A stretch of DNA of 64,000 bases from the IMG/VR virus record IMGVR_UViG_3300042519_001716; one strand, 5' to 3'. This DNA comes from a virus. Its lineage: Duplodnaviria; Heunggongvirae; Uroviricota; Caudoviricetes. The notes under the pieces are model-generated. The model saw nothing but the letters and a program-made list of their open reading frames with translations. It had not been told where the DNA came from and made no database searches. Numbering within the stretch: position 1 is the first letter of the stretch; each line of letters starts with the position of its first letter. Shown here piece by piece: positions 1 to 64,000 of this stretch. Made by a program: the position numbers and the translations under genes.

Positions 1-42
1 TATTTTAAGCACGGCAGAGATACTGAAACCGCAGTATTCGCA

Positions 43-393
43 ATGTTAATGACCAAAGCAGTTAAAGACCAAGTTAGTCAAGATGACATTCAAAATTTTA
101 ATATTGGTCAAATTGCAAAGGTTGTTCACGAAACAAGTATGAAAAATACTTGTGTTAATTTTGGTGAGGGTGAATTAGTGATGCAAGATAATTACGAAAT
201 TCATTCGGTGAGTGCGTGCCGTGATGAAGATGGTGACCCCGAAGTGCATATTCATATGTACGAAATTAATTCGGGTGAAACTCATTCAGTTCGTGTGTAC
301 CAATTTCCACAATTGGATTGGTTGCTACAAATTATTGAGATGGTGAATAACAAATGTGAATTAACTTTTAATACTGATGAAGATGAAGATTAA
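43..393 (+). CDS. hypothetical early protein (reading frame open to window start, may be 5'-partial)
   Basis: ORF track; frame has no stop between nt 1 and 42; acidic C-terminus. Confidence 0.45.
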   Translation: MLMTKAVKDQVSQDDIQNFNIGQIAKVVHETSMKNTCVNFGEGELVMQDNYEIHSVSACRDEDGDPEVHIHMYEINSGETHSVRVYQFPQLDWLLQIIEMVNNKCELTFNTDEDED

Positions 394-721
394 TAAAATA
401 ATAGTTGCAAGTTCAAGCACTCAATTGAACAATAGAATTAATGAAATGATTACTGAGGGGTGGGAGCAAATTGGCTCTCACTCAGTAGTGGTTGTTCACT
501 CACAAAATAGATATGCCGGCAGTCAGCATATGGATACTATTAATGAAACTGAATATTCAGTTACAATGCAGAAGGTTGCAGATAATACCATTAGTGTTGA
601 TATTGCATTCTATCACCCCGAAGGTGAAGATGGTAATGTAGATGAAACCAAAAAGATTTTTGATGAGGAGGGAATGCGTGAGGAATTTGAAAATAAATTA
701 GCTAACCTAATTAAACAATAA
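377..721 (+). CDS. hypothetical early protein
   Basis: ORF track; 17-nt overlap with upstream gene. Confidence 0.45.
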   Translation: MKMKINKIIVASSSTQLNNRINEMITEGWEQIGSHSVVVVHSQNRYAGSQHMDTINETEYSVTMQKVADNTISVDIAFYHPEGEDGNVDETKKIFDEEGMREEFENKLANLIKQ

Positions 722-725
722 TATT

Positions 726-1196
726 ATGGGAATGGATGTAATGGGTATGAATCCAATTAATAACGAAGGAGAAACCTTCCACGCGAACTTATGGTCTTGG
801 AGACCTATTCACTATTTGTGTGAGTATTTGTCAATGAAAAATAATCTCAATTTTGATACAAAGAATTGGGGTCATAATGATGGTGGTGGATTAAGAACTC
901 AAAAGGAGTGTAATGTGTTGGCTGATAAAATAGAGAGGTATCTTAAAGACCATCCTTTTCTTAAAGGTGATGATGATCGAATGTTTATCTGCTTGGATAT
1001 GTGGTGTGATACAAACACTAATCAATTTGTGAAACCACAAGGAATATCGGTTCAGTATCCTAATGGTACAATCTTATATTCAAGCGTTGTTACAAAATCT
1101 GGTGATGTGGTTCAGCCGGCTCACTCAATATCACTTGGACATTTAAAAAGATTTATTTCATTTCTAAAAGTTTGTGGAGGATTTGAGATATTCTAA
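726..1196 (+). CDS. hypothetical protein
   Basis: ORF track, 156 aa, tight spacing after previous stop. Confidence 0.5.
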   Translation: MGMDVMGMNPINNEGETFHANLWSWRPIHYLCEYLSMKNNLNFDTKNWGHNDGGGLRTQKECNVLADKIERYLKDHPFLKGDDDRMFICLDMWCDTNTNQFVKPQGISVQYPNGTILYSSVVTKSGDVVQPAHSISLGHLKRFISFLKVCGGFEIF

Positions 1197-1250
1197 TAAA
1201 TTATTTGTAGTTTTACAAAATAAATTACTAACCAATTAAATTTAATTCAA

Positions 1251-1586
1251 ATGGAAAATTTACACAATGTCGATTTAGAATTTGTAATGGAAACCGCTGA
1301 GGGTTGTTCAGCACTAAAACCCGATGGGTTTGATGGTAGTAAGGATGGCTATGATAGAGCCGTAATCGGTATAACTGATAATGGCCAGTTAGTCTATTCA
1401 AAGGAATGGATGGTGCGCTTATTACTGGAAATGGATTATAAGAGCATAATGGAGGCCGAAGATAAAACGGACTTAGAACCGATGACTGAGGAGGAGGCTT
1501 GGGAATTTTTAGAATTCAATTGTTTCTGCGCATATGTTGGAGAGCAAACCCCTATCTTTGTTAATACATACGAAACTTTTAAATAA
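1251..1586 (+). CDS. hypothetical protein
   Basis: ORF track, 111 aa. Confidence 0.5.
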   Translation: MENLHNVDLEFVMETAEGCSALKPDGFDGSKDGYDRAVIGITDNGQLVYSKEWMVRLLLEMDYKSIMEAEDKTDLEPMTEEEAWEFLEFNCFCAYVGEQTPIFVNTYETFK

Positions 1587-1615
1587 ATTTATTTCAAACT
1601 TAAATTAAATCAATT

Positions 1616-1993
1616 ATGTCTACAATTATTAAATTAACCTACACGCAAACGGGTAGAACCACATTAGTGAATTTAGAGCAAGTAACTACTGCATTTAGAA
1701 TTTTTGAAAAGACCACGCAGAAATATGCTACCCGTGTTAATTTCCAAAACGATTCATTTTCAATTGTGAATGAAGACCTTCAAACTATTAAGGAGTTAGG
1801 AGAGAAAGCACTATCGGGAGAATATCAATCTAATGATTGGTCGGAAGAAGATGCTGGTGGCGGAGAAGACCTACACGATAGACTTCGTGAAGACTACAAT
1901 AATAATATGGGTGGTGGTTATCAACAACGACCATATCAAAATCAAAGGAGAGGAAATTATAATAATAACTATAATACTAATCAAAGATGGTAG
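1616..1993 (+). CDS. hypothetical protein with G/Q/N/Y/R-rich low-complexity C-terminal tail
   Basis: C-terminus GGGYQQRPYQNQRRGNYNNNYNTNQRW resembles RGG/QN-rich nucleic-acid-binding tails. Confidence 0.5.
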   Translation: MSTIIKLTYTQTGRTTLVNLEQVTTAFRIFEKTTQKYATRVNFQNDSFSIVNEDLQTIKELGEKALSGEYQSNDWSEEDAGGGEDLHDRLREDYNNNMGGGYQQRPYQNQRRGNYNNNYNTNQRW

Positions 1994-2188
1994 AAATGAT
2001 AAAAGAATTATATCAAGGCTCAAAAGACCTTTGGTATAATGACAGAAAAGAATTCTGGGAGATGTATGGTTCATTCGCTTTGGTAGTATTCTGGTTCATA
2101 ATAACTTGGTTCGTATTACTTCCATTAGTCGAAGGACTTTAAAATAGATTTATTTTGTTTTGTTTTTTTGGTTTGGTGATTTGTTAAA

Positions 2189-2226
2189 GGGGTGGGACTT
2201 CCCCCAGTTCCACCTTCTTTTTGTTT
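2189..2226 (+). terminator. Rho-independent terminator candidate (GGTGG..CCACC stem then TTCTTTTTGTTT)
   Basis: GC-rich hairpin followed by T-run downstream of the 1616..1993 gene. Confidence 0.45.
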
Positions 2227-2255
2227 AACCTTCCAGTAGTAAAAATAAAACAAAT

Positions 2256-2645
2256 GTGCATATGTGGAAAAACTTCATTATCTTTGCGAAGTTATTCACA
2301 AAAAATAAAATTCGTATGACAACAAAAAACACAAACAACCTTCCAGTCATCAAGAGATCACTTGGTGGGTTGAAGAAGTTACTGGCGGAGGATTTGAAAA
2401 GTGAGAGACATAAAATTAGGTTTAAACGCTATGGTAGTAAATATGTCATCACTAATAGTAATAGTGATCTGACCAGTAAGTTAGAAAGATCATTTAACTC
2501 ATTTATGAGTAAACTATCTGTTCATTCAGATGGAAAAAAATTACGTGGAATATGCTTCGTCGATAAAAATTCTGATGACTTCAGCGTTGGTTATCAGAAG
2601 GAAGGTGAATTCGTATTACACCAAATAAAAGGAAAGCTGGGTTAG
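2256..2645 (+). CDS. hypothetical basic protein
   Basis: ORF track, 129 aa, K/R-rich. Confidence 0.5.
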   Translation: MHMWKNFIIFAKLFTKNKIRMTTKNTNNLPVIKRSLGGLKKLLAEDLKSERHKIRFKRYGSKYVITNSNSDLTSKLERSFNSFMSKLSVHSDGKKLRGICFVDKNSDDFSVGYQKEGEFVLHQIKGKLG

Positions 2646-2662
2646 TAAAGGTTAGTTATCCT

Positions 2663-2699
2663 GAAGACGGGTTAGTCGTTTCTCCCGTCTTCTTTTTTA
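2663..2699 (+). terminator. Rho-independent terminator (GAAGACGGG-loop-CCCGTCTTC then TTTTTTAT)
   Basis: perfect 9-bp inverted repeat followed by T-run immediately after the 2256..2645 gene. Confidence 0.7.
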
Positions 2700-2771
2700 T
2701 TAAAAATTATTACAAAAAAATTTGTCTGGGATTAAAATAAGTTTATATTTGCAAAACAAAATAATAATCAT

Positions 2772-3431
2772 ATGCCAAACTGGTGCTGGAACAACTTAAT
2801 TATTTCGCCTTCAGATTCAGATGAATCTGGTGAAGGTATCAAAAGACTTCGTGCTAAACTTATGTTTATGCTTGAAGATATGACTGCGAATCCAAAGGTA
2901 TGGGGTGGTTCGTATGACTATCTGGTGGGCAGAGAAAATGATTGGGATGAGATAGATGGCTGGTACGAACATAACCTTCGTGTTTATGGAAGTAAGTGGC
3001 AGAAGTCTGCTGAGGATTTTATCGAGGCGATGGAAGATGATGGCGAATGCATTACTATGGGATTTCAATCTGCTTGGTCGCCTGTTGTTGGATTTACTAA
3101 ATTACTATCAAACCAGTACAGGCTACATATCGAGCATACATATGATGAAACTGGTGACTGGTTCGCAGGAAAGTTGGTTGTTGATTCTGGGGTGGTACTG
3201 GAAGAATTCTGTTTGGATTATTATGCAGGGACATATAAAATTGATGCAGATTTATTCTGGCACGAAATAAGAAGCAATATGGAATGCTGGGTAGAAGATG
3301 ATGAAGATGAAGCCAGAAGCCAATACGCCTCCACGCTGAAGCAACTGGATTTCTTATCACCAGAAGAATTAAAGCAACTGGATGATGAATTCAATGAAGC
3401 ACTCACAGATTATCAAAACGAAAACAAATAA
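2772..3431 (+). CDS. hypothetical acidic protein
   Basis: ORF track, 219 aa, D/E-rich; GC-richer codon usage than flanking DNA. Confidence 0.55.
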   Translation: MPNWCWNNLIISPSDSDESGEGIKRLRAKLMFMLEDMTANPKVWGGSYDYLVGRENDWDEIDGWYEHNLRVYGSKWQKSAEDFIEAMEDDGECITMGFQSAWSPVVGFTKLLSNQYRLHIEHTYDETGDWFAGKLVVDSGVVLEEFCLDYYAGTYKIDADLFWHEIRSNMECWVEDDEDEARSQYASTLKQLDFLSPEELKQLDDEFNEALTDYQNENK

Positions 3432-3440
3432 AACTATATG
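3421..3440 (+). promoter_or_regulatory. conserved early-gene upstream motif AAATAAAACTATATG (includes start codon)
   Basis: one of 6 or more near-identical copies immediately 5' of + strand genes. Confidence 0.5.
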
Positions 3441-3698
3441 GAAAATTTAGAAAGAGATTCTAAGATTGCTAACTTCAATAAGAAGTTAAAAGACATTCTA
3501 ATTGAACTGGCTGTTAATGATGAGCTACCATTGGATATGACCACGCTGGACTCCAGCGTTTTCGATCCCTGTACTACTCCGCTGGTCGATGCCCTGATTA
3601 CACTACAGGAGGATGCTGAATGGGCGTTGGATGATAGATGGGATAGAAGTGATGATGGCTTCAAAGCACAGATTGAATTAATCAACAGCGTAATTTAA
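3438..3698 (+). CDS. hypothetical protein
   Basis: ORF track, preceded by conserved motif. Confidence 0.5.
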   Translation: MENLERDSKIANFNKKLKDILIELAVNDELPLDMTTLDSSVFDPCTTPLVDALITLQEDAEWALDDRWDRSDDGFKAQIELINSVI

Positions 3699-3712
3699 AA
3701 TAAAACTATATG
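3694..3712 (+). promoter_or_regulatory. conserved motif TTTAAAATAAAACTATATG
   Basis: exact copy of the motif family ending in the ATG of gene 3710. Confidence 0.5.
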
Positions 3713-3952
3713 GAATTTATACCAGCCAGCGAAACGGCACGCAAAGAAGTACTGGATTATGCCAGACAGCAGATCAGAGTCTATGGCATTGATGTGGATT
3801 TACTACCTGATGAGTACAGAATCTCGGACAACCCTGAAGAATTTATTAAGGAAGCTGAAGCTCAGGGATTAGTATGGAGTCTCAAGGGCTTCGAGCTTCA
3901 GACTAACAATGACCAGATAAACTTCAATAATATATTCATTAAAATAATTTAA
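3710..3952 (+). CDS. hypothetical protein
   Basis: ORF track, 80 aa. Confidence 0.5.
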   Translation: MEFIPASETARKEVLDYARQQIRVYGIDVDLLPDEYRISDNPEEFIKEAEAQGLVWSLKGFELQTNNDQINFNNIFIKII

Positions 3953-3954
3953 TC

Positions 3955-4170
3955 ATGTCAGAAGAATCAAAATACTTTTTAACGGAGGTGCAATTGCATC
4001 ATATCGAATCCAACAAATGGACAGCAAAACCTAATGGAGCTTATGTAGATTTGTATCCTGAAGATTTTACTGGTGACGCGTGGAATCAAATATGTCAACA
4101 GCTGGAGATTCCAGTTGAATCAGGGTCAGCAACAATATTATACTTTGGTGTTAAAAATGAAACAATATGA
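3955..4170 (+). CDS. hypothetical protein
   Basis: ORF track, 71 aa. Confidence 0.45.
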   Translation: MSEESKYFLTEVQLHHIESNKWTAKPNGAYVDLYPEDFTGDAWNQICQQLEIPVESGSATILYFGVKNETI

Positions 4171-4478
4171 AATATAGAATCAATCAACATGACGAAATGG
4201 AATTCGATGTAATCGTCGAAGATGGTGGCGTGGTATCTGTTTACCATAATGATGAAAATCAGGTTAGCACGTATTACCAAGATAGGCTCACAGAAGATAT
4301 GAGTCCTGATGAGATCTGGGAGACTCTAGGCGAGGGAAAAGCCTATATAAAGGATTGGCCTGAAGGGACTACTAGAGAAGAGATTATTAAGGACGCATTG
4401 AACTGGCTCGTATTACCTGAACCAGAAAGCTGGGAGCTAGATGAAACTATCTGGAGCAAATTTGAATTGAGCTGGTAA
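4167..4478 (+). CDS. hypothetical acidic protein
   Basis: ORF track, ATGA overlap with upstream gene. Confidence 0.5.
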   Translation: MKYRINQHDEMEFDVIVEDGGVVSVYHNDENQVSTYYQDRLTEDMSPDEIWETLGEGKAYIKDWPEGTTREEIIKDALNWLVLPEPESWELDETIWSKFELSW

Positions 4479-4543
4479 CAAAAAAAATATTTTGTTAATT
4501 AAATAATTTTATTTATCTTCGCATACACAAAAAATATATAGTC

Positions 4544-5329
4544 ATGCATAAAAAATTTCTGTTTATGAATTACAAGACAAAAGCCGACGCAAAGCGTATT
4601 ACAGGCTTGAGCTATCTAGGTGGGATCAACACTAGCTCAAAGATCGCAAAAGGACTCAAGTATGACGAGATGACCTACATCCTTTATCTGGCTCCTGCTA
4701 AATCTAGCGGCTACGAGGTTTGCCCTATGCGCAGCAAAGAATGCACAGCTGCCTGCTTAAATGAGAGCGGGCATAACAGAATCGATATTCATGATAATAC
4801 AATTAATAAGGCGCGTATTACCAAGACGAAGTTATTTTTTGAGAATCGTCCTTTCTTTATGGGCTGGCTTATCGATGAGATCAGAAGCGCGCAGCGTAAA
4901 GCAATTGCAGCTGGCAAGAACTTCAGCGTGCGCCTGAACGGTACTAGTGACTTAAGCCCTGAACAGTTTCACCTGGATGGCAAAAACATCCTGGAGCTGT
5001 TCCCAGATGTACAGTTCTATGATTATACTAAAGTCTTCAAGCGTATACAGCTCGCGAAAAAATACAGTAACTATGATTTGACTTTTAGCTTCAGCGGAAA
5101 TAATATTGCTGAGTCACTGTTGGCCCTTGAGCAGGAGATCAGAGTAGCTGTAGTATTTGAAGAGGTTCCTGCACAGTACTGGGGCGTCCAGGTCGTTGAC
5201 GGCGATGCATATGATATGAGATATCAAGATCCAGGGAAGGTCGTGATCGGCCTGAAGTATAAGAAGGTGAGAAATAAAATAGATTTATCTAAAAGTAAAT
5301 TTATTGTTGCCAAAGAAAATATTTTGTAA
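4544..5329 (+). CDS. hypothetical protein with Cys cluster (CPMRSKECTAACL)
   Basis: ORF track, 261 aa, GC-richer composition; no family recognised with certainty. Confidence 0.5.
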   Translation: MHKKFLFMNYKTKADAKRITGLSYLGGINTSSKIAKGLKYDEMTYILYLAPAKSSGYEVCPMRSKECTAACLNESGHNRIDIHDNTINKARITKTKLFFENRPFFMGWLIDEIRSAQRKAIAAGKNFSVRLNGTSDLSPEQFHLDGKNILELFPDVQFYDYTKVFKRIQLAKKYSNYDLTFSFSGNNIAESLLALEQEIRVAVVFEEVPAQYWGVQVVDGDAYDMRYQDPGKVVIGLKYKKVRNKIDLSKSKFIVAKENIL

Positions 5330-5352
5330 CATTGTAAAAAAAAAAACACACT

Positions 5353-5694
5353 ATGGATTATGTAATGGAAATTTCTAGAATGCGCGATACTCTCCATAAG
5401 GAGATTATCCTTACAATGATAACAGATAACCGTCTGGAGAAAGACGAATACCTGATAACATTTAATCGCCCAGTTGAGTGCACGGTAATATATTATAGGC
5501 CAACAATACATGAGGGCACTGAAAATGTTATTATAACTGGAATTGACGGCGTATCAAATGAATTGATGGCAGTTAACGAAGACCATAATGATCGTTTTGT
5601 TTTTTACAGCGATCTCAGGATGGAAGATCTAGCCCTGATTCATAGAATAGTAATGACAAAAAATTATACAATAAAACAATTTCAATTATGTTAG
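5353..5694 (+). CDS. hypothetical protein
   Basis: ORF track, 113 aa. Confidence 0.5.
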   Translation: MDYVMEISRMRDTLHKEIILTMITDNRLEKDEYLITFNRPVECTVIYYRPTIHEGTENVIITGIDGVSNELMAVNEDHNDRFVFYSDLRMEDLALIHRIVMTKNYTIKQFQLC

Positions 5695-6074
5695 AACAGC
5701 TATCAACGCTAGTGAGAAAGCCGAGTAAAATTGATGAGGCGGAGCTAGATAAAATCGGATGGACATCCAGGCGCAATAAGGTCCTGGATTATATGGATCG
5801 GGACCAGGTATTACAAAGGCTCCTGGCGGATTTTAAAATCGTTAATGATCACCTAAAGCAGATAAGATCTACCAGGGATGTAAAGATCTATTATACAGAA
5901 CTTGAAAAAGCTGGCACGTACTACACGTACGCCAGATGCATCTTCAATGTTAACGGTAAGCAAACAGAATTCAGGAAGTACCTGGGAAAGAGCGACGATT
6001 TAAAACCAGGTGACATTGACGAAGACTTTTTAAAACAAATCTTTTTAAAGAAGTTAAAAAATTTCTTGGTATAA
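5688..6074 (+). CDS. hypothetical protein
   Basis: ORF track, 128 aa, 7-nt overlap. Confidence 0.5.
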   Translation: MLEQLSTLVRKPSKIDEAELDKIGWTSRRNKVLDYMDRDQVLQRLLADFKIVNDHLKQIRSTRDVKIYYTELEKAGTYYTYARCIFNVNGKQTEFRKYLGKSDDLKPGDIDEDFLKQIFLKKLKNFLV

Positions 6075-6115
6075 TCAACCAGGTTTATTACTTTTACAAT
6101 CTAATCTAAAAAACA

Positions 6116-6325
6116 ATGGAACCATATAAAGTAAAAGCAAATGAAGAATTTTTTACCAATGTTATCCATGTACTACGCGAAGGCGGCGTATGGGGTTGGC
6201 CTGATGCGGCGGTCCTGTTTACGAAGCGTGGAGATAAATTAATTGGTAATGAAATCGCAAACAGGGAAGCAAAGAAAATTGTTAGCGAAGAATTTTTTAA
6301 CAAGCACTTTGAAGTTTTAAAATAA
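6116..6325 (+). CDS. hypothetical protein
   Basis: ORF track, 69 aa. Confidence 0.45.
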   Translation: MEPYKVKANEEFFTNVIHVLREGGVWGWPDAAVLFTKRGDKLIGNEIANREAKKIVSEEFFNKHFEVLK

Positions 6326-6334
6326 AACTATATG
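6315..6334 (+). promoter_or_regulatory. conserved motif TTTTAAAATAAAACTATATG
   Basis: motif copy ending in ATG of gene 6332. Confidence 0.5.
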
Positions 6335-6730
6335 AAATCAATTAAAGTTAGATTTAACCTGGCAGCCGGTAAGAATTATATGACCTGGAAGATTGACATT
6401 CCAGGACAGCCGGCTAGGTATGTAAACCCGGATGCTGTACAGCTGCGTATGACGGGCTGCACAATTAAGAACCAGAAATCAACAGCTAGCAAGATTCACC
6501 AGGGCGCGCACAAAAGCGTATGTGCCTGGATTCTCTGCAACGAGATCAGCATCCTGGCAGATCTGGATGGGCCAAGTATTACACAGCTAAAAAATTATGA
6601 GCAGCTGTCATATAATCCCCGCGTGCAGCCCAACTGGTTATGCGGGGGACAGAATGTGGACAATGAATCGTATGACAACATTGTTAGTATGGGGAAAACT
6701 TTATTTGTGGAATTAAAAAACATTTCTTAA
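6332..6730 (+). CDS. hypothetical protein
   Basis: ORF track, 132 aa. Confidence 0.5.
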   Translation: MKSIKVRFNLAAGKNYMTWKIDIPGQPARYVNPDAVQLRMTGCTIKNQKSTASKIHQGAHKSVCAWILCNEISILADLDGPSITQLKNYEQLSYNPRVQPNWLCGGQNVDNESYDNIVSMGKTLFVELKNIS

Positions 6731-6751
6731 TATTACAAAAAAAATAAAACA

Positions 6752-7018
6752 ATGGAAAAAGTAGCAAAGTACAAAGCGGCTGCGCAAAGATGGGCAGCAA
6801 GATGGAAAGTTGAGGAGCAACACGCAATAGATGTTGCAGCATCAATATTGATGACTCGTGATAAAGTTATGATGGGCGGTAGCTTCGCTCAAGCGATTGT
6901 AGATAATAATCTGCGTGAAGCTATTAACCGAGCGGATGATACTTGTATCAAGTATTTAAAGTTCTTCAGCATCATCAACTATAACTGTGGTAGTTATGAA
7001 ATCGAAAACGGACAATAA
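6752..7018 (+). CDS. hypothetical protein
   Basis: ORF track, 88 aa. Confidence 0.5.
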   Translation: MEKVAKYKAAAQRWAARWKVEEQHAIDVAASILMTRDKVMMGGSFAQAIVDNNLREAINRADDTCIKYLKFFSIINYNCGSYEIENGQ

Positions 7019-7019
7019 G

Positions 7020-7193
7020 ATGACTAAGAATCAAATCGAACAAAAGATTGGGGAGTTGAAATCATTAAAGCTCCCACAATTAAATAAGCGAAGCAAAGCT
7101 CACCACGACTGGAAGCTGGAGATGGAGAAGCTAACTAGTTTACTGGATGGAGAAATTAATAAGATGAATAACCTTTTAAATAAAACTATATGA
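7020..7193 (+). CDS. hypothetical small coiled-coil protein (start moved to internal ATG right after upstream stop)
   Basis: track ORF 6987..7193 begins at a GTG inside the upstream gene; ATG at 7020 lies 1 nt after the upstream TAA. Confidence 0.4.
   Translation: MTKNQIEQKIGELKSLKLPQLNKRSKAHHDWKLEMEKLTSLLDGEINKMNNLLNKTI
7174..7192 (+). promoter_or_regulatory. conserved motif TTTTAAATAAAACTATATG
   Basis: motif copy ending in ATG of gene 7190. Confidence 0.5.
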
Positions 7194-7417
7194 AAGCTCT
7201 AACAAAAGGAGAACTAATGGATTTCTGGGTGAAGTATGCATATGACAAGCGAGGTGTATGGGACAACGACCCAAGCAAACCCCTGCGCACAGATACTTGG
7301 TGCGATTATCTTTATGATAACTACTGGGAGATTATGCGATTGCAGGGACTCACCAGAAACGATGTCTTCTACGGGATGAGATTCCCAATCAACAGATTTA
7401 AAAAGAATTTAAAATAG
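7190..7417 (+). CDS. hypothetical protein
   Basis: ORF track, 75 aa. Confidence 0.5.
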   Translation: MKALTKGELMDFWVKYAYDKRGVWDNDPSKPLRTDTWCDYLYDNYWEIMRLQGLTRNDVFYGMRFPINRFKKNLK

Positions 7418-7423
7418 ATTTAT

Positions 7424-7741
7424 ATGAAAGCTATATTCATTGATGCAAAAAATCGTCAGGTATCCATTATTGAGAATAAGGGACAGCTGGAAGACAAATA
7501 CTTAATCCTGAAGGTCGACATGGTGGAGATTGGTTTTTACTGGGAGAATGGAGATACTCTATGGGTTGATGAGGAAGGATTAATTAACGGAACCGATTAT
7601 GGATTTCAACTGGAAGGTAGAGAGTTCATGGGCAACGGCTTAATCTACGGGACTAATGTTGAGAACCCTGAATTATGTGATTCCGCCGTTACTCCATTAA
7701 AAGATATCAAAATTAAATTCTTCACCTTAATACCAGCATAA
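7424..7741 (+). CDS. hypothetical protein
   Basis: ORF track, 105 aa, preceded by motif variant TTTAAAATAGATTTATATG. Confidence 0.5.
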   Translation: MKAIFIDAKNRQVSIIENKGQLEDKYLILKVDMVEIGFYWENGDTLWVDEEGLINGTDYGFQLEGREFMGNGLIYGTNVENPELCDSAVTPLKDIKIKFFTLIPA

Positions 7742-8157
7742 TGGCAACACCACTTATACACGCACAGTCCTCTGTCAAGAAATGGAGAGGATGTACAGAC
7801 GACTATGTATCCATCCATGCCAAGATGGATTGCAGCAAGAAGTATTTTCCTGATAACAGGCACAGGCTGCTAACGCATAATATGTTCTTTATCTTTGAGG
7901 TAATCATTCCCCTGTATGGTGAATATATAGTTAACTCGGATGGTAGAAGCGTAAGCGTTAAAGATATCTGCGAGCTTCACATCCTGGAGGATTATCATAT
8001 GAAGTATATCCCGACGCCGCAAGACTGGCTGGAAAACTTGCAGCTCAAGCCCTGGATGAATAACGGCCTGGGAGAAGCACCATCATCCGCCAAGCTACGC
8101 TTCCCAGATGGAATAGTTAGAACAGAAACAAAAACAGTTAGAGAATATATTGATTAA
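7741..8157 (+). CDS. hypothetical protein
   Basis: ORF track, 138 aa. Confidence 0.5.
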   Translation: MATPLIHAQSSVKKWRGCTDDYVSIHAKMDCSKKYFPDNRHRLLTHNMFFIFEVIIPLYGEYIVNSDGRSVSVKDICELHILEDYHMKYIPTPQDWLENLQLKPWMNNGLGEAPSSAKLRFPDGIVRTETKTVREYID

Positions 8158-8175
8158 CCCATAAACCTTATTATT

Positions 8176-8628
8176 ATGTCTGAAATAAAAAAAACAAAAA
8201 GAGAAACAATCGCTCAACTAGCAGAAAAGTTCCCTGGTGTCGCCACATTTGAAGTCGCTTATCAGGGCGCAGGTGATAACTTTGATTCATTCTTTGATTT
8301 CATAATGAAAGATTCAGCAGGTAATGAAATTGAATCATCACAAACTGATGAGGATAGTTTTTTAACCATTGCTGATGATTACATATGGCACATATTTGAC
8401 AAAGCGCAGAGCCAGCCAGATTTTAATAACGACGGCTCGGAAGGTAAAGTTATCTTTGATATGATAAACAAAGTTGTTATCCTGGAAGTAACCTACCTGG
8501 AAGATGTAACCCCAGATTATGACGGTGATGAAGACGACCCAGACTATGATGAGAAGCGTGATGAGTACTGGGATAATATGGATGAAAGGGACTGGGAATA
8601 TCATGTCCAGAAGCCTGAAGAATTCTAA
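8176..8628 (+). CDS. hypothetical strongly acidic protein (DNA-mimic / Ocr-like candidate)
   Basis: 150 aa with dense D/E runs (DYDGDEDDPDYDEKRDEYWDNMDERDWEY); early-region location. Confidence 0.5.
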   Translation: MSEIKKTKRETIAQLAEKFPGVATFEVAYQGAGDNFDSFFDFIMKDSAGNEIESSQTDEDSFLTIADDYIWHIFDKAQSQPDFNNDGSEGKVIFDMINKVVILEVTYLEDVTPDYDGDEDDPDYDEKRDEYWDNMDERDWEYHVQKPEEF

Positions 8629-8645
8629 TCCGCCAGTCGGGCTAG

Positions 8646-8690
8646 CTCCCGCTTGTGCTGCAAGCTTGCGCAGCGGGATCACACTTTTTA
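8646..8690 (+). terminator. Rho-independent terminator candidate (CCCGCT..AGCGGG hairpin with internal GCAAGCTTGC palindrome, then CTTTTTAAT)
   Basis: GC-rich inverted repeat plus T-run directly after the 8176..8628 gene. Confidence 0.5.
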
Positions 8691-8692
8691 AT

Positions 8693-8715
8693 CTTAAATA
8701 AAACTATTTCAAATG
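8693..8715 (+). promoter_or_regulatory. motif variant CTTAAATAAAACTATTTCAAATG
   Basis: variant of the conserved upstream motif, ends in ATG of gene 8713. Confidence 0.4.
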
Positions 8716-8967
8716 GAAGATAGATCATTTAGAGTTGTATGGGAGATCGATGTAGATGCTCCTGATGCAAGGACAGCTGCTGTCCAAGCACATGACAGTG
8801 TCATCAACGGGCTAGCTTCAGTATACGAAATTCATGAGTGGGACCAGCCGGATATGATTACCGCAACCCCGGTTGCGATGATTGATGTGAAGGAACCGGA
8901 TGCCGATCTACCGGTCCCAGACAGAAGGATCTTTAACGAAAACTACATGGGCCCCACAATTATTTAA
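8713..8967 (+). CDS. hypothetical protein
   Basis: ORF track, 84 aa. Confidence 0.5.
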   Translation: MEDRSFRVVWEIDVDAPDARTAAVQAHDSVINGLASVYEIHEWDQPDMITATPVAMIDVKEPDADLPVPDRRIFNENYMGPTII

Positions 8968-8979
8968 GGGACCTAATCA

Positions 8980-8998
8980 TTTAAAATAAAACTATATG
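8980..8998 (+). promoter_or_regulatory. conserved motif TTTAAAATAAAACTATATG
   Basis: exact motif copy ending in ATG of gene 8996. Confidence 0.5.
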
Positions 8999-9184
8999 AA
9001 TCCTCAAATCTTAAAGCTATGGATAGAGTCAAGAAGATCTCATGTCCAGTATTGTCAAGCAATTGGTATTAAATTTACCGAACAAGAAGCTAACGCCATC
9101 CTCAGCATCCTGAACGAACTGGAAGAAGACTTCAACCTGGAGCTATACGCAAAGGAAGAATATCAATTCCAAAATAATTTTTGA
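8996..9184 (+). CDS. hypothetical protein
   Basis: ORF track, 62 aa. Confidence 0.45.
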   Translation: MNPQILKLWIESRRSHVQYCQAIGIKFTEQEANAILSILNELEEDFNLELYAKEEYQFQNNF

Positions 9185-9230
9185 TTTTAAGAAAATATTC
9201 TTAACTTCACTAAAATAAAAAAACACTCGT

Positions 9231-9788
9231 ATGACAGAAGTTATTAACCTATCAAGCAATGTTATTGTTAGCGACCCTTGCTACAGTAGACCAACCTGGT
9301 GCCAAACAGTACTAACAGATGTATTACCTGGAAGATATATTTCCCAGGTGAATGAAGATCCTGAAACCGACAGGTGTGCTGAGCTACTCGTCATACACGA
9401 GGATTATTACCAGAAGCATCTAGACTATGTCGATCATTCAAGCTGCGGGGTTGACAGTGGGCAGCTGGGGATCTTTGATGCCGCGTCATACAGAAACGAT
9501 GCTGCAGCTGCAGGTATCTCAACGCCGCGTATTAAATTCTCTGTTGCAGGTGATTACCAGGACGGTGACGCCTGGTATGAAAAGATGTGTAAGATCACCT
9601 TGGGTGAGCCACTTCGGTATGGAGCGTATGACACAGGTGTGGTTTCCTCAAGCGGATGGGGAGATGGAATGTACCCGCTGCAGGTGGCCAGAAATGATGG
9701 CGGCCAGATTGTTGGAATGCTGGTAACATTCATTGACCTTGAGGACGAAGATGAGGATGACTTCCTGATGGACGATGATGAAGATTAA
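9231..9788 (+). CDS. hypothetical protein with acidic C-terminal tail (DLEDEDEDDFLMDDDED)
   Basis: ORF track, 185 aa. Confidence 0.5.
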   Translation: MTEVINLSSNVIVSDPCYSRPTWCQTVLTDVLPGRYISQVNEDPETDRCAELLVIHEDYYQKHLDYVDHSSCGVDSGQLGIFDAASYRNDAAAAGISTPRIKFSVAGDYQDGDAWYEKMCKITLGEPLRYGAYDTGVVSSSGWGDGMYPLQVARNDGGQIVGMLVTFIDLEDEDEDDFLMDDDED

Positions 9789-9872
9789 ATAAAACTATTT
9801 CAAAATATATTTGCCCCAGATTTTTTTGTTCCAGTTTTTTTCCTTATATTTTATTATAAATTAATAAATGAT

Positions 9873-10055
9873 ATGAAAAAAACAAAAGCAACTCAGTCCC
9901 AGCCCCTGACCTATTCGTCAGTGGCACCAAACATTTACTTCGACGGTACTAGTTACCGTGTAAGAATGATTCTAAACGGAGAGCGCTACAGCAAGAACTT
10001 AACTTCTAAGCGTGCTGCAGTAATGTACCGTAACTCACTTCTTAAGACAGCTTAA
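9873..10055 (+). CDS. small basic protein, possible arm-type/AP2-like DNA-binding domain
   Basis: IYFDGTSYRVRMILNGERYSKNLTSKRAAVMYRNSL resembles integrase N-terminal DNA-binding folds; weak. Confidence 0.35.
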   Translation: MKKTKATQSQPLTYSSVAPNIYFDGTSYRVRMILNGERYSKNLTSKRAAVMYRNSLLKTA

Positions 10056-10081
10056 TAAGCTTCCTGGTATAGGTTTGTTCA

Positions 10082-10117
10082 AAAGGGGACCTGAGGAATC
10101 GGATCCCCTTTTTTTAA
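10082..10117 (+). terminator. Rho-independent terminator (AAAAGGGGA..TCCCCTTTTTTT)
   Basis: inverted repeat plus T-run directly after the 9873..10055 gene. Confidence 0.7.
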
Positions 10118-10129
10118 TATTTATATAAC

Positions 10130-10858
10130 ATGAGAGAACAAAACGAACCAACAAAACTATCCATTACCGGCAAGACGCTAGCGGGACTAGCCGGCCAGGT
10201 ATTCAAAGATGGCCCATATGAATATAGAATATACGTGAAGACCGGCGAGCTTGGAGACTCGACAATCGTATCCATATCCATCTTCATCGAGAACACTCCT
10301 CCGCATGTAGGTGTGGACCTGTACCTAATGGCCCTAAAACGTGTGGCCGAAGTGGCCGGCGATCACATAGAAAATTCAGAATGGATGATCAATAAGGTAA
10401 TCATAGAACAATATGAAGCCCTGGGTGAAATGACCCCAATGGTCACCGGACAAAGATCAAACATATTCGGGCTCCAATCATATAGAAGCCTCGAAGAGAA
10501 AATTAGAACCAATCTAACAAAATCAATTAACTTTCAACAAGTAAACGATATTATAGATGTTAGAAAAAGAAAGCTAACCAAGGTTCTTAACTATATGCAG
10601 AAAACACTACCAACATATAAGCAACCTCTTAACATAACTTACACCATATCTGGTGAAGTAAAAAGACACAACGAAGAAATCCTGGCTCCAAGTATTAAAG
10701 CAGATATCAATGTCACCATGGTAGAAAAACCAAAAGCAAGCGATCACACCGCAAGAGTAATTATAGACGCTATAAAAGATAGTATATATGAAATGATAGA
10801 AGATCTATCACCCATAGACATCCACTCGTATGACAACATTACAATAAAAGTATCATAA
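10130..10858 (+). CDS. hypothetical protein
   Basis: ORF track, 242 aa, GC-richer composition. Confidence 0.55.
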   Translation: MREQNEPTKLSITGKTLAGLAGQVFKDGPYEYRIYVKTGELGDSTIVSISIFIENTPPHVGVDLYLMALKRVAEVAGDHIENSEWMINKVIIEQYEALGEMTPMVTGQRSNIFGLQSYRSLEEKIRTNLTKSINFQQVNDIIDVRKRKLTKVLNYMQKTLPTYKQPLNITYTISGEVKRHNEEILAPSIKADINVTMVEKPKASDHTARVIIDAIKDSIYEMIEDLSPIDIHSYDNITIKVS

Positions 10859-10866
10859 GATGCTCG

Positions 10867-11151
10867 GACCAGTACCATACTGGTCCTCGCCGTATGACGC
10901 CCAGACTAACCCTCTGGGTTTTTTTATGCGTCTATCTTATGACCGCGTATGACTGGCCCACTGTATGACGGTCCAGCAGCGAGCCGGTCAGTATAGTACT
11001 GACTGGCGAGCATTCTAAATAAAACTATTTTAAAATTGCGTATGACACGCCAGGACATATATGCTCGCCCAGTACCATACTGGGCTCGTCCTGCGGAGCC
11101 GTATGACATCCCCTTATTTATGCACAATATATCCCCTCTTTTATGCACAAT
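10867..11151. repeat. noncoding iteron/inverted-repeat cluster: five GTATGAC boxes, three CAGTA-N3-TACTG palindromes, 2x ATCCCCTYWTTTATGCACAAT direct repeat
   Basis: GTATGAC at 10892, 10947, 10963, 11040, 11101; palindromes at 10867-10886, 10984-11006, 11067-11085; direct repeats at 11108-11128 and 11131-11151; only shadow ORFs present. Confidence 0.6.
10900..10927 (+). terminator. Rho-independent terminator (CCCAGA-loop-TCTGGG then TTTTTTTAT)
   Basis: 6-bp stem plus 7-T run after the last + strand early gene. Confidence 0.6.
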
Positions 11152-11350
11152 TAAATCGGCCCGTAATACACCGGACGCGCGCAAGCAGGCGAGCCCTCGA
11201 TCCCCTTTATGGGAGAGGGCGAGATCATATAAAACTGTTTAAATTCCAAATTATTTTTTTTGTGGGTCGTGAGTCACACAAGGTACACTTCCTGGAGAGT
11301 TCCCACTTATCCCCATTTTCTCCCACTTTTTGCGATTGTAATACAGCTAG

Positions 11351-11376
11351 CCAAAAAAAGTGCCCCTAGTGGGGCT
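11351..11376 (-). terminator. Rho-independent terminator on - strand (GCCCC-ACTA-GGGGC then TTTTTTT)
   Basis: stem-loop plus T-run read on the reverse strand, downstream of the leftward HNH gene. Confidence 0.5.
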
Positions 11377-11542
11377 TGTATCGCTATAAAATCAGCTACG
11401 ATGGAATCAGTACCTAAAATGGCAGTATTATACACATATATTTGCATAAATATGGACTTTTTGGCATGTTTCTATTGTGCAGATTTTAGACCATTTATTG
11501 TGCCAAATCCGGAAGTAAAAACGCGCCAAACCAGGAAGTTAG

Positions 11543-11596
11543 TGTTCACAAAATACTGTTGTTCACGGATCGTGAACAGAGAACAAACGTGAACAT
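11543..11596. promoter_or_regulatory. operator-like nested dyad: TGTTCACA-N9-TGTTCACG-GAT-CGTGAACA-N10-CGTGAACA
   Basis: perfect 8-3-8 palindrome at 11560-11578 flanked by two further half-sites in mirrored orientation. Confidence 0.5.
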
Positions 11597-11640
11597 ATAG
11601 GGCTCGCAATCTCTCGATTGCTCGCTGCGAAGCAGGTAGT

Positions 11641-11674
11641 ATGATCGCCCCTTCGCATAAAGTGCTTAGGGGCT
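11641..11674 (-). repeat. 34-bp copy (31/34 identical) of the start region of the LpxH-like gene at 23398-23432; forms a hairpin enclosing an ATG
   Basis: ATGATCGCCCCTTCGCATAAAGTGCTTAGGGGCT versus ATGATCGCCCTTTCGCATAAAGTGCTCAAGGGCT; two of the three differences are compensatory in a 6-bp stem. Confidence 0.6.
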
Positions 11675-11685
11675 TTAACAATATA

Positions 11686-12225
11686 CTATATAAATTTAAA
11701 GATATAACCTTTAAATGATTTTACATCTCCCCTTAAAACCTTTCTAATTCTTTGACTATTTTTTCTTAAAGCAACATTTTTAAGATCGGGGTAAAAATAC
11801 CTTGTAGCTTCATTTACTGAATTAAAGGTTTTTGTTTCATTTGTTTTTTTATTAACCATAAGGACAGGTTTATCGAGTCTACCTAAAGAAACCCCAACAG
11901 TATCGATATAGTGTTTAATATTCTCATCTCCTGTGACCCATTCAAGATTCTCTATTCGATTATCATTTTTAATCAAATTAATATGATTTACTTCTGGTTT
12001 ATTTTCTGTATTAGGAATAAATGCAGTTGCAATTAATCTATGTATAAAATGTCTTTTTCTTTTATAACCATTTTGCAACGTAACATTAATATAACCTTTA
12101 TTTGTTTTTAATGGTGTGAGTAATCTATTTCTATGTTTAGAATATACCTCACCATTCATACTTACAAAATAAACTCCGTCATATCCAGGAATTTCTTTCC
12201 ATATTGATTCATTACTTAAATCCAT
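11686..12225 (-). CDS. HNH homing endonuclease with AP2-type DNA-binding region
   Basis: NGEVYSKHRNRLL..GYINVTL..HRLIATAFIPN..VNHINLIKNDNRIENLEW; typical free-standing phage HNH. Confidence 0.75.
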   Translation of the reverse strand: MDLSNESIWKEIPGYDGVYFVSMNGEVYSKHRNRLLTPLKTNKGYINVTLQNGYKRKRHFIHRLIATAFIPNTENKPEVNHINLIKNDNRIENLEWVTGDENIKHYIDTVGVSLGRLDKPVLMVNKKTNETKTFNSVNEATRYFYPDLKNVALRKNSQRIRKVLRGDVKSFKGYIFKFI

Positions 12226-12517
12226 TATTTTTCTTTTTTACAGGTTTTCTGGTGGCTTTCCTTAATTCTTGTACCGACTCATAAACCATTTGATGTTTTA
12301 TGTTATAATGTTCTATCTTGTGACAGGTTTCGCATAGGGTATATAAAGCTTTATTATCATATTCCCATGGCATTCTACCTTTGATATAATATCCATGATG
12401 TACATGTAGAATCTTATTATTTCTTTTACACCCCCGACATGTGAATTTATCCTTCCGTTTTACCTCATAGGCTTTAGCTTTCCATCTAGGGTCTTGTAGG
12501 AGTTCCTTATAAACCAT
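12212..12517 (-). CDS. HNH endonuclease (zinc-finger HNH)
   Basis: CRGC..HVHHGYYIKG..CETCH motif pattern. Confidence 0.55.
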   Translation of the reverse strand: MVYKELLQDPRWKAKAYEVKRKDKFTCRGCKRNNKILHVHHGYYIKGRMPWEYDNKALYTLCETCHKIEHYNIKHQMVYESVQELRKATRKPVKKKNNGFK

Positions 12518-13016
12518 ATTTCTTTGCTTTTACCTCCAGTTTGTCTTCATCTGGAACATTATAGTCTGGATGGAGTTCTTCAATAACCACATAGGTATCA
12601 TAGAGGTCATATATGAATTTAAAGTATTGTCTCATGGTAACCTCACGATTATGTTTTAGTTCTTTAACTTTCTTCCTTACCTTTCTGCCTTTGATCTCAT
12701 ATATTTTATCAGAAAAGAATTCTTTATAGTTATCCCATACTTTATGGATATCTTTTTGTAATCTTGTTGGGGTTATTGGCATCCAATCTATTGCAGTACC
12801 GTTGCATCTTGGGGCGTGGGCGCATGAGATATAATCAATATGGTGGCCAGGGATTCTAACCACCTTATAGTTTCTTACCGAATATATGCTTCCGCAGTGC
12901 AAGCATTTAACTTTGGTATCCATTTTTGGTGGTGCGCCTTTTGGATAGTTATCTATAAGATATTTTTCCCTATCTTTAATATGGACCAAATGTCTGTTAT
13001 CCTCATATATTTCCAT
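12507..13016 (-). CDS. hypothetical protein with zinc-ribbon-like Cys/His cluster
   Basis: CLHCGS..HHIDYISCAHAPRC. Confidence 0.45.
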   Translation of the reverse strand: MEIYEDNRHLVHIKDREKYLIDNYPKGAPPKMDTKVKCLHCGSIYSVRNYKVVRIPGHHIDYISCAHAPRCNGTAIDWMPITPTRLQKDIHKVWDNYKEFFSDKIYEIKGRKVRKKVKELKHNREVTMRQYFKFIYDLYDTYVVIEELHPDYNVPDEDKLEVKAKKYGL

Positions 13017-13032
13017 AATGAATTTGTTTTAT

Positions 13033-13485
13033 TTATTCCCCTGTAAACGTTCCATCCGACTGAAGATACACCCCTTCTGACATATAAACCCCTTCTCCGT
13101 AATCGTCTGATGATAATTCTCTATACAGCTCAGCCATAGATTCTCTAGCCTGTTCTTCATTGTATTCGTCAATAATATTTTTATCTTTATCTGATAATAA
13201 GGTATAGATCTTATCTAACATCTCGCATGAATTATCCATGAAGATTTGCTCATATTCCATTAAATCTAGATCTATTGCGGATTGGTGGTTAAACCAATGA
13301 TCTTCTGGGAGTTTCTTTTTGGGGTAGTTACTAAAATCTAGAACCATATTGGCCATCATTGCTTTGGATTTTTTAATCATCCTCCTATTCAATTCTAACC
13401 ATAGATCCGCATTTACTTTTGAGTAATAAGTGACTTTTTTCATTTTTTTTATGTTATTTCTTCTATTGTTACCTTGTTCTTTCAT
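13033..13485 (-). CDS. hypothetical protein
   Basis: ORF track, 150 aa. Confidence 0.5.
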   Translation of the reverse strand: MKEQGNNRRNNIKKMKKVTYYSKVNADLWLELNRRMIKKSKAMMANMVLDFSNYPKKKLPEDHWFNHQSAIDLDLMEYEQIFMDNSCEMLDKIYTLLSDKDKNIIDEYNEEQARESMAELYRELSSDDYGEGVYMSEGVYLQSDGTFTGE

Positions 13486-13517
13486 TGTTGCCCATCTACA
13501 GTTAGATGGTTTTCATT

Positions 13518-13739
13518 TTAAATGTTTCTCCATAACCAAAATAAGAATTTATTTTCTCTACGTTTCTTATTTGGTTTATTTTGTTCTTTGATAAGTTGTT
13601 CGTGGCTTAAATAGCTGTTTCTCTCATTATGCTTATTCAACGATGTATTATGTTTTCTCATAACGCTTCCACCAATGTGCATGTAAGGATTGCACGATGT
13701 GATTGATATTGTTATTAATAATATTATAATCTTTCTCAT
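13518..13739 (-). CDS. small putative lipoprotein
   Basis: N-terminus MRKIIILLITISITSC has lipobox-like ITSC. Confidence 0.4.
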   Translation of the reverse strand: MRKIIILLITISITSCNPYMHIGGSVMRKHNTSLNKHNERNSYLSHEQLIKEQNKPNKKRRENKFLFWLWRNI

Positions 13740-13794
13740 AATGTATTGATTTAAGATTTATAATGCTAATATACAGAATTAATTCCATATTTCC

Positions 13795-13832
13795 AAAAAA
13801 ATCCCCGGAGTTAGTTTTCCGGGGGTTTCTTT
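13795..13832 (-). terminator. bidirectional Rho-independent terminator (CCCCGG-loop-CCGGGG flanked by A-run and T-run)
   Basis: follows stop of the 501-aa gene on the - strand. Confidence 0.6.
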
Positions 13833-13848
13833 ATTATATAGATTAAAA

Positions 13849-15354
13849 CTAGTACTTCGTGAATCTATTAAATTGCTCAGATAGTTCCTCTTTTAATTTC
13901 TTTGGTGGGGTCGGCTTAGATAATCTACCTAAGAGCGTGGACTTTATTCCATTATACTCTTCGTGATTCTTTACATCCGCGATAAAGGTAAACATATCCC
14001 CTTTATTATACTCACCATATAATTCTTCAGTTCCTTCTGCAGTTCTAAATGCTGAATTAAGCTCTCCGAACTTCTTTACCTTATTACCAAGTGAATCTTC
14101 GAATGACCAGATATGCCCCATACCAAACTGACTTTGAAATGATTTATGATTCAATAATTTTAAATCAGTGAATAATAACTTTTCGCCAACAGTTCCGATA
14201 TACTCATTAGACTTTTCAGCTCTGGTTAAACCTTCAGTATATTCATGAACAGCATAAATAAGTTTGCTGCAATCAATTACTCTGAATTCACCAGAGGATA
14301 AGATATCTTTAACTGATTGTAAGAACTCACCGAAACCACTACTTGGATCTTTAATTTCAACGCTTTCCCAATATGTTTTAACCTTTTCAGTTAAATCATT
14401 AACAGGTTTGAATTTTTTCATCTCATCCTCGGAAAATAATATATCTTCACATAGATCAGCGGTTGCTTTTCCTTTATTTGTTCTATGGTATTCTTGTCTA
14501 GATCCCCAGCCACTTCCAGTGCTAATATATTCGCCTTCCTTTTTAACATAACCCCTTGAATCCAATGCAAACTTAACAACAGCCATAGCCAAAGGAATTG
14601 GGACAGCAGTTAATAGTGGAGAAATTCCACGACGGCCACCACCTGATGGTTCATCATCAGGATCAAAATCAAAACCTGCATCCATTCTTTCATAGAATGC
14701 TATGGCAGCAATAAACTTGGCTGGATTAATACCAAATACTTTTTTAACACAATCCCCACCGAATCTCTTGATCTCTCCGGTTGCTGTATCTTTTACAAGA
14801 TAACTTTTTCCTCTATATCTATTAACATTACAAAGATGACACTCACTAGACGGTGTCAACATCTCAGATGGAACCGGCTCGTCACCAATCCTTACACTAC
14901 CGCCAGTTGTATTGTCCACAATGGCCAAGACATCCAATCCTTGTAGTTTGAAAATATTTTCCACAGTTACAGTTACAGGAATAAGATCAACATAATAACT
15001 GTACGTGCCCCAGATATCGTTCCAACCGAAACCCGCACGTTTTTTCTCACCAACATTAATGATTGGCTCCGGAACTTTATACTTCTTGCTCATCTTTTTG
15101 ATGGTCTCGATGGCTTGTCTCAATGAAGACTCACTGGACACCCTGAATTTGTATTCAGTTCTAACTGTATTTTTTGGGATGCTAAGACTATCGTCGTCCT
15201 GATTTACATCAGTAGATTCTATTTCTCTTTCAAGATCATTAATTACTTGTACATCCTTTTCGGATTGAACGGGTTCGCCCATTTCATCATTCTCTAAGAT
15301 ATTGGAAATCAGGTCTTTGTTTTCTTTTAAAATGTCAATTAATTTCATATCCAT
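13849..15354 (-). CDS. hypothetical 501-aa protein
   Basis: long ORF; CHLC..GGDC Cys pair; no family recognised. Confidence 0.55.
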   Translation of the reverse strand: MDMKLIDILKENKDLISNILENDEMGEPVQSEKDVQVINDLEREIESTDVNQDDDSLSIPKNTVRTEYKFRVSSESSLRQAIETIKKMSKKYKVPEPIINVGEKKRAGFGWNDIWGTYSYYVDLIPVTVTVENIFKLQGLDVLAIVDNTTGGSVRIGDEPVPSEMLTPSSECHLCNVNRYRGKSYLVKDTATGEIKRFGGDCVKKVFGINPAKFIAAIAFYERMDAGFDFDPDDEPSGGGRRGISPLLTAVPIPLAMAVVKFALDSRGYVKKEGEYISTGSGWGSRQEYHRTNKGKATADLCEDILFSEDEMKKFKPVNDLTEKVKTYWESVEIKDPSSGFGEFLQSVKDILSSGEFRVIDCSKLIYAVHEYTEGLTRAEKSNEYIGTVGEKLLFTDLKLLNHKSFQSQFGMGHIWSFEDSLGNKVKKFGELNSAFRTAEGTEELYGEYNKGDMFTFIADVKNHEEYNGIKSTLLGRLSKPTPPKKLKEELSEQFNRFTKY

Positions 15355-15403
15355 AAATATTATCGTTTATGATACAAATAAAAAGAATAATATTGGGATT
15401 ACC

Positions 15404-15439
15404 AAAAAAAAATCACACCACATATATGATGAGGGTGTG
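15404..15439 (-). terminator. Rho-independent terminator on - strand (CACACC-loop-GGTGTG then TTTTTTTTT)
   Basis: downstream of the 15450..15668 gene on the - strand. Confidence 0.5.
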
Positions 15440-15449
15440 CGTTAGTATT

Positions 15450-15668
15450 TTAAAAGAATGAATCTGGATACCAATCATCTAGTTGACGTCTATTATCTGT
15501 TATCTCTATATGGGTTTTTATAACATCTTCTGTTATGTCATCCTCATTCATTACCCTTAATGCTTTACCATTGAATATAGGTGAGATCACCTTATGATAT
15601 ATTATTTCTCCTTCTGGATCAAGGATGGTTTCAATTAATACTTTGTAGTGGCCTATTATTTTCTCCAT
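15450..15668 (-). CDS. hypothetical protein
   Basis: 72 aa, 12 nt downstream of the radical SAM gene. Confidence 0.45.
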   Translation of the reverse strand: MEKIIGHYKVLIETILDPEGEIIYHKVISPIFNGKALRVMNEDDITEDVIKTHIEITDNRRQLDDWYPDSFF

Positions 15669-15679
15669 AGTAATTTTTG

Positions 15680-17818
15680 TTATATTAATTTTTTTGGTTG
15701 ATAATCAAAGTCAATTGGTTTATGGTTTTTGTTTCCCCAGTATCCATTTCCTTCCCATTGGTATTGGAAGCTAAGGTCTAGTTCTGAGTTAAGTCTTCTT
15801 TCTTCTGCCATTAACATATCAAATTCTTCATGTGATCTACCATTTTCTCCCCAGATTGGTTTTGCGTGTACTCTTGCTCGTACGGCCGCGTTTACCTTTA
15901 TATGAGAAAAATCTACGGTTTTAAATGGCGTTTGTTTTTCAATATTAGATTCCGGTTGTTTAAAATTAAAATCACATTTATATTTCCAGTTTCCATCTCT
16001 ATCTATAATAAACTTATGGTTGGCCCAGAATGGCCCCACGTTTCTTTCTCCGAATTCAACCAGATCCAATTGTTGATCAAACTTTATATCCAATGAGAAT
16101 CCACCTCTGGTTCTCCATAACATTCTGAATAGTACAAACATTTCATTTACCAGAGTATTTGCAAATGGGTGCATGTTTGGTTGTATAATCCGGTAGTCAA
16201 ACTGCTCGTATTCAATTTCATTTAATGTGGATCGATCAAAAATGTTTAATACATAGTGATCTCTTATTAGGTTTGGTCTATGTGGAACATGTACATGATT
16301 AATGGTTACTAAGTTTTGTAAGAATATGGCAAATGATTTGATTCTACATAGCACGTGTATCTTTGTTAACCTAAAGTCTTTGGTCATCCATTGATCCATG
16401 AAGAAGTGTGGTGATACCCCATATCTATCAGGATTTTGACCAACCACCGTATTCATCCCCATACCGAATCCAAATCCCGCAGCTATTGTTAATATGTTTT
16501 GATTTCTATTTCTCCATATGAATGTTAGCGTGTCCGAGAAGTCTTGGTAGTCTTCAGTTGGGAATCCAACAATCCAATTGGTAAACGCGCTTATACCGAC
16601 AATCCTTCCAGATTCCATGTTCTGTTCCATCTCCAGTATGGTTACGCCCTTGGCCATATCATTCAATACTTTCTGGCTTCCCGATTCAATTCCATAGTTA
16701 AGTGCCTCACAACCAGAACCCCTTAGATCCCAATAGAAATCCAGATCCATTCTTCCATCACATCTACAATACCCGGTCCAATGTAATTTTATATCCTTTG
16801 CGATGATGGCCTTGCAGAACGCCCTTAGTTCAGAAAGATTTCCATTTACCAAGCTATCAATAAACCATACAACATCCGTACCTTTGCTATAATATAAATG
16901 TTCAATCTCCGCTAGTGCATCTGTGGCCATCCTTTGTCTATACTTCCAGAAGTGTGTCTCCTCACAGAATGTACATTTGGCAACACAACCTCTGCTGAAC
17001 TCGGTATTGATTCCATTTGGATAAACATATTCATTAAAATCAAAATCGCTGTAGTCAGGTAGCGGAAGATTATTTAAATCCAACCTTTGCTTTTCTGGTT
17101 GTGATAGTATTTGAATTTCATTATGCACAACACCATTCTCCACCTCATCTAATATCTGTAACAATATGGCTTCGCCCTCACCAATGACAGAGTAATCAAT
17201 TAAACCTTTTGGATAGTCATCTTTAAATTGATGTATTCTTAATACCGCATTGGGACCGCCGATAGCGATCTTAATGTTTGGCATAAGTCTTTTTAATTCG
17301 GTGGCCACCCATTTAACTGGCTCCTCATTGCAATAGTACATGGTAAACCCAACCACATCCGGCTTCCAATCAACAATCTGTTGGATATACTGTCGAAGCA
17401 CCGGCTCAATATGCGGATGCAACTCCGTATAATATGTTTTCTCTAACCATTTCCATTCCTTTGCCCCATCCCATGGATCAAAATCAATCTTATTTTCTCT
17501 AATTAATTCTCTAAAAACATTATGTATCTTTATATTTAAATCCAAGCATTTGGTTTCATATCCGGAATGCTTTGCAACGGAAGCCAATCTCGCCGTGTTG
17601 AATGGTGGGAAATTTGGGGACCACTCCGGTAATAACATTAAAAACAATCTTGTTTTCTTTGTTGCTGGAATGATATCAATGGTGGTTAGATTACCTTGCA
17701 CCTTGTTCTTTGCAAAGGGAGCAATCGCTTCCATCATCGCCACATGTTTGTCCTCCGAATCTGGGGTTTTTATTCTTGGCTTGGCCTCGTCTTTTTTGAA
17801 ATTATATAAATCGCTCAT
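15680..17818 (-). CDS. B12-binding-domain radical SAM enzyme with ~300-aa C-terminal extension of unknown function
   Basis: Rossmann-like B12-binding region (VVGFTMYY..IKIAIGGPNA) followed by CVAKCTFCEE (CxxxCxxC) radical SAM motif; 712 aa. Confidence 0.75.
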   Translation of the reverse strand: MSDLYNFKKDEAKPRIKTPDSEDKHVAMMEAIAPFAKNKVQGNLTTIDIIPATKKTRLFLMLLPEWSPNFPPFNTARLASVAKHSGYETKCLDLNIKIHNVFRELIRENKIDFDPWDGAKEWKWLEKTYYTELHPHIEPVLRQYIQQIVDWKPDVVGFTMYYCNEEPVKWVATELKRLMPNIKIAIGGPNAVLRIHQFKDDYPKGLIDYSVIGEGEAILLQILDEVENGVVHNEIQILSQPEKQRLDLNNLPLPDYSDFDFNEYVYPNGINTEFSRGCVAKCTFCEETHFWKYRQRMATDALAEIEHLYYSKGTDVVWFIDSLVNGNLSELRAFCKAIIAKDIKLHWTGYCRCDGRMDLDFYWDLRGSGCEALNYGIESGSQKVLNDMAKGVTILEMEQNMESGRIVGISAFTNWIVGFPTEDYQDFSDTLTFIWRNRNQNILTIAAGFGFGMGMNTVVGQNPDRYGVSPHFFMDQWMTKDFRLTKIHVLCRIKSFAIFLQNLVTINHVHVPHRPNLIRDHYVLNIFDRSTLNEIEYEQFDYRIIQPNMHPFANTLVNEMFVLFRMLWRTRGGFSLDIKFDQQLDLVEFGERNVGPFWANHKFIIDRDGNWKYKCDFNFKQPESNIEKQTPFKTVDFSHIKVNAAVRARVHAKPIWGENGRSHEEFDMLMAEERRLNSELDLSFQYQWEGNGYWGNKNHKPIDFDYQPKKLI

Positions 17819-17836
17819 TAATATTTTTTAAGGGTA

Positions 17837-18001
17837 TTATTTATTTAAATTTTTTAATATTCTTATTTCCCTTTCTGTTTTAGTTATCTCATTCCTTATG
17901 TATCTACTTAAAGCATCTTCACTATATCTAATACTCATAGTTAATAAATCATTTAGATTTACTAACCGTGACTTCAATTCTATTATCACCTTTAAGCTCA
18001 T
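17837..18001 (-). CDS. possible small coiled-coil protein (54 aa, below track cutoff)
   Basis: manual translation MSLKVIIELKSRLVNLNDLL... in the otherwise empty 17.82-18.01 kb gap. Confidence 0.25.
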   Translation of the reverse strand: MSLKVIIELKSRLVNLNDLLTMSIRYSEDALSRYIRNEITKTEREIRILKNLNK

Positions 18002-18011
18002 CGTTTTTTTG

Positions 18012-18332
18012 TTATTTTAATCTATAATAGATATCCAATAATATTTTATATAACCATTGCGGTTTTCTATAATAAAATCCTTTGGATCTATTCTTGGGGT
18101 ACCAACTCCAATGATACCCTATACATATTTCAAACCAAAGTTGTTTAAGCTTCCATTTTCTTTCCCCATTCTTATTTAGATGAATCAAAAATAAATGATC
18201 CGTTCCTTCTTTTCTTCTAAAGTAATATAGTTTACCCAAGTAATAACATGAGCCCTCTAATGGCTCATCATAGTAATTTGAGACGAATCTATAATCAACT
18301 TGTGTATCTTTAACTAATTCTATCTGTGACAT
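18012..18332 (-). CDS. hypothetical protein
   Basis: ORF track, 106 aa. Confidence 0.45.
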   Translation of the reverse strand: MSQIELVKDTQVDYRFVSNYYDEPLEGSCYYLGKLYYFRRKEGTDHLFLIHLNKNGERKWKLKQLWFEICIGYHWSWYPKNRSKGFYYRKPQWLYKILLDIYYRLK

Positions 18333-18336
18333 AATC

Positions 18337-18525
18337 TTACTGTTTAATTCTCATACCATAATCATCAAACTCATTTTCTTCTGGTAACGATTCCATTTCT
18401 CTTTTGAAGATGTAGGAACCAACATCACATAGGATAAGTTCCCAACCCTCTTTACCCATTTGGGACAATAGAGCTTGATTAATATAATCCATTTTAGTGA
18501 TCTGTTTGTATTCAAATAGTTTCAT
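18337..18525 (-). CDS. hypothetical protein (DUF4177-like MKLFEYK..KEGWEL pattern)
   Basis: weak resemblance to the DUF4177 signature. Confidence 0.35.
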   Translation of the reverse strand: MKLFEYKQITKMDYINQALLSQMGKEGWELILCDVGSYIFKREMESLPEENEFDDYGMRIKQ

Positions 18526-18526
18526 A

Positions 18527-18742
18527 TTATTTTATTTTTACGTTTCCGGTTATAGGGTCAATTGAAATTCTATCATTATCTTTAAAGTGATTTGCTATGT
18601 CTTGATACTTTGGGTCCGCGACCACCGATACCGTTAAACCAATGCACACATCTTTTTTATATAATGGTTCTAGTTTATAACTTCGTATCTTTATTTTGAG
18701 TTCGTCTTCCAACATCTCCTTATCTATTATTATCTTAAGCAT
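18527..18742 (-). CDS. hypothetical protein
   Basis: ORF track, 71 aa. Confidence 0.4.
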   Translation of the reverse strand: MLKIIIDKEMLEDELKIKIRSYKLEPLYKKDVCIGLTVSVVADPKYQDIANHFKDNDRISIDPITGNVKIK

Positions 18743-19899
18743 TATATTAAGTTTGTTGGTTGTAGTTGGCTTTCAATATTGTAAAGATAATTTAAAAATG
18801 TTTTATTTAAAATATCTTTTCGATATTCTTTGTTAAAATATAAATCCTGATTGAACTTACATATGTCTAAAACCTCTTTGCTATTATATACATTGGACAA
18901 CTCAACAGCGCTATCTATAATGTGTTTTATTTTATGATCACCATCCATTTCATCATAGTCTTCGTTAATAACCGAATTAAATGTTTTGAATCCCATATCC
19001 CTCAATGTTTTAAGGTGGCCCCTTGATGCAGAAACAACAAATGGTACACCCAAGTATATTGCCTTCCAGGTTTTTTCGGTTATATGGATTTCTAATTGGT
19101 TAAAGTTTGTTTCAGTAATAATATTAACCTTACTTTTATAATACCAATTAGGGTTTACTGTATAAAGATATTCCTCGCGCTTAGATAATTCACTACCATA
19201 CATTACATCATCTTCCAATTGAATTGATTTAAAATTGTCCGAATCTATTCCTAAGTGATCGGTTAATTTTTTATTTAATAGGTTTTTTTTATGTTTATTA
19301 TCCACCCAACTAAGTCTTGTGTCATTTAGTAATTCCCTATCAAATAGTTCTTCAATTATTTTATATTTGTGATAATACATTCTTCTATTTAAACACAAAA
19401 ATTTTTTATCTGGTGTTATGTGATTATGTTTAACAACATAATTTATAAGATGATTATAAGTTGATAGAAAGAAATTAGGAAAGAAAATGGTGTTTAATAT
19501 AAAATTTTCATATTTTACTTTATGTATACCAAGATTATTTGAATTATTAATTGCAACAAATAAACGATTTATATTAATACTATTTGATTTTAATTTATTT
19601 AAAAAATTTAAACTTAATTCATCCGGTCTACTATGTGATTCACCTGAAAAGTCTGATATAAAATAAAAATTCTCTGTTTGTAATCTAATCAGTAATTCTA
19701 TAAATTCAATGGAATGTGTATGTGTGCTATTGGGAAATGACCATCTTACTTCCCATTTGAAAACTAAAAAGTTTAATTTGGTTTGGTCAATAGGGTTGGT
19801 ATCAATATTTTTAAATAGAATTGTGCAATCTATTTTTTCAATAGACTCTCTAATGCGTGTATTAGGCGATATATTGGTATACCAGAAATCTATTCCCAT
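18742..19899 (-). CDS. hypothetical 385-aa protein, possibly glycosyltransferase-like
   Basis: C-terminal EKTWKAIYLGVPFVV segment resembles GT-B sugar transferase motifs; weak. Confidence 0.3.
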   Translation of the reverse strand: MGIDFWYTNISPNTRIRESIEKIDCTILFKNIDTNPIDQTKLNFLVFKWEVRWSFPNSTHTHSIEFIELLIRLQTENFYFISDFSGESHSRPDELSLNFLNKLKSNSININRLFVAINNSNNLGIHKVKYENFILNTIFFPNFFLSTYNHLINYVVKHNHITPDKKFLCLNRRMYYHKYKIIEELFDRELLNDTRLSWVDNKHKKNLLNKKLTDHLGIDSDNFKSIQLEDDVMYGSELSKREEYLYTVNPNWYYKSKVNIITETNFNQLEIHITEKTWKAIYLGVPFVVSASRGHLKTLRDMGFKTFNSVINEDYDEMDGDHKIKHIIDSAVELSNVYNSKEVLDICKFNQDLYFNKEYRKDILNKTFLNYLYNIESQLQPTNLI

Positions 19900-19900
19900 A

Positions 19901-20089
19901 TTATTTAATTTTGAAAAAATTAATAAACCTATCTTTTAATGTGGTTTTCTTATGTGCTTTTAGTGTTTCTTGATATTCAATAACTTCAAGAGCCTCACTC
20001 ATTTTTATTGGAATACCTCTTCTTACCTTATCAGATAATTCTTCAAGACGTTTATCAATAATTGTTTTTCTAAATGTATTTTCTTTCAT
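19901..20089 (-). CDS. hypothetical protein
   Basis: ORF track, 62 aa. Confidence 0.4.
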   Translation of the reverse strand: MKENTFRKTIIDKRLEELSDKVRRGIPIKMSEALEVIEYQETLKAHKKTTLKDRFINFFKIK

Positions 20090-20232
20090 AATGTTGTATA
20101 AAAAAATAATGAATCAAATTTAGAATGCGCAAGAAAGTAACTACCATCTTTACATTGATACAAATTAACTGCCCTACCATTTACTCTATCATAAAATCTA
20201 CATTCTATAAATTTTGAGAATAATCTTTTCAT
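20086..20232 (-). CDS. possible small protein (48 aa) with ATGA overlap to downstream gene
   Basis: manual translation MKRLFSKFIECRFYDRVNGRAVNLYQCKDGSYFLAHSKFDSLFFYTTL; stop overlaps start of the 19901..20089 gene. Confidence 0.25.
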   Translation of the reverse strand: MKRLFSKFIECRFYDRVNGRAVNLYQCKDGSYFLAHSKFDSLFFYTTL

Positions 20233-20236
20233 ATTT

Positions 20237-20881
20237 TTAATCTAATGAATTTGGATAATATAATAATGTTGGGTTCTTCTTTTGAATGTCGATGTCTGAA
20301 TACTTTTCATTAAATGCCATTACATCAAATCTTTTTGTGATAAGATGATGTCCGTTCTTGGTTGGGATTATCTTTTCAATCTTAGGTCCAACCTTATATC
20401 CAATTGGCATTCCAGCTTCATCAAACTCAACCTCAGTAAATGGTTTGCATCCATATTCAATATGTGCAATCATCAGTGGTGATATTTCTTTTTGATCAAC
20501 ATCAACAATCCATCTCTTCTCCGATGTTTTTATTTTACCAACAACAGAATCAAATACATTCTTTTGATTAATTTGTCCTGATTGTATTCTGGTTACAATT
20601 TCTGTTATCATATCCAATGAAACATCCATATGGTTTTGTTTGGCCACATGAATATATGCTCTAGCTTTGAATACCTCACATAGTTGTTTAATTTCGTCAT
20701 ATCGCATATCGAGATATGGAATATTATCAATACAATATGATTTTATTGTCCTAACTGACTGGTGATTATCTCTCTCACCTTCAGGTTGATCTTTCTTGCG
20801 TTTGAATACATAGAGCATATAGAAGTCACCTTCTTTATCAAAGTTCAAGAGCGGTTTAATTAATTCTATATTGTCTACCAT
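20237..20881 (-). CDS. hypothetical protein
   Basis: ORF track, 214 aa. Confidence 0.5.
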   Translation of the reverse strand: MVDNIELIKPLLNFDKEGDFYMLYVFKRKKDQPEGERDNHQSVRTIKSYCIDNIPYLDMRYDEIKQLCEVFKARAYIHVAKQNHMDVSLDMITEIVTRIQSGQINQKNVFDSVVGKIKTSEKRWIVDVDQKEISPLMIAHIEYGCKPFTEVEFDEAGMPIGYKVGPKIEKIIPTKNGHHLITKRFDVMAFNEKYSDIDIQKKNPTLLYYPNSLD

Positions 20882-21035
20882 CTTAAATTTTATTTCTTAT
20901 ATTTCCTTAACTTATTCTGTTCATTTAATATCCAGAGTCTTATCTTCAATCTTTGAAAGAAACCAGTTGTCTCAGATAATAACGTTTTAAAATACATAAT
21001 CTTCTTTTCGATTATTCTTTTTGCCATATGTGTGT

Positions 21036-21941
21036 TTATTTGTTTAAGAATCTTGTAAAAAGATCTTCTGTATCTTTACAGAAATAATACTTCTCTGGTT
21101 GTTTACTACCCTTCATTACTCCCCATCTACCAGCATTATAATAAAAGATATACATCTTTCCTTTGTATTTGAATGTGGCCTTTGCTGGTTCATCCAATAC
21201 AATCATTGAGATAATGTCATATTCAGATAAGAATCCCTCAATAACCTTCTTAGTGTGATTAAATTTATCTTCGAACGTTTTGGGATCGTGACTAACTTCT
21301 TTGTTGCTCTTAAATTCTTTAGGTACCGGCTTAAAGTCTTCCTCATTAATATATCTAGAGACTTTTGAAATAGTTTTATTTGTTCTTAGTTGATCAATAC
21401 TTTCTTTGATGATGGGGTCTTCAGCAAAGTCACATAACTTATATAGGATCTGAGCCTCATCTAATGCATCTGGTAATGCCCTATGTTTCTCCACATAGTT
21501 TCTATCCTGCATCAACCACCTATATACATTCTCTTCCTTGAGACTTATTTCCTCGTCAAGAAGAACTTTAGCATATTCGCTAGCGGTTTCCATTAAACAT
21601 TTGCTTTCTTTGTACCTGAAACCAAGACTAGATAACCACCCCATATCAAATCTCTTGTTATATGCTGTTACCTTGTACTTGTCTAGTATGGCTTGAATCT
21701 CGGCTCTATATGTGTTAATGTCTTGAGCACGTTCGACATCTCTGAATTTCAAATCAGAATGATCAAATATCCAGGATCTCTTATGATAATCACTGAGTGT
21801 GCTTTCCCTAACAATGTTATTGAACAGAATCTCAGTTTTTCTGGTCTCTGTGTCGCATAAAACTATTGCAAGTTCAACTATAGAATTGTTTTTTTCCCTA
21901 ACAAATCCTGTAGTTTCAATGTCAATAATAGCTAATTTCAT
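21036..21941 (-). CDS. DEDDh 3'-5' exonuclease (DnaQ-like) with C-terminal extension
   Basis: LAIIDIETTGF Exo I motif and HRALPDALDEAQ Exo III motif. Confidence 0.7.
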   Translation of the reverse strand: MKLAIIDIETTGFVREKNNSIVELAIVLCDTETRKTEILFNNIVRESTLSDYHKRSWIFDHSDLKFRDVERAQDINTYRAEIQAILDKYKVTAYNKRFDMGWLSSLGFRYKESKCLMETASEYAKVLLDEEISLKEENVYRWLMQDRNYVEKHRALPDALDEAQILYKLCDFAEDPIIKESIDQLRTNKTISKVSRYINEEDFKPVPKEFKSNKEVSHDPKTFEDKFNHTKKVIEGFLSEYDIISMIVLDEPAKATFKYKGKMYIFYYNAGRWGVMKGSKQPEKYYFCKDTEDLFTRFLNK

Positions 21942-21995
21942 CTGGATGTCTCTTATTTTTATACTATAATAAGAGAAAAAAACTACAATTCCAAA

Positions 21996-22703
21996 TTAAT
22001 CCCAATATTTGTGTGATTGCCTAAAAAATTCAGGATTGTTTCTATTGATATATGCTTTAACCATAATGTTAAACATCCAAAAAATACCTTTTGATTTAAA
22101 TCTTCTTGGTGATGTATATATGCCGGATAAATTTAAAATTTTAAATTCTTTGACATTCACTTTCTTTGATAAAGAATAATCCTCTGCAAATAATTCCAGG
22201 GGATTATAACCACCAACTTTCCAATAAGATCGTGTGTTCCAAAGTTGAAATCCACCTATAGCAAATGGTGTTCCGGCTAGTATCGATAACCTTTGAAATA
22301 TATCAAAAACCCTAAATACCCATCTATATGGGTAATCTGTATAAAATGGTACTGTTATTAAATCTTTATGGTGTTTTAAACACTCTTCTAACATAATTGG
22401 ATTTGTTAAAAACACATCAGCATCCAGAAATAACATATAGGGTGTATTAACCAATATACTACCATTAAATCTCGCTTCTGATGGGTAACCACCCTTAATC
22501 ACCTCAATGTCTAATAGATGGCTAAAATCTCTTATTAAGTCCCTTATATGAAATAAAGAATCATATGTATCAGACACATCAGATATTATTATCCTTGTGC
22601 CATTAATATTGGTTTGTTTAGAGATATTATATACACAATCATATAATGTCCTTGACTCATTCTTGGACGGAATAACAATTGTTAAATTATTTTTTATATT
22701 CAT
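21996..22703 (-). CDS. family 2 glycosyltransferase
   Basis: LTIVIPSKNES N-terminal GT-A signature and LFLDADVFL DxD motif. Confidence 0.6.
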   Translation of the reverse strand: MNIKNNLTIVIPSKNESRTLYDCVYNISKQTNINGTRIIISDVSDTYDSLFHIRDLIRDFSHLLDIEVIKGGYPSEARFNGSILVNTPYMLFLDADVFLTNPIMLEECLKHHKDLITVPFYTDYPYRWVFRVFDIFQRLSILAGTPFAIGGFQLWNTRSYWKVGGYNPLELFAEDYSLSKKVNVKEFKILNLSGIYTSPRRFKSKGIFWMFNIMVKAYINRNNPEFFRQSHKYWD

Positions 22704-23415
22704 GTGAGCAATATATTCCGTTGTTATATGTTATATATGAATTATTTTCTATCCAGTCACCAGTGTTTAAGTATCTTATACCATCAACCATTCTGTCCTC
22801 TGGATGATGTATATGTCCACAGATTACTGAGTGACAGTGATGCTTCTTGGCTTGTCTTGTTAATTCTATTTCAAATTGTGTAATAAACTTAACAGCTTCC
22901 TTTACTTTGTCTTTTAAAAACTTGGATAACGATCGTTTCATCCCAAATTTTTTAAGTCTTCTATCAATTGTAATGGCCATATCATAACCAATAGACCCCA
23001 GAACACCCAACCATTTTAATTTAACCACACCATCATAAAGATCCCCATGTGTAATAAAAGTATTTTTCCAAATATACTCGTTGTGAATTTCAATATTTCC
23101 AAAGGAGAATTCCCCATATTCCCTTAAGAACTCATCATGGTTACCAGGAATGTAAATCACTTTACACCCATTCTTTGAATGTGATAAAATTTTTCTTAAT
23201 ACGTTTGTGTGAGACTGTGGCCAACGGAACTTTCTTTTTAATAACCAACCATCTATTATATCCCCAACCAAAAAAAGATATTCAGGTTGATATTGTTTAA
23301 GAATTGCTAAAACACCTTCGGCGTTAGAACCCTTTGATCCGAGGTGTACATCGGATATGAATAATGCTTCTATCTTCATCTTCTTATAAATATCATAATG
23401 ATCGCCCTTTCGCAT
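22687..23415 (-). CDS. LpxH-family metallophosphoesterase (UDP-2,3-diacylglucosamine pyrophosphatase-like)
   Basis: LFISDVHLG, LVGDIIDGW, IPGNHDEFL, ITHGDL and CGHIHHPE blocks align in order with E. coli LpxH motifs. Confidence 0.7.
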   Translation of the reverse strand: MRKGDHYDIYKKMKIEALFISDVHLGSKGSNAEGVLAILKQYQPEYLFLVGDIIDGWLLKRKFRWPQSHTNVLRKILSHSKNGCKVIYIPGNHDEFLREYGEFSFGNIEIHNEYIWKNTFITHGDLYDGVVKLKWLGVLGSIGYDMAITIDRRLKKFGMKRSLSKFLKDKVKEAVKFITQFEIELTRQAKKHHCHSVICGHIHHPEDRMVDGIRYLNTGDWIENNSYITYNNGIYCSHEYKK

Positions 23416-23432
23416 AAAGTGCTCAAGGGCTC
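23398..23432 (-). repeat. second copy of the 34-bp hairpin element, overlapping the LpxH-like start codon
   Basis: see 11641..11674. Confidence 0.6.
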
Positions 23433-23721
23433 TGACGTAGCATTATGTTAAATTTTTATTAACAATTATTTACTTTTTGCCAGTTTTCTCGTATTTATTT
23501 TCTGTAGGTTTTCTGACAGAAAAAGGAAGGCTTTCGCCCAGAGGGTAATTCAGAAATTGAGAGTATGGGTCTAATTGGTGGGGTAGTTCTAAATAAGAAT
23601 GAGACGTACCAACTACAAAAGAGGTCAACGTTTATAAGGTTAATATGGGGAACGATCTGTTGAGGATCAAATCTGGTTAGCTGAAGCTCGTTGGGTTAGT
23701 CAAAGTTGAGAGTAAATTCTC

Positions 23722-23973
23722 CTAGAGGTGATCTATGTCCTTACTTAAGAGTTTTAACCATTGATCTTCATTTATTAGTTTAATTTCTTGTATTTTACCT
23801 TGTCCCATTTCTTTAGATGTTAAATGCCAACTATTACATAATGGACAGTGATAATACCTAGATTCTTTTCTCCATGGTTTATTACTATCTTTCAATATAT
23901 TCAAAGCAGCTTTAGCTTCTCTTTTATTGAATTGTCTTTTATCACATATTACCCTTTCCTTCTTCATTTTCAA
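23722..23973 (-). CDS. small zinc-finger protein
   Basis: ICDKRQ..YYHCPLCNSWH Cys/His pattern. Confidence 0.45.
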   Translation of the reverse strand: MKMKKERVICDKRQFNKREAKAALNILKDSNKPWRKESRYYHCPLCNSWHLTSKEMGQGKIQEIKLINEDQWLKLLSKDIDHL

Positions 23974-24166
23974 TAAAAGATTTCATATAGTTAATATGTT
24001 CATCACATTCCCTAACTTTATTAATTAACATACCCCTAACTCTCATTCCAAGTAATCTATCATCATTACATTCTGTAATAATATCAGATGGAACAACTAT
24101 TGATTGTTTTGCTTCTTCTGCTAAACTTATCGATTGTTTTGCATAATATGTTTTTTCATTTTTCAT
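23942..24166 (-). CDS. hypothetical protein
   Basis: ORF track, 74 aa. Confidence 0.4.
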   Translation of the reverse strand: MKNEKTYYAKQSISLAEEAKQSIVVPSDIITECNDDRLLGMRVRGMLINKVRECDEHINYMKSFIENEEGKGNM

Positions 24167-24168
24167 TA

Positions 24169-25380
24169 TTAGTTATAAAGTTTCTTTTTATTTTTCATTG
24201 TTTCATCCCAATTATAAAAAACATCCCACCAATTCTCAACTGTTTTGTTATCAAAACTGATTTTCTTTTCACTAGGAATAGATTGAAACCAATATACCAA
24301 CCAACCACTCTGTGGATCTCCACTAATTCCTCCACTAATTAAACTATTCCAAGCAACATGTTTTGGTATCGATGTATAATTAAATGGTACTGGTCTACTT
24401 TTTTTCCAATTAGTTTTATTAACCAATGTCTTTGTTCCACCATTTGGCTTCCAATCACCAATATCAGATAATATTGAAGTGGAATTATCATAATCATAGT
24501 CACCAACCGAATTGGGTGAATGATGGGTGTCACCACATCTACCTTCTTTTTGTCCACCAACAAACTTTTTCCAAAAGAAATCACCATCAACAGATCCAAG
24601 CTGTGCTTCAATTTGGTGACCACGACAGTGAATCATTTCTGCAAACCATCTACTGTACATGTTACCATAAACAACATATGTTTTATTATATACCGGTAAG
24701 TCGGCATCTCGGTAACTATTTGATACATCCCCATATGGTGAAGACATATTGGATTCATAAACATATAAGTTTTTTATATATTGAGGATAGTTAATCCAAA
24801 CTTCCTTAACACCATAACTCTCAACCAAATTCTTTAATCCAATTGAATCAAATAATGTTTTGTAATCTGGTGTATATTTGTCAACATAGGGACTACTGTT
24901 TTTATAAACAAGTGGTAGGTTCTGAACCTTAAAATACTTAATAACTTTAATTCCAACATATGGTGTTGCAGATGGATCATTATATCCGCGAAATTTAGAA
25001 CCTTCTTCTATTGCAAATTTTGTCTTTTGGTTATTATTTAATGTCCAATAGAATATATCGTTCTTATTTAAATCCGAAACAACACGACCAGCATAATCTG
25101 GAACAGCCGCCTTTACACTTTCTAACAATACCCCATTGGTATCCGTTGGAATAATATCTATTATAATAACCGGAACAATTAGTTTTGCTCCGGTCGCCGG
25201 CTTAGCCAGAAAATCATCTACAATTGTATCAACAATTGGCCTGTATTTGTATACAACTGCGGTATTTTGCTGTTGTTGGTTGTCATCTAGCTTCCGAGGA
25301 AGAATTGTATCATCCTTTTGGCAGGCAGAAAATAGTAAAATTAAGATTAGATACCTCATATTTTTGTGTTTATAAGGCAA
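24169..25380 (-). CDS. putative secreted lipoprotein (403 aa)
   Basis: N-terminus MRYLILILLFSACQKDD: signal peptide with lipobox Cys followed by acidic residues. Confidence 0.5.
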   Translation of the reverse strand: MPYKHKNMRYLILILLFSACQKDDTILPRKLDDNQQQQNTAVVYKYRPIVDTIVDDFLAKPATGAKLIVPVIIIDIIPTDTNGVLLESVKAAVPDYAGRVVSDLNKNDIFYWTLNNNQKTKFAIEEGSKFRGYNDPSATPYVGIKVIKYFKVQNLPLVYKNSSPYVDKYTPDYKTLFDSIGLKNLVESYGVKEVWINYPQYIKNLYVYESNMSSPYGDVSNSYRDADLPVYNKTYVVYGNMYSRWFAEMIHCRGHQIEAQLGSVDGDFFWKKFVGGQKEGRCGDTHHSPNSVGDYDYDNSTSILSDIGDWKPNGGTKTLVNKTNWKKSRPVPFNYTSIPKHVAWNSLISGGISGDPQSGWLVYWFQSIPSEKKISFDNKTVENWWDVFYNWDETMKNKKKLYN

Positions 25381-25427
25381 AATTAATACTATTTTATTAG
25401 AATAACAAAATATAATTCTATATTTTT

Positions 25428-25976
25428 CTAATCAATTTGATACCAAAGATAATTTAGATACTTATGTGTTTCACTATTTAAAGCTCTCCTAATTTCTTTT
25501 GATCTATTTTTTAATTTTTGTGCTGTTCTTTCCTCAGGTAAAACCAAACTCTTAGCGGCACTATGTTTTGTATTGAATATGACCTCTTCTTTTGTTAAGA
25601 GATCTATTCTTTTTATTTTTACCGGTGAGCAATGGGTATACCCCAACACATTAATAGCGTGGTCTCTGTTTTCTTCATCATTGCTCCATTTCAAATTTTC
25701 TAAAACATTGTTTGTTTTATTACCATCCCAATGATTAACCTGATCATACTTATCTGGATCTGGATTGGGTGAAAAGGATTCCAACAATAGTATGTGTACT
25801 CTATGTTTTTTACCAACACCGTTTTTACTCAATTCTATTCTGTGATAACCATCTTCAGTAAGGAACGGTTTGATAAATTTATTTGACCTAATACTAAAGA
25901 TCTGACCATTTTCGGTAATTGTGTAATGTCCTTTGTAATTCTTTACATTTTTCATTTTAATCTCTGAGTTTTCCAT
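25428..25976 (-). CDS. HNH homing endonuclease
   Basis: HYTITENGQIFS..GYHRIELSKNG..HRVHILLLESF..VNHWDGNKTNNVLENLKW. Confidence 0.7.
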   Translation of the reverse strand: MENSEIKMKNVKNYKGHYTITENGQIFSIRSNKFIKPFLTEDGYHRIELSKNGVGKKHRVHILLLESFSPNPDPDKYDQVNHWDGNKTNNVLENLKWSNDEENRDHAINVLGYTHCSPVKIKRIDLLTKEEVIFNTKHSAAKSLVLPEERTAQKLKNRSKEIRRALNSETHKYLNYLWYQID

Positions 25977-25988
25977 TTTGTTTTATTT

Positions 25989-26960
25989 TTATAGTTCGTA
26001 CTTCATTCTGGGAACGAAAACATCTTCATCATCTTCCATCTCGTTTTTCCAAAAATCTTTTGGTAGCTTAGAAATGAATGTTATATCTTCATTTTCATTA
26101 TCAATCCTTATTTCAATTATCTTATGGCCGTCGTTAACCTTTTCTTGAATTTTAAGTTCAACCAATTCAACAAGGTCTTCATAATAATCACAAAACCATT
26201 CTCCGCCAGTATTTCTATCCTTTTCGTTAAAGAAATCATGTAACTCTCTTTCAAGCCTAACACATAATTTTGTTGTCATGGTCCAAGCTCTTAATGCTTT
26301 AACACACATTGGTGATAGTGTTCCACCACTCCTTTTATCAATTGATAACATATCCATTCTATCTGAAACATTTTTACCTATACCAATTTTTTTATCATAA
26401 TGTTTCATTTGAAACTTCTTTGGTCTTTTGTGTGCCATCTTGTCACCCCACTCGGCAATATATAATGAACAGGTTGTTATCTTTTCATTATAGAGACATT
26501 CATCTTCCGAATCTAATATCTTCTCGTCATATATTTTATACCCATTTTTATCTAATGTGTAGTTTTTAAAAGAATCTATTCTAAATTTAAACCCATAACT
26601 GTTGTATGCTTTAATACATTCATAGTTATTTAATTGCTTTTCTAATTCTTTAGCTGTTATAGACGGTGACTCACCGGTGATCTTTTGATTTAGATCGTCT
26701 ATGTTTAATAACGCAATAACATCTCTAATTTCATCTTTAATTGTTTCCGAGATTTCATATACCGAATTTTTTGTTCCACCAGCATCAATAATTTCTCTCT
26801 CTCTTAATAAATTATTCCAGGATAATCTGGATAAAAAAGTGTAATCACATTGAATCTCTTCCACACATCTCAATATGATGTACCATTCATAATAGCCTTG
26901 AGATTTTAGATGTTCATAAATAAATTTCGTGTCTGAACTAGATAGGTAAATTGTTTTCAT
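25989..26960 (-). CDS. hypothetical protein
   Basis: ORF track, 323 aa. Confidence 0.5.
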   Translation of the reverse strand: MKTIYLSSSDTKFIYEHLKSQGYYEWYIILRCVEEIQCDYTFLSRLSWNNLLREREIIDAGGTKNSVYEISETIKDEIRDVIALLNIDDLNQKITGESPSITAKELEKQLNNYECIKAYNSYGFKFRIDSFKNYTLDKNGYKIYDEKILDSEDECLYNEKITTCSLYIAEWGDKMAHKRPKKFQMKHYDKKIGIGKNVSDRMDMLSIDKRSGGTLSPMCVKALRAWTMTTKLCVRLERELHDFFNEKDRNTGGEWFCDYYEDLVELVELKIQEKVNDGHKIIEIRIDNENEDITFISKLPKDFWKNEMEDDEDVFVPRMKYEL

Positions 26961-27179
26961 TCAATATATTATTTTATAATTTTATTATTATCTAATATAG
27001 TGAAAATTTTTTAAATAAAAAAAATCCCCATAAAAAATTATGAAGATTTAGATTTTTGCTGTGATTTAAATTAAAATAATACTTTAAAAATTTCTCTAGC
27101 GAATACAAATGTCGTTGAGAAGACTAATACACCAACAGCAACAGCTATTAGTAACATTATCAATTCACCTATTTCTTCT

Positions 27180-27578
27180 TTAGTTGGTTTTTTCATTTTG
27201 TTTCCTTCTTTTTTTAGCTCTAAACTTTCTTGCATGTTCAAGATTTTCACTTGGTGTTACCCATTCAAGATTCGTTGTTTTATTGTTTCTGGTATTCATA
27301 TTTTTATGATTAACCTGAACATTTTTTTTCCTCGGTTTTTTTAAAAACATTTCAGCAACCAGCCTATGTAAATAATATTTTTTATTTGTACCATCAGGTT
27401 TTAGTAATGTCACTCTACTATATTCAACAGCAGCGCTCATATCTCTCCATGATTTAATTTCGTTCCCTGTAACTGTGTTTAAAATCCTACCACTTCTAGT
27501 GATTAAATACTTACCTTTAAATCCATCAATTTTAATTGGTTTTGCCGCTCTCTTGGGAAACCTTGTTAATGTTTTCAT
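27180..27578 (-). CDS. HNH homing endonuclease
   Basis: YLITRSGRI..HRLVAEMFL..VNHKNMNTRNNKTTNLEWVT. Confidence 0.7.
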   Translation of the reverse strand: MKTLTRFPKRAAKPIKIDGFKGKYLITRSGRILNTVTGNEIKSWRDMSAAVEYSRVTLLKPDGTNKKYYLHRLVAEMFLKKPRKKNVQVNHKNMNTRNNKTTNLEWVTPSENLEHARKFRAKKRRKQNEKTN

Positions 27579-27657
27579 TTTGATATTATTTTACTTTTTT
27601 AATAATAACAAAATATAATTAATAAAATTGTAAAAAACAAATATCTAATTGTATTTT

Positions 27658-28902
27658 TTAATCTTTTTTATCATCTGAAATAGCATCAACCCCGTCAATA
27701 ATAAACTTAGAGCATTTAACTATAATATTTAAGTTCTTCATTATCTTTTCTTTATTTGCTTTCCATAGAACCAAATAAGTTGGATGTTGTGTAACAGGTA
27801 GCTCAAAATATTTCATAATAGCATATGATACAGATTCGGCTTGTAACTCTTTCATTTCCCTGGTGTTAACTGTGTCATCATCAATATAGAATGGTGATTT
27901 TGTTTTCCAGTGTAATAATTCATGTGCCAATTCGTGTGCCAACGTACTTGCTTGACCAACACCAGAGATATCTGATGATAAATTGATATGTCCTCCGGCG
28001 CTATAACCTTTTTCTCCACCCTCAGCGTCAGATTTAGTTAGTTTAATCCCAAGTGTTTCAGCAAACCTACTCAACCTTTCAGTTAATTCATCTGCCACAT
28101 CACTTGGTTCGTTATCAGCATACCATTTTGGCGTCTCTGGAACCTCGCCCTTATCATTTAATGGATATGTGTCTGAGATATCATATACCTTACCCATTTT
28201 GAATCTGGTGATTGTTTTCCCTTTTCTAACAGCGTCATCCACACCGGTAAAATCTATATTGGATGTGTCACCTTCTTCACCTGATTTAACTTGCATTGGG
28301 AACCATATCCATATTACTGTTGCGCCTGTTTTAACTCCTCTATTTTTTTTCCTCCAGGTATTATACCCCGCAACACGCTGAGCGTCTTTCTTTTGTAAAA
28401 ATATTAATAGTGAATTGGTTAAACTATAATTGTGAAACTTACTATAAAATGTTAGATAATTTCTGATTGCTGCATCCATTGCAACCTGATCTGTTGCATT
28501 AGCTAAATCATTGATATACAACTCTAACTGATCCATAATCACATTCTTTTTTGTTGGATCAACATCGGTATCCTGAATAAAAAGCTCAAGCATTTCGAGA
28601 TCTTCAATGATATTACGTATTTTGTTATGTGACTTGATGAGCCCATTAATTGCATCAAATTTATCATAACCACCAACCCAGTGACCAAGTTCACCTTTCC
28701 ACTCAAAACCTAATTTTCCAAATTCTTTATATAAACCATAGGTTTCATTCCCTCTTGCTCTCTTATCTTCTTTGTCAGAAAATATAATTAATCTATTGTT
28801 ATCTGGATCTTTTTTAACAAAGATATCCTCATCAATTTGTGATTCCTTTAGCTTTGGCCAAATTTTGTGTAGCTGAGATTCGGTTATAATAATCTTTTTC
28901 AT
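27658..28902 (-). CDS. ArdC-like protein: N-terminal ssDNA-binding-like region plus C-terminal HExxH metallopeptidase
   Basis: YNTWRKKNRGVKTGATVIWIWFP resembles the ArdC N-domain; LAHELAHELLHW zinc-peptidase motif. Confidence 0.5.
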   Translation of the reverse strand: MKKIIITESQLHKIWPKLKESQIDEDIFVKKDPDNNRLIIFSDKEDKRARGNETYGLYKEFGKLGFEWKGELGHWVGGYDKFDAINGLIKSHNKIRNIIEDLEMLELFIQDTDVDPTKKNVIMDQLELYINDLANATDQVAMDAAIRNYLTFYSKFHNYSLTNSLLIFLQKKDAQRVAGYNTWRKKNRGVKTGATVIWIWFPMQVKSGEEGDTSNIDFTGVDDAVRKGKTITRFKMGKVYDISDTYPLNDKGEVPETPKWYADNEPSDVADELTERLSRFAETLGIKLTKSDAEGGEKGYSAGGHINLSSDISGVGQASTLAHELAHELLHWKTKSPFYIDDDTVNTREMKELQAESVSYAIMKYFELPVTQHPTYLVLWKANKEKIMKNLNIIVKCSKFIIDGVDAISDDKKD

Positions 28903-28918
28903 ACATATAAATATAAAA

Positions 28919-28944
28919 AAACCCGGAATAATCCGGGTCTTATA
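28919..28944 (-). terminator. bidirectional Rho-independent terminator (AAAAAAACCCGGA-ATAAT-TCCGGGT)
   Basis: 6-bp GC stem with A-run on one side and T-run on the reverse strand. Confidence 0.65.
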
Positions 28945-29361
28945 TTATCTATTATCCTTGATATCGATATAGTTATGGTGAAAATCGGTTCCTAGCTTGT
29001 TAAGAATTAGTCTAGCTCTCAACCTAAATAGATCATCATACTGACAATGATCCTTAAATTTGAGTAACTGGTGTCTTATTGTTGTGTGATCTCTATCACC
29101 CAGAATCTTGCCAATTGAAACAAGGGTCATGTTTAGTTTAATTTTTAAAGCACCGGATAAAAGTTTTCTACTATTAACGATTTCTGTTTTTCTAGACACA
29201 GACGATAACTCTTCTAGAGTAACATTACCTTCTTTACAAATTACCTCGATGATTTCTTCTTTTGTCATAATTGTTTTTTCATAGTTAAGATAAGGGTATG
29301 TTTCTTTAGAAAGCCCAGCCGTTTTTAAGCCGGGGAAACTGTAGGGGCTAATCATTTCCAT
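28945..29361 (-). CDS. DnaA domain IV-like helix-turn-helix protein
   Basis: SRKTEIVNSRKLL..SIGKILGDRDHTTIRHQL matches the DnaA C-terminal DNA-binding signature (RDHTTV). Confidence 0.65.
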   Translation of the reverse strand: MEMISPYSFPGLKTAGLSKETYPYLNYEKTIMTKEEIIEVICKEGNVTLEELSSVSRKTEIVNSRKLLSGALKIKLNMTLVSIGKILGDRDHTTIRHQLLKFKDHCQYDDLFRLRARLILNKLGTDFHHNYIDIKDNR

Positions 29362-29415
29362 ATTTTCATGTTTTCACAAATATATTCACATTTGTGATTC
29401 CACCCAAATATATTT

Positions 29416-30033
29416 TTAGAATGGCATCTCATCTAAAACTCCATATACTGATGGTTTTTCATTAAATCTATTTGTAACAATTCTATAAATGTTTCTAGTT
29501 AGTTCTATATCATATTCAGCATTGTGTAATTTAGATTCATCTATCTCAATACCAACCGCTCTAGCTGTAGACATCAACTTAAAATTTTCCATACCAACAC
29601 GTACATCCGCTAGATATTCTGATGCCAGGACCATTACATCAATAGTGTTACCCCAGAACCATGAATTAAAATAATCATCTTTTTGATGTCTCACATAAAA
29701 CTCTCTCAAAAATGCATTATCAAACGCCGCGTTATTATATCCAACAAGAAACATTTTGTCTTTCTTATCAAACTTTTTAACATACCTTGACAACATTCGC
29801 ATAAACTCTGCGAATACCTCTTCAGCTGGCGGATAAGCCATGATCTGTTCTTCGGTGACGTTAGATGTCTCCAGGGCTTTTGGAACGATTACAGCACCTT
29901 CAAATGGCTTAATTTTAAAGTTAAATGACTCGATAATTGTACCATCGAGTTCAATACAACCAGAGAACTGGTGAATAGCATTAGTTTTGTAATCTAACCC
30001 TGTTGTTTCTAAGTCAAAGAATAGCTTTTTCAT
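29416..30033 (-). CDS. DEDDh 3'-5' exonuclease (DnaQ-like)
   Basis: LFFDLETTGLD and HNAEYDIELT motifs. Confidence 0.7.
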   Translation of the reverse strand: MKKLFFDLETTGLDYKTNAIHQFSGCIELDGTIIESFNFKIKPFEGAVIVPKALETSNVTEEQIMAYPPAEEVFAEFMRMLSRYVKKFDKKDKMFLVGYNNAAFDNAFLREFYVRHQKDDYFNSWFWGNTIDVMVLASEYLADVRVGMENFKLMSTARAVGIEIDESKLHNAEYDIELTRNIYRIVTNRFNEKPSVYGVLDEMPF

Positions 30034-30034
30034 G

Positions 30035-30505
30035 TTATTGTTTTTTTATGCACCAGATCCTTAAGTCTGATAGTTTAGATATGATTGGACGTTGTGTTTT
30101 GGGTGACACCATAATAACCTGGTCATCCTCTAGTATGTCTCGTAAGATCCATTTTGCTACAGGATTAGCCCAGGTTGTGGTGTACTCATTACCTATCTTG
30201 ATTTCTTTTGGTTCCTCTTTAATGTAAAGATTTTCAACAACATCAACATTTTCTTTCCAATGAATAAAATCTAATTTAAAGTGTTTACACAATTTTCTTA
30301 AGAAAGTGTCTTTAGATTCAATTGTTGTTCTATTGGCGGTCATATTAAAGACCTTGAAAACATATGGGTTGTTCTTTATTGGAACTAAATCAATTAGGAA
30401 ACTAATTTTAGCTGTATCAACTACAATCTGATCCTTAGCGAAATCTCGATAAGGGATATTGTATTTTTTAAATAAATCAATGTTTCTGATTGGTTGACTC
30501 GCCAT
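30035..30505 (-). CDS. hypothetical protein
   Basis: ORF track, 156 aa. Confidence 0.5.
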   Translation of the reverse strand: MASQPIRNIDLFKKYNIPYRDFAKDQIVVDTAKISFLIDLVPIKNNPYVFKVFNMTANRTTIESKDTFLRKLCKHFKLDFIHWKENVDVVENLYIKEEPKEIKIGNEYTTTWANPVAKWILRDILEDDQVIMVSPKTQRPIISKLSDLRIWCIKKQ

Positions 30506-30547
30506 TATATTAATATAGTGAAAAAAAATTGTAACTCAAAATAATAT

Positions 30548-31024
30548 TTAATCCTCTTTTGATCTATCCCATTTAGCTTTCCTAGCCGCAGGTGACATAA
30601 CCCATCGCTCATCAATTGTATGTTTAGTGGTGGCGAAGATACATGTTGTTGGTTGCTTAGAATTCTTTAAGTAATTGTTGATATATCCCATTATATTATG
30701 AGCACCTATTGGATTAGCTGAGTGCACATATATTTGAGGTAACGGTATATTGTGTGTCATGCTTTCTGACACCAAAAACTTTGCGGCATCATAACCGGTC
30801 TTCTCGTATATATTACTATAATCTAATGTTGAATTATTTTTAACGTTAGTATAGTATTCAACCATCGCTTGTTCGCCTAGATCGTGATCTAAGGATATAA
30901 CTTCAAATGATGCGAGGCCATATCGTTTTATTTCAGCAACAAATTCCTCGTAACTCCTGACTAATATCCAATGATCACCAACAGGTATTCTAACATCATC
31001 CAGGTACAAATATTTTTTTTCCAT
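30548..31024 (-). CDS. hypothetical protein
   Basis: ORF track, 158 aa (YLDDVRIP..ISLDHDLG). Confidence 0.5.
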   Translation of the reverse strand: MEKKYLYLDDVRIPVGDHWILVRSYEEFVAEIKRYGLASFEVISLDHDLGEQAMVEYYTNVKNNSTLDYSNIYEKTGYDAAKFLVSESMTHNIPLPQIYVHSANPIGAHNIMGYINNYLKNSKQPTTCIFATTKHTIDERWVMSPAARKAKWDRSKED

Positions 31025-31033
31025 TTTTTTTAA

Positions 31034-31591
31034 TTAAGCATATGTCGAGTCAAGATAAGTTACGGAATCACTTCCAGAATATTGTAGATACCAGTTACCG
31101 TTTTCATCTAACCATGCGTATGGTTCATTCGGGCTAACTTCATCTTGCCAACCATATTTTGAATAGAACTCATAATCTTTTCTAAGTAAATTTGCTCTAT
31201 GTGATAGATAGAAAACCGGATTATTAATCCAATCAGGCAATGGAACACAACCATTATGTTCCTCGACTTCCATATTATTTTTAAATCCTCTTTCTTCCCA
31301 TACCATTAATGATATGTTAAAATATTCTTTCAATGCATTCTCATATCCACGCCACATTCTAACACAAGGGTGATTTAACCAACCTTTATATGGCTCTCCA
31401 TCTTTTCTTGGTCTGTTCAACAAAACATTTAATATTTGTTTCGCTTCAACTCTTTGTTTTCCTAATCTTTTATTATCCAAAGATTTTAATGAATCATAAA
31501 AACTCGGATAGGTCATGAATGTTTGCATAATATTGTTAGTTAACTGGTTTATATAATATAGGAGCTGTGCCGTAAACAGGAAGTTTACCAT
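31034..31591 (-). CDS. possible pyrimidine-dimer DNA glycosylase-like protein (DenV family); true start probably internal (MQTFM.. or MTYPS..)
   Basis: MTYPSFYDSLKSLDNKRLGKQRVEAKQIL loosely aligns with T4 endoV N-terminus [28 protein letters not shown]; track start overlaps upstream gene by 55 nt. Confidence 0.35.
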   Translation of the reverse strand: MVNFLFTAQLLYYINQLTNNIMQTFMTYPSFYDSLKSLDNKRLGKQRVEAKQILNVLLNRPRKDGEPYKGWLNHPCVRMWRGYENALKEYFNISLMVWEERGFKNNMEVEEHNGCVPLPDWINNPVFYLSHRANLLRKDYEFYSKYGWQDEVSPNEPYAWLDENGNWYLQYSGSDSVTYLDSTYA

Positions 31592-32450
31592 CCCATTTGT
31601 TTATATATTCTAATTGTAATAATAGTGGTGTTAATGTAACTTGCTTCATTCTATTTGCTTCGGCCTCGGCCTTAGCTGATGTTAGCATAGCCTGAGCGTT
31701 ACCCTCTGCTGTTGCCACTTTAATCTTAGCTTCTGCTTCTGCTTGTTTAACTTTATTCTCTGCCATCAACGCACCTTGAACAGCATTGTTCTTGGCCTCA
31801 ATTGCTTTCTTAAATGTTTCAGGATAAACCAAGTTAGATGTCAACTGATTAATAATAAAACCTTCTGGTAACAAACTAGCGTCTAATGTTGCTCTTACTT
31901 TTGTTTCAAACAATTGACGATTACTAATCAATTCTTCTGCAGTATAAAAGTTTGCTGTCATTCTGAATGCATCATAAATGTTTGTCTTTAAAAAACCATC
32001 TTCGATTTCACCTAAACTTCTGCGGTACTTAGCGAAGATCGATGGTACCTTCTCGCGCTTAACAGAATAGTTTACGATTGGAGAAATGTGAAACTCACTA
32101 CCGTCTTTTGAGTTTACAATGAATGCATTCTCTCCGGAATATTCTTTATGTTGAATGTATGTTGGGAACTCGTAGATATTATGTGTAATTGGATTATAGA
32201 AGACCATTCCGGTAACTTCTGTCACATCACTAACACCTTTGTTATCACCATAGAGGTTCACTTTAACACCCACATGTCCAGCATCAATTCTCTCGCAAGA
32301 GAAAAATAACATTGTTAATAGAAAGAATCCCAATACTGCTGCTCCGATTGTTTTCATAAGTTTTTTTCTTTTTAATTGTTGTTCTAATTTTAATTGTTCA
32401 CGTTGTTTTTCTTGACGAATGTATCGTTCTTCAAATGATTCTAGTGCCAT
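31536..32450 (-). CDS. SPFH/band-7 (prohibitin/stomatin-like) membrane protein
   Basis: N-terminal TM helix, HVGVKVNLYG..EFPTYIQ core and C-terminal Ala/Glu coiled-coil typical of the SPFH family. Confidence 0.65.
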   Translation of the reverse strand: MALESFEERYIRQEKQREQLKLEQQLKRKKLMKTIGAAVLGFFLLTMLFFSCERIDAGHVGVKVNLYGDNKGVSDVTEVTGMVFYNPITHNIYEFPTYIQHKEYSGENAFIVNSKDGSEFHISPIVNYSVKREKVPSIFAKYRRSLGEIEDGFLKTNIYDAFRMTANFYTAEELISNRQLFETKVRATLDASLLPEGFIINQLTSNLVYPETFKKAIEAKNNAVQGALMAENKVKQAEAEAKIKVATAEGNAQAMLTSAKAEAEANRMKQVTLTPLLLQLEYINKWDGKLPVYGTAPILYKPVN

Positions 32451-32451
32451 A

Positions 32452-32871
32452 TTATTTTTTATTTATTGACTTTACAACCTTACTATGTGGTTTCATTGGA
32501 AACTCCGGTTTGGGGTTTTTCTTTCTGGTTTTTACAAATGGTTCATCACTCTTAACACCATCAAATTGTTTAGTGTTTCTTTTCTTTTTAAGAATTTCTT
32601 CTTTGGGAATGTAATCTAATTCGGTTTCACCCAACTTAATTTCATCAAGAGATGATTCAAAAATGTTTTTAAAGCGAGCAAAATAACCTGGAGCTAAATA
32701 AATGAATAGCAACGTTGTTACAATACCGATTAATGCTGAAATTATATTTAATATTGTATTTGGTTCCGTTAATCCAGGAAACACAATGAATTCAAATACT
32801 AATACAATCCCAATAACCATTCCAACAAGATCTAACATGCCAGAATTAAAAAATGTTTTTATCTTTTTCAT
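32452..32871 (-). CDS. small two-TM membrane protein, co-operonic with SPFH gene
   Basis: two hydrophobic helices; 2-nt gap to the SPFH gene. Confidence 0.45.
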   Translation of the reverse strand: MKKIKTFFNSGMLDLVGMVIGIVLVFEFIVFPGLTEPNTILNIISALIGIVTTLLFIYLAPGYFARFKNIFESSLDEIKLGETELDYIPKEEILKKKRNTKQFDGVKSDEPFVKTRKKNPKPEFPMKPHSKVVKSINKK

Positions 32872-32884
32872 AACTTATTTTTTT

Positions 32885-33196
32885 TTAATATAAATCTTCA
32901 GAATATAATTCCTTAAATGTTGTGTCTGATATAATTTGGTTAGCCTCTCTTGCTATTTTCATACCCTCATATCTATCCACAAATCTATTGGTATTTGTAA
33001 CAAATCCCTGAACCGATTCTCCGGCACAATCTTCACCATTTGTACAAGTCCTTTTACCTAATAAAATCACCATAGTACGGATAATATCAGCATGTCTATG
33101 TCCTTCTACAACTAAACCTGTTTCAATGTTTATAGGTTTGTATTTGGGAGTTGGTATATCCTTATACCAAATTGCTGCACAATATATTCTTTCCAT
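32885..33196 (-). CDS. hypothetical protein
   Basis: ORF track, 103 aa. Confidence 0.45.
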   Translation of the reverse strand: MERIYCAAIWYKDIPTPKYKPINIETGLVVEGHRHADIIRTMVILLGKRTCTNGEDCAGESVQGFVTNTNRFVDRYEGMKIAREANQIISDTTFKELYSEDLY

Positions 33197-33206
33197 AACT
33201 TATTTT

Positions 33207-33395
33207 TTAATCTTCTTCGTCAATCACCCATTCTGCATGACATCCACCACCCTCACCATTATCATATAATTTTTTACAGTCATCACAAAAGTGAGATGCC
33301 GCATACTCCCAAGCTTCTTCACTAGAATTAAACCCACCCTTAGATGGGTCACCAAAATCAGATGCGGGCATATAAATTGCTTCCCATTTTTTCAT
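33207..33395 (-). CDS. small Cys-containing protein
   Basis: ORF track, 62 aa, CDDC..GGGCH. Confidence 0.4.
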   Translation of the reverse strand: MKKWEAIYMPASDFGDPSKGGFNSSEEAWEYAASHFCDDCKKLYDNGEGGGCHAEWVIDEED

Positions 33396-33538
33396 TTTCT
33401 AAAATTTACCCCATTGGGATTTATCTCGGTTTTGTTCGGCAATTTTAATACCTAACCAAATCTCGTTAAATAATTGTTTAACCTTGTTAATTATTAATTT
33501 CATAATCTAATATAACTAAAATAATCCGAAATAAAAAA

Positions 33539-34207
33539 TTATTGATCAACATTTTGCATATCGTCCATATGATGATCATCAACACCAAGCTCGAAACCAA
33601 TTTCTCTTTTCTTCATATCATTTAATATTTTTTTCAAATCATATGGCGCGAACTCTGGGTTACCATCCATCCCCACGTCCATTCTACGTCCATTACCGAA
33701 CTTTTTATGGTTAGGTAGGTGACAATGGCCATGAAGGTGAACACGTCCCTTACGAAGCCCATTCCACGATGCAATTGGATAGTGACACATCTCAATTGTT
33801 TCACCTTGATATGAAAATTGTTCGAACCAACTCACACTTAAGAATTTACTTCTGATCTTATCTCTGTTTCTGTCGATGTGATGGTCGTGATTACCTAATA
33901 CCAAATGTATATTCTTGCAAATTAGTCTATTGTGAAACTCCTCAATGTTTTCAAACCCACCGAATGACCAATCACCCAAATGAATTAACACATCATCTTG
34001 ACCAACAACTTCGTTGATGTTATTAACAATCGCCGAATTCATCTTATCGAGAGTTTCGAAGTTTCTTGTTTGTGATTCGGGAACAGAACCATCTGGCATT
34101 CTCCAATTGGTCACACCTCTACATATGTTTTTATGATTGTAGTGTGTGTCGGATGTTATCCAAACTTTAATATCGTTATCTATCTTAATCATACTAACAA
34201 AAATCAT
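33539..34207 (-). CDS. calcineurin-like metallophosphoesterase
   Basis: TSDTHYNH, LGDWSFGG, GNHDHH and GHCHLP motif order. Confidence 0.7.
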   Translation of the reverse strand: MIFVSMIKIDNDIKVWITSDTHYNHKNICRGVTNWRMPDGSVPESQTRNFETLDKMNSAIVNNINEVVGQDDVLIHLGDWSFGGFENIEEFHNRLICKNIHLVLGNHDHHIDRNRDKIRSKFLSVSWFEQFSYQGETIEMCHYPIASWNGLRKGRVHLHGHCHLPNHKKFGNGRRMDVGMDGNPEFAPYDLKKILNDMKKREIGFELGVDDHHMDDMQNVDQ

Positions 34208-34694
34208 CTGATGATGAAACTCTTAATCCGTCTATAATTCTATCGTCATATTTAGGGTCATCAAAAAATGAACCGGCTCCTTTTGAACGTTGTTCTTTTC
34301 TGTAGTCTTGATTTACAACCCAACCATCTGGTTCACCCCAATCAAGTGCCATTATAATAAACTCTTCAACATTACATTCATCACCATACTCATCCACAAC
34401 TCTACCTGAACGAATAAACTCTAATAGAGTTTCTTTATCTTGATAATATTTCTCCTTGTGAAAATTCCAACAGAATTTCCAACCGGAACTTCTTTTACCT
34501 AAATGTATATTGGTATCTTCTAAAAACATTTCCCATGGTGAAAACCATTCCCATTCTTTTCTTGGACTGATGAATTTAAATCCACTCTCAACATTCTCAG
34601 GTGATAAATCAAGATTATTCACAAACCCAATTAAGGTTTGTTTACGAGATTCCATTTCCTCTACGGTTGGTATGCGATAGTAGTTAGTCCCCAT
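34194..34694 (-). CDS. hypothetical protein
   Basis: ORF track, 166 aa. Confidence 0.5.
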   Translation of the reverse strand: MGTNYYRIPTVEEMESRKQTLIGFVNNLDLSPENVESGFKFISPRKEWEWFSPWEMFLEDTNIHLGKRSSGWKFCWNFHKEKYYQDKETLLEFIRSGRVVDEYGDECNVEEFIIMALDWGEPDGWVVNQDYRKEQRSKGAGSFFDDPKYDDRIIDGLRVSSSDDFC

Positions 34695-34947
34695 AGTTAA
34701 TATATTTTGGATGTTTCATTTGTTTTATGAATTGTTTCTTAACAATCCACTCTTTTATTTCTTCGTTTGCCGTTTCTAATGTTGGATATGCAAAACGGGA
34801 TTCTTCCCATCTTAACCCAACCCTTTGTGTTGGTATATAGAAAACATGATCATCATTATGACGAATCACAAGAACTTTATAATTAACACACGATTGTACC
34901 GATAACACTCCCATTATCGATACCACTAATAAAATTATTTTTTTCAT
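34684..34947 (-). CDS. small putative lipoprotein
   Basis: MKKIILLVVSIMGVLSVQSC signal with lipobox. Confidence 0.45.
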   Translation of the reverse strand: MKKIILLVVSIMGVLSVQSCVNYKVLVIRHNDDHVFYIPTQRVGLRWEESRFAYPTLETANEEIKEWIVKKQFIKQMKHPKYINYGD

Positions 34948-34948
34948 C

Positions 34949-35605
34949 TTAATAAAACTTTCTTAATAATTCAATCACATCCCATGCATCTTCCAATGCA
35001 TTATGTGTAACAATACCTTCAATATTCATTCTTTCCTTACAAGTTATAAGTGATGGTAATGATGTGTCATTAGTCCAATCAACACAAAGGATCGCCGGGT
35101 CTAAAACTCTTTGTCGAGTTCTAATTAACTTCTGCCACCATGGTAACTCTTGTAAGAATAGTTTATCAAATGTTCCAAAGTTCTTGCCAGCAACATTTAA
35201 TGTAATTGGTTTAGTTTTCCCATCGATAATTGGTGTTAATTTTCCATTTATATGTGTTGATGGTGAATCTAAAGTTGAATAACCATTACTCCAAAGAAAC
35301 TTATAAAATTCTTTCACAACATCGTCCTCCTCATAGAAGTTATATCCACTATTACTGTTTAACATTCCCCTAACTTCATCTGTTCCCTCAAGATATTCAC
35401 CCATCAAAGAAATAATTTCTTTGTTCATTGTGATTGCTCTTGGCGACCCCTGAATGTTATTCTGAAGAACTATTGCGTTGAACTTTGGTAGTTCTTCGTA
35501 TGGTAATTTGTTATTAGTGTCCTCGATGATAGCCCCAATAGAGAGGACATGATTCATATCATGATTCAGTCCCGAAGTCTCAATGTCAATTGATACGTAT
35601 TTCAT
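34949..35605 (-). CDS. DEDDh 3'-5' exonuclease-like protein
   Basis: YVSIDIETSGLN and HNALEDAWD motifs. Confidence 0.6.
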   Translation of the reverse strand: MKYVSIDIETSGLNHDMNHVLSIGAIIEDTNNKLPYEELPKFNAIVLQNNIQGSPRAITMNKEIISLMGEYLEGTDEVRGMLNSNSGYNFYEEDDVVKEFYKFLWSNGYSTLDSPSTHINGKLTPIIDGKTKPITLNVAGKNFGTFDKLFLQELPWWQKLIRTRQRVLDPAILCVDWTNDTSLPSLITCKERMNIEGIVTHNALEDAWDVIELLRKFY

Positions 35606-35607
35606 AA

Positions 35608-35811
35608 TTAATCTTTTTTAATTGTTCCTATAATACCTTCAGCGCTAGAAAAGCTGAAGAATAAATAAACTATTTTTGTTAGCCAATGCCAGTCAAGAAG
35701 ATTGGGTTCTTTGGTGATAAAAACGAACATTAGATACCAAAACCCAAACCCGAACATTATTGACGCCAGTAAAATTAAGAATATTTTCATAAAAACCAAA
35801 AACTTATTCAC
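35608..35811 (-). CDS. small membrane protein
   Basis: two hydrophobic helices in 67 aa. Confidence 0.4.
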   Translation of the reverse strand: MNKFLVFMKIFLILLASIMFGFGFWYLMFVFITKEPNLLDWHWLTKIVYLFFSFSSAEGIIGTIKKD

Positions 35812-35866
35812 TAATATATCCCTTTTTATTTAAAAAAACAAAAAAAAGCTGGATATTTATATTATT

Positions 35867-36397
35867 ATGGGAATTAAAATAGTTTTAACTGAAGAGCAGG
35901 CTGAAAGATTAGAAGCCAAAGTTGGTAAATTACCAATAACAGAAGCCAATATGGCGTGTACTGACCTTAATTATGATTCACTCAACAGATTTGTAGGTGG
36001 GAAAGAAATGAAAAAATTAGGTAATAATACTATTGTTCATAAGATAGATGATAAAACTATTGGTGTGAAATACCATAGAACCGATATAATAAAAATAGAT
36101 CAAGACAACACCGTTATACTTAACACTAATGGATGGGAAACCACCACAACTAAAGACAGATTGAATCAATTTTTACGTTGTAGAGGATATCACATATTCC
36201 AAAAAAAGGGTATATGGTATCTTTCTGGTAAAGAAGATACATTTAAATACGAAGATGGGGTAAGAATAACATCAAATGGTGATGTTATTAGAGCAAGTGC
36301 AAACGCAATCAAAAATAATATTCTAAATTTAATTAAGAATAAAGAAATTGACCCTAAGTATAGTGAACTTTATGGGTTAAGTAACAACGATAATTAA
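35867..36397 (+). CDS. hypothetical protein; N-terminal MGIKIVLTEEQAERL motif shared with the adjacent large lysin
   Basis: lone + strand gene within a - strand block. Confidence 0.5.
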   Translation: MGIKIVLTEEQAERLEAKVGKLPITEANMACTDLNYDSLNRFVGGKEMKKLGNNTIVHKIDDKTIGVKYHRTDIIKIDQDNTVILNTNGWETTTTKDRLNQFLRCRGYHIFQKKGIWYLSGKEDTFKYEDGVRITSNGDVIRASANAIKNNILNLIKNKEIDPKYSELYGLSNNDN

Positions 36398-36401
36398 TAC
36401 C

Positions 36402-39400
36402 CTATCTTTTTTTAGCCAACTTTAATGTTTCACCTGTAGCTGGATCAAATCTAAACCAATCTTGGTTTGCATTCTGAACCGTATATGTTTGTTTATTTTC
36501 AGGTGACACTCCAACAGCATAAAATTGAGGGTGAAGAATTGTTTCTCCAGTTCTTTTAAGTAACCCCCACAACCCATCTTCGGTTTTAACAATTATATTA
36601 CCGTTTTTATCTACTGGCGAATTTTCAACAAAACGTGATAGGAATGGTACTGACTCGGTACAAGAAAATAAAGATCTTTTTATTCCTCTTGATCCAATAA
36701 TCGCAATTACTGTGTCCTCATCAAATTTCTTAAAACCATGATCAATGTAATCACAGAATGTGGTATATATACTAAAAAAGTTTTGTGATATTGATCTTAG
36801 ACTTTCAATAAATACCATTTTAGATTGGCTAATAGATGATGAATCATAAACTTGATCAAAATTACTTTTAAGTAAATCATTTGATTTAGCCCCAAAAAAA
36901 GATGTAAATGTGGATTTTTCACCAGTGTTTAATGATTCAGCATCATTAATAATATTGATAACAACATCGTCAGTAAATTTAGTTAAAAGTTCAGTCTGAT
37001 TATTTAATTCAATTGACTTCTTAAGTAATTTTAGTTTAACGTTATTTGGATACTGAGTGAAATTAAGCTCGCCTCCAATAACAGCATCAATGATACCTGG
37101 CCAAGCGCTTTCATCATTAATATTATATTTTAATGCTGGATTATTATCATACACTCTTTTTAAATCAGCAGGTGATAGATCTGCTAACTGAAAATTATCT
37201 TCATATCTATGTACACCTTCTCTTGTGAGGCTTGTTACAGGAAATGTTGTATTAGTTAAAAGATCAATAATTTGATTGTGAAATCTTGATGTAGGTTTTT
37301 TATTACCGTGTCTGTGAAAATCACCAACAATACCACCACGTCTATAATCTAATGTCATTAACGATTCACCCTCACCAAAAGCATTTACTCTTCTGAATGA
37401 TATCAACTCACCGTTATTACTTGCTCTACCGCAATGTCCCATTCTAGCTTGTTCATCTGAACAATAGCTCTTGTGTAGATTAACCCAATAATAACCAACA
37501 CCGTCAGCATTTCTATAATCAATAAAAACATCACCAGTCTCTTTATAATCAGTGTCTTTTCTTACTTCTAATGATTCATGCCATTCTTCTGCCTGATCAT
37601 AAGCCATTTGAAATGTGAGATCGCGAATGTTTAATTGTTCTCTTCTTGGTGCACTAACCCAGTGCATAATATATTGATACATGGGTTTAATCCCTTGATT
37701 CCATTGTACAAATCCTTCAGGTGTCTTTTCGTTTAGTTGACTAATGATAGATTCTTTTAAATCATCATCATCCCCTTGTCGAACAATTTCTCTATTTTGA
37801 CCCTTTTCAACTTGATCAATGATAAATTTAACAAACGTATCTGCAATCCAGATTGATAGTTTTTTATTTAAACCGTGAAATTCATTAACCCAATCTTCAC
37901 TAAAACCAAATGTGTTTATGATTGCCTGTCTTTTGTCTGCCTCTAACAATAATGATTCATTTAATGTTTCGGTTTTTGTTTGAGATAAACTTGCGTAAAC
38001 AGATTGATTTCTTTTTCTTATAGAAGATATTAAATTCTTTAATCCAACTTCGTATGTGCCGGCAGTCGCATAATTATTACCATCTTCGTTTTTAAAGTCA
38101 TTTACTAAGTCAGAAGCTGTTTTACCTCTAACCAAATATCTTCTAGCTAATAAATCATAGTAAGCATCAACACCCGCTTCAACGGTTGGAAAAGTTTTTG
38201 AACCAGTTTCAGTGTTACCAACATTAAATGGGTTGTTAGTTCTTCTTGGTCTACTATTACTAGATGAACCGATACCACCTTCTAGTGTTAATTGTGCCAG
38301 AGCTAATTCTGGTGGAACATATTTTCTATATTGTCTGTAAGCCCTCTCCGCGCTATTGGCTAACATATCACCACTAACAACCGCATTGGGATCTCTTTGT
38401 CTAATAAAATTATCCGAAATATCTCTATATGCTCTCTTACCTTCGTTAGTTAATAAATCAAGATCGGTAAAATCAGCACTACCACCACTTGATACCGCAG
38501 GATCAACATGTTTTTTTAAATCATCTGATGTGACACCTTTATCTAAAAGATTATCGATCAATGTTTTAACCATACTAACAGTAATTGTTGCCCCACCAAT
38601 AACATTCGCAGATCCTTTAGTGGCATAATACCCACCGATTGACGTACCAAAATATTCAAGAGGATTAACTCTATTACCATCTTTTTTTAGTGTTAAATGT
38701 AGGTGCGGGCCTTGTGAATTACCAGAGCCTGGTGCCCCCACAACACCACCTGAAAGACCAATGATATCACCTTGTTTGATAACATCACCACTCTTAACAC
38801 CAACATTAGATAGGTGACAATAGCTACTAACAAAACCATCAGCATGAGAAACTGACACACCATCACCACATCTAGAATCTAATGATCCAGCAGCAATAAC
38901 CTTACCGTCTGCTATTGATTTAATTGGTGTGCCATTTTTAGCTGGTATGTCAATACCTTTATGTGCACCACTTGAACGTTTTTCATCCCAACGATAAGTT
39001 TTACCAGATTCAATTGGTAGTGGCGGCATCAAAGCAGCTTCATTTAAATCATTAGTAGTATTATCTGCAGTATCATCAAAGTCTACAATATTTTTATCCC
39101 TCTTATATTTGTTTACTGCCGCAGCGGTTTCTGGACCGAATAAACCATCCGTTCCAAATCTAGGTAGTGCATACCCCAGGATTTGCAATCCTATTTGTAC
39201 CGCCTCAACCGCTTGTTGACGAGTCATTGTACCTAACTTCTGTTCACTAATATCAGAATCAATACCTTTTAATATTTTAAAAAAATCATCTACATCATCT
39301 CCAATAAAGTCGGCTTTGGTTGGCTCATCTACAGCTTTTTTCTCAACATCGGTCTCCAAACCAGAAATAAATTGTTTTCCGGCTTCAATACCTTTATTAA

Positions 39401-39512
39401 TTAAATTAGATCCTTTAGCGATTAAATCGTCTAACTCATCTTCATTTAACCCTTCTTTAGCTATTTTTAATTTAATCCTAGCTATTTGATCTTCTGTAAG
39501 TACAATTCTCAT
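36402..39512 (-). CDS. large multidomain peptidoglycan hydrolase (PG-binding + M23 endopeptidase + GH73 glucosaminidase-like + long C-terminal region), likely virion-associated lysin
   Basis: GTDGLFGPETAAAVNKY (PG_binding_1), HKGIDI..GPHLHL (M23), NNPFNVG..EAGVDAYYDLL (glucosaminidase-like); 1036 aa. Confidence 0.7.
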   Translation of the reverse strand: MRIVLTEDQIARIKLKIAKEGLNEDELDDLIAKGSNLINKGIEAGKQFISGLETDVEKKAVDEPTKADFIGDDVDDFFKILKGIDSDISEQKLGTMTRQQAVEAVQIGLQILGYALPRFGTDGLFGPETAAAVNKYKRDKNIVDFDDTADNTTNDLNEAALMPPLPIESGKTYRWDEKRSSGAHKGIDIPAKNGTPIKSIADGKVIAAGSLDSRCGDGVSVSHADGFVSSYCHLSNVGVKSGDVIKQGDIIGLSGGVVGAPGSGNSQGPHLHLTLKKDGNRVNPLEYFGTSIGGYYATKGSANVIGGATITVSMVKTLIDNLLDKGVTSDDLKKHVDPAVSSGGSADFTDLDLLTNEGKRAYRDISDNFIRQRDPNAVVSGDMLANSAERAYRQYRKYVPPELALAQLTLEGGIGSSSNSRPRRTNNPFNVGNTETGSKTFPTVEAGVDAYYDLLARRYLVRGKTASDLVNDFKNEDGNNYATAGTYEVGLKNLISSIRKRNQSVYASLSQTKTETLNESLLLEADKRQAIINTFGFSEDWVNEFHGLNKKLSIWIADTFVKFIIDQVEKGQNREIVRQGDDDDLKESIISQLNEKTPEGFVQWNQGIKPMYQYIMHWVSAPRREQLNIRDLTFQMAYDQAEEWHESLEVRKDTDYKETGDVFIDYRNADGVGYYWVNLHKSYCSDEQARMGHCGRASNNGELISFRRVNAFGEGESLMTLDYRRGGIVGDFHRHGNKKPTSRFHNQIIDLLTNTTFPVTSLTREGVHRYEDNFQLADLSPADLKRVYDNNPALKYNINDESAWPGIIDAVIGGELNFTQYPNNVKLKLLKKSIELNNQTELLTKFTDDVVINIINDAESLNTGEKSTFTSFFGAKSNDLLKSNFDQVYDSSSISQSKMVFIESLRSISQNFFSIYTTFCDYIDHGFKKFDEDTVIAIIGSRGIKRSLFSCTESVPFLSRFVENSPVDKNGNIIVKTEDGLWGLLKRTGETILHPQFYAVGVSPENKQTYTVQNANQDWFRFDPATGETLKLAKKR

Positions 39513-39532
39513 AAACTATAAATATCATTTAT

Positions 39533-39751
39533 CTAGGTAATTTGATCTTTATCATTACCATTATCTTCATTATTCCAATTTAACCAATCATCCCCTTTAT
39601 AATCCGGGTGATTTTTCTTCATGTAATCAATCCCAACCACCCATCTCCAAGAGATTAGTCCAACAATAATAAAGATTAATCCAAAAACTGGTAAGTATTC
39701 CATATAGTTATTTTTTAGTTTTATTATGAGGTTTAGGTCTACCGTTTTCAT
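39533..39751 (-). CDS. small membrane protein
   Basis: one TM helix, 72 aa. Confidence 0.4.
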   Translation of the reverse strand: MKTVDLNLIIKLKNNYMEYLPVFGLIFIIVGLISWRWVVGIDYMKKNHPDYKGDDWLNWNNEDNGNDKDQIT

Positions 39752-40070
39752 CTAATAAAACGAAGACTATCTTGTCAATTTTAATAATAGATTGTTTAGT
39801 TTTCTTATTTCTAACATCACAGCAGATTGTTACTGATGTTGTCCCAAATTTAACCAAGTCCATTCCAAACTCGATTACATCACCACTCTTTGCTGTGGCC
39901 ACGAAATCAATCTCAGACATTATCTTAGTAACAATATTAGAACTATCTAATTGACAGATGGCATATATTGCAGCCTCCTCGTCAATCCATTGTAACAATC
40001 TACCACCAAACAAGGTTCCTCTGGGGTTTAAATCTTCTGGTTTAATTAATTTCCTGGTTCTATATATCAC
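39708..40070 (-). CDS. hotdog-fold acyl-CoA thioesterase (YciA/4HBT-like)
   Basis: LNPRGTLFGGRLLQWIDEEAAI matches the thioesterase superfamily signature. Confidence 0.6.
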   Translation of the reverse strand: MIYRTRKLIKPEDLNPRGTLFGGRLLQWIDEEAAIYAICQLDSSNIVTKIMSEIDFVATAKSGDVIEFGMDLVKFGTTSVTICCDVRNKKTKQSIIKIDKIVFVLLDENGRPKPHNKTKK

Positions 40071-40594
40071 TATCTATTTAATTTCGTTATGCATTCATCA
40101 ACCTTATCTCTCAACCTACCACCAAATCCATGATCACCATCTACCGATACGTGTCTCCACATTGCAACTCTTGGTGACAACCACTTGAACGCATGGTATA
40201 GATCTAGATCATCAATTGCTATCCAATTAGAAATCTTATTATCTTTAACCCACTTTGCAATTTCTAACGCCCTTTCATGTTCTAATGACGACCTACTCAT
40301 TTTATTCCATAAGTCCTGATGTGTAGTTATATCAATTAATCGGGCGGTTATACCATAGTGCCAGAAAATTCGTTTCATCTGATTGAATGTAAAATGCTTT
40401 TTCCAATCCGAACTAAGTACTAATTCAGCGTTTGTTTCCTCACATATTTTTTGTAGTGCTTCGCAGTCTTCTTTAACCCAAGGGTAGGGTATTTGAAAAT
40501 CTTCTGCGCCACCTGTTATAGTGACCTTACCATCTCTCCAAGTTCCCCAAGCTAATGGGCCATCGACATCAATGAATATTATTTTTCTTCTCAT
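40070..40594 (-). CDS. HAD-superfamily hydrolase-like protein
   Basis: IIFIDVDGPL (motif I-like) and WIAIDDLD (motif IV-like). Confidence 0.45.
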   Translation of the reverse strand: MRRKIIFIDVDGPLAWGTWRDGKVTITGGAEDFQIPYPWVKEDCEALQKICEETNAELVLSSDWKKHFTFNQMKRIFWHYGITARLIDITTHQDLWNKMSRSSLEHERALEIAKWVKDNKISNWIAIDDLDLYHAFKWLSPRVAMWRHVSVDGDHGFGGRLRDKVDECITKLNR

Positions 40595-40904
40595 TTCTTC
40601 TTTTAGTTAGTAACCTAAATGTATTAAAAATACCTAACAACATAAAGAGTTGTACTGGCCAAAATGGAAAATTTTGTAGCTCATGTAACATCCAAAATAT
40701 ATTCATGAAGACCCATGAAAATAATGTAATGTTAGTGTCTCTATTATGTTTTTCCTTTATTAGGAGATATATTGTAAGAAGTGATGTCGGGAACACCATT
40801 AAAGTTGCTAACCACGTAAACTTCAGACACCAAAATATGTCCTTTAATAACCACGAAGTTACATGGATTTCTTGTATATCAAAATAAAAATTACGAATTC
40901 TCAT
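40569..40904 (-). CDS. membrane protein
   Basis: three hydrophobic helices. Confidence 0.4.
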   Translation of the reverse strand: MRIRNFYFDIQEIHVTSWLLKDIFWCLKFTWLATLMVFPTSLLTIYLLIKEKHNRDTNITLFSWVFMNIFWMLHELQNFPFWPVQLFMLLGIFNTFRLLTKRRNEKKNNIH

Positions 40905-41316
40905 CTATGTACTGAAGTTGTGGTGTCCACACACCTTCTGATACAATTGTTGGGTTATTGTTTCTGTCGATCATAACCCACTCAACCTTAACAATACCCC
41001 ATGGTTCAAATTGTTCTAACACATCTTGTAGAGTAAATGATTTGCAGCTATAGATATCGAACTGAGCCATCGCGGGCTCATGATGATCCCATATGTGTAT
41101 TGACGCGTGTGATGTGGCTAATGTAACAGTTCCAGTTAATCCCTCATTACCAGGAAAGTCTACATAAACACTGGTTGGGCCAGCAACAACTTCCATTTTA
41201 ACTTTATGAACTAATTGGATAAACCAATCATTTAAAACGCTAACCTTTTTTGGTGGGTTATTAAGCCAAACCTTCATTAAAAGGTGTTGGTGATAAGGTA
41301 CAAATTCTTCCTGCAT
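40891..41316 (-). CDS. speD: S-adenosylmethionine decarboxylase-like protein (SpeD/SpeH class)
   Basis: LATSHASIHIWDHHE resembles the pyruvoyl AdoMetDC ESHISIHTWPE processing/active site. Confidence 0.55.
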   Translation of the reverse strand: MQEEFVPYHQHLLMKVWLNNPPKKVSVLNDWFIQLVHKVKMEVVAGPTSVYVDFPGNEGLTGTVTLATSHASIHIWDHHEPAMAQFDIYSCKSFTLQDVLEQFEPWGIVKVEWVMIDRNNNPTIVSEGVWTPQLQYIDENS

Positions 41317-41400
41317 TAATATATTTTTTACTATACATATATATCATAAAATTGGATTTTTCTACGATATTTAAAATATATTTTATATTACTTACCTCAC

Positions 41401-42081
41401 TTATTTTTTGTATTTTTTAAAGTTATCTATGAATGGTTTTTCATATTTCTTTAATTCTTTAGTATCTAAACCGTTATATAAACCAGTTGACATAAAGGCT
41501 TGAATTTCATCATCAATTATTTTTTTGTCATCAATATACCCCATTTTGATAATCTTTTTTTTGAGTTTTTCATAATGAGATGGATTAATTTCAGAAATTA
41601 AATTGTCACAAATCTTTTTATATTCCTTATTTGTATAATATAATCCATGGGCGATTTCGTGATTCATTGTACTTGATTTAAAACTATCCGCACCAATCAA
41701 ATACCATTTTTTTCTTGGTTCCTCAAATCTTAGTGGATAATTCTCACAATGATACCATATGTTACTCATTATTTCGTCATATGGCCCCTTGTCTTTATCA
41801 AAGACATTCATCGCTTTGTCAACAATATTTGATGGTATATTAAACCCAGACCAATCTTCGGGATATGTAAACAAATCTTTGTTCCATCTGTTTTTATAAA
41901 TCATCATGAATTTTTCCCAGGTGAAAAAATGCCCTCTTATTTCTTTATATGGGGACTCATAAAATTCTTGATATCTACAAAACAACATTGTTCTTTGATA
42001 ATCATCTTTGATTGATACTGCGAATATTTGTGGTATAATTTGTTTTACTTCACCAACAACATATTCATTTTTAATTTTCAT
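41401..42081 (-). CDS. hypothetical protein with HExxH motif (NHEIAHGL)
   Basis: ORF track, 226 aa. Confidence 0.45.
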   Translation of the reverse strand: MKIKNEYVVGEVKQIIPQIFAVSIKDDYQRTMLFCRYQEFYESPYKEIRGHFFTWEKFMMIYKNRWNKDLFTYPEDWSGFNIPSNIVDKAMNVFDKDKGPYDEIMSNIWYHCENYPLRFEEPRKKWYLIGADSFKSSTMNHEIAHGLYYTNKEYKKICDNLISEINPSHYEKLKKKIIKMGYIDDKKIIDDEIQAFMSTGLYNGLDTKELKKYEKPFIDNFKKYKK

Positions 42082-42099
42082 ATAAAATGTTTAAAGATA

Positions 42100-42429
42100 T
42101 TATAGAGAAAAACTTTCTCCACATCCACATGTGCGTGATGCGTTGGGGTTTACCCAATGAAACCCCTTTCCATTTAGACCGTCGGAAAATTGTAATTCCG
42201 TTCCGTATAAATAAAGAACAGATTTTTTATCAATTATAACACTCAGCGGCCCAAGATCAACAACCTCATCCATATCCGTAACCTGGGTATCAAAATCCAT
42301 AACATATGAAAGACCACTACATCCACCACCCTTAACACCAACCCTTAGTTTATGTGTATCTGGTGCTATCTGTTGTGAAGCCATTAACGTTACTAGATGA
42401 TTTAATGCGTTGTCACTTATTGTTATCAT
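42100..42429 (-). CDS. iscA: A-type iron-sulfur cluster carrier (IscA/SufA/HesB family)
   Basis: LRVGVKGGGCSGLSY and C-terminal CGCGESF conserved cysteines. Confidence 0.8.
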   Translation of the reverse strand: MITISDNALNHLVTLMASQQIAPDTHKLRVGVKGGGCSGLSYVMDFDTQVTDMDEVVDLGPLSVIIDKKSVLYLYGTELQFSDGLNGKGFHWVNPNASRTCGCGESFSL

Positions 42430-42641
42430 TATTTAATGCCAGATTTATTTAATAAACTATCTGTAGTTTTTTTATCTATTTTAATTTCACTATTGGTCTG
42501 AGTCTCTTTTCTTAATCTTGTTAACTCTTTTTGTTGGAAGTAACATATCAATAGCAAAGCCACAGCCCCACCCATTGTTATATTCTTTTGATTCTTTTTT
42601 AAAAATTCTATCATAATTAATTTATATGTGTGTTTCTTCAA
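42429..42641 (-). CDS. hypothetical small protein between iscA and iscU
   Basis: 70 aa; overlaps neighbours by 1 and 20 nt. Confidence 0.4.
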   Translation of the reverse strand: MKKHTYKLIMIEFLKKNQKNITMGGAVALLLICYFQQKELTRLRKETQTNSEIKIDKKTTDSLLNKSGIK

Positions 42642-43032
42642 AGGTAATTTCTTCTAACCCCTGTTTTTTTCTGTAATCATTTATTGCAGATTTTATTGCA
42701 TCTTCCGCTAAAACTGAACAATGTATTTTAACTGGAGGTAAACTTAACTCCTCAACTAAATCCATATTATCAATTGTAATCGCCTCATCTAACGATTTAC
42801 CTTTTAACCATTCTGTGGCAACCGAAGATGATGCTATTGCTGATCCACAACCAAATGTTTTAAACTTAGCATCAATAATTATATTATCCACCACCTCAAT
42901 TTGTAACCTCATTACATCTCCACATTCTGGGGCACCAACTAAGCCGGTACCAACATTTGATTTAGTTTTATCTAATGTTCCAATGTTTTTAGGGTTTTCG
43001 TAATGATCTATTACTTTTTGTGAATATGACAT
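42622..43032 (-). CDS. iscU: Fe-S cluster scaffold IscU/NifU
   Basis: GAPECGDVMRLQI, FGCGSAIASSS and PPVKIHCSVLAEDAI signature blocks. Confidence 0.85.
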   Translation of the reverse strand: MSYSQKVIDHYENPKNIGTLDKTKSNVGTGLVGAPECGDVMRLQIEVVDNIIIDAKFKTFGCGSAIASSSVATEWLKGKSLDEAITIDNMDLVEELSLPPVKIHCSVLAEDAIKSAINDYRKKQGLEEITFEETHI

Positions 43033-43052
43033 ATTTGTTTATATGATAAATA

Positions 43053-43298
43053 TCAGTTAATTAGTTCATCCGTATTGATATTGTGGTCATCTAATATTTC
43101 GTGTATCTTTTCATACACCAACTCTAAGGCGTCATATTTGTCAATTTCTTTACCCTCCATTGACCACTCTAAACCTTTCTTAGTGTTATGTACAATATTC
43201 CATAACGCCAATGCCATATCCAAAGACTTGACAGCTCTTAGATGTGCTAATACATCATCTGGTTCATTTAAATCAAATTCTAACGTTGCTTTCGCCAT
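43053..43298 (-). CDS. hypothetical protein
   Basis: ORF track, 81 aa. Confidence 0.45.
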   Translation of the reverse strand: MAKATLEFDLNEPDDVLAHLRAVKSLDMALALWNIVHNTKKGLEWSMEGKEIDKYDALELVYEKIHEILDDHNINTDELIN

Positions 43299-43431
43299 AA
43301 ATCACTTAGTTTTTTACCTGGTTTTATTACTCTGCCGCTCTCATCCATCATTGGGGCACGGTATATCTCAAACGCAATCCACAGATAAGTGACAAACATG
43401 ATCAATATAAAAAATTTCATATTAGATATTT

Positions 43432-43731
43432 TTAAATTTGTTCAATATACTTTTTTTTCCAAAACTCCCACCATCTTCTTTTGATAATTGGTTTACATTC
43501 AGAAAATGGGTTGTCACCAAATGATGCTTTATTCAGATATTTTGAAGATAAAACATTAAAGAATATCTCATGGTACTTTGGATCTATCGTTGCAAAATCA
43601 GCGGTTACTTCAGCTCTTAATGTTATTGGGCCGTCCGGTGTAAATATGATGAACTGTTCGTCCAACCTAACCAGCGAACTGGTTTTCATATTAATATAAG
43701 AACCATTACCTATGTGAAAATCACTATTCAT
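43432..43731 (-). CDS. hypothetical protein
   Basis: ORF track, 99 aa. Confidence 0.45.
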   Translation of the reverse strand: MNSDFHIGNGSYINMKTSSLVRLDEQFIIFTPDGPITLRAEVTADFATIDPKYHEIFFNVLSSKYLNKASFGDNPFSECKPIIKRRWWEFWKKKYIEQI

Positions 43732-44034
43732 TTACTCTGTTTGTGTTGTTAAAATTAATTCAAATTCATCAGCCGCTTTTTTGTTTTGTTCTTTAAAAAT
43801 TTCAAGTGCTGTTTCATAACGACCAACCTCAGTAAATCTGATAAATAATTCATCTCGTAAACTATCTCTTTCATTGATCAACATTTGTTTTTCAATGTCA
43901 CCACCCTGAATAAAATTATCAACGGATTTGTGTTTTTGTAGTTCGTATTGCTGTTTGAAATAAAAGAACATCGTTATTATTAGTCCTAGTAGAATAATTG
44001 TTACCCCAGCTCTAATTTTTGTTTCTCTTTTCAT
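43732..44034 (-). CDS. membrane-anchored protein
   Basis: N-terminal TM helix. Confidence 0.45.
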   Translation of the reverse strand: MKRETKIRAGVTIILLGLIITMFFYFKQQYELQKHKSVDNFIQGGDIEKQMLINERDSLRDELFIRFTEVGRYETALEIFKEQNKKAADEFELILTTQTE

Positions 44035-44333
44035 TTGTCTAAATTTTTAATATCCATTAATGTTTTTTCTACCTCTAGTTCTGATAGGTAACCTAACACA
44101 TCATTAGTGATTGGTGTATCATAAGTTATCTCACCGTTTTTACCAAAGACAGCCAATTCATATAAACCATTAGGTCCGCCATATGTGTGTGGCCCTTGTA
44201 CAATACTAGCCCCATAACCATTTGAAAATTTTACTACACATTGTTTCCCCATTCCAATTGGATGTCCTTTGAAGTTCAACTCTTGAAATGTTGTCACGTC
44301 GAAGTTGTTTGTTGGTCTTGTTGTTGTTTTCAT
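44031..44333 (-). CDS. hypothetical protein
   Basis: ATGA overlap with upstream gene. Confidence 0.5.
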   Translation of the reverse strand: MKTTTRPTNNFDVTTFQELNFKGHPIGMGKQCVVKFSNGYGASIVQGPHTYGGPNGLYELAVFGKNGEITYDTPITNDVLGYLSELEVEKTLMDIKNLDK

Positions 44334-44755
44334 CTTTAATTTTTTGTGCGAATGCTCGCGTTAAATAATAATTCATAGCTAAAATATTTCTTCAGCAATA
44401 CCTAAGACTTCTGCGAGTCCAAACAAGGCTGCCGATGATTTAAAATCACCATTAAATAATTGATAACAGGCCCCGAATCTTAATCCACTTTTGAATAAAC
44501 TTATCCAAAAATGTGTATTGGTTTTACTTTCTTTCTCTTGCATATTTTTAATATAAATAAAATTATTGAATTAAAAAAATAAGTAATAATGTTATTATCA
44601 TACCAAGAGTGGCATAATATGAAACGTCTTCTGAAAATTTAATCTGTTCGGGTCTTTTACCTTGATTTTTCATGAGTATTAGTTTAGACCGCTAAATTAA
44701 TAATCTTTTTTTAAATTAAAAAGATTTTAATGATTATTTTTTAACTGGTTATAAA

Positions 44756-46141
44756 TCAACGATTTATGATGTCATATTTTTCTTTTTCTGGTGAGACCAT
44801 AGAATATTTTAACATTTTCTTGCTTAAGATTTCAATAGCTGGTTCGAATTCTTGGGGCACTGTAGTGTTTGCTTTGGCTTTGTTTTGATTCAATAGTCCT
44901 CTTCTGTATTGTAAATTAATTCTTTTTTTATTTAAAGACATCGCCATATGAATATATAAAGCACCAACGTTAAATTGTTTGGCCATACAGTTTTTCATTA
45001 TCATCCCTTCTATTTTAAACTGATCTTCACTCAAAATAAGCATTGGTTTAAAAACTTGATTATCAATGATAATTTCCTGTTCCAGATCTTTTATCATTTC
45101 ATGGGGTATTGTGTATCTTAACTTATATCCAAGTTTAAAATGTTTTTTATATAGATCCCAGGTATCTTTCAATGTGATAAGCTGGTGTGATGAATTCGAT
45201 TTTAATTTGACAATCAGTCCATTTTGTTTTAAAAAATCTTTTAATGTATATAAATCAAATAATGTATTCAACACCCCATCATTAATATACGCTTCGATCT
45301 CCGAATATGTTTTCAACGATTTGGTAATGGCTTTCTTTTCTGCATCATTTTCACAAATAAATAATTTGTTTGATTTAATGTACTCCATACAAATAGTGTT
45401 CCACTCAAACTCCCTGAAATAATCCACGTAGTTTTCACCTAATAGTGTGCATAAAAAACGAAGAGATTTAAGATTTATTTTACATTTCTTTTCTTTAACC
45501 GATAGTGTGGAAATTAAAAATCTGGACTTAATCCCATATTGGTCTAAAACGGCAGGTAAAAACTTATTGTCATTAAGTTTCAACCATTTCTTTTTAGGAA
45601 ACACTTCACATATGTGCCAGTAAACATTATCATGCCCTTTGATTCCCTTTTTATCTAAATGATAATCAACGAGCATATCATATAGTGGGTTGATAGCTTG
45701 GTCTTTTTCGTATTCCTTACCTTCCAGATTGATTTTTAACTCCTTAACAATTGATTTATAAATTTCACTAATTGTTCTTTTATATTTTACACCCCAAAAA
45801 TTATATCTTTTCTCTCCACCATAAAAACCTCTTTGAGTAATTTCAATTAACATATCAAAATTATTCTTTTTTACTTTTGCGGTGTTTTGATATAGTTTAT
45901 GTGTGTTGTCTTTTTTATTGACCAATCGATATATAACAGTAAAATCTCCAGTATTTTTGTTTATGGTTAGGCCATGTTCGTAGGTTAGATAGTTCATTCT
46001 ACCAAGACGAAGATACTCAACATAAAATTCTGATGTAAAGATTAAGAAATCATCATCAGCTGCTAATTTTAATTTAGCTTCGCTTCGTAATGGTTTGTTT
46101 TTTTCATACTTCTCTTGTTCATAATAATGTAAAATTTCCAT
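44756..46141 (-). CDS. large hypothetical protein, paralog B of the tandem pair (degenerate metal-site motif)
   Basis: VFPKKKWLKLNDNKFLPAVLDQYGIKSRFLISTL aligns with paralog A; EGMIMKNCMAKQF replaces A's EGAHMHHCVATY. Confidence 0.55.
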   Translation of the reverse strand: MEILHYYEQEKYEKNKPLRSEAKLKLAADDDFLIFTSEFYVEYLRLGRMNYLTYEHGLTINKNTGDFTVIYRLVNKKDNTHKLYQNTAKVKKNNFDMLIEITQRGFYGGEKRYNFWGVKYKRTISEIYKSIVKELKINLEGKEYEKDQAINPLYDMLVDYHLDKKGIKGHDNVYWHICEVFPKKKWLKLNDNKFLPAVLDQYGIKSRFLISTLSVKEKKCKINLKSLRFLCTLLGENYVDYFREFEWNTICMEYIKSNKLFICENDAEKKAITKSLKTYSEIEAYINDGVLNTLFDLYTLKDFLKQNGLIVKLKSNSSHQLITLKDTWDLYKKHFKLGYKLRYTIPHEMIKDLEQEIIIDNQVFKPMLILSEDQFKIEGMIMKNCMAKQFNVGALYIHMAMSLNKKRINLQYRRGLLNQNKAKANTTVPQEFEPAIEILSKKMLKYSMVSPEKEKYDIINR

Positions 46142-46192
46142 CTATATAAGGGTTTACCTAAAATATAGACGAAAAAATTATATTATTAAACC

Positions 46193-48094
46193 CTAAAATT
46201 CTCGTTCATTGTCAAAGAGCATTCGGTATATAGCGTCTTGTTCCCTTTCTTTTATTTCAATTGTTTTACCGTTTATAACCAATGGTATTTTTTCTTTACC
46301 GGTTGATTTGATTGACCCACGATATGTTTCAATTCTATGTTTAAGTTTTTCAATGATCACTTCAAATCGTTCTGGTGGTTTTGCGTTACAATAATATTTG
46401 GCTTGAACCATTTTCTTTTGTAAATCGAATTCACAAGTTACTCTCTCATGACCTTCACTAGATTTCTCTCTGATTGATATAATAATACTATTATCTCTAT
46501 CAGCATATGTTGCAACACAATGATGCATGTGCGCACCTTCTTCAGTATATTCTGAATCGCTCTTAAGGATAACCGGATAAAAATCCTCACCATCTATAAG
46601 ATTAACCATTGATGGTTTAATAACGCTCTCAACATGTTTAATTAACTTATTGTCAAATGTGTATTGAATAGTATATCCTTTCTTTATTGATCTATCAATC
46701 TTGGATAATTCTAGGTGTTCATGATGAAAATCCATAAGTCCATTGCATTTGATTTCCATTTCAGGGATATGAACCCTGATCTTCGTTATTAAATCTAAAT
46801 GATCATTAAACTGTCTGATTTGATGTTTTATTGTTTGTGAATCATTCATTGCTGGTGATGAAATATTTATATCATTAAAAAACTCATTAATTAATTTTAA
46901 TAATACCGATCTTTCTGAATCTCTGATATCATATTCAAATTTATCATTTAAAATGGAGTACATTGATTCTATGTGATTTTGATCATCATATAAAATCCAA
47001 CTATTATCGAAATAGTAAGGAGATAAATTATGAATATACTTGTGTACGTTTGAATACCCAAAATACTTACCAAGCAGCGTCAGTTTACATAAATCTAATT
47101 TTGGGTTACTATGAAGTAATTTAATTAATGATTTAGTTTTAAGTCCCATTCTATCTAAAATAGAAACAACTAATTTATTATCATTGTTTTTTAAGTACTT
47201 TTTTGTTGGGTACCATCTTAAGATTAGATCCTCATAGTTGTTGGGAACTTTTATTTTATTAACCTGGATAAACAATTTAAGAAACCCTTTGTATGCGAAA
47301 TCAGTAATAGTTTTAGGGTCTACAAAATAACGTGAGTCTAGTTGTTGTGTTTTTGACGAAATGGTATGAAATAATATCTTGTTAAATTCAGAATCAACAA
47401 ATTGATTCAAGAATAACTCATTGATTTTGTCTGTGCGTCTAGGTTTAGATGTGGGGTTAAGAAACGAAAAATCATAAGTACACGCATTGGTTTCTTTTAA
47501 AAACTCCTTTAATATTTCTTGTAGATAAATAAAACTATTTTGTCTAATTTTCATTATATTCTTATCGCCACGGTATATAATAATATTACCTGTTTTTAAG
47601 TTCATGGTAACACCCATAGAATAAGTGCTCTTTCTAAAATATTTACAATTTAAATCTCGATACTTTTCAAAACGGCAAAATCTAATAGATATTTTTTCAT
47701 CAGACATACTGATGTTCCTCTCAAGTATTGTTGTTTTGACCTTAGCAAATGGGTCACCATAATATTTTTTTAATTTAGTTTCATCTTGTGTGTAGAACGT
47801 GCCGAGCCAATATAATTGAACCTTATCATCAGGTAAATCATCATCACAATAAAAAAACTTGGTATTTTTCTTTTTACTTCCTTTTTTATTATGTAAAAAC
47901 AATGTATCAGGAGTGGAAACCCGTTTTGATGTTATTGTTTCATCTAAAAAGAGAAATAGATCATCAATACCCGTTGTTTCTAATTGAATTGACGCCACTT
48001 TTTCTTTCTCCGGTCTAGATGATAAGGTGGAATAATCCCTATATAATGTGATTTCAAAGAAGTTAAATCTTTGTTTTAAGATGTTATTTACCAT
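46193..48094 (-). CDS. large hypothetical protein, paralog A (EEGAHMHHCVATY putative metal-binding motif)
   Basis: 633 aa; WYPTKKYLKNNDNKLVVSILDRMGLKTKSLIKLL shared block with paralog B. Confidence 0.55.
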   Translation of the reverse strand: MVNNILKQRFNFFEITLYRDYSTLSSRPEKEKVASIQLETTGIDDLFLFLDETITSKRVSTPDTLFLHNKKGSKKKNTKFFYCDDDLPDDKVQLYWLGTFYTQDETKLKKYYGDPFAKVKTTILERNISMSDEKISIRFCRFEKYRDLNCKYFRKSTYSMGVTMNLKTGNIIIYRGDKNIMKIRQNSFIYLQEILKEFLKETNACTYDFSFLNPTSKPRRTDKINELFLNQFVDSEFNKILFHTISSKTQQLDSRYFVDPKTITDFAYKGFLKLFIQVNKIKVPNNYEDLILRWYPTKKYLKNNDNKLVVSILDRMGLKTKSLIKLLHSNPKLDLCKLTLLGKYFGYSNVHKYIHNLSPYYFDNSWILYDDQNHIESMYSILNDKFEYDIRDSERSVLLKLINEFFNDINISSPAMNDSQTIKHQIRQFNDHLDLITKIRVHIPEMEIKCNGLMDFHHEHLELSKIDRSIKKGYTIQYTFDNKLIKHVESVIKPSMVNLIDGEDFYPVILKSDSEYTEEGAHMHHCVATYADRDNSIIISIREKSSEGHERVTCEFDLQKKMVQAKYYCNAKPPERFEVIIEKLKHRIETYRGSIKSTGKEKIPLVINGKTIEIKEREQDAIYRMLFDNEREF

Positions 48095-48162
48095 AGTATT
48101 TTAAATTATTAACAAATATATAATAGTTTTCCGAATAATTATAAAAAATAAAGAATAATTTT

Positions 48163-48291
48163 ATGGCAAAAGCAAAAGGAAGTTCTTCTGCAATGAAGAT
48201 ATCATTTGGTAAAAAAACAAGAGGTAAAGCTCGTAAATGTTACGGACCAAAGGATCAAAAACCAAAGAAATATAGAGGTCAGGGACGTTAA
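48163..48291 (+). CDS. possible very basic 42-aa peptide (below track cutoff)
   Basis: manual translation MAKAKGSSSAMKISFGKKTRGKARKCYGPKDQKPKKYRGQGR in an intergenic gap; speculative. Confidence 0.2.
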   Translation: MAKAKGSSSAMKISFGKKTRGKARKCYGPKDQKPKKYRGQGR

Positions 48292-48785
48292 TCTAATCGA
48301 CCAGCACCTTTATATCCACTAAGATAACGGGGTTCAAGTAAGCTACTTACTTTGACCCCTTCATCTTTATTTGCTGAGTGAACAAACATATCCATACCTA
48401 AGTAAACTCCGCAATGCCAACCGCTTGGGCTTTGCTTACTTCTAAAGAAGACAATATCACCAACCATTAATGAATCTTTAGGTATTCTTTTGGTTTCTTT
48501 CCACTGAGCAGCACAGTTTTCACCTAATTTCCTACCATATACCTCCCAGTATAATTTCTTACTGAACTGGGAGCAGTCAATACCTTTCATTGTAGATCCG
48601 CCTAAACGATACTTGACACCATACCATCTCATTACAAACGAAGACAATGGAGTCATTTCTACATTGTTTTCTTTATTGTAAGTGACATAATCTGAAAACT
48701 GATTTTGTGCGTTGGATGAATAATAAGTTAATCCTAACAATAGTGTTAACGTAACCGATAATAAATTAGTTTTATTTTGTCTCAT
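48288..48785 (-). CDS. secreted NlpC/P60 cell-wall peptidase (endolysin candidate)
   Basis: signal peptide MRQNKTNLLSVTLTLLLGLTYYSSNAQ; GIDCSQF catalytic Cys and GWHCGVYLG His blocks. Confidence 0.7.
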   Translation of the reverse strand: MRQNKTNLLSVTLTLLLGLTYYSSNAQNQFSDYVTYNKENNVEMTPLSSFVMRWYGVKYRLGGSTMKGIDCSQFSKKLYWEVYGRKLGENCAAQWKETKRIPKDSLMVGDIVFFRSKQSPSGWHCGVYLGMDMFVHSANKDEGVKVSSLLEPRYLSGYKGAGRLD

Positions 48786-49087
48786 AATATTGATAATAAA
48801 TAATATGACAGTTTGTAGCCAGCAAATGCACCCAAGGCCGATGGTATTGGAAATACAATTAACTTACCCAAATCTGTTACATATTTTGGTCTATTAACTA
48901 TTTTACCCATAAAGAAGTAATAAGTTAAATAACCGATTAATACTGCGATGTCCGTTCTAGTTGCTATAAAGACAACTAAGGTTGCACCGATAAACCCAAA
49001 TGTAAAATTATCTCTAACACCTTCCCAGATTTCTAACCATGTGGCATTTTTCCATTCTTTGTATATTTTTTGTGTTTGTTTTCTCAT
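48782..49087 (-). CDS. holin-like membrane protein
   Basis: 2-3 TM helices, 101 aa, 4-nt overlap with downstream NlpC/P60 gene. Confidence 0.4.
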   Translation of the reverse strand: MRKQTQKIYKEWKNATWLEIWEGVRDNFTFGFIGATLVVFIATRTDIAVLIGYLTYYFFMGKIVNRPKYVTDLGKLIVFPIPSALGAFAGYKLSYYLLSIL

Positions 49088-49336
49088 TTAATTTACTAAC
49101 GGTATTTTTATGTTTATAGTAATACCTGCTCTACCTGCTGATATATCATATGTGTTCTGTCGGTTATCATTTATCCATCCATACTTATTAAATCTGAATA
49201 TGATTACCAATTTACCTTCAAAAACGGCATAAATTGCATTATCCGCATAATCTATTGATGGGTGTATAATGTGGCCTAATTTCCAAGACTCTCTGAATTC
49301 TTCTTCTAATTCATCGGGTGTAATGTGAATGAACAT
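49088..49336 (-). CDS. hypothetical protein
   Basis: ORF track, 82 aa. Confidence 0.45.
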   Translation of the reverse strand: MFIHITPDELEEEFRESWKLGHIIHPSIDYADNAIYAVFEGKLVIIFRFNKYGWINDNRQNTYDISAGRAGITINIKIPLVN

Positions 49337-49337
49337 A

Positions 49338-50501
49338 TTAATTACTTAATGGTGCTTTTATTGCTGGGTGTGATTGATAATTTTCCAATATTACATCATG
49401 ATCTCCAAATGAAAATATACCATCTCTAACATGTACTGTTGGTAGATTGAATGGTTCTCTTTTTATTTGTTCCTTAGCTTGTTCAATATGGTTTGAATAT
49501 AAATGCACATCACCTAAATTACCAATTAATTCATCGGGAACCATATTCATTTCATCCGCAATCATTTTTAATAATAAACCATAAGACGCTATGTTGAACG
49601 GTAACCCTAAGAATGTATCAACTGAACGTTGGTTCCACATTAGTGAGATTGCCCTTTTAGGAATATTGTATACTTGTAATTCTTCTCTTAATCCACCACC
49701 GAATGGAACAATGTCATCAACCATCAATTGAAACTTCTCTTCTCCTACTTTTTTCTTTAATAAATCCCACATCTCTTCTCCCGTTAATTTTCTAGTGTAT
49801 ACTTGAAACCCATAATGACAAGGCGGAAGAACCATATGTTCTAACTCACCAACATTCCAAGCACTTACCATCAATCGTCTTGAGTCTGGGTTTGTTTTAA
49901 GTTCATCAATTAAGTTTTGAATTTGGTCAATTGTTTTATCACCCTCAACATATGTATCGTTTCCAGTTAATGGATCTTTCAACGTGGTCTTAATTAATGT
50001 TTTGGTGTTCCACTGTCTCCACTGTGCACCATATATGGGACCTAACTCACCCCACTCTTCGGCAAATTCGTCATCTGTTTTAATTCTTTCAATGAATTCT
50101 TCTTGAGTTAATGGTGTTAAGTCATCAGGATTACTAAACATAATTTCAATATGTGGTTGCATTCCCATTATGTCACCACACATATATCCATCAATAAGTT
50201 CAGTTACTTCTTTAGTGTAGTTCTTGTAAGCATCACCATTCCAAATGTTACATCCGTTCATAACTAGATACTTGATGTTGGTGCTCCCACTTAAAAACCA
50301 AATTAACTCGGTCACCATTGTCTTCCAAGCCATCTTCTTAGTTGTAAGTAATGGGAACCCTTGTGACATTCTATGCCGAATTTGTCTACCAAATACTGAA
50401 ATGGTACCTGTACCAGTCCTATCACTTTTTGTGATACCATTATCTAAAATATCTTGTAATAATTCTTGATATTTTGAATCCAATGTATTCATATTTCTCA
50501 T
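49338..50501 (-). CDS. thyA: thymidylate synthase (ThyA family) with two internal insertions
   Basis: DRTGTGT, PCHY catalytic Cys, GLPFNIASY (Asn retained), GDVHLYSNH; ~45- and ~35-aa in-frame insertions relative to E. coli ThyA. Confidence 0.85.
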   Translation of the reverse strand: MRNMNTLDSKYQELLQDILDNGITKSDRTGTGTISVFGRQIRHRMSQGFPLLTTKKMAWKTMVTELIWFLSGSTNIKYLVMNGCNIWNGDAYKNYTKEVTELIDGYMCGDIMGMQPHIEIMFSNPDDLTPLTQEEFIERIKTDDEFAEEWGELGPIYGAQWRQWNTKTLIKTTLKDPLTGNDTYVEGDKTIDQIQNLIDELKTNPDSRRLMVSAWNVGELEHMVLPPCHYGFQVYTRKLTGEEMWDLLKKKVGEEKFQLMVDDIVPFGGGLREELQVYNIPKRAISLMWNQRSVDTFLGLPFNIASYGLLLKMIADEMNMVPDELIGNLGDVHLYSNHIEQAKEQIKREPFNLPTVHVRDGIFSFGDHDVILENYQSHPAIKAPLSN

Positions 50502-50863
50502 TCCAGTATTTTTAATGTTTTTTTATTATCTCTTTCAAGCTCATGTGAATAATGTTCTCTCATGCCGACTATTCTATGAAAATCTTTATATGCATCATTA
50601 TGATAATATTTTAAATAACTAACCCCTGATTCATATTGTGAGATAATACTTTGATAGTGTTGTTCTTGAGAATCAAAAGTACTCTCCTCAATTAATATCT
50701 TGGATTCTAACTCACAAATCACATTTTGTAGTGAGTCCTCTTTAGACACAAGAATTGGTTCTGGTACCATATCATGCGGCTTCCTGATTGCTGTTATCAC
50801 TAACAAGATAATGATAACAACACCACCAGTAATTCTTATTAATAAATCTTTTTTATTTCCCAT
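50498..50863 (-). CDS. membrane-anchored protein
   Basis: N-terminal TM helix; ATGA overlap with thyA. Confidence 0.45.
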   Translation of the reverse strand: MGNKKDLLIRITGGVVIIILLVITAIRKPHDMVPEPILVSKEDSLQNVICELESKILIEESTFDSQEQHYQSIISQYESGVSYLKYYHNDAYKDFHRIVGMREHYSHELERDNKKTLKILE

Positions 50864-51068
50864 TTTTGTAATAAATGTTTTTTTGAATTTGTATCCCCAT
50901 AAAAAAGGTTAACCACCTTAATGAAATTCCGAAAGCGGGTGAAGATACCCCGGTTTCATAAAACTCTTCTTTATTATAGAAAACAATAATGGCAGGAATA
51001 AGAAACCAATGATATTTTTTTCGATATATAAAAAAATCGGTATGATATTTTGGTTCTCTATTCGTCAT
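50853..51068 (-). CDS. hypothetical protein
   Basis: ORF track, 71 aa. Confidence 0.4.
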   Translation of the reverse strand: MTNREPKYHTDFFIYRKKYHWFLIPAIIVFYNKEEFYETGVSSPAFGISLRWLTFFMGIQIQKNIYYKNGK

Positions 51069-51348
51069 AGTTTCCGGTTGTTCTTCTTAATAAACGATCC
51101 ACATCATCTTCTTTTTCTTTAAGTTCGATCATACGAATATAATAACAATCAGCATTCGCATTAGAGTTTGCTGTTTTTATATTCTTCTCAAACCATTTAC
51201 TAAACCATTTACCTTTGTAAGTTAAAACTTGACATCTTTCAGAAAATTCTTCTGCATCTGATTGATCTAGTAAACCTTCACTTACTAATTTGTTCAGTAC
51301 AATGTCTTTAACCTTGTTGTAATTCTCCATCTCCGCTGTTAGATCCAT
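51058..51348 (-). CDS. hypothetical protein
   Basis: ORF track, 96 aa. Confidence 0.45.
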   Translation of the reverse strand: MDLTAEMENYNKVKDIVLNKLVSEGLLDQSDAEEFSERCQVLTYKGKWFSKWFEKNIKTANSNANADCYYIRMIELKEKEDDVDRLLRRTTGNYDE

Positions 51349-51538
51349 TTTCTTTTTGTTTTAAGTTTTTTAAACATTTGTATATAACGTGACTTTCCAC
51401 TATGCTAAATCTATCATTACAACCATCTAAGGCTATTTCTAATAGCTTGATAGCTAGTGTGTTATCCATTTTGTCTAATAGGGAATCCAAGTCCGATTCG
51501 TTCTTAAATTCCAATAAATCATTAAAAATTGCTGGCAT
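51308..51538 (-). CDS. hypothetical protein
   Basis: ORF track, 76 aa. Confidence 0.4.
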   Translation of the reverse strand: MPAIFNDLLEFKNESDLDSLLDKMDNTLAIKLLEIALDGCNDRFSIVESHVIYKCLKNLKQKENGSNSGDGELQQG

Positions 51539-51590
51539 AGGACAATATTAAGTAAAAAAAATTAAAAAAACAAATACTGTATTTATTATT

Positions 51591-51947
51591 ATGGAATTAA
51601 GAGTAAATGGTAATAGTTTTCCAGTCGAAATGCTAACACATCCTGATGATATTCAAAAGGGTATGATGGGTAGGGAAAATCTAGATGGTTGTATGGGATT
51701 CAAACTAAAGAAGGGGTTCCATAGTTTCTATATGAAAGACTGTTTAATACCATTGGACATTATATTTGTGTTAAATGGTCGAATTAATAAGATCTTTAGG
51801 GACTGTCAGCCTTGCTCTGATGTTGATTGCGCCCATTTTACCGCAGCTGCGGATCATGTGTTTGAATTCCCTTCTGGTACTTGTTCAGACTTTAGTGAGG
51901 GAGACACAGCAAATCTTTATTTAGGAACAAAAAATAATCCGGTTTAG
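51591..51947 (+). CDS. DUF192-like protein
   Basis: FYMKDCLIPLDIIFV resembles the DUF192 (COG1430) core. Confidence 0.45.
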   Translation: MELRVNGNSFPVEMLTHPDDIQKGMMGRENLDGCMGFKLKKGFHSFYMKDCLIPLDIIFVLNGRINKIFRDCQPCSDVDCAHFTAAADHVFEFPSGTCSDFSEGDTANLYLGTKNNPV

Positions 51948-52248
51948 GATTTGTTTTTTTCTTTTTTTTACCTATATTTTATAAAGAAAATAATCAAATA
52001 AATATTTATATAAAAACATACAACTATGGGATGCGGATGTAAAAAAAAGAATGAAGACCAGCCAGTTCAGGGCCAAACTGAACCAACACCACCACCAACG
52101 CCGGAGGTTCAACAAGAACAAGTTATCCAAGTGGCGGTAGCTCTTCGAGAAATGATTGAAAATAAAGAACTTTAAGATTGATTATAGCGGATACTTTGTG
52201 TCCGTTATTTTTTACTCTTAGAGTATATAAGAATATATATTTTTAAAT

Positions 52249-52446
52249 ATGAAAGGAAACACTAAATTAACAAGTGTAACCGTCTTAGATGACGTTTACA
52301 AAAAATTCAAAGTCAAAATTATTGACGGTAGTATTAATTTTCAGAAACTGGTAAACAGATCTATGGATTTATACAATAAGAGCGAGGACTTCAGAAAACA
52401 AGTTGATAATCACGAGAGTCTAGCTTCGACAGGATCAAAGTTTTAA
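52249..52446 (+). CDS. hypothetical protein
   Basis: ORF track, 65 aa, first gene of + strand block. Confidence 0.4.
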   Translation: MKGNTKLTSVTVLDDVYKKFKVKIIDGSINFQKLVNRSMDLYNKSEDFRKQVDNHESLASTGSKF

Positions 52447-52450
52447 ATTA

Positions 52451-53806
52451 ATGAAAAAAAAGATTTTATTATTATCTGATGATTTAAGAATGACATCTGG
52501 AATCGCAACTATGTCAAAGGAAATTGTTATGGGAACAATTGATAAGTATGATTGGATACAACTAGGCGCAGCAATATCACATCCAGAGATTGGAAAAATT
52601 GTTGATGTTAATGATGATATCAGAAAGAGAACAGGTGTTGAAGACGCTAATCTTAAGATAATTCCATACAATGGTTATGGTGATATTAACATCCTTAGAA
52701 AGTTAATAAATGAAGAAAAGCCAGATGCTATCTTACACTTCACCGATCCGCATTATTGGCAATGGTTATATGATAATGAACATGAGATCAGACAACACAC
52801 ACCAATATTATATTATCACATATGGGATGATTTACCAGACCCACAATACAATAGAGATGTTTTTGAATCTTGTGATTGGTTAGGTTGTATATCTAAACAA
52901 ACATATGGAATTGTACATCGTGTTGGTAAGAGAACTGATAAAGTAACATTCAAACCATTGGAAGATTGGCAGATAAGTTATGTTCCACATGGTATCAATC
53001 CAGAAACATTTAAACCACTGGATAAAGTTTCAGATGAAATAAAAAATATTATCTTTGGTGATAAGAAGTATGATTTTGTTTTATTTTTTAACAGTAGAAA
53101 CATTAGAAGGAAACAACCAAGTGATGTTATCTATTCATTTAAATTGTTTTGTGATCAACTACCAAAAGAAAAAGCAGATAAGTGTTTATTATTAATGCAC
53201 ACAGCCGCTGTTGATGAGAACGGAACAGACTTACCAGCAGTTATCGAAGCTCTTTGTCCATATGATGTTAAGTTCACAGGATTAAAGTTAGAACAAGATA
53301 AGTTAAATGAAATATATAACCTAGTTGATTGTACTATCAACATCGCTAACAATGAAGGGTTTGGTTTAACAACAGCAGAATCATTGATGGCTGGTACACC
53401 AATTATTGTTAATGTGACTGGTGGCTTACAAGATCAATGTGGATTTGAATATAGTGCAGATGATTATATTTCAGTTGGAACGTTACATAATAAAAAAGTA
53501 CACAGCTCAATATCACATGGCGAATGGGTAGAACCGATTTGGTCATCAGCTATAAATTTAAATGGATCTGTACCAACCCCATACATTTTTGATGACAGGG
53601 TAAACGATGATGATGTTGCAAATGTTATCATGAAGATGTATAAGATAGGTAAGAAAAAAAGAAAAGCAAGAGGTTTGCTAGGTAGAGAGTTTATGATTAA
53701 CAATCTATCAAATAAAATAATGTGTGATAAAATGTCTGAAGGGATTGAGCAAGCAATCAGTAACTTCAAGCCGAGAAAGAAATTTGATTTATATAAAATT
53801 ATATGA
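52451..53806 (+). CDS. GT4-family (GT-B) glycosyltransferase
   Basis: NEGFGLTTAESLMAGTPIIVNVTGG matches the retaining GT4 E-x7-E/donor-binding signature. Confidence 0.6.
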   Translation: MKKKILLLSDDLRMTSGIATMSKEIVMGTIDKYDWIQLGAAISHPEIGKIVDVNDDIRKRTGVEDANLKIIPYNGYGDINILRKLINEEKPDAILHFTDPHYWQWLYDNEHEIRQHTPILYYHIWDDLPDPQYNRDVFESCDWLGCISKQTYGIVHRVGKRTDKVTFKPLEDWQISYVPHGINPETFKPLDKVSDEIKNIIFGDKKYDFVLFFNSRNIRRKQPSDVIYSFKLFCDQLPKEKADKCLLLMHTAAVDENGTDLPAVIEALCPYDVKFTGLKLEQDKLNEIYNLVDCTINIANNEGFGLTTAESLMAGTPIIVNVTGGLQDQCGFEYSADDYISVGTLHNKKVHSSISHGEWVEPIWSSAINLNGSVPTPYIFDDRVNDDDVANVIMKMYKIGKKKRKARGLLGREFMINNLSNKIMCDKMSEGIEQAISNFKPRKKFDLYKII

Positions 53807-55056
53807 GAAAACCATTTTTATTATTTAGAGGGCCAGTAAAAACAAGAAGTGGATATGGTGCACACTCAAGAGATTTGCTAGAAGCGTTACATAAGATGGA
53901 TATGTTTGATATTAAAATAGATAGCTGTTCATGGGGATCAACACCGTTAACCGCGTTGGAGGATGATAACATGTTTCATAAATGGATTGATTCAAATATT
54001 GTAACCAATATAAATGTTCAGCCAGATTTTTATGTGCAAGTGACAGTACCTAACGAATTTCAAACATTAGGTAAAATAAACATAGGAGTAACCGCCGGTA
54101 TTGAAACAACTGTAGCGCCAAAGAATTGGATAGACGGTTGTAACAAGATGGATATGGTTATAACAACATCTGAATTTTCAAAGGATGTTTTATTGTCAAC
54201 TGTTTATAATGAAAATGATAATGTTACTGGTAAACTAATAAAACAATATAGAATTGAAAAACCATTGTTAGTATTGTTTGAGGGTGTTGACACATCTATA
54301 TACAATAACGAGTATACTGGAATCGACCTAGACATAAAAGAAGATTTTGCTTATCTGTTTGTTGGTCATTGGTTGAAAGGAGATACTGGTCAAGACAGAA
54401 AAGATGTGGGGATGTTGATTAGATGTTTTACAGAAGCATTTAAAGATCAAGAAGATCAACCAGCACTTGTTTTAAAGACATCTGCGGCCTCTTTCTCTAT
54501 TAAACAAAGGGAAGAGTTCAGAAAGAAAATTGAAGGCCTTGTTGGTCAAATTGATAACCCACCTTCGATATACCTTTTGTTCGGTGATTTAAGTAACAAA
54601 GAGATGAACGAGCTTTATAATCATCCAAAAATAAAAGCTATGGTTACTCTCACCAAGGGTGAGGGATTTGGTAGACCTCTACTAGAATTTACAATGACAG
54701 GTAAACCCGTTATTGCATCTAATTGGTCTGGGCATAAAGATTTTTTACCAATGGATAAAGCTATTATGATTGGTGGTAAACTTACGGATGTAGATCAAAG
54801 TGCTATTGACGATTTTATTATTAAAGGGTCTAAATGGTTCACAGCAAATTATAATGAAGTTGCAGAGGTTTTAAAATTGGTTAAAATAGATTATGAAAAG
54901 TTTTTATCTAAATCAGAAACATTAAGAATTGAAAACAAAGAAAAGTTTTCTATGGAAAAAATGATGGAAAAGTTTAGATCGTTTATCCCAGATGAGGCCA
55001 AAGAAGAACCAATACAAAAGCAATTAAATTTACCTAAATTAAATAAAATAAAGTAG
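53803..55056 (+). CDS. GT-B glycosyltransferase (GT4-like)
   Basis: TKGEGFGRPLLEFTMTGKPVIASNWSG; ATGA overlap with upstream GT. Confidence 0.5.
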   Translation: MRKPFLLFRGPVKTRSGYGAHSRDLLEALHKMDMFDIKIDSCSWGSTPLTALEDDNMFHKWIDSNIVTNINVQPDFYVQVTVPNEFQTLGKINIGVTAGIETTVAPKNWIDGCNKMDMVITTSEFSKDVLLSTVYNENDNVTGKLIKQYRIEKPLLVLFEGVDTSIYNNEYTGIDLDIKEDFAYLFVGHWLKGDTGQDRKDVGMLIRCFTEAFKDQEDQPALVLKTSAASFSIKQREEFRKKIEGLVGQIDNPPSIYLLFGDLSNKEMNELYNHPKIKAMVTLTKGEGFGRPLLEFTMTGKPVIASNWSGHKDFLPMDKAIMIGGKLTDVDQSAIDDFIIKGSKWFTANYNEVAEVLKLVKIDYEKFLSKSETLRIENKEKFSMEKMMEKFRSFIPDEAKEEPIQKQLNLPKLNKIK

Positions 55057-55057
55057 T

Positions 55058-55336
55058 ATGCCAAAAAGGAAAAGAGAATCAATATTTTTAACTACACCTA
55101 CCCCGCAATCATCTTCTTTCACAATTGCTGACGCAAAGTATATTGATACATGTGAATGGTGTTTTCAATTCGATGATGACCAACCGATAGTATTTGCAAA
55201 AGGGTCAAAAAAAGAGTTTGCATCTGAACCTAAAATAAGTTTTACCTTAACAAATAGAACAGATAGTACCATGACTTTTTTTGATGATAAAACAAAAAAG
55301 AAATTAAAGATCTTCACAAGAGAAAAGGCCATTTAA
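55058..55336 (+). CDS. hypothetical protein
   Basis: ORF track, 92 aa. Confidence 0.4.
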   Translation: MPKRKRESIFLTTPTPQSSSFTIADAKYIDTCEWCFQFDDDQPIVFAKGSKKEFASEPKISFTLTNRTDSTMTFFDDKTKKKLKIFTREKAI

Positions 55337-55337
55337 T

Positions 55338-56183
55338 ATGAAAATTTTAGTAACAGGCGGGGCTGGGTTTATTGGTACTAATTTAATTAAAAGATTGGTA
55401 TCTGAGAAACATGATGTTGTTTCACTGGACAATTATGATAGTGGGTCGGTGTCTAACCATATTGATGGGTGTAACTATCATAGTGGCGATATTGAAAGTA
55501 TATCACTTATGGATAAAGATTTTGATTTAATTTATCATTTGGCTGCGCTTAGTAGAATACAACCATCATTTGAAAATCCATCAGAGTTCTTTAGAGTAAA
55601 TGTAATTGGTACTGAGGCTGTATGTGAGTGGGCTAGAAAATTGAATATAAGAGTTGTATACAGTGGGTCATCTTCAAGATGGCACGACCCGTTTCAATCA
55701 CCTTATGCTATGTATAAGAAGTTAGGTGAGGATGTGTGTAAGATGTATAAGAAAGTATTTGGTAGTAAAATTGAAATTACTCGCTTCTACAATGTTTATG
55801 GGCCCAATGAAATAACTGAAGGCAAATGGGCAGCAGTCATTGGTTTATGGAGAGGTCAGGTTAAAAAAAATCACCCTATTACAATTGTGGGTGATGGTAA
55901 ACAACGTAGAGATTTTACACACGTTGATGATATTGTTGATGGGTTAATTAGGATAGGTTTTTCAAATGAAGAACATGAGGATGCGTGGGAATTGGGTACT
56001 GGTTTTAATTATTCCTTAAATGAAGTGGCCTATATGTTTGAACAAAGGTTTAATGCAGTAAAAGTATATATGGCTGAGCAAAAAGGGAATTATAGAGAGA
56101 CTAAACGTGAAAACAACGACGCGTTAAATAGACTAGGATGGTCACCTAAAGACAGACTTAAAAATTATATAGATACTTTATGA
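55338..56183 (+). CDS. NAD-dependent sugar epimerase/dehydratase (extended SDR)
   Basis: MKILVTGGAGFIGTNL Rossmann motif and YAMYKK catalytic YxxxK. Confidence 0.75.
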   Translation: MKILVTGGAGFIGTNLIKRLVSEKHDVVSLDNYDSGSVSNHIDGCNYHSGDIESISLMDKDFDLIYHLAALSRIQPSFENPSEFFRVNVIGTEAVCEWARKLNIRVVYSGSSSRWHDPFQSPYAMYKKLGEDVCKMYKKVFGSKIEITRFYNVYGPNEITEGKWAAVIGLWRGQVKKNHPITIVGDGKQRRDFTHVDDIVDGLIRIGFSNEEHEDAWELGTGFNYSLNEVAYMFEQRFNAVKVYMAEQKGNYRETKRENNDALNRLGWSPKDRLKNYIDTL

Positions 56184-56800
56184 AAATAAGCTTCGCCATT
56201 ACAGTATGTAATGAACTAGAGGAGATAAAAAGATTAGTTCCATTTATACTTGAGCACAAAGGAATTCAGGATGAAATTGTTATTTTATTTGACGATAAAA
56301 ATGGTAACAAAGAGGTACTAGATTTTCTTTTACCTTTTAATATTAAACCCAACGTACAAGTATGGAGAGGTTTAGATTGGGATAACAACTTTGCCGATTG
56401 GAAGAATAAGTTAAACGAGTATTGTACAGGAGATTATATATTTCAGTTAGATGCTGATGAAATGGTTACTGAGTTTTTAATTAAAAATGTAAGTCAAGTA
56501 ATTCAAGAAAATAATGAGGTTGATCTTTTTTATCTAGCAAGGGTTAATACTGTTGATGGTATAACCATGGAACATATTAATAAGTGGAGATGGAATTTGG
56601 ATAAAGAAGGTAGAATTAATTTTCCAGATTATCAAGGTAGGATCTATAAGTCTAATCTTAAATGGGAGGGTAAAGTTCATGAAAAAATAACAGGAGTCAA
56701 ATATTATGCAGTACTACCGTTAGAGGAAGAATATTGTTTGATACATCATAAATCAATTAATAAACAAGAGAGTCAAAACAATTATTATAACACAATTTAA
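56180..56800 (+). CDS. family 2 glycosyltransferase-like protein
   Basis: ISFAITVCNE N-terminus and FQLDADE DxD motif. Confidence 0.5.
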   Translation: MKISFAITVCNELEEIKRLVPFILEHKGIQDEIVILFDDKNGNKEVLDFLLPFNIKPNVQVWRGLDWDNNFADWKNKLNEYCTGDYIFQLDADEMVTEFLIKNVSQVIQENNEVDLFYLARVNTVDGITMEHINKWRWNLDKEGRINFPDYQGRIYKSNLKWEGKVHEKITGVKYYAVLPLEEEYCLIHHKSINKQESQNNYYNTI

Positions 56801-56804
56801 TCAA

Positions 56805-57350
56805 ATGGAAGTATTGGAAAATATCTACAATAAAAGATGTGAAATACCATCAGACATTAATGAACATTTACCAACATTAAAAAAATATGCTGAAGAGTGT
56901 GATCATATAACCGAAATGGGGGTTAGATGGGTAGTGTCTACTTTCGCGTTTATGATGGGTAAACCTAAAAAATTAATATCAATCGATATTAACCCAGTTG
57001 AAAAACATGGTATCCAAACAATAGATTTAATATCATTAGCTAAAACCGCTGGTGTTGAATTTGAATTTGTTTTAGGTGACACAACAGAAATAGAAATTGA
57101 AGAAACAGATTTTTTATTTATAGATACCCTACACACATATACTCAACTAAAAAAAGAGTTAGCTTTGCATCCAAGTAAAGTTAAAAAATACATTGGCTTT
57201 CATGATACCACAACATTTGCTCAAGTGGGTGAATATAAAGAAGTGGGGTTGTGGCCAGCAATAGAGGAGTTTCTAAGTAGTAATCCTGAATGGGTTATTG
57301 CTGAAAAATTTGAAAACAATAATGGTTTAACAATTTTAAAAAAAATATAA
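56805..57350 (+). CDS. class I SAM-dependent methyltransferase-like (Methyltransf_24-type)
   Basis: ITEMGVRWVVST and FLFIDTLHTY blocks resemble O-methyltransferase family 24. Confidence 0.4.
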   Translation: MEVLENIYNKRCEIPSDINEHLPTLKKYAEECDHITEMGVRWVVSTFAFMMGKPKKLISIDINPVEKHGIQTIDLISLAKTAGVEFEFVLGDTTEIEIEETDFLFIDTLHTYTQLKKELALHPSKVKKYIGFHDTTTFAQVGEYKEVGLWPAIEEFLSSNPEWVIAEKFENNNGLTILKKI

Positions 57351-58106
57351 ATGAACAAACTAATATTAGCAACCGGTAGCAATCTAAACTACCTACACAA
57401 GATGACAGGTTATTTGAAGTCTATTGAAGAGAACTCGAATTTCGATTCAAATTATTTAATCTTCTTAGGTGATGATGAAATGAAGATGAAGTATCAAAAA
57501 ATAACAATAGCAAATGTTTATGAAAAAGATTTGGAAGTTGTACCATCAAACTATTGTATACAACATGGTGAGTTTTTAAAGTCAAAGTTATTCAATGAAT
57601 CAACAAATGATGATGATGTTATTTTCTTTACTGATGGCGACATTAAAATACAAAGACCTTTGAGTGAGGATGAAATAAAACAATTTAAAAACTTTAAAGA
57701 TGATGATGTATATGTGGGTTATAACGAATCACCAACAGACACTTTATATAACGAATCTTTAAGGTTAGGTATAATCAATAGTGAATCAGATTTATTAAAG
57801 TATGATCTAAAGAAGATTAAGGTTTATAATACCGGTGTACTAGCAATGAATAAGAAAACATGGTTAAAATTAATGAATCAATTCATTGAGTTGTATCCGT
57901 TAGTTAATAATACTTTTCACCACTATGCTAAACAACAATGGTTATTATCGCTATTGATAAACACCAAGGGCTACAATGTTTATGAGATGCCGTATGATAT
58001 TCATAATCATCTACATTACCCTAGCCCCGCTGGCACACAACGAGATAATAACGGAACAGTATATTATAATAATAAAAAGGTTTTATTTAAACACAAATGG
58101 GATTAA
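57351..58106 (+). CDS. putative nucleotide-diphospho-sugar transferase
   Basis: LILATGSNLNY N-terminus and FFTDGDIKI DxD-like motif; weak. Confidence 0.3.
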   Translation: MNKLILATGSNLNYLHKMTGYLKSIEENSNFDSNYLIFLGDDEMKMKYQKITIANVYEKDLEVVPSNYCIQHGEFLKSKLFNESTNDDDVIFFTDGDIKIQRPLSEDEIKQFKNFKDDDVYVGYNESPTDTLYNESLRLGIINSESDLLKYDLKKIKVYNTGVLAMNKKTWLKLMNQFIELYPLVNNTFHHYAKQQWLLSLLINTKGYNVYEMPYDIHNHLHYPSPAGTQRDNNGTVYYNNKKVLFKHKWD

Positions 58107-58107
58107 A

Positions 58108-58764
58108 ATGGAAAAAGAAATTAAATTAATTAGGTCATTAGAAATTGACAAAATAACTGAAAAAGAATTAGAGGACTTCTTACCTAAATTAGGAATGAAT
58201 GATGAGTGCCTAAGGGAAATGCCTGAAGAGTTATCAGAATACTATGGTAAAGGTCTTAAGTTTTGGCAATATCCAAATCAATTTAGTAAGTATCTTAAAC
58301 AACTTTCTAAATATGAAATTAACTCTTACTTAGAAATTGGTTGTAGATGGGGTGGAACATTCATTATCACAAATGAAATATTAAAATTAAAAAATCAAGA
58401 TGTTAAATCATATGCATGTGATTTGATACCGATATGTGGTGTGCTAACTGAATATAAAAATTATTCTGACTTCACATATGTTCACGAATCAAGTTTTGGT
58501 TTAACTAAGAGTCACGTGGGTGATCAGATTGATTTGATTTTAATCGACGCCGAACATTCATACGATGCAGTTAAAAAAGACTTAGAGGTTGCTAAACAAT
58601 TCAATCCAAAGTATGTTGTATTCCATGACATAACTAACGATGTGTGTAGGGGCGTAAATCAATTTTGGGAAGAAATAAAAAACGACTATAAACATCATGA
58701 GTTCATTGAACAATATGATAGTGTTGTTGGTACATACTTAGGAATCGGATTAATCGAATTATAA
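58108..58764 (+). CDS. class I SAM-dependent methyltransferase (Methyltransf_24-like); start moved to ATG after upstream stop
   Basis: YLEIGCRWGGTF and LILIDAEHSYDAVKKDLE blocks; track ORF starts inside upstream gene. Confidence 0.5.
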   Translation: MEKEIKLIRSLEIDKITEKELEDFLPKLGMNDECLREMPEELSEYYGKGLKFWQYPNQFSKYLKQLSKYEINSYLEIGCRWGGTFIITNEILKLKNQDVKSYACDLIPICGVLTEYKNYSDFTYVHESSFGLTKSHVGDQIDLILIDAEHSYDAVKKDLEVAKQFNPKYVVFHDITNDVCRGVNQFWEEIKNDYKHHEFIEQYDSVVGTYLGIGLIEL

Positions 58765-58765
58765 T

Positions 58766-59851
58766 ATGTATGATTATTTAATTGTTGGGGCGGGATTTTA
58801 CGGATCTATATGTGCGCATGAGTTAACCAAAGCTGGTAAAAAGGTTTTAGTTATTGACAATAGAGAACATATAGGTGGTAACTGTTACACAAAAAATAGA
58901 GACGGAATTAATGTACACGAATATGGTGCACATATATTTCATACATCAAATGAAGAAGTATGGAAATGGATTAATCAATTTGTGACGTTTAACAATTATG
59001 TTAATTCACCTGTTGCATATTATCGTGGTAAATTATATTCTTTACCGTTTAATATGTGGACATTCAATCAACTGTGGGGAATTACAACACCTGATGAAGC
59101 TAAACAAAAAATAGAAGAGCAATCTGGTGGTATTAGTGAGCCTAAAAACTTAGAAGAACAAGCGATTAAGTTAGTGGGTAAAGATGTTTATGAAAAATTA
59201 ATTAAGGGGTATACAGAAAAGCAATGGAGAAAGCCATGTGATCAACTACCTAAGGAAATTATTAAACGATTACCAGTTAGATTTACATATAACAACAACT
59301 ACTTTAATGACAAATATCAAGGTATTCCTATTGGTGGTTACACACAGGTGTTTGAAAAACTATTAGATGGTGTTGATGTTAAATTAAATTGTGATTATTT
59401 CAAGGATGAATTACCAGAACATGATAAGGTTATATATACCGGGCCAATTGATATGTTCTTTGATTACAAATATGGTGAACTAGAATATAAAACAACAAAA
59501 TTCGACCATATTCATTTTACTGATAAATCAAACTATCAAGGTAATGCTGTTGTTAATTTTACCGATAAAGAAATACCATATATAAGAATAATAGAACATA
59601 AACACTTTGAATTTGCTGACACACCAACGACCTGGATTACAATTGAATATCCAACAGAATATAAGGCCGGTGTAACTGAACCTTATTATCCGGTAAATGA
59701 TGTTGAGAATAATAAAAAATATCAGCAATATAAATTAGAATCAGATAAGTTTGAAAATATACATTTTGGTGGTAGATTAGCAGAATACAAATACTATGAT
59801 ATGCATCAGGTAATTGAGTCGGCATTAAATTATATAAAAAAAGAGATATGA
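58766..59851 (+). CDS. glf: UDP-galactopyranose mutase
   Basis: YDYLIVGAGFYGSICAHEL..KKVLVIDNREHIGGNCYT FAD-binding N-terminus characteristic of Glf; 361 aa. Confidence 0.8.
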   Translation: MYDYLIVGAGFYGSICAHELTKAGKKVLVIDNREHIGGNCYTKNRDGINVHEYGAHIFHTSNEEVWKWINQFVTFNNYVNSPVAYYRGKLYSLPFNMWTFNQLWGITTPDEAKQKIEEQSGGISEPKNLEEQAIKLVGKDVYEKLIKGYTEKQWRKPCDQLPKEIIKRLPVRFTYNNNYFNDKYQGIPIGGYTQVFEKLLDGVDVKLNCDYFKDELPEHDKVIYTGPIDMFFDYKYGELEYKTTKFDHIHFTDKSNYQGNAVVNFTDKEIPYIRIIEHKHFEFADTPTTWITIEYPTEYKAGVTEPYYPVNDVENNKKYQQYKLESDKFENIHFGGRLAEYKYYDMHQVIESALNYIKKEI

Positions 59852-60954
59852 ATATAACATTTGTTTTAGCCGTTTATAATAAATTAGATTTAACAAAGGA
59901 ATGTTATAAACGTCTTCGTGATGTTTACCCAACAGCACCTTTAGTGATTAGTAGTGGTGGGTCAAGTGATGGAACAAAAGAATGGTTGGCGTCATTAGAA
60001 GATGATAATTTATCTTATCTACATGATGATGAAAGGTTAACATTCTCTGACACATATAACACCGGAATTAAATTAGTTGATACCGAGAAACTCGTTTTAA
60101 TACATAACGATATGGTTATTGGTGAAGGATTCCTAGAAGCCATAGAAAGATTATTAGAACCAAATATGTTGTTGTCATATACAACTATTGAACCACCAAT
60201 ATTCAGAGGTCACCAGAGACCAGGTAAAGTATTATTGGATCTTGGTAGTGGGTTTGATAATTTTGACGATTTTAATTTTAATAGCTATGTTAAACAATGG
60301 AATCAAAACGATAAATTATATGATGGCGCGGTATTTTTTATGTCTGGATATAAAAAGATGTTTGAAGATGTTGGTTTCTTTGATGGTTTTAGTTTTTTTC
60401 CGTGCTTCTGTGAAGATGATGATTTTTTAATCAGAGCAAAATTAAAAGGTTATAACTTAAAGACTTGTGAATCAGCCATAACATATCATTTTGTTTCTCA
60501 AACATCTAGATTCGGTGATGATTTCAAAAAAGATAGAGGATTGTATGAGGTTTGTTCAATTAGAAACTTTGTTAGAAAATGGGGAATACCATACACAGCG
60601 TTTAATGAAATGAGATATTGGGAGGAAAAGGATTTTAAATACAAAACCTTTAATATGGGGTTAACAACCAGGAGCAGATCTTATTTAATGAGATTGGAAC
60701 CATTCTTCGATAAAATCAATTTAGGAGCCATTCCTGAGGACTATATAGAGAATGAACAGAAGAATACCAAATATGATTTAAGATCAAAATTTACCCTTAC
60801 AGAAGACGTTGATGTGATGATTTATGAAACTAACCCATTTGATGAAGAGGATCTAGAAACACTTAAGAAATTAAGGCTCTCAATTCCTTATTATGAACCA
60901 GGGGAATACCAAATAGGTAATATGTTGATAGAAATAAAAAAGGAGCTTAATTAG
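59848..60954 (+). CDS. family 2 glycosyltransferase
   Basis: ITFVLAVYNK N-terminus typical of GT-A; ATGA overlap with glf. Confidence 0.5.
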   Translation: MNITFVLAVYNKLDLTKECYKRLRDVYPTAPLVISSGGSSDGTKEWLASLEDDNLSYLHDDERLTFSDTYNTGIKLVDTEKLVLIHNDMVIGEGFLEAIERLLEPNMLLSYTTIEPPIFRGHQRPGKVLLDLGSGFDNFDDFNFNSYVKQWNQNDKLYDGAVFFMSGYKKMFEDVGFFDGFSFFPCFCEDDDFLIRAKLKGYNLKTCESAITYHFVSQTSRFGDDFKKDRGLYEVCSIRNFVRKWGIPYTAFNEMRYWEEKDFKYKTFNMGLTTRSRSYLMRLEPFFDKINLGAIPEDYIENEQKNTKYDLRSKFTLTEDVDVMIYETNPFDEEDLETLKKLRLSIPYYEPGEYQIGNMLIEIKKELN

Positions 60955-60968
60955 CTCCTTCTTTTTTA
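60935..60968. terminator. bidirectional Rho-independent terminator (AAAAAAGGAGCT-TAAT-TAGCTCC-TTCTTTTTT)
   Basis: at the convergence of the + strand glycan operon and the - strand operon. Confidence 0.6.
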
Positions 60969-61426
60969 ACTTCCTTTTTGATCAGTTTAAATAGTACCTG
61001 ATACTTGTCTTTCGTTTTACCCGCATCCTTTAAATCTTCTTTGGTAATTTCAGGATATTCAATTTCAATTTCTTGATTTAAAAGCACACCATATTCATTA
61101 TCAAATTCAATGTATTGAGGGTTAATAACTTTACCAGTTACGTTACCTTCATCATCCTTAACTTCATTGTACATTTTTACTAAGACACCACCATTACCAT
61201 CTTCTTCTCCATACTTTTTGATTAATTCATCTCTTAATGTCTCAACCTTAGTTCTCTCACTTTTAAGTTCCGTTGAAAAGTCACTCAATTCGTATTTCAA
61301 AATGATTGAAAGGTTTTGTTTACTGAACCCCTCAAACACTTGTTCTCCGGTTTGTGGTTCGATATACCCGTTAATTTCGCTTTCTAATTGTAAAACATCT
61401 CCTAGTTTTAAAGTAATTTTGTCCAT
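60947..61426 (-). CDS. hypothetical protein
   Basis: ORF track, 159 aa, K/E-rich. Confidence 0.45.
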   Translation of the reverse strand: MDKITLKLGDVLQLESEINGYIEPQTGEQVFEGFSKQNLSIILKYELSDFSTELKSERTKVETLRDELIKKYGEEDGNGGVLVKMYNEVKDDEGNVTGKVINPQYIEFDNEYGVLLNQEIEIEYPEITKEDLKDAGKTKDKYQVLFKLIKKEVKKEGAN

Positions 61427-61478
61427 AAATTTTTATTTTTCTTTTATAATATATATTTTATTTTTAAAAAAGTCAACC

Positions 61479-62486
61479 CTACAGAACTGTAAATATTGCA
61501 TAAGTTATCATCATTGATATCCAAATTATTAATGCTTTTAGATATGTTAGAAACCCAGTATGAAAATACCTTTGGCCAATAGGTAAGCACTTATGTGATG
61601 GTGAAATAAGGTATGCTGAATATTCTAAGGTAAAGAATAAAACAAAATAATGCATCCCAAATACACTCGTTAATAAACTAACAATTCCAGCATATTTTGC
61701 TGAAGAACCTAATAGAAATGAGGCTAAAAACCCTAACACAGAGACAATCAATATGTTAGATGGTGCGTTGTATTGTTTTATTATTGCTTCTATCTGTGTA
61801 TAATAAGATCCAACAAGGTTACCAAGAATAATAACAAAAGCAACAATCCATATTAGTTCCCAGTCGATATAGCCCAATATTTTACTCCAACTTTTAGAGT
61901 AATATACTAACCATATTGTGAATCCTGTGAAGAAACCAAAATAGTATTCAGTAAAAAACACACACATTAATATGGTTACTAAAAATGGTATAACCACCAT
62001 CGTTATGTTTTGCATATTAATTGGTTCATCTTTAACTTCGATATCTATTTCATCATCTTTTAATGATAAGATATAATAAGTAATATATAACGCTGAGATT
62101 AAAAGCAATGGCCAGATATATGACATGAATTGCATATAGGTTAAACTTAACACAGCCATTGGAATAATAACAGTTTTCTCTAAAGGTGACCATAGATAAT
62201 AGTGATGTGTTGCTAGATAGTCGATGATGCCAAACTTCTTACGTTTCTTATTATCAACCGGTGCAATACTATTCAACATAGACGCCGATAACGCAACGCG
62301 ACCAGGGATCGGTAAGATCCCACCAAATAGTGATACTAAGAATACCACCATTCTCTTTGACTTAACTTTTTGTTCAAGTAGTCTGAAGATGTCCATAAGG
62401 TATCCTCTTTCTTTGAGGATACCTGTTACGAACATAATGAATATTAAATAGACAAGGAATACTTGACCGTTGATTAGAATCTCCAT
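61479..62486 (-). CDS. polytopic inner-membrane protein (~9-10 TM; transporter or glycan polymerase/flippase-like)
   Basis: hydrophobic helices throughout 335 aa. Confidence 0.4.
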   Translation of the reverse strand: MEILINGQVFLVYLIFIMFVTGILKERGYLMDIFRLLEQKVKSKRMVVFLVSLFGGILPIPGRVALSASMLNSIAPVDNKKRKKFGIIDYLATHHYYLWSPLEKTVIIPMAVLSLTYMQFMSYIWPLLLISALYITYYILSLKDDEIDIEVKDEPINMQNITMVVIPFLVTILMCVFFTEYYFGFFTGFTIWLVYYSKSWSKILGYIDWELIWIVAFVIILGNLVGSYYTQIEAIIKQYNAPSNILIVSVLGFLASFLLGSSAKYAGIVSLLTSVFGMHYFVLFFTLEYSAYLISPSHKCLPIGQRYFHTGFLTYLKALIIWISMMITYAIFTVL

Positions 62487-63358
62487 GCGAATATAATTGT
62501 GGTTCTTGATTGTTTTGCGTCTTGATTTAAACCTGGCATATGCTCAATGTTTAAATAACCCTTATTGTTGAAACGATATTGTACAAGTGGTCCAATATAC
62601 CATTCTTTAGATCCACCTTCGAAGTCATTATATCTAAACATATGTGACACACCTAATGTTAAATCATTATTGATTATGTTTCCATATGATGCGGTATATG
62701 CGTATTCTCTTTCTTGTTCTTCTTTGGTTCCAGCTAAGTTACCCTCGTAAATTGCATTAAACCCCCAAATACCATTCTTACCAATTCTATCACCTAATAA
62801 TAATTTTGGTTCAATACCCCAACGACCATCTAACATTTTGGTTTCGAAGTATAGTGTTGGGTTACCCCACACTTTACCCCAGTCGGCAAGAGCATAACGA
62901 AACTCCCAAGAGAATCCTCTCCATTTGAATTCCTTGTCACCATCTTCACCGTCATAAACTGTGTGAGAATAAAGATCTAATTGAAGTCTGTTACCTAAAC
63001 CGAATGTGAATTCATCTCTCATTCTAATTTGTGCCGGTCCGTTTCTTCTTTGTCTGATGTCAAACCACTTCTCGTACATTGCGGTACCTGGTGGGTTCAT
63101 CACATAAACTCTAGTGGATGCAAACATTCTCATTGTTGTCCAAAGTGGTTGACCATAAGGACCTACCTTGGTCATTAAAGGTACCTTCTTTGCTGTAACA
63201 ACAATTTCTTGTAATTGATTAGGGACTGTGTCCGTTTGAACTTTTAAGGATTGTTCTGAACCTTTCTGAATTGCACTACTACTGTATTGTCCAAATGACA
63301 TAGTGGTAGTAAACAATAGTGCTAACATTAGCGATAGCATTGTGATTGTTTTTCTCAT
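62474..63358 (-). CDS. outer-membrane beta-barrel protein with signal peptide and TonB-box-like QEIVVTA segment (start set to internal Met)
   Basis: MRKTITMLSLMLALLFTTTMSFGQ signal; C-terminal TTIIFAWRF aromatic terminal strand. Confidence 0.45.
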   Translation of the reverse strand: MRKTITMLSLMLALLFTTTMSFGQYSSSAIQKGSEQSLKVQTDTVPNQLQEIVVTAKKVPLMTKVGPYGQPLWTTMRMFASTRVYVMNPPGTAMYEKWFDIRQRRNGPAQIRMRDEFTFGLGNRLQLDLYSHTVYDGEDGDKEFKWRGFSWEFRYALADWGKVWGNPTLYFETKMLDGRWGIEPKLLLGDRIGKNGIWGFNAIYEGNLAGTKEEQEREYAYTASYGNIINNDLTLGVSHMFRYNDFEGGSKEWYIGPLVQYRFNNKGYLNIEHMPGLNQDAKQSRTTIIFAWRF

Positions 63359-63390
63359 TTTGTTTTTGTTTAAGAAAAGTTTATAAAATT

Positions 63391-63481
63391 GCGGGGAGGA
63401 AGAGATTCGGACTCTCGATTGAATGTTAAGTCCAATAGCAGCTTCGGAGGCTGTCGGTTTAAACCACTCACCCACCTCCCC
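63391..63481 (-). promoter_or_regulatory. structured 5' leader candidate (outer GGGGAGG/CCTCCCC stem enclosing two or three internal hairpins)
   Basis: GCGGGGAGG at 63391-63399 pairs with CCTCCCC at 63475-63481; inner GAGA/TCTC, CAGC/GCTG and GGTTTAAACC elements. Confidence 0.4.
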
Positions 63482-63524
63482 TTAAATTTATTATTAATAT
63501 AAACAAAAAATATCTGATAATCAA

Positions 63525-63953
63525 CTATCTTTCAATTAGAAATACTCCTAATCCATTCCAAAAATCTTTTGAGTCTTCACCAGATGTATATAACTCCTTA
63601 TGATGGGTTATCATTAAGTTGTTATCTTCAATAAATTTATCGAAGGCCCCACTGTTCCAATTCCAATCATCCATAATTACTATGGTTTCTTTGGAGAAAA
63701 TTGGTAGCATGTTTGTTAATGCAACATATTGATCATGATACTTTGTTTCACCATCATAAAAAATAATATCAACATATGGTAGCGTTTTAAAATCAAATGT
63801 TTGGTAATCAGTTTTGTATACCGATATGTTATTCACATTACCAAATCGTTTTACATTATGTAAAAATTCTTCTTGTGGTAAAATATCTATATTGTGTTTG
63901 TAGTAGTTACCTAACTTCTGACTAACACCCTTTGGTGTTAAATTAGGTGACAT
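63525..63953 (-). CDS. methyltransferase-like protein (Methyltransf_24-like fold suspected)
   Basis: IIFYDGETKYHDQ..ETIVIMDDW resembles the FIDxxHxY/DD blocks of the two MTases in the + strand cluster; in-frame stop two codons upstream of the ATG, so complete. Confidence 0.35.
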   Translation of the reverse strand: MSPNLTPKGVSQKLGNYYKHNIDILPQEEFLHNVKRFGNVNNISVYKTDYQTFDFKTLPYVDIIFYDGETKYHDQYVALTNMLPIFSKETIVIMDDWNWNSGAFDKFIEDNNLMITHHKELYTSGEDSKDFWNGLGVFLIER

Positions 63954-64000
63954 AAAATTATCAATTGCAATTGATTTAATATCATTACCATATATCGCAG

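Follow-up and report, generated by a model that had tools for sequence, protein, structure and literature searches.

Cobalamin-dependent radical SAM enzymes catalyse alkylations that are among the hardest in biology, and few of them have been characterised. The subgroup comprises roughly 7,000-10,000 members, which share one scaffold but employ at least three mechanisms, and in each of the solved enzymes the barrel is followed by a C-terminal domain particular to that enzyme (PMC8992657). Among these enzymes, TsrM (tryptophan 2-C-methyltransferase, PDB 6WTE/6WTF) was the best structural match of the phage protein described here, yet identity between the two is no higher than 17-18%. TsrM methylates by a non-radical mechanism and ends in a mostly helical domain (PMC8992657), whereas the C-terminal domain of the phage protein is alpha/beta and unrelated, and the TsrM NCBIfam model was not among the matches of the phage protein. 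TokK, CysS and the KedN5-type enzymes, whose substrates are carrier-bound precursors of antibiotics from actinomycete and myxobacterial clusters, are 13-17% identical to it and differ in their C-terminal domains, with the KedN5 model scoring only 15.7 bits. The B12-binding radical SAM protein of Streptomyces phage SF3 (NC_028952) is 25.6% identical over residues 145-447, that is, in the common core only; it has no counterpart of the C-terminal domain and falls into another subfamily. As for the genomic setting, in large T4-like marine phages hypervariable regions harbour ‘radical SAM cassettes’ along with glycosyltransferases and UDP-glucose dehydrogenase, and as many as 12 radical SAM genes accompany viral IscU/IscA-type genes (PMC7029224; PMC5332604). 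This is the same type of setting as that of the present family, but both papers call the genes ‘radical SAM proteins’ only and leave the B12-domain family, its C-terminal domain and its partner families undefined.

The gene under study lies on a 64,000-nt stretch of DNA, which was analysed over its whole length and is referred to as the window. That the window comes from a phage is supported by matches of its genes to PHROG families, and several homing endonucleases, ArdC, PcfJ and an M23 lysin-like protein are present, while no capsid or terminase gene was found inside the 64,000 nt. An identical radical SAM gene was found on metagenomic contigs of 51-110 kb. The GC content of the gene (0.378, z = 0.93) is no outlier and thus gives no sign of recent transfer. 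The gene and the parts of its product are as follows.

15680..17818, minus strand: cobalamin-domain radical SAM gene, 712 aa, stop included, ATG start
17654..17818, minus strand: N-terminal extension, residues 1-55, kept across the family (alignment and model)
17114..17650, minus strand: Rossmann-type cobalamin-binding domain, residues ~57-235
16508..17026, minus strand: radical SAM partial TIM-barrel core, residues ~265-437 (PF04055 and model)
16964..16987, minus strand: [4Fe-4S] cluster motif C278-VAK-C282-TF-C285, read from the sequence
15683..16507, minus strand: family-specific C-terminal alpha/beta domain, residues 438-712

The initial annotation had described a B12-binding segment followed by a radical SAM core, an architecture that was upheld both by profile and by fold. 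PF02310 (B12-binding) matched residues 142-221 with 38.8 bits against a gathering cut-off of 32.1, PF04055 (Radical_SAM) matched residues 273-434 with 46.3 bits against a cut-off of 29.5, and the Pfam search of the 712-aa protein returned nothing beyond these two families. The AF2 model was confident (pLDDT 87) and showed strand/helix alternation in the core, its predicted barrel superposed on TsrM, TokK and OxsB, and the family profile aligned with the Cbl-binding segments of TokK and CysS. By direct reading, CVAKCTFC occupies residues 278-285, and its CxxxCxxC would bind the SAM-cleaving [4Fe-4S] cluster. In a conservation alignment of 58 homologs with 51-78% identity, C278, C282 and C285 were all invariant, as were G187-G188 (GG) and G213-E214-G215-E216 (GEGE) of the B12 domain, and YGIESGS (G376, E378, S381) and IVGFPTE (G418, P420, E422) of the core. 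From knowledge of the superfamily we take the latter two to be the SAM-binding motifs of the core, of the GxES (ribose) and GxIxGxxxE types. Residues 276-293 formed a low-pLDDT loop in the AF2 model, as would be expected, in our interpretation, where a cluster-binding loop is modelled with the cluster missing. In the N-terminal extension, H25 and M28 were invariant in the homolog alignment and A31-P34, K37 and Q41 nearly so, and residues 21-35 were modelled as a helix. Hence the features of class B radical SAM enzymes, namely a Rossmann-type B12-binding domain, a CxxxCxxC inside a TIM-barrel core and the SAM motifs, were all found. As the B12 domain and the barrel core were both recovered, neither a missing B12-binding fold nor a cluster motif outside the barrel, the two findings that the initial annotation had said would refute it, was observed. 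The gene product is apparently an intact predicted enzyme of the cobalamin-binding-domain radical SAM group.

When the protein was compared with the models of radical SAM subfamilies, as the initial annotation had advised, the Pfam domains were confirmed and no curated subfamily fitted. The best NCBIfam match was that to the PhpK-family P-methyltransferases (TIGR04479); its 113 bits, scored over residues 150-436, fell far below the cut-off of 600, and membership was rejected. Only the common core aligned, and no phosphonate genes lie nearby. No YgiQ/UPF0313 model was among the 24 NCBIfam families matched at E<=0.1. On some homologs, the JGI labels read ‘anaerobic magnesium-protoporphyrin IX monomethyl ester cyclase’ (BchE) or ‘YgiQ’, and weak NCBIfam matches pointed to BchE, HpnJ, HpnR and a ladderane-lipid enzyme, from which the gene might be read as a host-metabolism auxiliary gene of a named family (BchE, YgiQ or a hopanoid/lipid methylase). 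We consider this highly improbable: the scores were 95.5 bits against a cut-off of 481 for BchE (TIGR02026), 52 against 650 for HpnR and 58 against 578 for HpnJ, no tetrapyrrole or hopanoid genes were found near the radical SAM gene in any context examined, and the C-terminal domain is absent from the BchE, HpnR and HpnJ families. Judged by these profile scores, the JGI labels BchE and YgiQ fail, which corrects automatic annotations that are spreading through metagenome databases. Since no curated subfamily model was matched, the chemistry cannot be transferred from known enzymes, and by its sequence the phage protein is a new variant within the known B12-type radical SAM enzymes that belongs to no curated subfamily.

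The C-terminal ~275 aa (residues 438-712) had no Pfam match and no PDB sequence match even at E<=10, and structure comparison of the model found no known fold relative. The region is therefore uncharacterised, as initially annotated, but it is not an orphan extension, being conserved within the family, restricted to it and family-defining. It may act as a substrate-binding lid over the barrel.

A further question is whether the B12-like fold binds cobalamin at all. AprD4, the radical SAM 1,2-diol dehydratase of apramycin biosynthesis, is not known to use cobalamin. With AprD4 (PDB 6FD2) the phage protein shares a real fold similarity, though AprD4 has 454 aa and lacks the C-terminal domain, and by analogy the phage protein could be a cobalamin-independent radical enzyme with a degenerate B12-like fold that dehydrates, epimerises or rearranges a sugar. 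Enzymes on the same scaffold do use several mechanisms (PMC8992657), and no gene for taking up or making cobalamin could be seen in the window, nor did the window give any Rfam match at all, whether to a cobalamin or to a SAM riboswitch. Nevertheless, we regard this alternative as unlikely, given that PF02310 scored above its cut-off, that GG and GEGE, which are common to the Cbl-binding TokK and CysS, are kept in the phage protein and invariant in the family, and that the best structural match is a true cobalamin enzyme. Moreover, the AprD4-family diol dehydratase model (NF033070) was not among the matches of the window protein at E<=0.1; it matched weakly with a second paralog in locus L170.

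The initial annotation had called this class rare in phages, which held for GenBank and not for uncultured viruses. The family was absent from 50,697 GenBank phage records, where weak similarity of the N-terminal half was found in two distinct phages only (three records), namely SF3 and an unannotated gut ‘Bacteriophage sp.’ record. In IMG/VR, relatives are encoded on at least 245 uncultured viral contigs, and the best 80 of these 245 aligned over nearly the full length with 49-68% identity. Full-length homologs numbered 120 among the 2,790 protein-database matches listed. Among the genomes of 185,579 species, the family was found on three MAG contigs only, whose full-length homologs stand in the same operon type as the viral loci, with flanking genes that gave no decisive phage or cell signal. 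The nearest cellular relative, a 460-aa protein of Halobacteriovorax, matches from residue 57 onward only, and its gene has housekeeping genes as neighbours. The family is thus large, unnamed and almost confined to viral contigs; no cultured relatives of the phage were found, and a literature search found no paper characterising this B12-domain radical SAM family. A subfamily that is nearly virus-only and whose own substrate domain resembles nothing recognisable points to chemistry not seen before.

The conserved neighbours in related phages, which the initial annotation had proposed as a check, were surveyed in windows of ±10 kb around the radical SAM gene. Across the 83 loci counted, members of an unannotated family, GT-like385, were present in 63, UDPG-DH-like genes in 45, carbamoyltransferases in 29, DegT aminotransferases in 26 and NAD epimerases in 24. 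GT-like385 is the most frequent neighbour; its homologs outside the window amounted to 141 matches in 62 loci, with 1-4 copies per locus. The median gap at the radical SAM gene was 9 nt upstream and −4 nt downstream. GT-like385 was the immediate upstream neighbour in 27/80 loci, and either GT-like385 or UDPG-DH-like in 36/80, while c6, DegT, c12 and carbamoyltransferase genes were found downstream. In L005 and L170, the start and stop codons of the radical SAM gene and a UDPG-DH fusion gene overlap. Most lineages possess a tight operon with up to six further radical SAM genes (seven in total), 3-4 of them encoding twitch-domain proteins, together with UDPG-DH-like, DegT aminotransferase, NAD epimerase/dehydratase and TobZ/NodU-type carbamoyltransferase genes and several GT-like385 members. 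GT-like385 itself had no Pfam match and no PDB match beyond weak, spurious-looking ones in a PDB profile search (E about 0.005, sphingomyelinase). Its TETNF...TEK motif may resemble that of the GT10 fucosyltransferases (FENS...YxTEK), a likeness that the Pfam and PDB searches did not bear out. Some of its members carry a fused domain of UDP-glucose dehydrogenase or NAD epimerase/dehydratase type, and these fusions are the only support for its putative sugar-nucleotide role. A c3 module was tried as a GT-A glycosyltransferase and rejected, as its DGD-like motif is not invariant and the module has no PDB match.

Among the targets initially proposed (nucleic acid, lipid or glycan), glycan is best supported by these conserved gene neighbourhoods. 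The reading that we favour, though tentatively, is a radical tailoring, probably methylcobalamin-dependent, in which the enzyme would act on a sugar, nucleotide-sugar or glycan produced by phage-encoded enzymes. The likeliest step would be methylcobalamin-dependent methylation of an unactivated carbon, a chemistry favoured because the second B12-type radical SAM paralog of the operons is most similar to the KedN5-family methylcobalamin C-methyltransferases. The pathway may end in a glycan of the virion or of the host surface. More doubtful is the wider proposal of an undescribed, essentially virus-exclusive biosynthetic system, in which sugar-nucleotide, aminotransferase and carbamoyltransferase enzymes, joined by as many as seven radical SAM enzymes (a pair of them of B12 type), would make an unusual, heavily C-alkylated glycan or small molecule, and the C-terminal domain would be a new fold dedicated to this substrate. 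If this were true, infection would depend on host cobalamin and replication would be tied to B12 availability. The family raises the questions of which glycan or metabolite abundant uncultured phages make, whether the product serves virion decoration, host-surface remodelling or defence evasion, and whether the phage enzyme ties infection to a vitamin that the host may import.

In the window, the surroundings of the gene are reduced in comparison with these operons, and contain the following features.

18742..19899, minus strand: GT-like385 family member, 385 aa, unannotated, 0.9 kb upstream of the radical SAM gene
15450..15668, minus strand: 72-aa ORF, 11 nt downstream of the radical SAM stop codon
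13849..15354, minus strand: 501-aa protein, phrog_2319 (PHROG E 1.4e-31)
13803..13824, minus strand: terminator-like hairpin, 7-pair stem (6 G-C), then a T run
52451..60954, plus strand: glycan block, 8.5 kb (Pfam matches)

The 501-aa protein shares ~26% identity with hypothetical proteins from phages of Vibrio and Aeromonas and has no homolog in the other radical SAM loci; its gene is probably co-transcribed with the radical SAM gene. The hairpin right after it, a match to the consensus only, probably ends the transcription unit. A promoter scan gave fewer sites than in shuffled sequence.

The 72-aa ORF was present where initially annotated, with a spacing of 11 nt rather than 12, and gene calling recovered it on four contigs belonging to this phage. 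It had no Pfam, NCBIfam or PHROG match and no homolog in 170+ other loci, including relatives whose radical SAM proteins are 78% and 68% identical, and was therefore rejected as a conserved partner or precursor peptide. Its position directly downstream bears on the possibility of a peptide or protein maturase, in which the enzyme would C-methylate or otherwise change a ribosomal peptide or virion protein, the substrate being the product of the 72-aa ORF or the giant proteins of 1000-2400 aa that close many operons. An abundance of twitch/SPASM radical SAM enzymes is typical of operons for peptide (RiPP) maturation as well, and the 3-4 twitch-domain genes of the phage operons belong to the SPASM/twitch group, which includes peptide maturases. 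RiPP enzymes were likewise among the NCBIfam matches, but with scores far under their cut-offs (97 bits vs 750 for ApyD NF050148; 93.4 vs 281.85 for TIGR03975, rSAM_ocin_1), on which the RiPP C-methyltransferases were rejected. Given also that the 72-aa sequence contains no Cys and is unique to this phage, that no small ORF is conserved beside the gene in other lineages, and that the partner genes encode sugar-nucleotide enzymes and not peptidases or transporters, a maturase seems improbable.

With regard to the favoured tailoring of a sugar or glycan, this phage would hold a reduced version, using the 385-aa protein encoded 0.9 kb upstream together with the other glycosyltransferases of the genome. 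These include a GT2 gene at 21996..22703 and the block at 52451..60954, which encodes two GT4, an NAD epimerase/dehydratase, two GT2, a UDP-galactopyranose mutase and two Methyltransf_24/CmcI-like methyltransferases. The predicted gene content of the block shows glycan synthesis or remodelling by the phage, and its tie to the radical SAM gene is co-residence in the genome. In the lineage of the window itself (L168, L169, L025, L008/L009) the radical SAM gene does not adjoin sugar genes, and L177 and L178 carry window-type GT-like385 orthologs with no B12-type radical SAM gene within 10 kb, so that the linkage between GT-like385 and the radical SAM gene in this phage could be coincidence. A pattern scan, run to see whether contigs of the window lineage have GT-like385 elsewhere, found six close relatives only, none on the contigs with the radical SAM gene.

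In the closest relatives, DNA methyltransferases, NT5C and HAD_SAK_2 lie near the radical SAM gene, which could indicate nucleic-acid modification, either hypermodification of phage DNA (for instance by tailoring the sugar or side chain that a modified base bears) or modification of tRNA or rRNA. Phages do glycosylate their DNA diversely via glycosyltransferases and sugar-modifying enzymes, but the preprint describing this makes no mention of radical SAM or carbamoyltransferase genes (bioRxiv 10.1101/2023.12.21.572611). The ThyA homolog of the window is a genuine, ordinary thymidylate synthase and not a hydroxymethylase, thus no hydroxymethyl-pyrimidine precursor is indicated, and no TET/5mYOX gene was seen. 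For RNA, MiaB and RimO were among the fold matches of the model; however, TIGR00089 scored 33.7 bits against a cut-off of 251, over residues 370-441 only, and no Cys N-terminal of C278 was invariant in the 58 homologs, so that the three N-terminal Cys of the methylthiotransferases are absent and MiaB/RimO membership was rejected. Taken with these points, a nucleic-acid target appears quite unlikely.

Finally, two genes for Fe-S cluster assembly were located in the window.

42622..43032, minus strand: IscU scaffold protein (NifU_N E 1.3e-49)
42100..42429, minus strand: IscA-type A-type Fe-S carrier (Fe-S_biosyn E 8.7e-16)

The presence of IscU, IscA and SpeD in the same genome, from which the initial annotation had suggested a self-sufficient pathway of radical SAM modification, was confirmed by the NifU_N, Fe-S_biosyn and AdoMet_dc matches, the last lying at 40891..41316 with 42.4 bits against a cut-off of 25. 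SpeD turns SAM into decarboxylated SAM for polyamines. Since it consumes SAM, it lends little weight to a pathway that supplies SAM. The Fe-S part of the proposal fared better: in the closest relatives IscU/IscA lie ~7 kb from the radical SAM gene (IscU in L168, IscA in L168 and L169), and viral Fe-S assembly genes of marine viral genomes have been proposed to serve virus-encoded radical SAM enzymes (PMC5332604), with which the idea agrees. IscU is a possible supplier of the [4Fe-4S] cluster, and the favoured reading would include that the phage's own IscU and IscA help to load it, by which the viral IscU/IscA genes of marine viromes would gain functional meaning. An FeS_assembly_P gene was also found inside one of the radical SAM operons.

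The gene product is apparently an intact B12-domain radical SAM (rSAM) enzyme of a virus-borne family, with the following features:

15680..17818, minus strand: 712-aa ORF with an ATG start (sequence)
Residues 142-221: PF02310, B12-binding, 38.8 bits against a cut-off of 32.1 (Pfam)
Residues 273-434: PF04055, Radical_SAM, 46.3 bits against a cut-off of 29.5 (Pfam)
Residues 278-285: CVAKCTFC motif (sequence)

The architecture proposed in the initial annotation, a B12-binding segment followed by a radical SAM domain, was thus borne out by the Pfam cut-offs, and equally by fold and invariant motifs. An AlphaFold2 model built from an alignment of 58 homologs was confident (mean pLDDT 87.0, pTM 0.85), with low confidence limited to the cluster-binding loop (276-293) and the final 16 residues, and its best Foldseek matches in the PDB were TsrM (E 1e-13), OxsB, AprD4, MiaB, TokK, MgmA and CysS. 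The family profile aligns to the cobalamin-binding segments of TokK and CysS through PDVxxxSxYxxN, GG and GEGE, and in the homolog alignment G187, G188 and G213-E216 are invariant across the family, as are the three cluster cysteines and the core motifs YGIESGS and IVGFPTE. By both profile and structure, the B12-binding fold is present and the CxxxCxxC lies inside a TIM-barrel radical SAM core. A MiaB-type auxiliary cluster is disfavoured, because the alignment contains no conserved cysteines in the N-terminal domain.

Enzymes of this kind are already well known, the cobalamin radical SAM subgroup having roughly 7,000-10,000 members (PMC8992657). What is new is a distinct subfamily without a name, near-exclusively viral in distribution. 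In NCBIfam, 24 models gave any signal and none came close to its own cut-off, including the following:

PhpK family model: 113 bits, cut-off 600
ApyD model: 97 bits, cut-off 750
BchE model: 95.5 bits, cut-off 481
RiPP C-methyltransferase model: 93 bits, cut-off 282

Membership in a named host-metabolism family such as BchE, for which these tests were negative, is therefore very improbable. As the scores are far under the cut-offs, the names given to homologs by JGI, “anaerobic Mg-protoporphyrin IX monomethyl ester cyclase” and “YgiQ”, are likewise unsupported.

Also new is a C-terminal domain specific to the family. Consistent with the earlier description of a C-terminal region lacking a recognisable family, the final ~275 residues have no Pfam match and no recognisable fold relative. 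The best 120 homologs in a collection of 5.8 billion proteins were all full length (679-758 aa, coverage 95-100%, identity 51-100%), and conservation of this region equals that of the catalytic core, with 41 invariant positions, many being Trp, Phe, Arg, Asn, Glu or Gly. When residues 445-712 were searched exhaustively on their own, 114 representative clusters were obtained, in which the domain was nearly always C-terminal in 600-750-aa proteins or in obvious fragments. C-terminal domains vary from one cobalamin radical SAM enzyme to another. Because the solved enzymes share the core and differ in this part, the domain may, by analogy, form a substrate-binding lid. The Cbl and radical SAM domains are common to the solved enzymes, and in TsrM they are followed by a mostly helical C-terminal domain (PMC8992657).

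No member of the family was found among 50,697 GenBank phage records, in which similarity was limited to Streptomyces phage SF3 and a single gut phage contig (23-26% identity, over the common core alone). In IMG/VR, relatives were present on at least 245 viral contigs reaching 518 kb. When one genome per species was searched for 185,579 bacterial and archaeal species, full-length relatives occurred on only three MAG contigs (29, 80 and 74 kb), which may be mis-binned phage DNA; two of the three carry the same multi-rSAM operon as the viral contigs. Thus, the full-length family is essentially virus-borne. Among clearly cellular proteins, the nearest relatives come from Halobacteriovorax and other Bdellovibrionota; they are 460 aa long, with ~32% identity over residues 57-481, no C-terminal domain and housekeeping genes as neighbours. 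Within the group of loci L088, L089, L091 and L092, two contigs binned as Halobacteriovorax (L088, L089) have the operon in an rSAM-only form; this coincidence with the source of the nearest cellular homologs of the core could point to a host or an origin, or else reflect a binning artefact.

To describe the genomic context, the ORFs of 83 loci (the window and 82 others) were clustered and families were counted within 10 kb of the rSAM gene.

Families recurring around the rSAM gene
GT-like385, unannotated 385-aa family: 63/83 loci, 1-4 copies per locus
N-terminal-twitch radical SAM proteins: 51/83 loci, true NF033640 members (373 bits, cut-off 170)
c3, 220-aa module: 45/83 loci, often closing 1000-2400-aa proteins
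UDP-glucose-dehydrogenase-like genes: 45/83 loci
c4, unannotated family: 44/83 loci
324-aa radical SAM protein: 40/83 loci
c6, unannotated family: 34/83 loci
TobZ/NodU-type carbamoyltransferase: 29/83 loci
DegT aminotransferase: 26/83 loci
NAD epimerase/dehydratase: 24/83 loci

In most lineages the gene is embedded in multi-rSAM operons rich in sugar-nucleotide genes, with up to seven radical SAM-superfamily genes in a single 20-kb locus. These operons are tight (median gap to the rSAM gene 9 nt on its upstream side and −4 nt on its downstream side), and the immediate upstream neighbour is a GT-like385 or UDP-glucose-dehydrogenase-like gene in 36/80 loci. Neither Pfam nor the PDB has a match for GT-like385 itself; its link to sugar nucleotides comes from some members that are fused to a UDP-glucose dehydrogenase or NAD epimerase/dehydratase domain. 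A second ORF clustering with the B12-rSAM family was found in 17 loci, and the single paralog scanned (642 aa, locus L170) most resembled the KedN5-type C-methyltransferases, with 238 bits where the cut-off is 700. Marine viral genomes have been described in which IscU/IscA-type genes accompany as many as 12 radical SAM genes (PMC5332604), and the literature treats such regions in general terms only; the recurring multi-rSAM, sugar-type operon is new. Five to seven radical SAM-superfamily genes per operon, including true NF033640 members, were counted in L010, L021, L031, L005 and L170, some of which add a second B12-rSAM-family paralog, and an FeS_assembly_P gene sits mid-operon in L170. The downstream operon end in L031, L014, L015, L085 and L005 holds giant 1000-2400-aa proteins closing in the conserved c3 module, which also occurs as stand-alone 300-600-aa proteins and has no match in Pfam, NCBIfam or PDB.

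We tentatively favour, at somewhat short of an even chance, an enzyme that uses radical chemistry to tailor a sugar, nucleotide-sugar or glycan produced by enzymes of the phage; the step would most likely be methylcobalamin-dependent C-methylation, with the substrate bound by the C-terminal domain and cluster loading aided by the phage IscU/IscA. The twitch rSAM partners and giant proteins of the operons would also suit a peptide or protein maturase, but no conserved precursor was found and the NCBIfam models remain far under cut-off, which leaves this reading unlikely. Relatives with DNA methylases and nucleotide enzymes close by could point to nucleic-acid modification; however, the ThyA homolog of the window is an ordinary thymidylate synthase and a DNA-glycan preprint reports no rSAM genes (bioRxiv 10.1101/2023.12.21.572611), and we regard this role as slightly more improbable still.

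For tailoring of a sugar or glycan, context evidence is weaker in this phage than in other lineages, its neighbourhood being a looser, reduced version of the operon:

15450..15668, minus strand: 72-aa ORF, beginning 11 nt past the rSAM stop codon
18742..19899: GT-like385 gene, upstream of the rSAM gene and separated from it by 923 nt and four small ORFs
21996..22703: GT2 gene
40891..41316, minus strand: SpeD (Pfam, above cut-off)
42100..42429, minus strand: IscA (Pfam, above cut-off)
42622..43032, minus strand: IscU (Pfam, above cut-off)
52451..60954, plus strand: glycan-type block of 8.5 kb (Pfam)

The last block contains two GT4 and two GT2 genes, an NAD epimerase/dehydratase, a UDP-galactopyranose mutase and two Methyltransf_24/CmcI-like methyltransferases, which implies that the phage makes a galactofuranose-containing, possibly O-methylated glycan. 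The 72-aa ORF reported directly downstream is present, with a gap of 11 rather than 12 nt; it is no conserved neighbour, since neither it nor the 501-aa downstream ORF has a homolog in any other fetched locus. A terminator-like hairpin directly after the 501-aa gene suggests that the rSAM, 72-aa and 501-aa genes share a transcript. IscU, IscA and SpeD were correctly recognised from the start. SpeD acts in polyamine synthesis, where it decarboxylates SAM, so by itself it is no sign of SAM supply to the enzyme.

In the closest relatives, of the same phage lineage (L168, 78% identity; L169, 68%), the rSAM gene has small unknown genes around it, Metallophos on the downstream side and IscU/IscA ~7 kb upstream. 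A run at 39708-43032 (minus strand) of the window comprises a 4HBT thioesterase, HAD_SAK_2, SpeD, a 226-aa unknown protein, IscA and IscU. Of these, HAD_SAK_2 and IscA are found again in both relatives, IscU and the thioesterase in L168 only, and no SpeD-type gene is annotated in either, so only part of this run is a conserved accessory module of the lineage. Two loci with window-type GT-like385 orthologs (L177, L178) have no B12-rSAM gene within 10 kb. On L178, which is a related contig of 320 kb, the 214-aa, GT-like385, 106-aa and 62-aa genes are retained, the last in a different position, although the rSAM gene is missing; the latter is therefore accessory in this lineage, which is probably that of a jumbo phage.

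The window looks like phage DNA, with dense, co-directional genes, PHROG families, several HNH/NUMOD4 and T5orf172 homing-endonuclease genes, ArdC, PcfJ and a 1036-aa M23/glucosaminidase protein; metagenomic contigs of 51-110 kb carry the identical rSAM gene with the same neighbours. The 64 kb include no capsid or terminase gene, and no close cultured phage was found. Four homing-endonuclease-type genes within 16 kb (11686-12225, 25428-25976, 25989-26960 and 27180-27578, all minus strand; HNH/NUMOD4, T5orf172/MUG113 and HNH_3 domains) suggest active mobile-element traffic. The thymidylate synthase (49338-50501, minus strand) is genuine, as its best PDB matches are thymidylate synthases (E 4e-76) and the PPCH motif, dUMP-type N and C-terminus are all kept; an extra ~48-aa insert (residues 238 to 285) is matched by no solved thymidylate synthase. 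Two ORFs at 29416-30033 and 34949-35605 (minus strand) both match PHROG 192, “DNA polymerase exonuclease subunit”, over overlapping profile regions (107-274 and 106-157), and represent either paralogs or one gene that has been duplicated or split. The 91-nt tRNA-Arg(CCG) called by ARAGORN at 63391-63481 (minus strand), overlapping the 3′ end of ORF 62474..63475, is doubtful, since Rfam at gathering score found no tRNA or other RNA family in the whole window. The gene block at 2700-10900 (plus strand), mostly of unknown genes with one matching phrog_1617, has a G+C of 0.39-0.475, clearly above the window mean of 0.34, and coincides with a GC-skew switch near 10 kb.

Follow-up and report, generated by a model that had tools for sequence, protein, structure and literature searches.

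The 64,000-nucleotide stretch of viral DNA analysed here (the window) probably contains an accessory-gene island with a captured core of Bacteroidota origin, namely an iscU gene and the gene for an A-type carrier, which would boost the supply of Fe-S clusters during infection. The virus appears to be a large freshwater phage with both T4-like and kyanovirus-like features. Listed below are the genes of the island, followed by that of a radical SAM enzyme.

42622 to 43032, minus strand: iscU, an Fe-S cluster assembly scaffold, 136 aa (TIGR01999, PF01592, structure alignments)
42429 to 42614, minus strand: small open reading frame (ORF) with one predicted transmembrane helix, 61 aa from ATG 42614 (70 aa from TTG 42641)
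42100 to 42429, minus strand: A-type Fe-S carrier (IscA/ErpA/SufA superfamily), 109 aa (TIGR00049, PF01521)
41401 to 42081, minus strand: 226-aa HExxH protein of a very large uncharacterised family (H141, E142, H145; D191-E192)
40891 to 41316, minus strand: SpeD-fold pyruvoyl-enzyme proenzyme, 141 aa, HTVC201P-like (PF02675)
40569 to 40904, minus strand: multi-pass membrane ORF, 111 aa, between the SpeD-like and HAD genes and overlapping both by a few codons
40070 to 40594, minus strand: HAD-superfamily phosphatase, HAD_SAK_2 type, 174 aa (D9-x-D11 motif; PF18143)
39708 to 40070, minus strand: hotdog-fold acyl-CoA thioesterase, YciA/acyl-CoA hydrolase type, 120 aa (PF03061)
39533 to 39751, minus strand: conserved 72-aa membrane ORF at the downstream edge of the island, after the thioesterase
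15680 to 17818, minus strand: B12-binding radical SAM enzyme, 712 aa (CxxxCxxC at residues 278 to 285; PF04055, 46.3 bits; PF02310, 38.8 bits)

The ORFs named in an initial annotation of this DNA were all found on the minus strand where it had placed them, and both the IscU and the A-type carrier are as recognisable as it had held. The IscU scores 212.5 bits against TIGR01999, the NCBI IscU equivalog (cut-off 192.4), matches PF01592 with an E-value of 1e-49, and aligns over its full length with the H. influenzae, E. coli, and human IscU structures (E 2e-60). Present in the protein are Cys 37, Asp 39, Cys 62, His 104, and Cys 105, along with an LPPVK motif formed by residues 98 to 102. These ligands and the motif do not vary among 73 phage and 80 Bacteroidota homologues. 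The carrier scores 108.4 bits against TIGR00049 (cut-off 58.8) and 58.6 bits against PF01521, and lies under the equivalog cut-offs of the NCBIfam profiles for IscA, ErpA, and SufA. Among solved structures it is closest to HI1723 (2APN, E 1.7e-21) and E. coli IscA (1R94, E 1.9e-19), and its cysteines, Cys 37, Cys 101, and Cys 103, are kept in 72 to 73 of the 73 phage homologues. The catalytic residues singled out for checking, that is, three cysteines in each of these two proteins and the proenzyme serine of the SpeD-like protein, are all present. The pair is under strong purifying selection, with dN/dS values in related viral contigs of 0.05 for IscU and 0.18 for the carrier. As the named ORFs are conserved in those contigs with dN/dS values of 0.05 to 0.18, they are real genes rather than chance reading frames.

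The slot between iscU and the carrier gene is occupied by the small membrane ORF, for which no family match was found in Pfam, PHROGs, NCBIfam, or PADLOC. It had been described as a 70-aa frame overlapping both of its neighbours. The overlap with the carrier gene is real, although it amounts to one base (TAATG), whereas that with iscU exists only if translation begins at TTG 42641. The metagenome gene callers and the sequence favor ATG 42614, located after the iscU stop codon, which is probably the true start. Among the related viral loci, homologues of this ORF occur only in L028 (57%) and L076 (46%). Of the sister loci, 36 have nothing in the slot and about 30 have a gene for a 102-aa Fer4 dicluster ferredoxin, which in 33 lies immediately after iscU. 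No ferredoxin was observed within 4 kb on either side of 80 bacterial isc operons.

The pair is widespread in viral metagenomes. A close relative is found on at least 581 IMG/VR contigs; the same protein is encoded on contigs as long as 169 kb, and relatives on contigs as long as 334 kb. In the cultured-phage collection, by contrast, 17 of the 50,697 records match, some of which are mislabelled bacterial DNA. The notion that phage-encoded Fe-S scaffolds are uncommon thus holds for cultured phages but not for IMG/VR, nor for the published record (PMC5332604). In all 75 of the informative viral loci, meaning those related loci not cut off right after iscU, the carrier gene is adjacent to and downstream of iscU in the same order and on the same strand. 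No IscS, HscA, HscB, Fdx, or IscR was found in the window or within 8 kb on either side in 80 viral loci.

Mislabelling of this kind raises the question of whether the segment itself is bacterial, either a wrongly binned piece of the host genome or the edge of a prophage; the record for "Acinetobacter phage MD-2021a", for example, contains a bacterial isc operon with the gene order iscR-iscS-iscU-iscA-hscBA-fdx. Such an origin is scarcely credible for the window: iscS is absent, many independent viral contigs repeat this gene arrangement, the phage sequences group together in a separate clade, and phage-type genes extend for tens of kb on either side. The latter include Kyano_Gp96, T4_Y16D, a T4 denV-like Pyr_excise, HNH/NUMOD4 endonucleases, and thymidylate synthase.

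The closest cellular counterpart of the pair is the iscS-iscU-iscA operon of Bacteroidota (Chitinophagaceae/Sphingobacteriales), in which iscU is likewise followed by iscA. The 80 best cellular IscU matches display 78 to 84% identity; almost all bear a Bacteroidota label, with Chitinophagaceae and Sphingobacteriales predominating, and Lake Mendota Sediminibacterium MAGs are among them. The carriers are 50 to 60% identical, and all of the ligands and the LPPVK motif are the same in the bacterial and phage pairs. The bacterial operon differs in having iscS, which lies directly upstream of iscU, with iscA downstream, in 76 of these 80 loci; some of the phages, for their part, have an extra ORF between the two genes (a membrane protein here, the ferredoxin in relatives). 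A neighbour-joining tree built from IscU and the carrier (245 columns), with both taxon sets picked by similarity to the query, places the phage sequences in one clade with a bootstrap value of 85/100; the bacterial clade is recovered at only 36/100. The pair would represent part of the Bacteroidota operon, taken up without the cysteine desulfurase gene, most likely once, and thereafter maintained in many large phages by strong purifying selection.

The host is probably a Bacteroidota bacterium of the Chitinophagaceae type, as suggested by the similarity of this one gene pair and by leader composition. A Shine-Dalgarno-like 4-mer precedes only 4 of the 77 window genes, versus 7.6 ± 2.5 expected at random, and A makes up 50% of the leaders, in keeping with Bacteroidota-type translation initiation. 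No CRISPR or tRNA match was found.

The initial annotation had treated the region as a single metabolic cluster. Only iscU and the carrier gene are constant, however, and the other genes are each present in just 12 to 38 of 80 related viral loci (38 for the 226-aa protein, 14 for the SpeD-like gene, and 12 for the thioesterase). Since relatives differ in which flanking genes they carry, the region is an accessory island and not one pathway. It could be argued that all seven to nine genes cooperate, for example in Fe-S assembly, SAM metabolism through an AdoMetDC, and CoA-thioester/phosphate-ester hydrolysis serving the radical SAM enzyme; they share a single strand, are tightly packed with overlapping stops and starts, and are each under purifying selection. 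Such a pathway is nonetheless very improbable. The 226-aa, SpeD-like, HAD, and thioesterase genes are each missing from most related loci, variable inserts of 0.3 to 2.5 kb separate the flanking genes, the pair resides in a wholly different neighbourhood in 26 of the 80 loci, the SpeD-like protein does not carry the AdoMetDC signature, and in Xanthomonas phage XacN1 a homologue of the 226-aa protein has no Fe-S gene nearby.

The neighbours of the pair are thus best regarded as independent accessory genes, which would include the decarboxylase, the phosphatase, the thioesterase, the HExxH protein, and three small membrane proteins. The 226-aa protein was correctly described as an HExxH protein of unknown function: it has no profile match in Pfam, NCBIfam, PHROGs, or PDB and no recognisable fold, and His 141, Glu 142, and His 145 are invariant in 41 diverse homologues. 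Its scores against zincins with HExxH and a downstream Glu (gluzincins), such as the Pro-Pro endopeptidase PPEP-2 (6FPC), lie in the noise range and provide a lead rather than a classification. The annotation of a HAD-like hydrolase and a hotdog thioesterase is borne out by the profiles. The former scores 77.3 bits against PF18143 (HAD_SAK_2; cut-off 27.5) and belongs to phrog_1818, of unknown function, with a dN/dS of 0.10; no NCBIfam match or PDB sequence match was found. The latter scores 50.5 bits against PF03061 (cut-off 20.6), matches phrog_18230 (E 8e-38) and the acyl-CoA hydrolase 1VPM (E 1.8e-13), and has a dN/dS of 0.05. It lies under the NCBIfam YciA equivalog cut-off.

Between the SpeD-like and HAD genes is the 111-aa membrane ORF, which was overlooked when these were counted among the next four genes downstream of the pair. 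It is conserved at 73 to 76% identity in loci L028, L041, L042, and L044 with a dN/dS of 0.16, is called in metagenome record L083, and has no family match in Pfam, PHROGs, NCBIfam, or PADLOC. The 72-aa membrane ORF adjoins a gene for a 1036-aa M23 peptidase/glucosaminidase. Most related loci have it, at 41 to 76% identity and a dN/dS of 0.16, and searches of Pfam, PHROGs, and PADLOC gave no family match.

The SpeD-like protein had been named an AdoMetDC. Its SpeD fold (PF02675, AdoMet_dc, 42.4 bits versus a cut-off of 25) is confirmed, as is the proenzyme serine, with cleavage predicted between Thr 68 and Ser 69; Ser 69, His 74, and Cys 91 are equivalent to Ser 63, His 68, and Cys 83 of the T. 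maritima enzyme. That it is a genuine S-adenosylmethionine decarboxylase, supplying decarboxylated SAM for spermidine synthesis, is nevertheless unlikely, even though these three residues are kept, the Pfam gathering score is passed, and its relatives are named AdoMetDC by PHROGs and GenBank. The protein fails the AdoMetDC equivalog TIGR03330 (33.2 bits versus a cut-off of 75.65), and it displays Thr 68-Ser 69 and Trp 76-Asp 77 where bona fide AdoMetDCs have Glu-Ser and a Trp-Pro with an invariant proline (PMC10407285). In addition, the window showed no spermidine synthase. Solved AdoMetDCs score only 14 to 26 bits, whereas the enzyme from pelagiphage HTVC201P, the best characterised relative, scores 89 bits (34% identity over 112 residues, gapless). 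This enzyme, labelled "AdoMetDC" (AXH71538), is a proven pyruvoyl-dependent arginine decarboxylase (ADC) without AdoMetDC activity (PMC9992855).

This resemblance points to an arginine or ornithine decarboxylase as the probable identity of the SpeD-like protein, whose product would probably be agmatine or putrescine rather than decarboxylated SAM. In the phage collection, its best matches comprise pelagiphage homologues exclusively. With the HTVC201P enzyme and the related freshwater-phage ornithine decarboxylases (PMC9992855, PMC10407285) it shares the fold, the Ser/His/Cys catalytic set, the Thr-Ser cleavage site, the Trp-Asp in place of Trp-Pro, and the EPAM insertion, and with HTVC201P also a signature, TSH..H.WD..EPAM.Q.D.Y.C, that is invariant in 121 homologues. 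Note that these enzymes are shorter (117 to 122 versus 141 aa), and that HTVC201P and the ornithine decarboxylase (ODC) group have a Gln five residues before the serine. Since the window protein has neither this Gln nor the ODC-type Phe after the histidine (Fig. S5, PMC10407285), its substrate is not assignable.

As for the function of the pair, the host IscS would provide the phage scaffold with sulfur during infection; the scaffold would build [2Fe-2S] or [4Fe-4S] clusters and pass them to the phage carrier, which would in turn deliver them to apo-proteins. The supply of clusters to both phage and host Fe-S enzymes may thereby be raised or sustained. Candidate clients are the phage radical SAM enzyme and, in sister phages, the dicluster ferredoxin encoded between the two genes. 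The radical SAM enzyme assumed by the initial annotation does exist in the window. It is the sole recognisable Fe-S client there and is encoded ∼25 kb from iscU. The pair may plausibly support it. The 80 best viral contigs for iscU and the 80 best for the radical SAM gene have none in common, most of the contigs being fragments.

The phage contributes scaffold and carrier, and neither a desulfurase nor chaperones nor a [2Fe-2S] ferredoxin. Its proteins would therefore have to engage the host IscS, and they might do so to the detriment of the host. Docking without productive delivery to host clients would divert or sequester sulfur and clusters, such that host Fe-S metabolism is shut down or redirected only to phage enzymes. 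The conservation of IscU among related viral loci (84 to 92% identity), far above that of the neighbouring genes, is as expected for a protein fitting a host partner. We regard this scenario as quite improbable in that the residues of a productive scaffold (the three cysteines, Asp 39, His 104, and the chaperone-binding LPPVK) and the three cysteines of the carrier are all kept, and a pure decoy needs neither cluster ligands nor a transfer partner. It also overlaps the preferred explanation, a raised or sustained cluster supply, for redirection of clusters to phage clients is common to both. As a separate point, lacking its own IscS, a phage IscU might just as well act as a competitor of the host scaffold as a helper.

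Phage genes of this type are already known from metagenomes, and the window provides a good but ordinary example. Descriptions of phage IscU and carrier genes date back to 2011-2017 (PMC5332604 and earlier virome reports that it cites). In particular, Nishimura et al. (2017, PMC5332604) published both from marine T4-like environmental viral genomes in which radical SAM genes are also present. The resemblance is close: the same two protein families are encoded by large T4-like phages lacking a desulfurase, and the proposed role is likewise Fe-S cluster supply during infection. The marine viral IscU genes, however, group with gammaproteobacterial homologues such as those of SAR86 (PMC5332604), whereas the pair in the window groups with Bacteroidota, and samples with window-type sequences appear to be freshwater (Lake Mendota series). 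Here, moreover, the two genes are always adjacent in the order of the host operon, with the ferredoxin gene between them in many relatives. Within the cultured-phage collection, the 156-kb genome of Phage C48C1 (Kyanoviridae, OQ984149) encodes a NifU-like (IscU-type) scaffold that is 72% identical; it differs in that no A-type carrier lies beside the scaffold, the neighbours being a DnaB helicase and an endolysin.

Shown below are the nine closely packed ORFs that the ORF listing places on the minus strand between 39533 and 43032. Profile scores in bits are given versus the cut-off of each profile.

42622-43032, minus strand: IscU (PF01592, E 1e-49, 168 bits versus 22; TIGR01999, 212.5 versus 192.4)
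ATG at 42614, minus strand: small ORF of 61 aa in the slot between iscU and the carrier gene
42100-42429, minus strand: A-type carrier (PF01521, 58.6 bits versus 26.3; TIGR00049, 108.4 versus 58.8)
41401-42081, minus strand: 226-aa protein with an HExxH motif, assigned to no family
40891-41316, minus strand: SpeD-fold protein (PF02675, 42.4 bits versus 25)
40569-40904, minus strand: 111-aa membrane ORF between the SpeD-like gene and the HAD gene, conserved in relatives
40070-40594, minus strand: HAD_SAK_2 phosphatase (PF18143, 77.3 bits versus 27.5)
39708-40070, minus strand: hotdog thioesterase (PF03061, 50.5 bits versus 20.6)
39533-39751, minus strand: 72-aa membrane ORF, conserved, which closes the island

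The coordinates and family names in the initial annotation agree with the ORF listing and the profile searches; the 111-aa membrane ORF at 40569-40904 was absent from its gene list. A 70-aa ORF had also been described as overlapping both iscU and the carrier gene. Most simply, the ORF in this slot comprises 61 residues beginning at the ATG at 42614, which lies beyond the IscU stop codon and is the start used in public gene calls. With this start the ORF overlaps the carrier gene by a single base at its ATG and does not overlap iscU. The nucleophile motif (DxD) of the HAD protein, as read from the translation, is D9-V-D11. The thioesterase resembles the acyl-CoA hydrolase 1VPM (E 1.8e-13) and falls under the YciA equivalog cut-off (35.9 bits versus 162). 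Promoter and terminator scans yielded counts not above those for shuffled sequence, and thus no claim is made as to operon boundaries. On its downstream side the island has a conserved border next to the 72-aa membrane ORF, namely a gene at 36402-39512 (minus strand) for a 1036-aa protein containing a peptidoglycan-binding domain, an M23 peptidase, a glucosaminidase, and a long C-terminal region that is uncharacterised. This protein is probably a cell-wall hydrolase associated with the virion.

The ORF at 42622-43032 is an IscU scaffold, scoring above the equivalog cut-off and carrying all of the ligands, and it is predicted to function in cluster assembly and transfer. It aligns end to end with the scaffolds from H. 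influenzae, E. coli, and human. Residues C37, D39, C62, H104, and C105, aligned to solved IscU structures, correspond to the E. coli ligand set of C37, D39, C63, H105, and C106, and the LPPVK motif recognised by the HscA chaperone is located at L98-K102. Neither the ligands nor the LPPVK motif vary among the 73 phage and 80 bacterial homologues compared. In the carrier, C37, C101, and C103 (C-x(n)-C-G-C) align with those of HI1723 and E. coli IscA. These cysteines are kept in 72-73 of the 73 phage homologues, the lone exception being one phage carrier with a glycine at C37, and their positions are invariant in the 80 bacterial homologues. The three cysteines expected of each protein are therefore in place. 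The carrier had been named IscA. Whereas its membership in the A-type carrier family holds (TIGR00049), it lies under the equivalog cut-offs for IscA (TIGR02011, 84.8 versus 150.6), ErpA (NF010147, 93.8 versus 117), and SufA (82.2 versus 136.2), and it is therefore referred to here as an A-type carrier rather than specifically as IscA. The main alternative to a helper function, namely that the phage scaffold diverts host sulfur, is the less likely of the two, given that all of the ligand and transfer residues are retained.

The island DNA is phage DNA. The same IscU protein with the same neighbours occurs on independent metagenome contigs of 51-169 kb, and the flanking genes are of phage type (Kyano_Gp96, T4_Y16D, T4 denV-like Pyr_excise, HNH/NUMOD4 endonucleases, thymidylate synthase, and exonucleases). 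At least 581 IMG/VR contigs encode an IscU relative, the best 80 of which are 84-100% identical to the phage protein. Five of these 80 loci are cut off no more than a few hundred bases past iscU and were left out of the adjacency count; in the remaining uncut loci the carrier gene lies downstream of iscU on the same strand without exception (75 of 75). Among cultured-phage records only 17 of 50,697 match IscU, and some of these are mislabelled bacterial DNA. The view that phage-encoded Fe-S scaffolds are uncommon is thus correct for isolates but does not extend to environmental phages. The matches to "Acinetobacter phage MD-2021a" were rejected as phage IscU, the records being a bacterial iscRSUA-hscBA-fdx operon. 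Contigs CAKLQF020000009.1 and CAKLQH020000011.1 of this entry are ordinary bacterial chromosome with ppiD, hupB, iscRSUA-hscBA-fdx, and mfd, and such contamination of the phage collection inflates counts of "phage IscU". DNA similarity of the region to cultured phages does not go past a 346-base stretch of iscU, and for window bases 1-25000 no DNA match was found among them; hence there is no close cultured relative.

T4-like marine viral genomes with IscU and A-type-carrier genes, which also carry radical SAM genes, have been described (PMC5332604), and other groups of marine phages have been reported to carry SufA-type genes (PMC10580990). The Fe-S pair clearly belongs to this already described class of phage auxiliary genes. 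In the literature searched, three further points appear to be undescribed: an origin of the pair from the Bacteroidota iscSUA operon, sister modules that bear a ferredoxin, and the invariable adjacency of iscU and the carrier gene.

For the cellular relatives of the scaffold, GTDB was searched with one genome per species and the best 80 matches were taken. These are 78-84% identical to the phage IscU and nearly all are labelled Bacteroidota, most being Chitinophagaceae (Sediminibacterium, Ferruginibacter), together with Sphingobacteriales. They include MAGs of the Lake Mendota series, and many of the viral contigs have sample numbers similar to those of this series. Of the 80 Bacteroidota loci, 76 have a cysteine desulfurase gene immediately upstream of iscU and all 80 have an A-type carrier gene downstream; hscBA-fdx was not found within 4 kb of any of them, the operon being iscS-iscU-iscA. 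The phage differs in that it lacks iscS while keeping iscU and the carrier gene in operon order. IscS was not found in the window or within ±8 kb of iscU in the 80 viral loci; an accompanying desulfurase gene is a matter of genomic context and does not determine whether a protein belongs to the IscU family. When IscU and carrier sequences were concatenated for a neighbour-joining tree, all of the phage sequences (74/74) fell in one clade. In a reduced tree with an Acinetobacter outgroup, for which diverse sequences were chosen (22 from phages and 22 from Bacteroidota), the phage clade received bootstrap support of 85/100 versus just 36/100 for the bacterial clade. The topology, obtained by neighbour-joining with limited sampling, fits a one-time capture from within the Bacteroidota. 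The translation signals support a Bacteroidota host independently of the IscU similarity. A Shine-Dalgarno-like 4-mer precedes only 4 of the 77 window genes versus 7.6 ± 2.5 at random positions, and the leaders of these 77 genes are 50% A and 8% G. Such A-rich, SD-poor leaders are a pattern typical of Bacteroidota and their phages.

Pairwise comparison of the window genes with those of related loci gave dN/dS values of 0.05 for IscU, 0.18 for the carrier, 0.11 for the 226-aa protein, 0.07 for the SpeD-like protein, 0.10 for the HAD protein, and 0.05 for the thioesterase. The median identity is 88% for IscU versus 56% for the carrier, and the neighbouring genes likewise fall well below IscU. 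The scaffold and carrier are intact, host-derived, and long kept by selection. The slot between them is empty in 36 loci (a gap of 20 nt or less) and holds a small membrane ORF in the window and in one other lineage. A dicluster ferredoxin of 102 aa (Fer4_7, 38 bits, two Cys motifs) immediately follows iscU in 33 of the 80 related viral loci, usually inside this slot, examples being locus L059 at 8468-8773 and locus L023 at 8422-8724. This ferredoxin was not found in the window or in the 80 Bacteroidota iscSUA loci. The presence of an Fe-S protein inside the module of sister phages speaks for iscU and the carrier working together as an Fe-S unit.

The initial annotation had grouped the Fe-S pair and its neighbours in one joint cluster. 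Of the 80 related loci, however, 38 carry the 226-aa protein, 14 the SpeD-like gene, and 12 the thioesterase. Variable inserts separate the island genes, and in 26 loci the pair lies among wholly different genes. Since the other genes are not constant, the "cluster" is an accessory island surrounding a constant two-gene core rather than one pathway, and the remaining genes are a variable collection of independent accessory genes. What had been observed in the sequence was confirmed. Its interpretation is partly supported: the Fe-S pair stands, whereas the grouping into one cluster and the AdoMet decarboxylase label are not supported.

With respect to the latter, the SpeD-like protein keeps the pyruvoyl-forming S69, the catalytic H74, and C91 (S63, H68, and C83 in the T. 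maritima enzyme), all three of which are invariant in 121 homologues. The proenzyme serine, a residue that the initial annotation had listed for checking, is therefore present. The score versus the AdoMetDC equivalog TIGR03330, however, is 33.2 bits, below the cut-off of 75.65. In addition, the cleavage site is T68-S69 in place of Glu-Ser, and W76-D77 occurs where bona fide class 1b AdoMetDCs have a proline, which is completely conserved after the tryptophan in those enzymes (PMC10407285, section 7). The sole cultured-phage matches are pelagiphage homologues. The alignment with the protein from pelagiphage HTVC201P is gapless at 34% identity and 89 bits, versus 14-26 bits for the solved AdoMetDCs, and the two proteins have in common the signature TSH..H.WD..EPAM.Q.D.Y.C. 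The HTVC201P enzyme is a pyruvoyl-dependent arginine decarboxylase without AdoMetDC activity, and related homologues from freshwater phages are ornithine decarboxylases (PMC9992855). Four diagnostic residues, Gln, Thr, Phe, and Tyr, distinguish the SpeDC ornithine decarboxylase group (PMC10407285, Fig. 8). The threonine is present in the SpeD-like protein, but V64 occupies the Gln -5 position and I75 the Phe +6 position (positions inferred from the text of Fig. S5), such that neither the Gln nor the Phe that seem to characterise ornithine decarboxylases is present. It matches a bacterial SpeDC domain with only 17 bits by BLASTP. On the basis of the TIGR03330 score, the Thr-Ser and Trp-Asp pairs, the gapless match, and the common signature, it is probably an HTVC201P-like pyruvoyl decarboxylase with a predicted substrate of arginine or ornithine. 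The AdoMetDC label should be replaced, and re-reading it helps to avoid an annotation error that is common in phage genomes. Many Bacteroidota derive putrescine from agmatine, and thus a phage arginine decarboxylase would feed the host route.

The 226-aa protein belongs to a very large family of at least 1854 clusters at 50% identity (E ≤ 1e-3), 1192 of which are found at E ≤ 1e-10. Residues H141, E142, and H145 are invariant in 41 homologues of 30-52% identity, as are D191 and E192. Searches of 41 diverse family members revealed no Pfam domains apart from a zinc-ribbon (PF13717) in one. The AlphaFold2 model is confident (pLDDT 91, pTM 0.87), and structure comparison gave it no clear neighbour. 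Our best guess, held with low confidence, is a metal-dependent hydrolase whose active site is distantly zincin-like. A role as an Fe-S assembly factor was considered and dropped: two distant homologues, on a 3.7-kb contig and in the Xanthomonas jumbo phage XacN1, are without Fe-S neighbours, and the neighbourhoods checked gave no evidence for membership in an Fe-S module. The XacN1 homologue (AP018399, 306771-307415; locus L171, 5001-5645) is labelled an "ABC transporter ATP-binding protein", apparently a mis-annotation that the sequence does not back. Large and as yet without a name, the family is a target for structural genomics.

No desulfurase, chaperones, or ISC ferredoxin were found on the phage. 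We infer that the phage IscU docks on the host IscS, the host's own IscU being ∼80% identical to it. The phage scaffold would then assemble clusters and pass them via the phage carrier to apo-proteins, and this delivery would keep up the Fe-S supply as host gene expression falls. Candidate clients are host enzymes needed for phage replication and the B12-binding radical SAM enzyme of the window, a 712-aa protein at 15680-17818 (minus strand) with CxxxCxxC at residues 278-285. The closest IMG/VR relatives of the latter are just 49-68% identical, and the top-80 contig lists for it and for iscU, most of the contigs being fragments, have none in common. The radical SAM gene adjoins that for a 501-aa protein of unknown function at 13849-15354 (minus strand; phrog_2319).

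None of these findings overturns current understanding. Fe-S cluster supply is a bottleneck for many enzymes that are encoded by phages or used by them, among them radical SAM enzymes, ferredoxins, and some nucleases and reductases. The locus shows what a phage needs to tap the host ISC system, namely a scaffold and a carrier, not a desulfurase or chaperones. The pair is also a host-linking marker pointing to freshwater Bacteroidota, and it offers well-conserved natural variants for work on scaffold-desulfurase compatibility. A broader reading, which we consider improbable, is that iscU-(ferredoxin)-carrier constitutes a viral cassette for Fe-S maturation that is complete in itself, taken from Bacteroidota a single time and kept across many lineages of large and jumbo freshwater phages. 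Two co-travelling proteins would in that case be new enzymes, namely the 226-aa HExxH family with its 1854 or more clusters and the clade of 130-141-aa SpeD-fold proteins with Thr-Ser and Trp-Asp and without the ODC Gln and Phe. The substrate of this clade, which could be a pyruvoyl decarboxylase, might be none of AdoMet, arginine, and ornithine. That the flanking genes serve in defence or anti-defence was rejected, there being zero PADLOC matches.

Several other features of the window deserve mention. Genes resembling homing endonucleases (NUMOD4/HNH_3, HNH_3, and T5orf172/MUG113) are scattered at 11686-12225, 25428-25976, 27180-27578, and 25989-26960 (minus strand), which fits a mosaic, insertion-rich genome. 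The 387-aa thymidylate synthase at 49338-50501 (minus strand) aligns over 386 residues with ∼280 positions of its PHROG profile, suggesting an insertion of ∼100 residues. A predicted tRNA-Arg (CCG) at 63391-63481 (minus strand) overlaps a mechanically called ORF at 62474-63475, and the GTG start of the ORF is therefore probably wrong. Finally, a sugar-modification block at 52451-60954 (plus strand) encodes two Glycos_transf_1 and two Glycos_transf_2 glycosyltransferases, an NAD-dependent epimerase/dehydratase, a UDP-galactopyranose mutase-like (GLF) protein, and a methyltransferase, which suggests phage-encoded modification of polysaccharide or of DNA with sugars.

Follow-up and report, generated by a model that had tools for sequence, protein, structure and literature searches.

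Several routes of virus-encoded glycosylation have been described. Chloroviruses glycosylate their capsid protein with their own enzymes (PMC4691112), four core glycosyltransferase orthogroups were reported in aquatic 'moraphages' (PMC12619734), and large cyanomyoviruses carry 'LPS/cell-wall' gene clusters that are usually read as envelope remodelling (PMC12801897). UDP-galactopyranose mutase (Glf) is part of a proposed glycosyl-5-hydroxycytosine pathway in Rhizobium phage RL38J1 and Pootjesviridae (PMC13326640). In GenBank, 90 phage records contain a glf gene, among them phages of Rhizobium (22), Aeromonas (19) and Agrobacterium (5); further copies lie in uncultured human-gut contigs or at Streptococcus prophage record ends. 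Phage glf genes and phage glycosyltransferase clusters are known already. The locus described here lies in a window of 64,000 nt (the whole stretch analysed, IMG/VR record IMGVR_UViG_3300042519_001716) and is predicted from its genes to produce a methylated, galactofuranose-type sugar chain. The first-pass annotation had called such a pathway unusual for a phage. This was overstated, given the 90 phage glf records, 424 IMG/VR relatives of the first glycosyltransferase (GT4a), the presence of the same set of glycosyltransferases in Flavobacterium phage immuto and the moraphage orthogroups (PMC12619734).

The locus is a single operon of 11 genes on the plus strand, extending from the start of o65 to the end of GT2b (52249 to 60954), with junction gaps of -4 to +4 nt throughout. 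For comparison, 80 loci were fetched, 58 of which have all four frame glycosyltransferases (GT4a, GT4b, GT2a and GT2b). The ORFs and coordinates of the first-pass annotation agree with this layout, and the ATGA overlaps at 53803, 56180 and 59848 are present; its ten co-directional genes are co-directional, but the operon count is 11. A terminator-like hairpin (52184 to 52208, plus strand; an 11-bp stem and a T run, a pattern match only from a consensus scan) separates the operon from the gene of a DUF192 protein (51591 to 51947, plus strand; Pfam DUF192 1e-13), a conserved upstream neighbour found in 79 of the fetched loci. Further upstream, a thymidylate synthase (ThyA) homologue of 387 aa with insertions is encoded (49338 to 50501, minus strand; Pfam Thymidylat_synt 2e-96), and its gene lies beside the frame in 63 loci. 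At the other end, the bidirectional terminator proposed to close the block was recovered as a hairpin (60936 to 60964, both strands; a stem of 8-12 bp flanked by T runs), which overlaps both convergent stop codons. The first gene product, o65 (52249 to 52446, plus strand; 65 aa), belongs to a cluster present in 80 loci; its gene lies 4 nt upstream of GT4a, and the protein is 38% identical to the product of the immuto ORF directly upstream of that phage's first glycosyltransferase. A second small conserved protein within the frame, o92 (55058 to 55336, plus strand; family in 63 loci), has a basic, Ser/Thr/Pro-rich N-terminus and, in the alignment, a core CEWCFQFDD; its AlphaFold model was unusable (pLDDT 45).

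The prediction of two GT4 and two GT2 glycosyltransferases was upheld for all four enzymes by Pfam profile searches. GT4a (52451 to 53806, plus strand), a GT4-like enzyme of the GT-B type, matches Pfam Glycos_transf_1 (3e-7; 30.6 bits, cutoff 26.4) and PHROG 2170 (6e-18). GT4b (53803 to 55056, plus strand), also GT4-like, matches the same families (4.5e-6, 26.7 bits, and 2e-19, respectively), was found in 80 loci and is 44% identical to immuto gp91. GT2a (56180 to 56800, plus strand), a GT-A enzyme of family GT2 (Pfam Glycos_transf_2 8e-8), was found in 78 loci. The fourth enzyme, GT2b (59848 to 60954, plus strand), consists of an N-terminal GT2 domain (Pfam Glycos_transf_2 1.6e-9, residues 5-105) and an uncharacterised C-terminal half. 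It was found in 58 loci, is 28% identical to immuto gp102 and has no match among PDB sequences.

The remaining operon genes form a cassette. The SDR protein (55338 to 56183, plus strand), an NDP-sugar epimerase/dehydratase, had been called an epimerase, in line with its Pfam match (Epimerase 1e-45), while no NCBIfam equivalog was reached. Its gene precedes GT2a in the window and follows GT2b in the two closest relatives (L002 and L003). Two MT24-like methyltransferases had been proposed within the block. One of them, MT24a (58108 to 58764, plus strand; 218 aa), is above the cutoff (Pfam Methyltransf_24 5e-7; 30.9 bits, cutoff 26.3) and is a candidate sugar O-methyltransferase. The other, o181 (56805 to 57350, plus strand), is a weak assignment, with an RMNT_CmcI match below cutoff (E 0.006), and is a probable class I methyltransferase (MT24/CmcI-like) that aligns to MT24-type clusters with an hhalign probability of 88-94%; its gene is present in only 5 loci. 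The gene product of 57351 to 58106 (o251, plus strand), earlier described as nucleotide-sugar-transferase-like, is a transferase without a Pfam match, which the predicted structure refines to a GT6/GT8-like GT-A glycosyltransferase of the retaining type with a galactosyltransferase fold. The AlphaFold model (pLDDT 95.8) was matched by Foldseek to alpha-1,3-GalT, ABO transferases and LgtC (probability 1.0, TM about 0.6), and viral GT8-like proteins match o251 as well. The protein has 216 metagenomic homologues, and its DxD motif (D95-x-D97) is invariant. The assignment of Glf (58766 to 59851, plus strand) is borne out by Pfam (GLF 1.4e-72) and by a full-length match to the E. coli UDP-galactopyranose mutase 1i8t (8.5e-140); the gene is present in 8 of the 58 complete loci.

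The island is native to a phage-type genome. Its relative synonymous codon usage correlates with that of the region from 11.6 to 51.6 kb at r = 0.989, above all same-sized control blocks (0.941-0.984). The composition thus resembles that of the surrounding phage genes, as had been proposed, and the island is not host DNA; neither a prophage-host junction nor a drop in codon-usage similarity, both named beforehand as refuting, was found. Among 185,579 bacterial species genomes, GT4a is almost absent; the only real match is located on a 248-kb contig that shows the same phage synteny and was assigned to a Flavobacteriaceae MAG by binning. This contig and immuto share the order GT4a-GT4b-GT2a-GT2b, while Microcystis phage Mel-JY01 (host as recorded) encodes GT4a-GT4b-GT2a and, in fourth position, an annotated COG1216 glycosyltransferase, with no GT2b match at E 1e-4. 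GT4a, GT4b and GT2a share 34-50% identity with their immuto and Mel-JY01 counterparts. Only 10 window ORFs have a homologue in immuto, and six of these are frame or cassette genes. The island is the local allele of a locus that hundreds of related aquatic phages share; they form a lineage of large, T4-like phages whose hosts are probably Flavobacteriia.

The most informative feature of the locus, which the first-pass annotation had missed, is its division into a frame of four glycosyltransferases and a swappable middle. The cassette between the frame genes is hypervariable, with 30 architectures among the 58 complete loci. The genes for Glf, SDR and o181 act as gene-precise indels; glf differs in this way from L002 and L003 as a single gene, and o181 is missing from both. 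Other cassettes are elaborate and contain aminotransferase, acyltransferase, KAS III and dioxygenase genes. Such hypervariability and gene-precise exchange are expected of an exposed, diversifying glycan. Across the 80 fetched loci (including the 30 complete-frame architectures), 774 ORFs lie between GT4a and GT2b. Each of them has two hydrophobic segments at most, hence the interval is without flippase, polymerase, ligase or polyprenyl-phosphate (initiating) transferase.

We tentatively favour cytoplasmic assembly of the glycan on an acceptor that the phage makes itself and that is probably a virion protein. Virion glycosylation was one of the two functions offered in the first-pass annotation, next to host-surface remodelling. 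The four vertically inherited, soluble frame glycosyltransferases would build the conserved core of the glycan, and the acceptor would be phage-encoded; a structural protein of the virion is most likely, for instance the Gp23-type capsid protein. The cassette genes would supply and tailor the outer sugars: SDR may provide an epimerised or deoxy NDP-sugar, Glf would convert UDP-galactopyranose to UDP-galactofuranose, o251 may add a further (galacto-type) residue, and MT24a, perhaps together with o181, would O-methylate the product. The enzyme families, the operon layout, the phage origin, the division into frame and cassette and the lack of lipid-carrier machinery are observed here; the acceptor, the order of the reactions and the choice of the transferase using UDP-galactofuranose are what we infer. 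Since the frame is kept while the recorded hosts differ, a conserved, phage-supplied acceptor is argued for. Two features of the relatives would fit a virion protein in this role. Most of them carry within the frame a mini-gene copying a strand-plus-helix segment of the Gp23-type capsid protein, although none is present in the window, L002 or L003. Moreover, GT4a carriage tracks capsid closeness to immuto: in GenBank, GT4a homologues occur in precisely the phages whose capsid proteins are nearest to that of immuto (Mel-JY01 54%, LR756508 51% and RM378 39%, the next falling to 28%). The best solved relative of the GT4a family profile, B736L (1.2e-10; a weak, fold-level likeness), stems from the chlorovirus group, which glycosylates its own capsid (PMC4691112). 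The top genuine PDB matches of GT2a are likewise protein or peptide glycosyltransferases: GmaR (3.5e-4), which acts on flagellin, and SunS (0.02), which S-glycosylates a peptide. Both matches are weak and at fold level. The window contains no structural genes, which counts against a virion acceptor.

A less likely alternative is that the soluble phage glycosyltransferases and tailoring enzymes modify host lipid-linked LPS, O-antigen or capsule intermediates at the inner membrane face, using the host's own carrier, flippase and ligase; the altered cell surface would lead to superinfection exclusion or prevent adsorption to lysing cells. Envelope remodelling is the usual reading for the cyanomyovirus clusters (PMC12801897), GT4, GT2, SDR, Glf and MT24 enzymes are standard parts of O-antigen and capsule loci, and the cassette hypervariability resembles O-antigen locus variation. 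The operon also converges here on a module for a polytopic membrane protein and for a secreted one that may lie in the outer membrane; this module, however, is present in only 23 of the 80 loci and is replaced elsewhere by tail-fibre-like genes, and the same downstream fibre-like gene occurs with different cassettes in L040 and L066. Initiating transferase, flippase, polymerase and ligase are absent in all 30 architectures. GT4 and GT2 enzymes using lipid-linked or small-molecule acceptors are likewise soluble or peripheral, so that the absence of transmembrane proteins is compatible with the use of a host carrier and flippase. Host acceptors would differ, yet the frame glycosyltransferases are 28-50% identical across phages recorded from different host phyla, and the genes are almost absent from bacterial genomes.

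It is improbable that the operon makes a different cytoplasmic glycoconjugate, such as a glycolipid, a small molecule or thiol-like metabolite carrying sugar, or a glycosylated protein of phage or host that is no part of the virion; such a product might have a role in takeover or anti-defence. In NCBIfam, GT4a is most similar to transferases for small molecules and lipids (BshA, MshA and monoglucosyl-diacylglycerol synthase), but these similarities are weak and all far below the curated cutoffs, and the small in-operon proteins o65 and o92 could be acceptors. Four to ten transferases with extensive sugar tailoring point to an oligosaccharide rather than a simple conjugate, and the hypervariability would be difficult to account for if the product were an intracellular metabolite. 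Glycosylation of a modified base in the phage DNA against restriction, with Glf supplying UDP-galactofuranose, is a role that the first-pass annotation had not raised; it is disfavoured for the island and highly improbable. In its favour are the proposed RL38J1 pathway (PMC13326640), the many phage glf genes from Rhizobium, Agrobacterium and Aeromonas phages, the naming of DNA glucosylation among possible roles in the moraphage paper (PMC12619734) and the ThyA homologue encoded 2 kb upstream and conserved beside the frame. The latter, however, retains L143, C146, D169 and N177 when aligned to E. coli ThyA and is therefore a canonical dTMP synthase, without the D169N, N177D and L143D/E signatures of 5-hydroxy- or 5-hydroxymethyl-pyrimidine synthases. 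Profile scans of approximately 40 of the 109 window ORFs revealed no other base-modifying gene, and none of the immuto deazaguanine genes has a homologue in the window. Immuto has the same frame, yet LC-MS of its virion DNA revealed canonical dA, dC and dT, dG fully replaced by non-glycosylated fdPreQ1 and no glycosylated base (PMC10516641). In our judgement, the aminotransferase, acyltransferase, KAS III and dioxygenase cassettes also offer more tailoring than a DNA glycan seems to need.

The convergent operon downstream had been described as encoding a polytopic membrane protein, an outer-membrane beta-barrel and a third MT24-like enzyme. The membrane protein stands as a transporter-like DUF401 protein (61479 to 62396, minus strand; Pfam DUF401 6e-11, eight hydrophobic segments), whose gene belongs to an accessory convergent module found in only 23 loci. 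The beta-barrel, o294 (62474 to 63358, minus strand), is secreted and only a candidate outer-membrane protein, with a signal peptide and a C-terminal FAWRF (Phe last) but no Pfam or PDB match; in relatives, the signal peptide recurs on a variant of 590 aa. The third Methyltransf_24 gene, MT24c (63525 to 64000, minus strand; Pfam Methyltransf_24 1.6e-6), was confirmed, although its reading frame is open to the window edge and thus incomplete here (221 aa in relatives). Two features had been left out of this block. One is o159 (60947 to 61426, minus strand; 159 aa), a convergent gene lying where the frame ends; it is conserved and present in 43 loci, and its product has no Pfam or NCBIfam match. 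The other is a tRNA with the anticodon CCG and a long variable arm (63392 to 63481, minus strand; ARAGORN, Rfam tRNA 50 bits, E 4e-10), which is also found in L003 and L029.

The glycan island is a block of eleven plus-strand ORFs at 52249-60954 of the window, in the order o65, GT4a, GT4b, o92, SDR, GT2a, o181, o251, MT24a, glf and GT2b. Every junction lies between -4 and +4 nt, and the block is wholly coding. The ATGA overlaps that the first-pass annotation had placed at 53803, 56180 and 59848 are all present in the ORF and junction check, and most of its enzyme assignments hold in Pfam profile searches. The two GT4-type enzymes (GT4a and GT4b) match Glycos_transf_1 at 3e-7 and 4.5e-6, each barely over the cutoff, and both match PHROG 2170 ('glycosyltransferase') at 6e-18 and 2e-19. 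The SDR epimerase/dehydratase is matched at 1e-45, the two GT2 enzymes at 8e-8 and 1.6e-9. None of the glycosyltransferases attains a curated cutoff for naming in NCBIfam, and GT2b gave no matches in PDB sequence searches. TALE-repeat 'hits' of GT2a were discarded as artefacts, no single stretch being significant.

From its sequence, Glf is a UDP-galactopyranose mutase: it carries a full-length GLF domain (Pfam GLF, 1.4e-72; NAD_binding_8, 2.5e-23) with an N-terminal FAD-binding Rossmann motif, and aligns with the E. coli enzyme (1i8t) over the full length (residues 1-358) at 8.5e-140. Two Methyltransf_24-like genes had been proposed within the block. One of them stands, MT24a (5e-7; 30.9 bits against a Pfam cutoff of 26.3), while o181 (56805-57350, 181 aa) is weakly methyltransferase-like: its match to RMNT_CmcI (E 0.006, 16.7 bits) falls under the cutoff of 23.2, and hhalign gave 88-94% probability to MT24-type clusters over 36-77 columns. 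The gene product of o251 (57351-58106, 251 aa) was not matched in Pfam, NCBIfam or PDB sequence searches. Its D-x-D motif is invariant in 216 metagenomic homologues, and its AlphaFold model (pLDDT 95.8), which has a GT-A fold, matches retaining GT-A galactosyltransferases of families GT6 and GT8 with a Foldseek probability of 1.0, including alpha-1,3-GalT, the ABO transferases and LgtC. Because of these model matches, the island is counted as having five glycosyltransferases, o251 besides two GT4 and two GT2 enzymes. None of the five has a transmembrane segment.

The composition of the island matches that of the surrounding genes, as had been claimed from the sequence alone. The correlation of its codon usage with that of 11.6-51.6 kb (r = 0.989) exceeds those of all same-sized blocks of this region with the rest (r 0.941-0.984), and GC and tetranucleotide usage agree as well. 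No prophage-host junction was found by composition at 51.5-52.3 kb, and no host core genes were seen among the approximately 40 of 109 window ORFs that were profile-scanned. These belong to phage-type or mobile-element families (HNH/NUMOD4 endonuclease, GP88, T5orf172, ArdC-like, an M23/glucosaminidase giant protein, NlpC/P60). Identical copies of Glf are present in many assemblies, on contigs of 50-200 kb, and IMG/VR has 424 relatives of GT4a, on contigs of up to 335 kb. Among 185,579 bacterial species (one genome each), GT4a has a single real match, on a 248-kb contig in a Flavobacteriaceae MAG bin (CBFHJJ010000001.1) with the synteny thyA-DUF192-GT4a-GT4b-SDR-GT2a-GT2b-o159 of the window phage. 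The contig probably represents the genome of a jumbo phage that was binned wrongly or together with its host, and the bin hints at the identity of that host. Given the codon match, the lack of a junction and the near-absence of GT4a from bacterial genomes, an origin of the island as ordinary host O-antigen DNA behind a prophage junction is ruled out.

A set of 80 IMG/VR loci, 58 of which hold both ends, was fetched for comparison. The comparison shows one fixed order, o65, GT4a, GT4b, small ORFs, GT2a, a variable stretch and GT2b, with o159 convergent, and the frame genes (GT4a, GT4b, GT2a and GT2b) of the window are approximately 50-92% identical to theirs. Between the frame genes lies a cassette of 0 to approximately 12 genes, giving 30 architectures among the 58 complete loci, the minimal one consisting of the four glycosyltransferases alone. 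Relatives' cassettes encode additional GT2 and TOD1/MUCI70-like transferases, several MT24 and other class I methyltransferases, DegT aminotransferases, hexapeptide acyltransferases, a PhyH dioxygenase, KAS III, a ketoreductase-type SDR and DUF3431. The closest relatives, L002 and L003, have approximately 83% nucleotide identity over the frame and differ from the window by gene-precise indels of SDR, o181 and glf. A glf gene is present in 8 of the 58 complete loci, always with a glycosyltransferase (o251 or a GT2_4 protein) and usually also an MT24 methyltransferase upstream. L002 and L003 have o251 and MT24a but no Glf, so that o251 cannot strictly be a galactofuranosyltransferase; a residue added as pyranose in relatives may have its ring form switched by Glf.

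With 424 relatives of GT4a in IMG/VR, the locus is widespread and less unusual than initially supposed. Phage-borne glf, phage glycosyltransferase clusters, virion glycosylation and autonomous viral glycosylation are already known, and the island is a Glf/methyl version of a known, functionally unassigned kind of phage locus. No account was found in the literature of the organisation as a frame plus a hypervariable cassette or its gene-precise shuffling, nor of the absence of lipid-carrier machinery across 30 architectures, the exclusivity to one capsid lineage or the capsid-fragment mini-gene described below.

The frame also occurs in two isolated phages, which we take to be lytic, in one of them (Mel-JY01) with homology to its first three genes. 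Flavobacterium phage immuto, a T4-like myovirus of 160 kb, has a capsid protein of the Gp23 type and no annotated integrase; Microcystis phage Mel-JY01 is T4-like with 190 kb. As in the window, a small ORF, GT4a, GT4b, a small ORF, GT2a, tailoring genes and GT2b follow each other in both, so that the window shares with them the collinear GT4a-GT4b-(small ORF)-GT2a-...-GT2b order with recognisable orthology. GT4a, GT4b and GT2a are 44-50% identical between immuto and the window (GT2b, 28%) and 34-50% between Mel-JY01 and the window; for GT2b of Mel-JY01 no match was found at E 1e-4, the gene in that position being annotated as a COG1216 glycosyltransferase. The cassettes differ: that of immuto encodes an amino-sugar pathway with two WecE/DegT aminotransferases, a PglB-like acetyltransferase and a mannosyltransferase but no Glf, whereas that of the window has Glf, o251, MT24a and o181. 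Only 10 of 109 window ORFs have an immuto homologue, six of them operon genes. The clusters are annotated in the records of both phages, and neither a functional study nor a description of them was found in the literature. Beyond these two phages, matches were more distant and confined to GT4a, in Rhodothermus phage RM378 and an uncultured phage of 484 kb.

Within GenBank, the phages with a GT4a homologue coincide exactly with those nearest to immuto by capsid protein (54%, 51% and 39%), the next-best capsid proteins being down to 28%. The frame therefore behaves as a vertically inherited hallmark travelling with the structural module and not as a sporadic moron. The window itself contains no capsid gene, and a capsid-protein search for its own sub-lineage returned immuto-like contigs only. 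A degenerate DNA pattern for IDAEAELT gave 120 stretches, of which at least 114 lie within open frames of 350 aa or longer, consistent with full-length capsid genes; none shared a contig with the frame, and no additional mini-genes were found among them. The frame carriers probably represent the same lineage as, or one overlapping with, the aquatic jumbo 'moraphages' of Bacteroidota described in 2025, which have 200-307 kb, are found in freshwater and have predicted Flavobacteriia hosts (PMC12619734). The IMG/VR relatives of the window reach 211-335 kb. A Rhodothermus phage is placed in the moraphage capsid-protein tree, and four separate core orthogroups of the moraphages are putative glycosyltransferases with their role left open; gene order, the cassette and its variability are not treated in that paper (PMC12619734).

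Between GT4b and GT2a, most relatives have a mini-gene of 69-142 aa (e.g. L061:12830-13093, L053:6850-7278 and L006:13116-13376), which the window, L002 and L003 lack. The mini-gene reproduces a conserved segment, a beta-strand plus the spine helix, of the major capsid protein of T4 Gp23 type (Pfam Gp23, 9.6e-12), and an HMM of the family matches residues 297-361 of the immuto capsid protein at 3e-18 and residues 260-312 of T4 gp23 at 5e-12. The o92-family and capsid-fragment ORFs of the frame mostly begin with M-x-FKFF-x-G, which could be a targeting or docking peptide, and many finish with RERQ or GG..RA. The window's o92 (55058-55336) starts differently, with a basic, Ser/Thr/Pro-rich stretch (MPKRKRESIFLTTPTPQSSS); its AlphaFold model (pLDDT 45) was unusable.

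The glycan might be destined for the host envelope, and bacterial O-antigen and capsule loci resemble the phage locus in enzyme families, conserved flanks and a hypervariable, horizontally shuffled middle. These loci are chromosomal, whereas the window locus is phage-borne, and they have an initiating phosphoglycosyltransferase, flippase, polymerase, and chain-length regulator or exporter, while the window locus has none. Of 774 ORFs in the GT4a-to-GT2b interval of the 80 loci, not one has more than two hydrophobic segments, which implies that an initiating phosphoglycosyltransferase, flippase, polymerase and ligase are absent. No initiating enzyme of the WbaP/WecA type was found in the operon or the 774 ORFs, no such Pfam family was matched, and the hydrophobicity scan of these ORFs revealed neither a Wzx/Wzy flippase/polymerase nor an ABC exporter. 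Nor does the island resemble the chromosomal, host-like DNA of an undecaprenyl-phosphate locus, judged by its codon usage and the absence of GT4a from bacterial genomes bar one contig. The phage enzymes could feed the lipid-carrier machinery of the host, but the four frame enzymes are conserved in phages recorded from different host phyla, which argues for a conserved acceptor supplied by the phage. Serotype-converting GtrABC/Oac modules comprise a GtrA flippase, a GtrB bactoprenol glycosyltransferase and a polytopic Gtr, and are located in temperate phages beside an integrase and att site. The operon is without polytopic proteins, the sole one nearby being a DUF401 protein on the opposite strand that is present in 23 of the 80 loci. 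Neither an integrase nor a junction of att type was seen among the approximately 40 of 109 window ORFs scanned, and the only tRNA of the window sits inside the convergent module, not at a compositional junction. Large cyanomyoviruses (P-SSM2, S-SCSM1 and S-SCSM2R) carry putative cell-wall/LPS clusters (PMC12801897), which are like the window's in combining many glycosyltransferases with NDP-sugar epimerases in large T4-like aquatic phages, and a glycosyltransferase of S-SCSM1 is a structural neighbour of o251. They belong to a different family (Kyanoviridae), for which a conserved four-glycosyltransferase frame with an internal cassette is undescribed, and no homology to the frame glycosyltransferases was seen in cyanomyoviruses in GenBank searches.

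A serious rival is glycosylation of the phage DNA, since Glf belongs to the proposed glycosyl-5-hydroxycytosine pathway of Rhizobium phage RL38J1 (PMC13326640) and many of the phage glf genes in GenBank are found in Rhizobium, Agrobacterium and Aeromonas phages. Like the window, RL38J1, a lytic myovirus, combines Glf, glycosyltransferases and a ThyA homologue (PMC13326640), and the two Glf proteins are 44.5% identical. Three observations speak against DNA as the target. The ThyA family changes diagnostic of base hypermodification are D169N, N177D and L143D/E (PMC13326640). In the 64 kb of the genome that are visible, the ThyA homologue 2 kb upstream of the island has L143, C146, D169 and N177, which makes it a canonical dTMP synthase and no pyrimidine hydroxylase or hydroxymethylase. 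Unlike RL38J1 and the Pootjesviridae, the window thus has a ThyA without D169N, N177D and L143E, and it has far more tailoring genes. Among the window ORFs scanned, none was recognised as a deazaguanine or other base-modification gene. In virion DNA of immuto, LC-UV-MS detected canonical dA, dC and dT, with dG completely replaced by fdPreQ1, which is not glycosylated (PMC10516641).

Circumstantial evidence makes glycosylation of a virion protein the best-fitting target. The frame co-occurs with one capsid lineage and, in most relatives though not in the window, encloses the mini-gene that copies a capsid-protein segment, and its cassette is hypervariable, as expected of an exposed structure. 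Among solved structures, GT4a is most closely related to chlorovirus B736L (profile E 1.2e-10; next match, 6e-6), with the similarity limited to the C-terminal Rossmann half of the GT-B fold, and the best genuine matches of GT2a, both weak, are GmaR, a flagellin glycosyltransferase, and SunS, which glycosylates peptides. Chloroviruses and Mimiviridae encode nucleotide-sugar enzymes, glycosyltransferases and methyltransferases, leading to methylated glycans on capsid or fibril proteins, and in the chlorovirus group the capsid protein is glycosylated by cytoplasmic enzymes of the virus itself (PMC4691112). These are, however, eukaryotic viruses, and their gene order is not shared with the window. 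Mycobacteriophages are the only phages for which we found experimentally shown virion glycosylation cited: phage glycosyltransferases modify capsid and tail-tube subunits at their C-termini (Freeman et al. 2023, as cited in PMC12619734). As summarised there, soluble phage enzymes act on structural proteins in the cytoplasm without a lipid carrier, which is the mechanism proposed for the window, and the five glycosyltransferases of the window are phage-encoded, soluble and free of lipid-carrier machinery. The mycobacteriophage system is demonstrated and belongs to siphoviruses of Actinobacteria, whereas that of the window is predicted from its genes.

If a virion protein is the target, the four frame enzymes would assemble a core oligosaccharide on it in the cytoplasm. 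Judged by enzyme identity, though not by flux, the SDR supplies an epimerised or deoxy NDP-sugar and Glf makes UDP-galactofuranose. A galacto-type residue might then be transferred by o251 or one of the GT2 enzymes and methylated by MT24a, perhaps together with o181. Extended to the relatives, this suggests, as a tentative and rather doubtful proposal, a large and widespread lineage of aquatic T4-like Bacteroidota phages with a locus for serotype-like virion glycosylation. The vertically inherited frame would attach a core glycan to the capsid or to a different virion protein, the recombination-prone cassette would add a strain-specific outer glycan (methylated galactofuranose here, N-acylated amino sugars elsewhere), and the capsid-segment mini-gene of many members would serve as adaptor or acceptor mimic. 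Like bacterial O-antigens, such 'glycotypes' of phage particles would be under diversifying selection.

Many glycosyltransferase clusters of large aquatic phages are without an assigned target, and the frame locus offers a defined, testable case, with a frame conserved throughout the lineage, a highly variable cassette, no lipid-carrier machinery and a cultured member. It is directly testable because immuto is cultured (on Flavobacterium sp. LMO8) and its DNA chemistry is known and free of sugars. With the virion as target, environmental phages would diversify their surface glycans much like bacterial O-antigens, with a bearing on adsorption, grazing, particle stickiness and defence evasion; with the host envelope or DNA as target, the locus would still be rich in uncharacterised sugar-tailoring enzymes.

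The bidirectional terminator suggested for the operon end is present as a hairpin at 60936-60964, which has T runs on both strands and overlaps the stop codons of the convergent genes. The minus-strand block beyond it had been described as a polytopic membrane protein, an outer-membrane beta-barrel and a third MT24-like gene. The membrane protein (DUF401, eight hydrophobic segments) and the methyltransferase MT24c, which is over the Pfam gathering score (29.4 bits against 26.3) and continues past the window end, are borne out; the secreted protein o294, with a C-terminal Phe and no matches in a PDB sequence search, is only a putative beta-barrel, and the conserved 159-aa gene o159 and a tRNA had gone unmentioned. 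An exact-protein look-up of MT24c, cut by the window end, gave no match. The tRNA (63392-63481, minus strand) is 90 nt long with a long class II variable arm and the anticodon CCG (Arg codon CGG). In bacteria, however, this arm is typical of Leu, Ser and Tyr tRNAs. The tRNA scored 50 bits in Rfam on a short stretch and was missed by the gathering search of the whole window; it is also present in only two of 12 relatives checked (L003:20194-20284 and L029:18512-18602).

The genes converging on the frame vary among relatives, some having tail-fibre-like proteins and others, as in the window, the DUF401/secreted-protein/MT24c module. Examples of such variable downstream ORFs have 571 aa in L023, 547 aa in L068, and 346 and 332 aa in L047 and L080. 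Among the tail-fibre-like proteins, one has a Peptidase_S74 intramolecular chaperone domain and one is Gly-rich; one fibre-like gene was found beside differing cassettes. In relatives, the module extends to a Cys-rich protein and then a radical SAM protein, the Cys-rich C-terminus of which is SPASM-like by eye, Pfam matching the Radical_SAM domain only.

The ThyA homologue (49338-50501, minus strand) has 387 aa compared to 264 aa in E. coli, with canonical catalytic residues, and is enlarged by three insertions of about 46, 19 and 47 aa; ThyA of immuto is likewise enlarged (423 aa). A thyA fragment was the sole match of the window to GenBank phages at the DNA level. Positions 1-11600 are a compositional outlier (GC 0.396 and GC3 0.394, compared to 0.327 and 0.268 in 11.6-51.6 kb; RSCU correlation to the rest, 0.82-0.84). 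Plus-strand genes of this stretch include GP88, DUF6915, DUF4241 and an Api92-like domain. Host DNA with ribosomal-protein-like genes was ruled out for this GC-richer region, the matches there being to the phage-type families GP88 and DUF6915, and an HNH/NUMOD4 endonuclease is encoded just past it (11686-12225). Beyond the island, a further GT2 (Pfam 2.6e-9) and a calcineurin-like phosphoesterase are encoded by two overlapping genes at 21996-22703 and 22687-23415 (both minus strand), and a B12-binding radical SAM protein of 712 aa (Radical_SAM, 7e-12; B12-binding, 9e-10) is encoded at 15680-17818 (minus strand).
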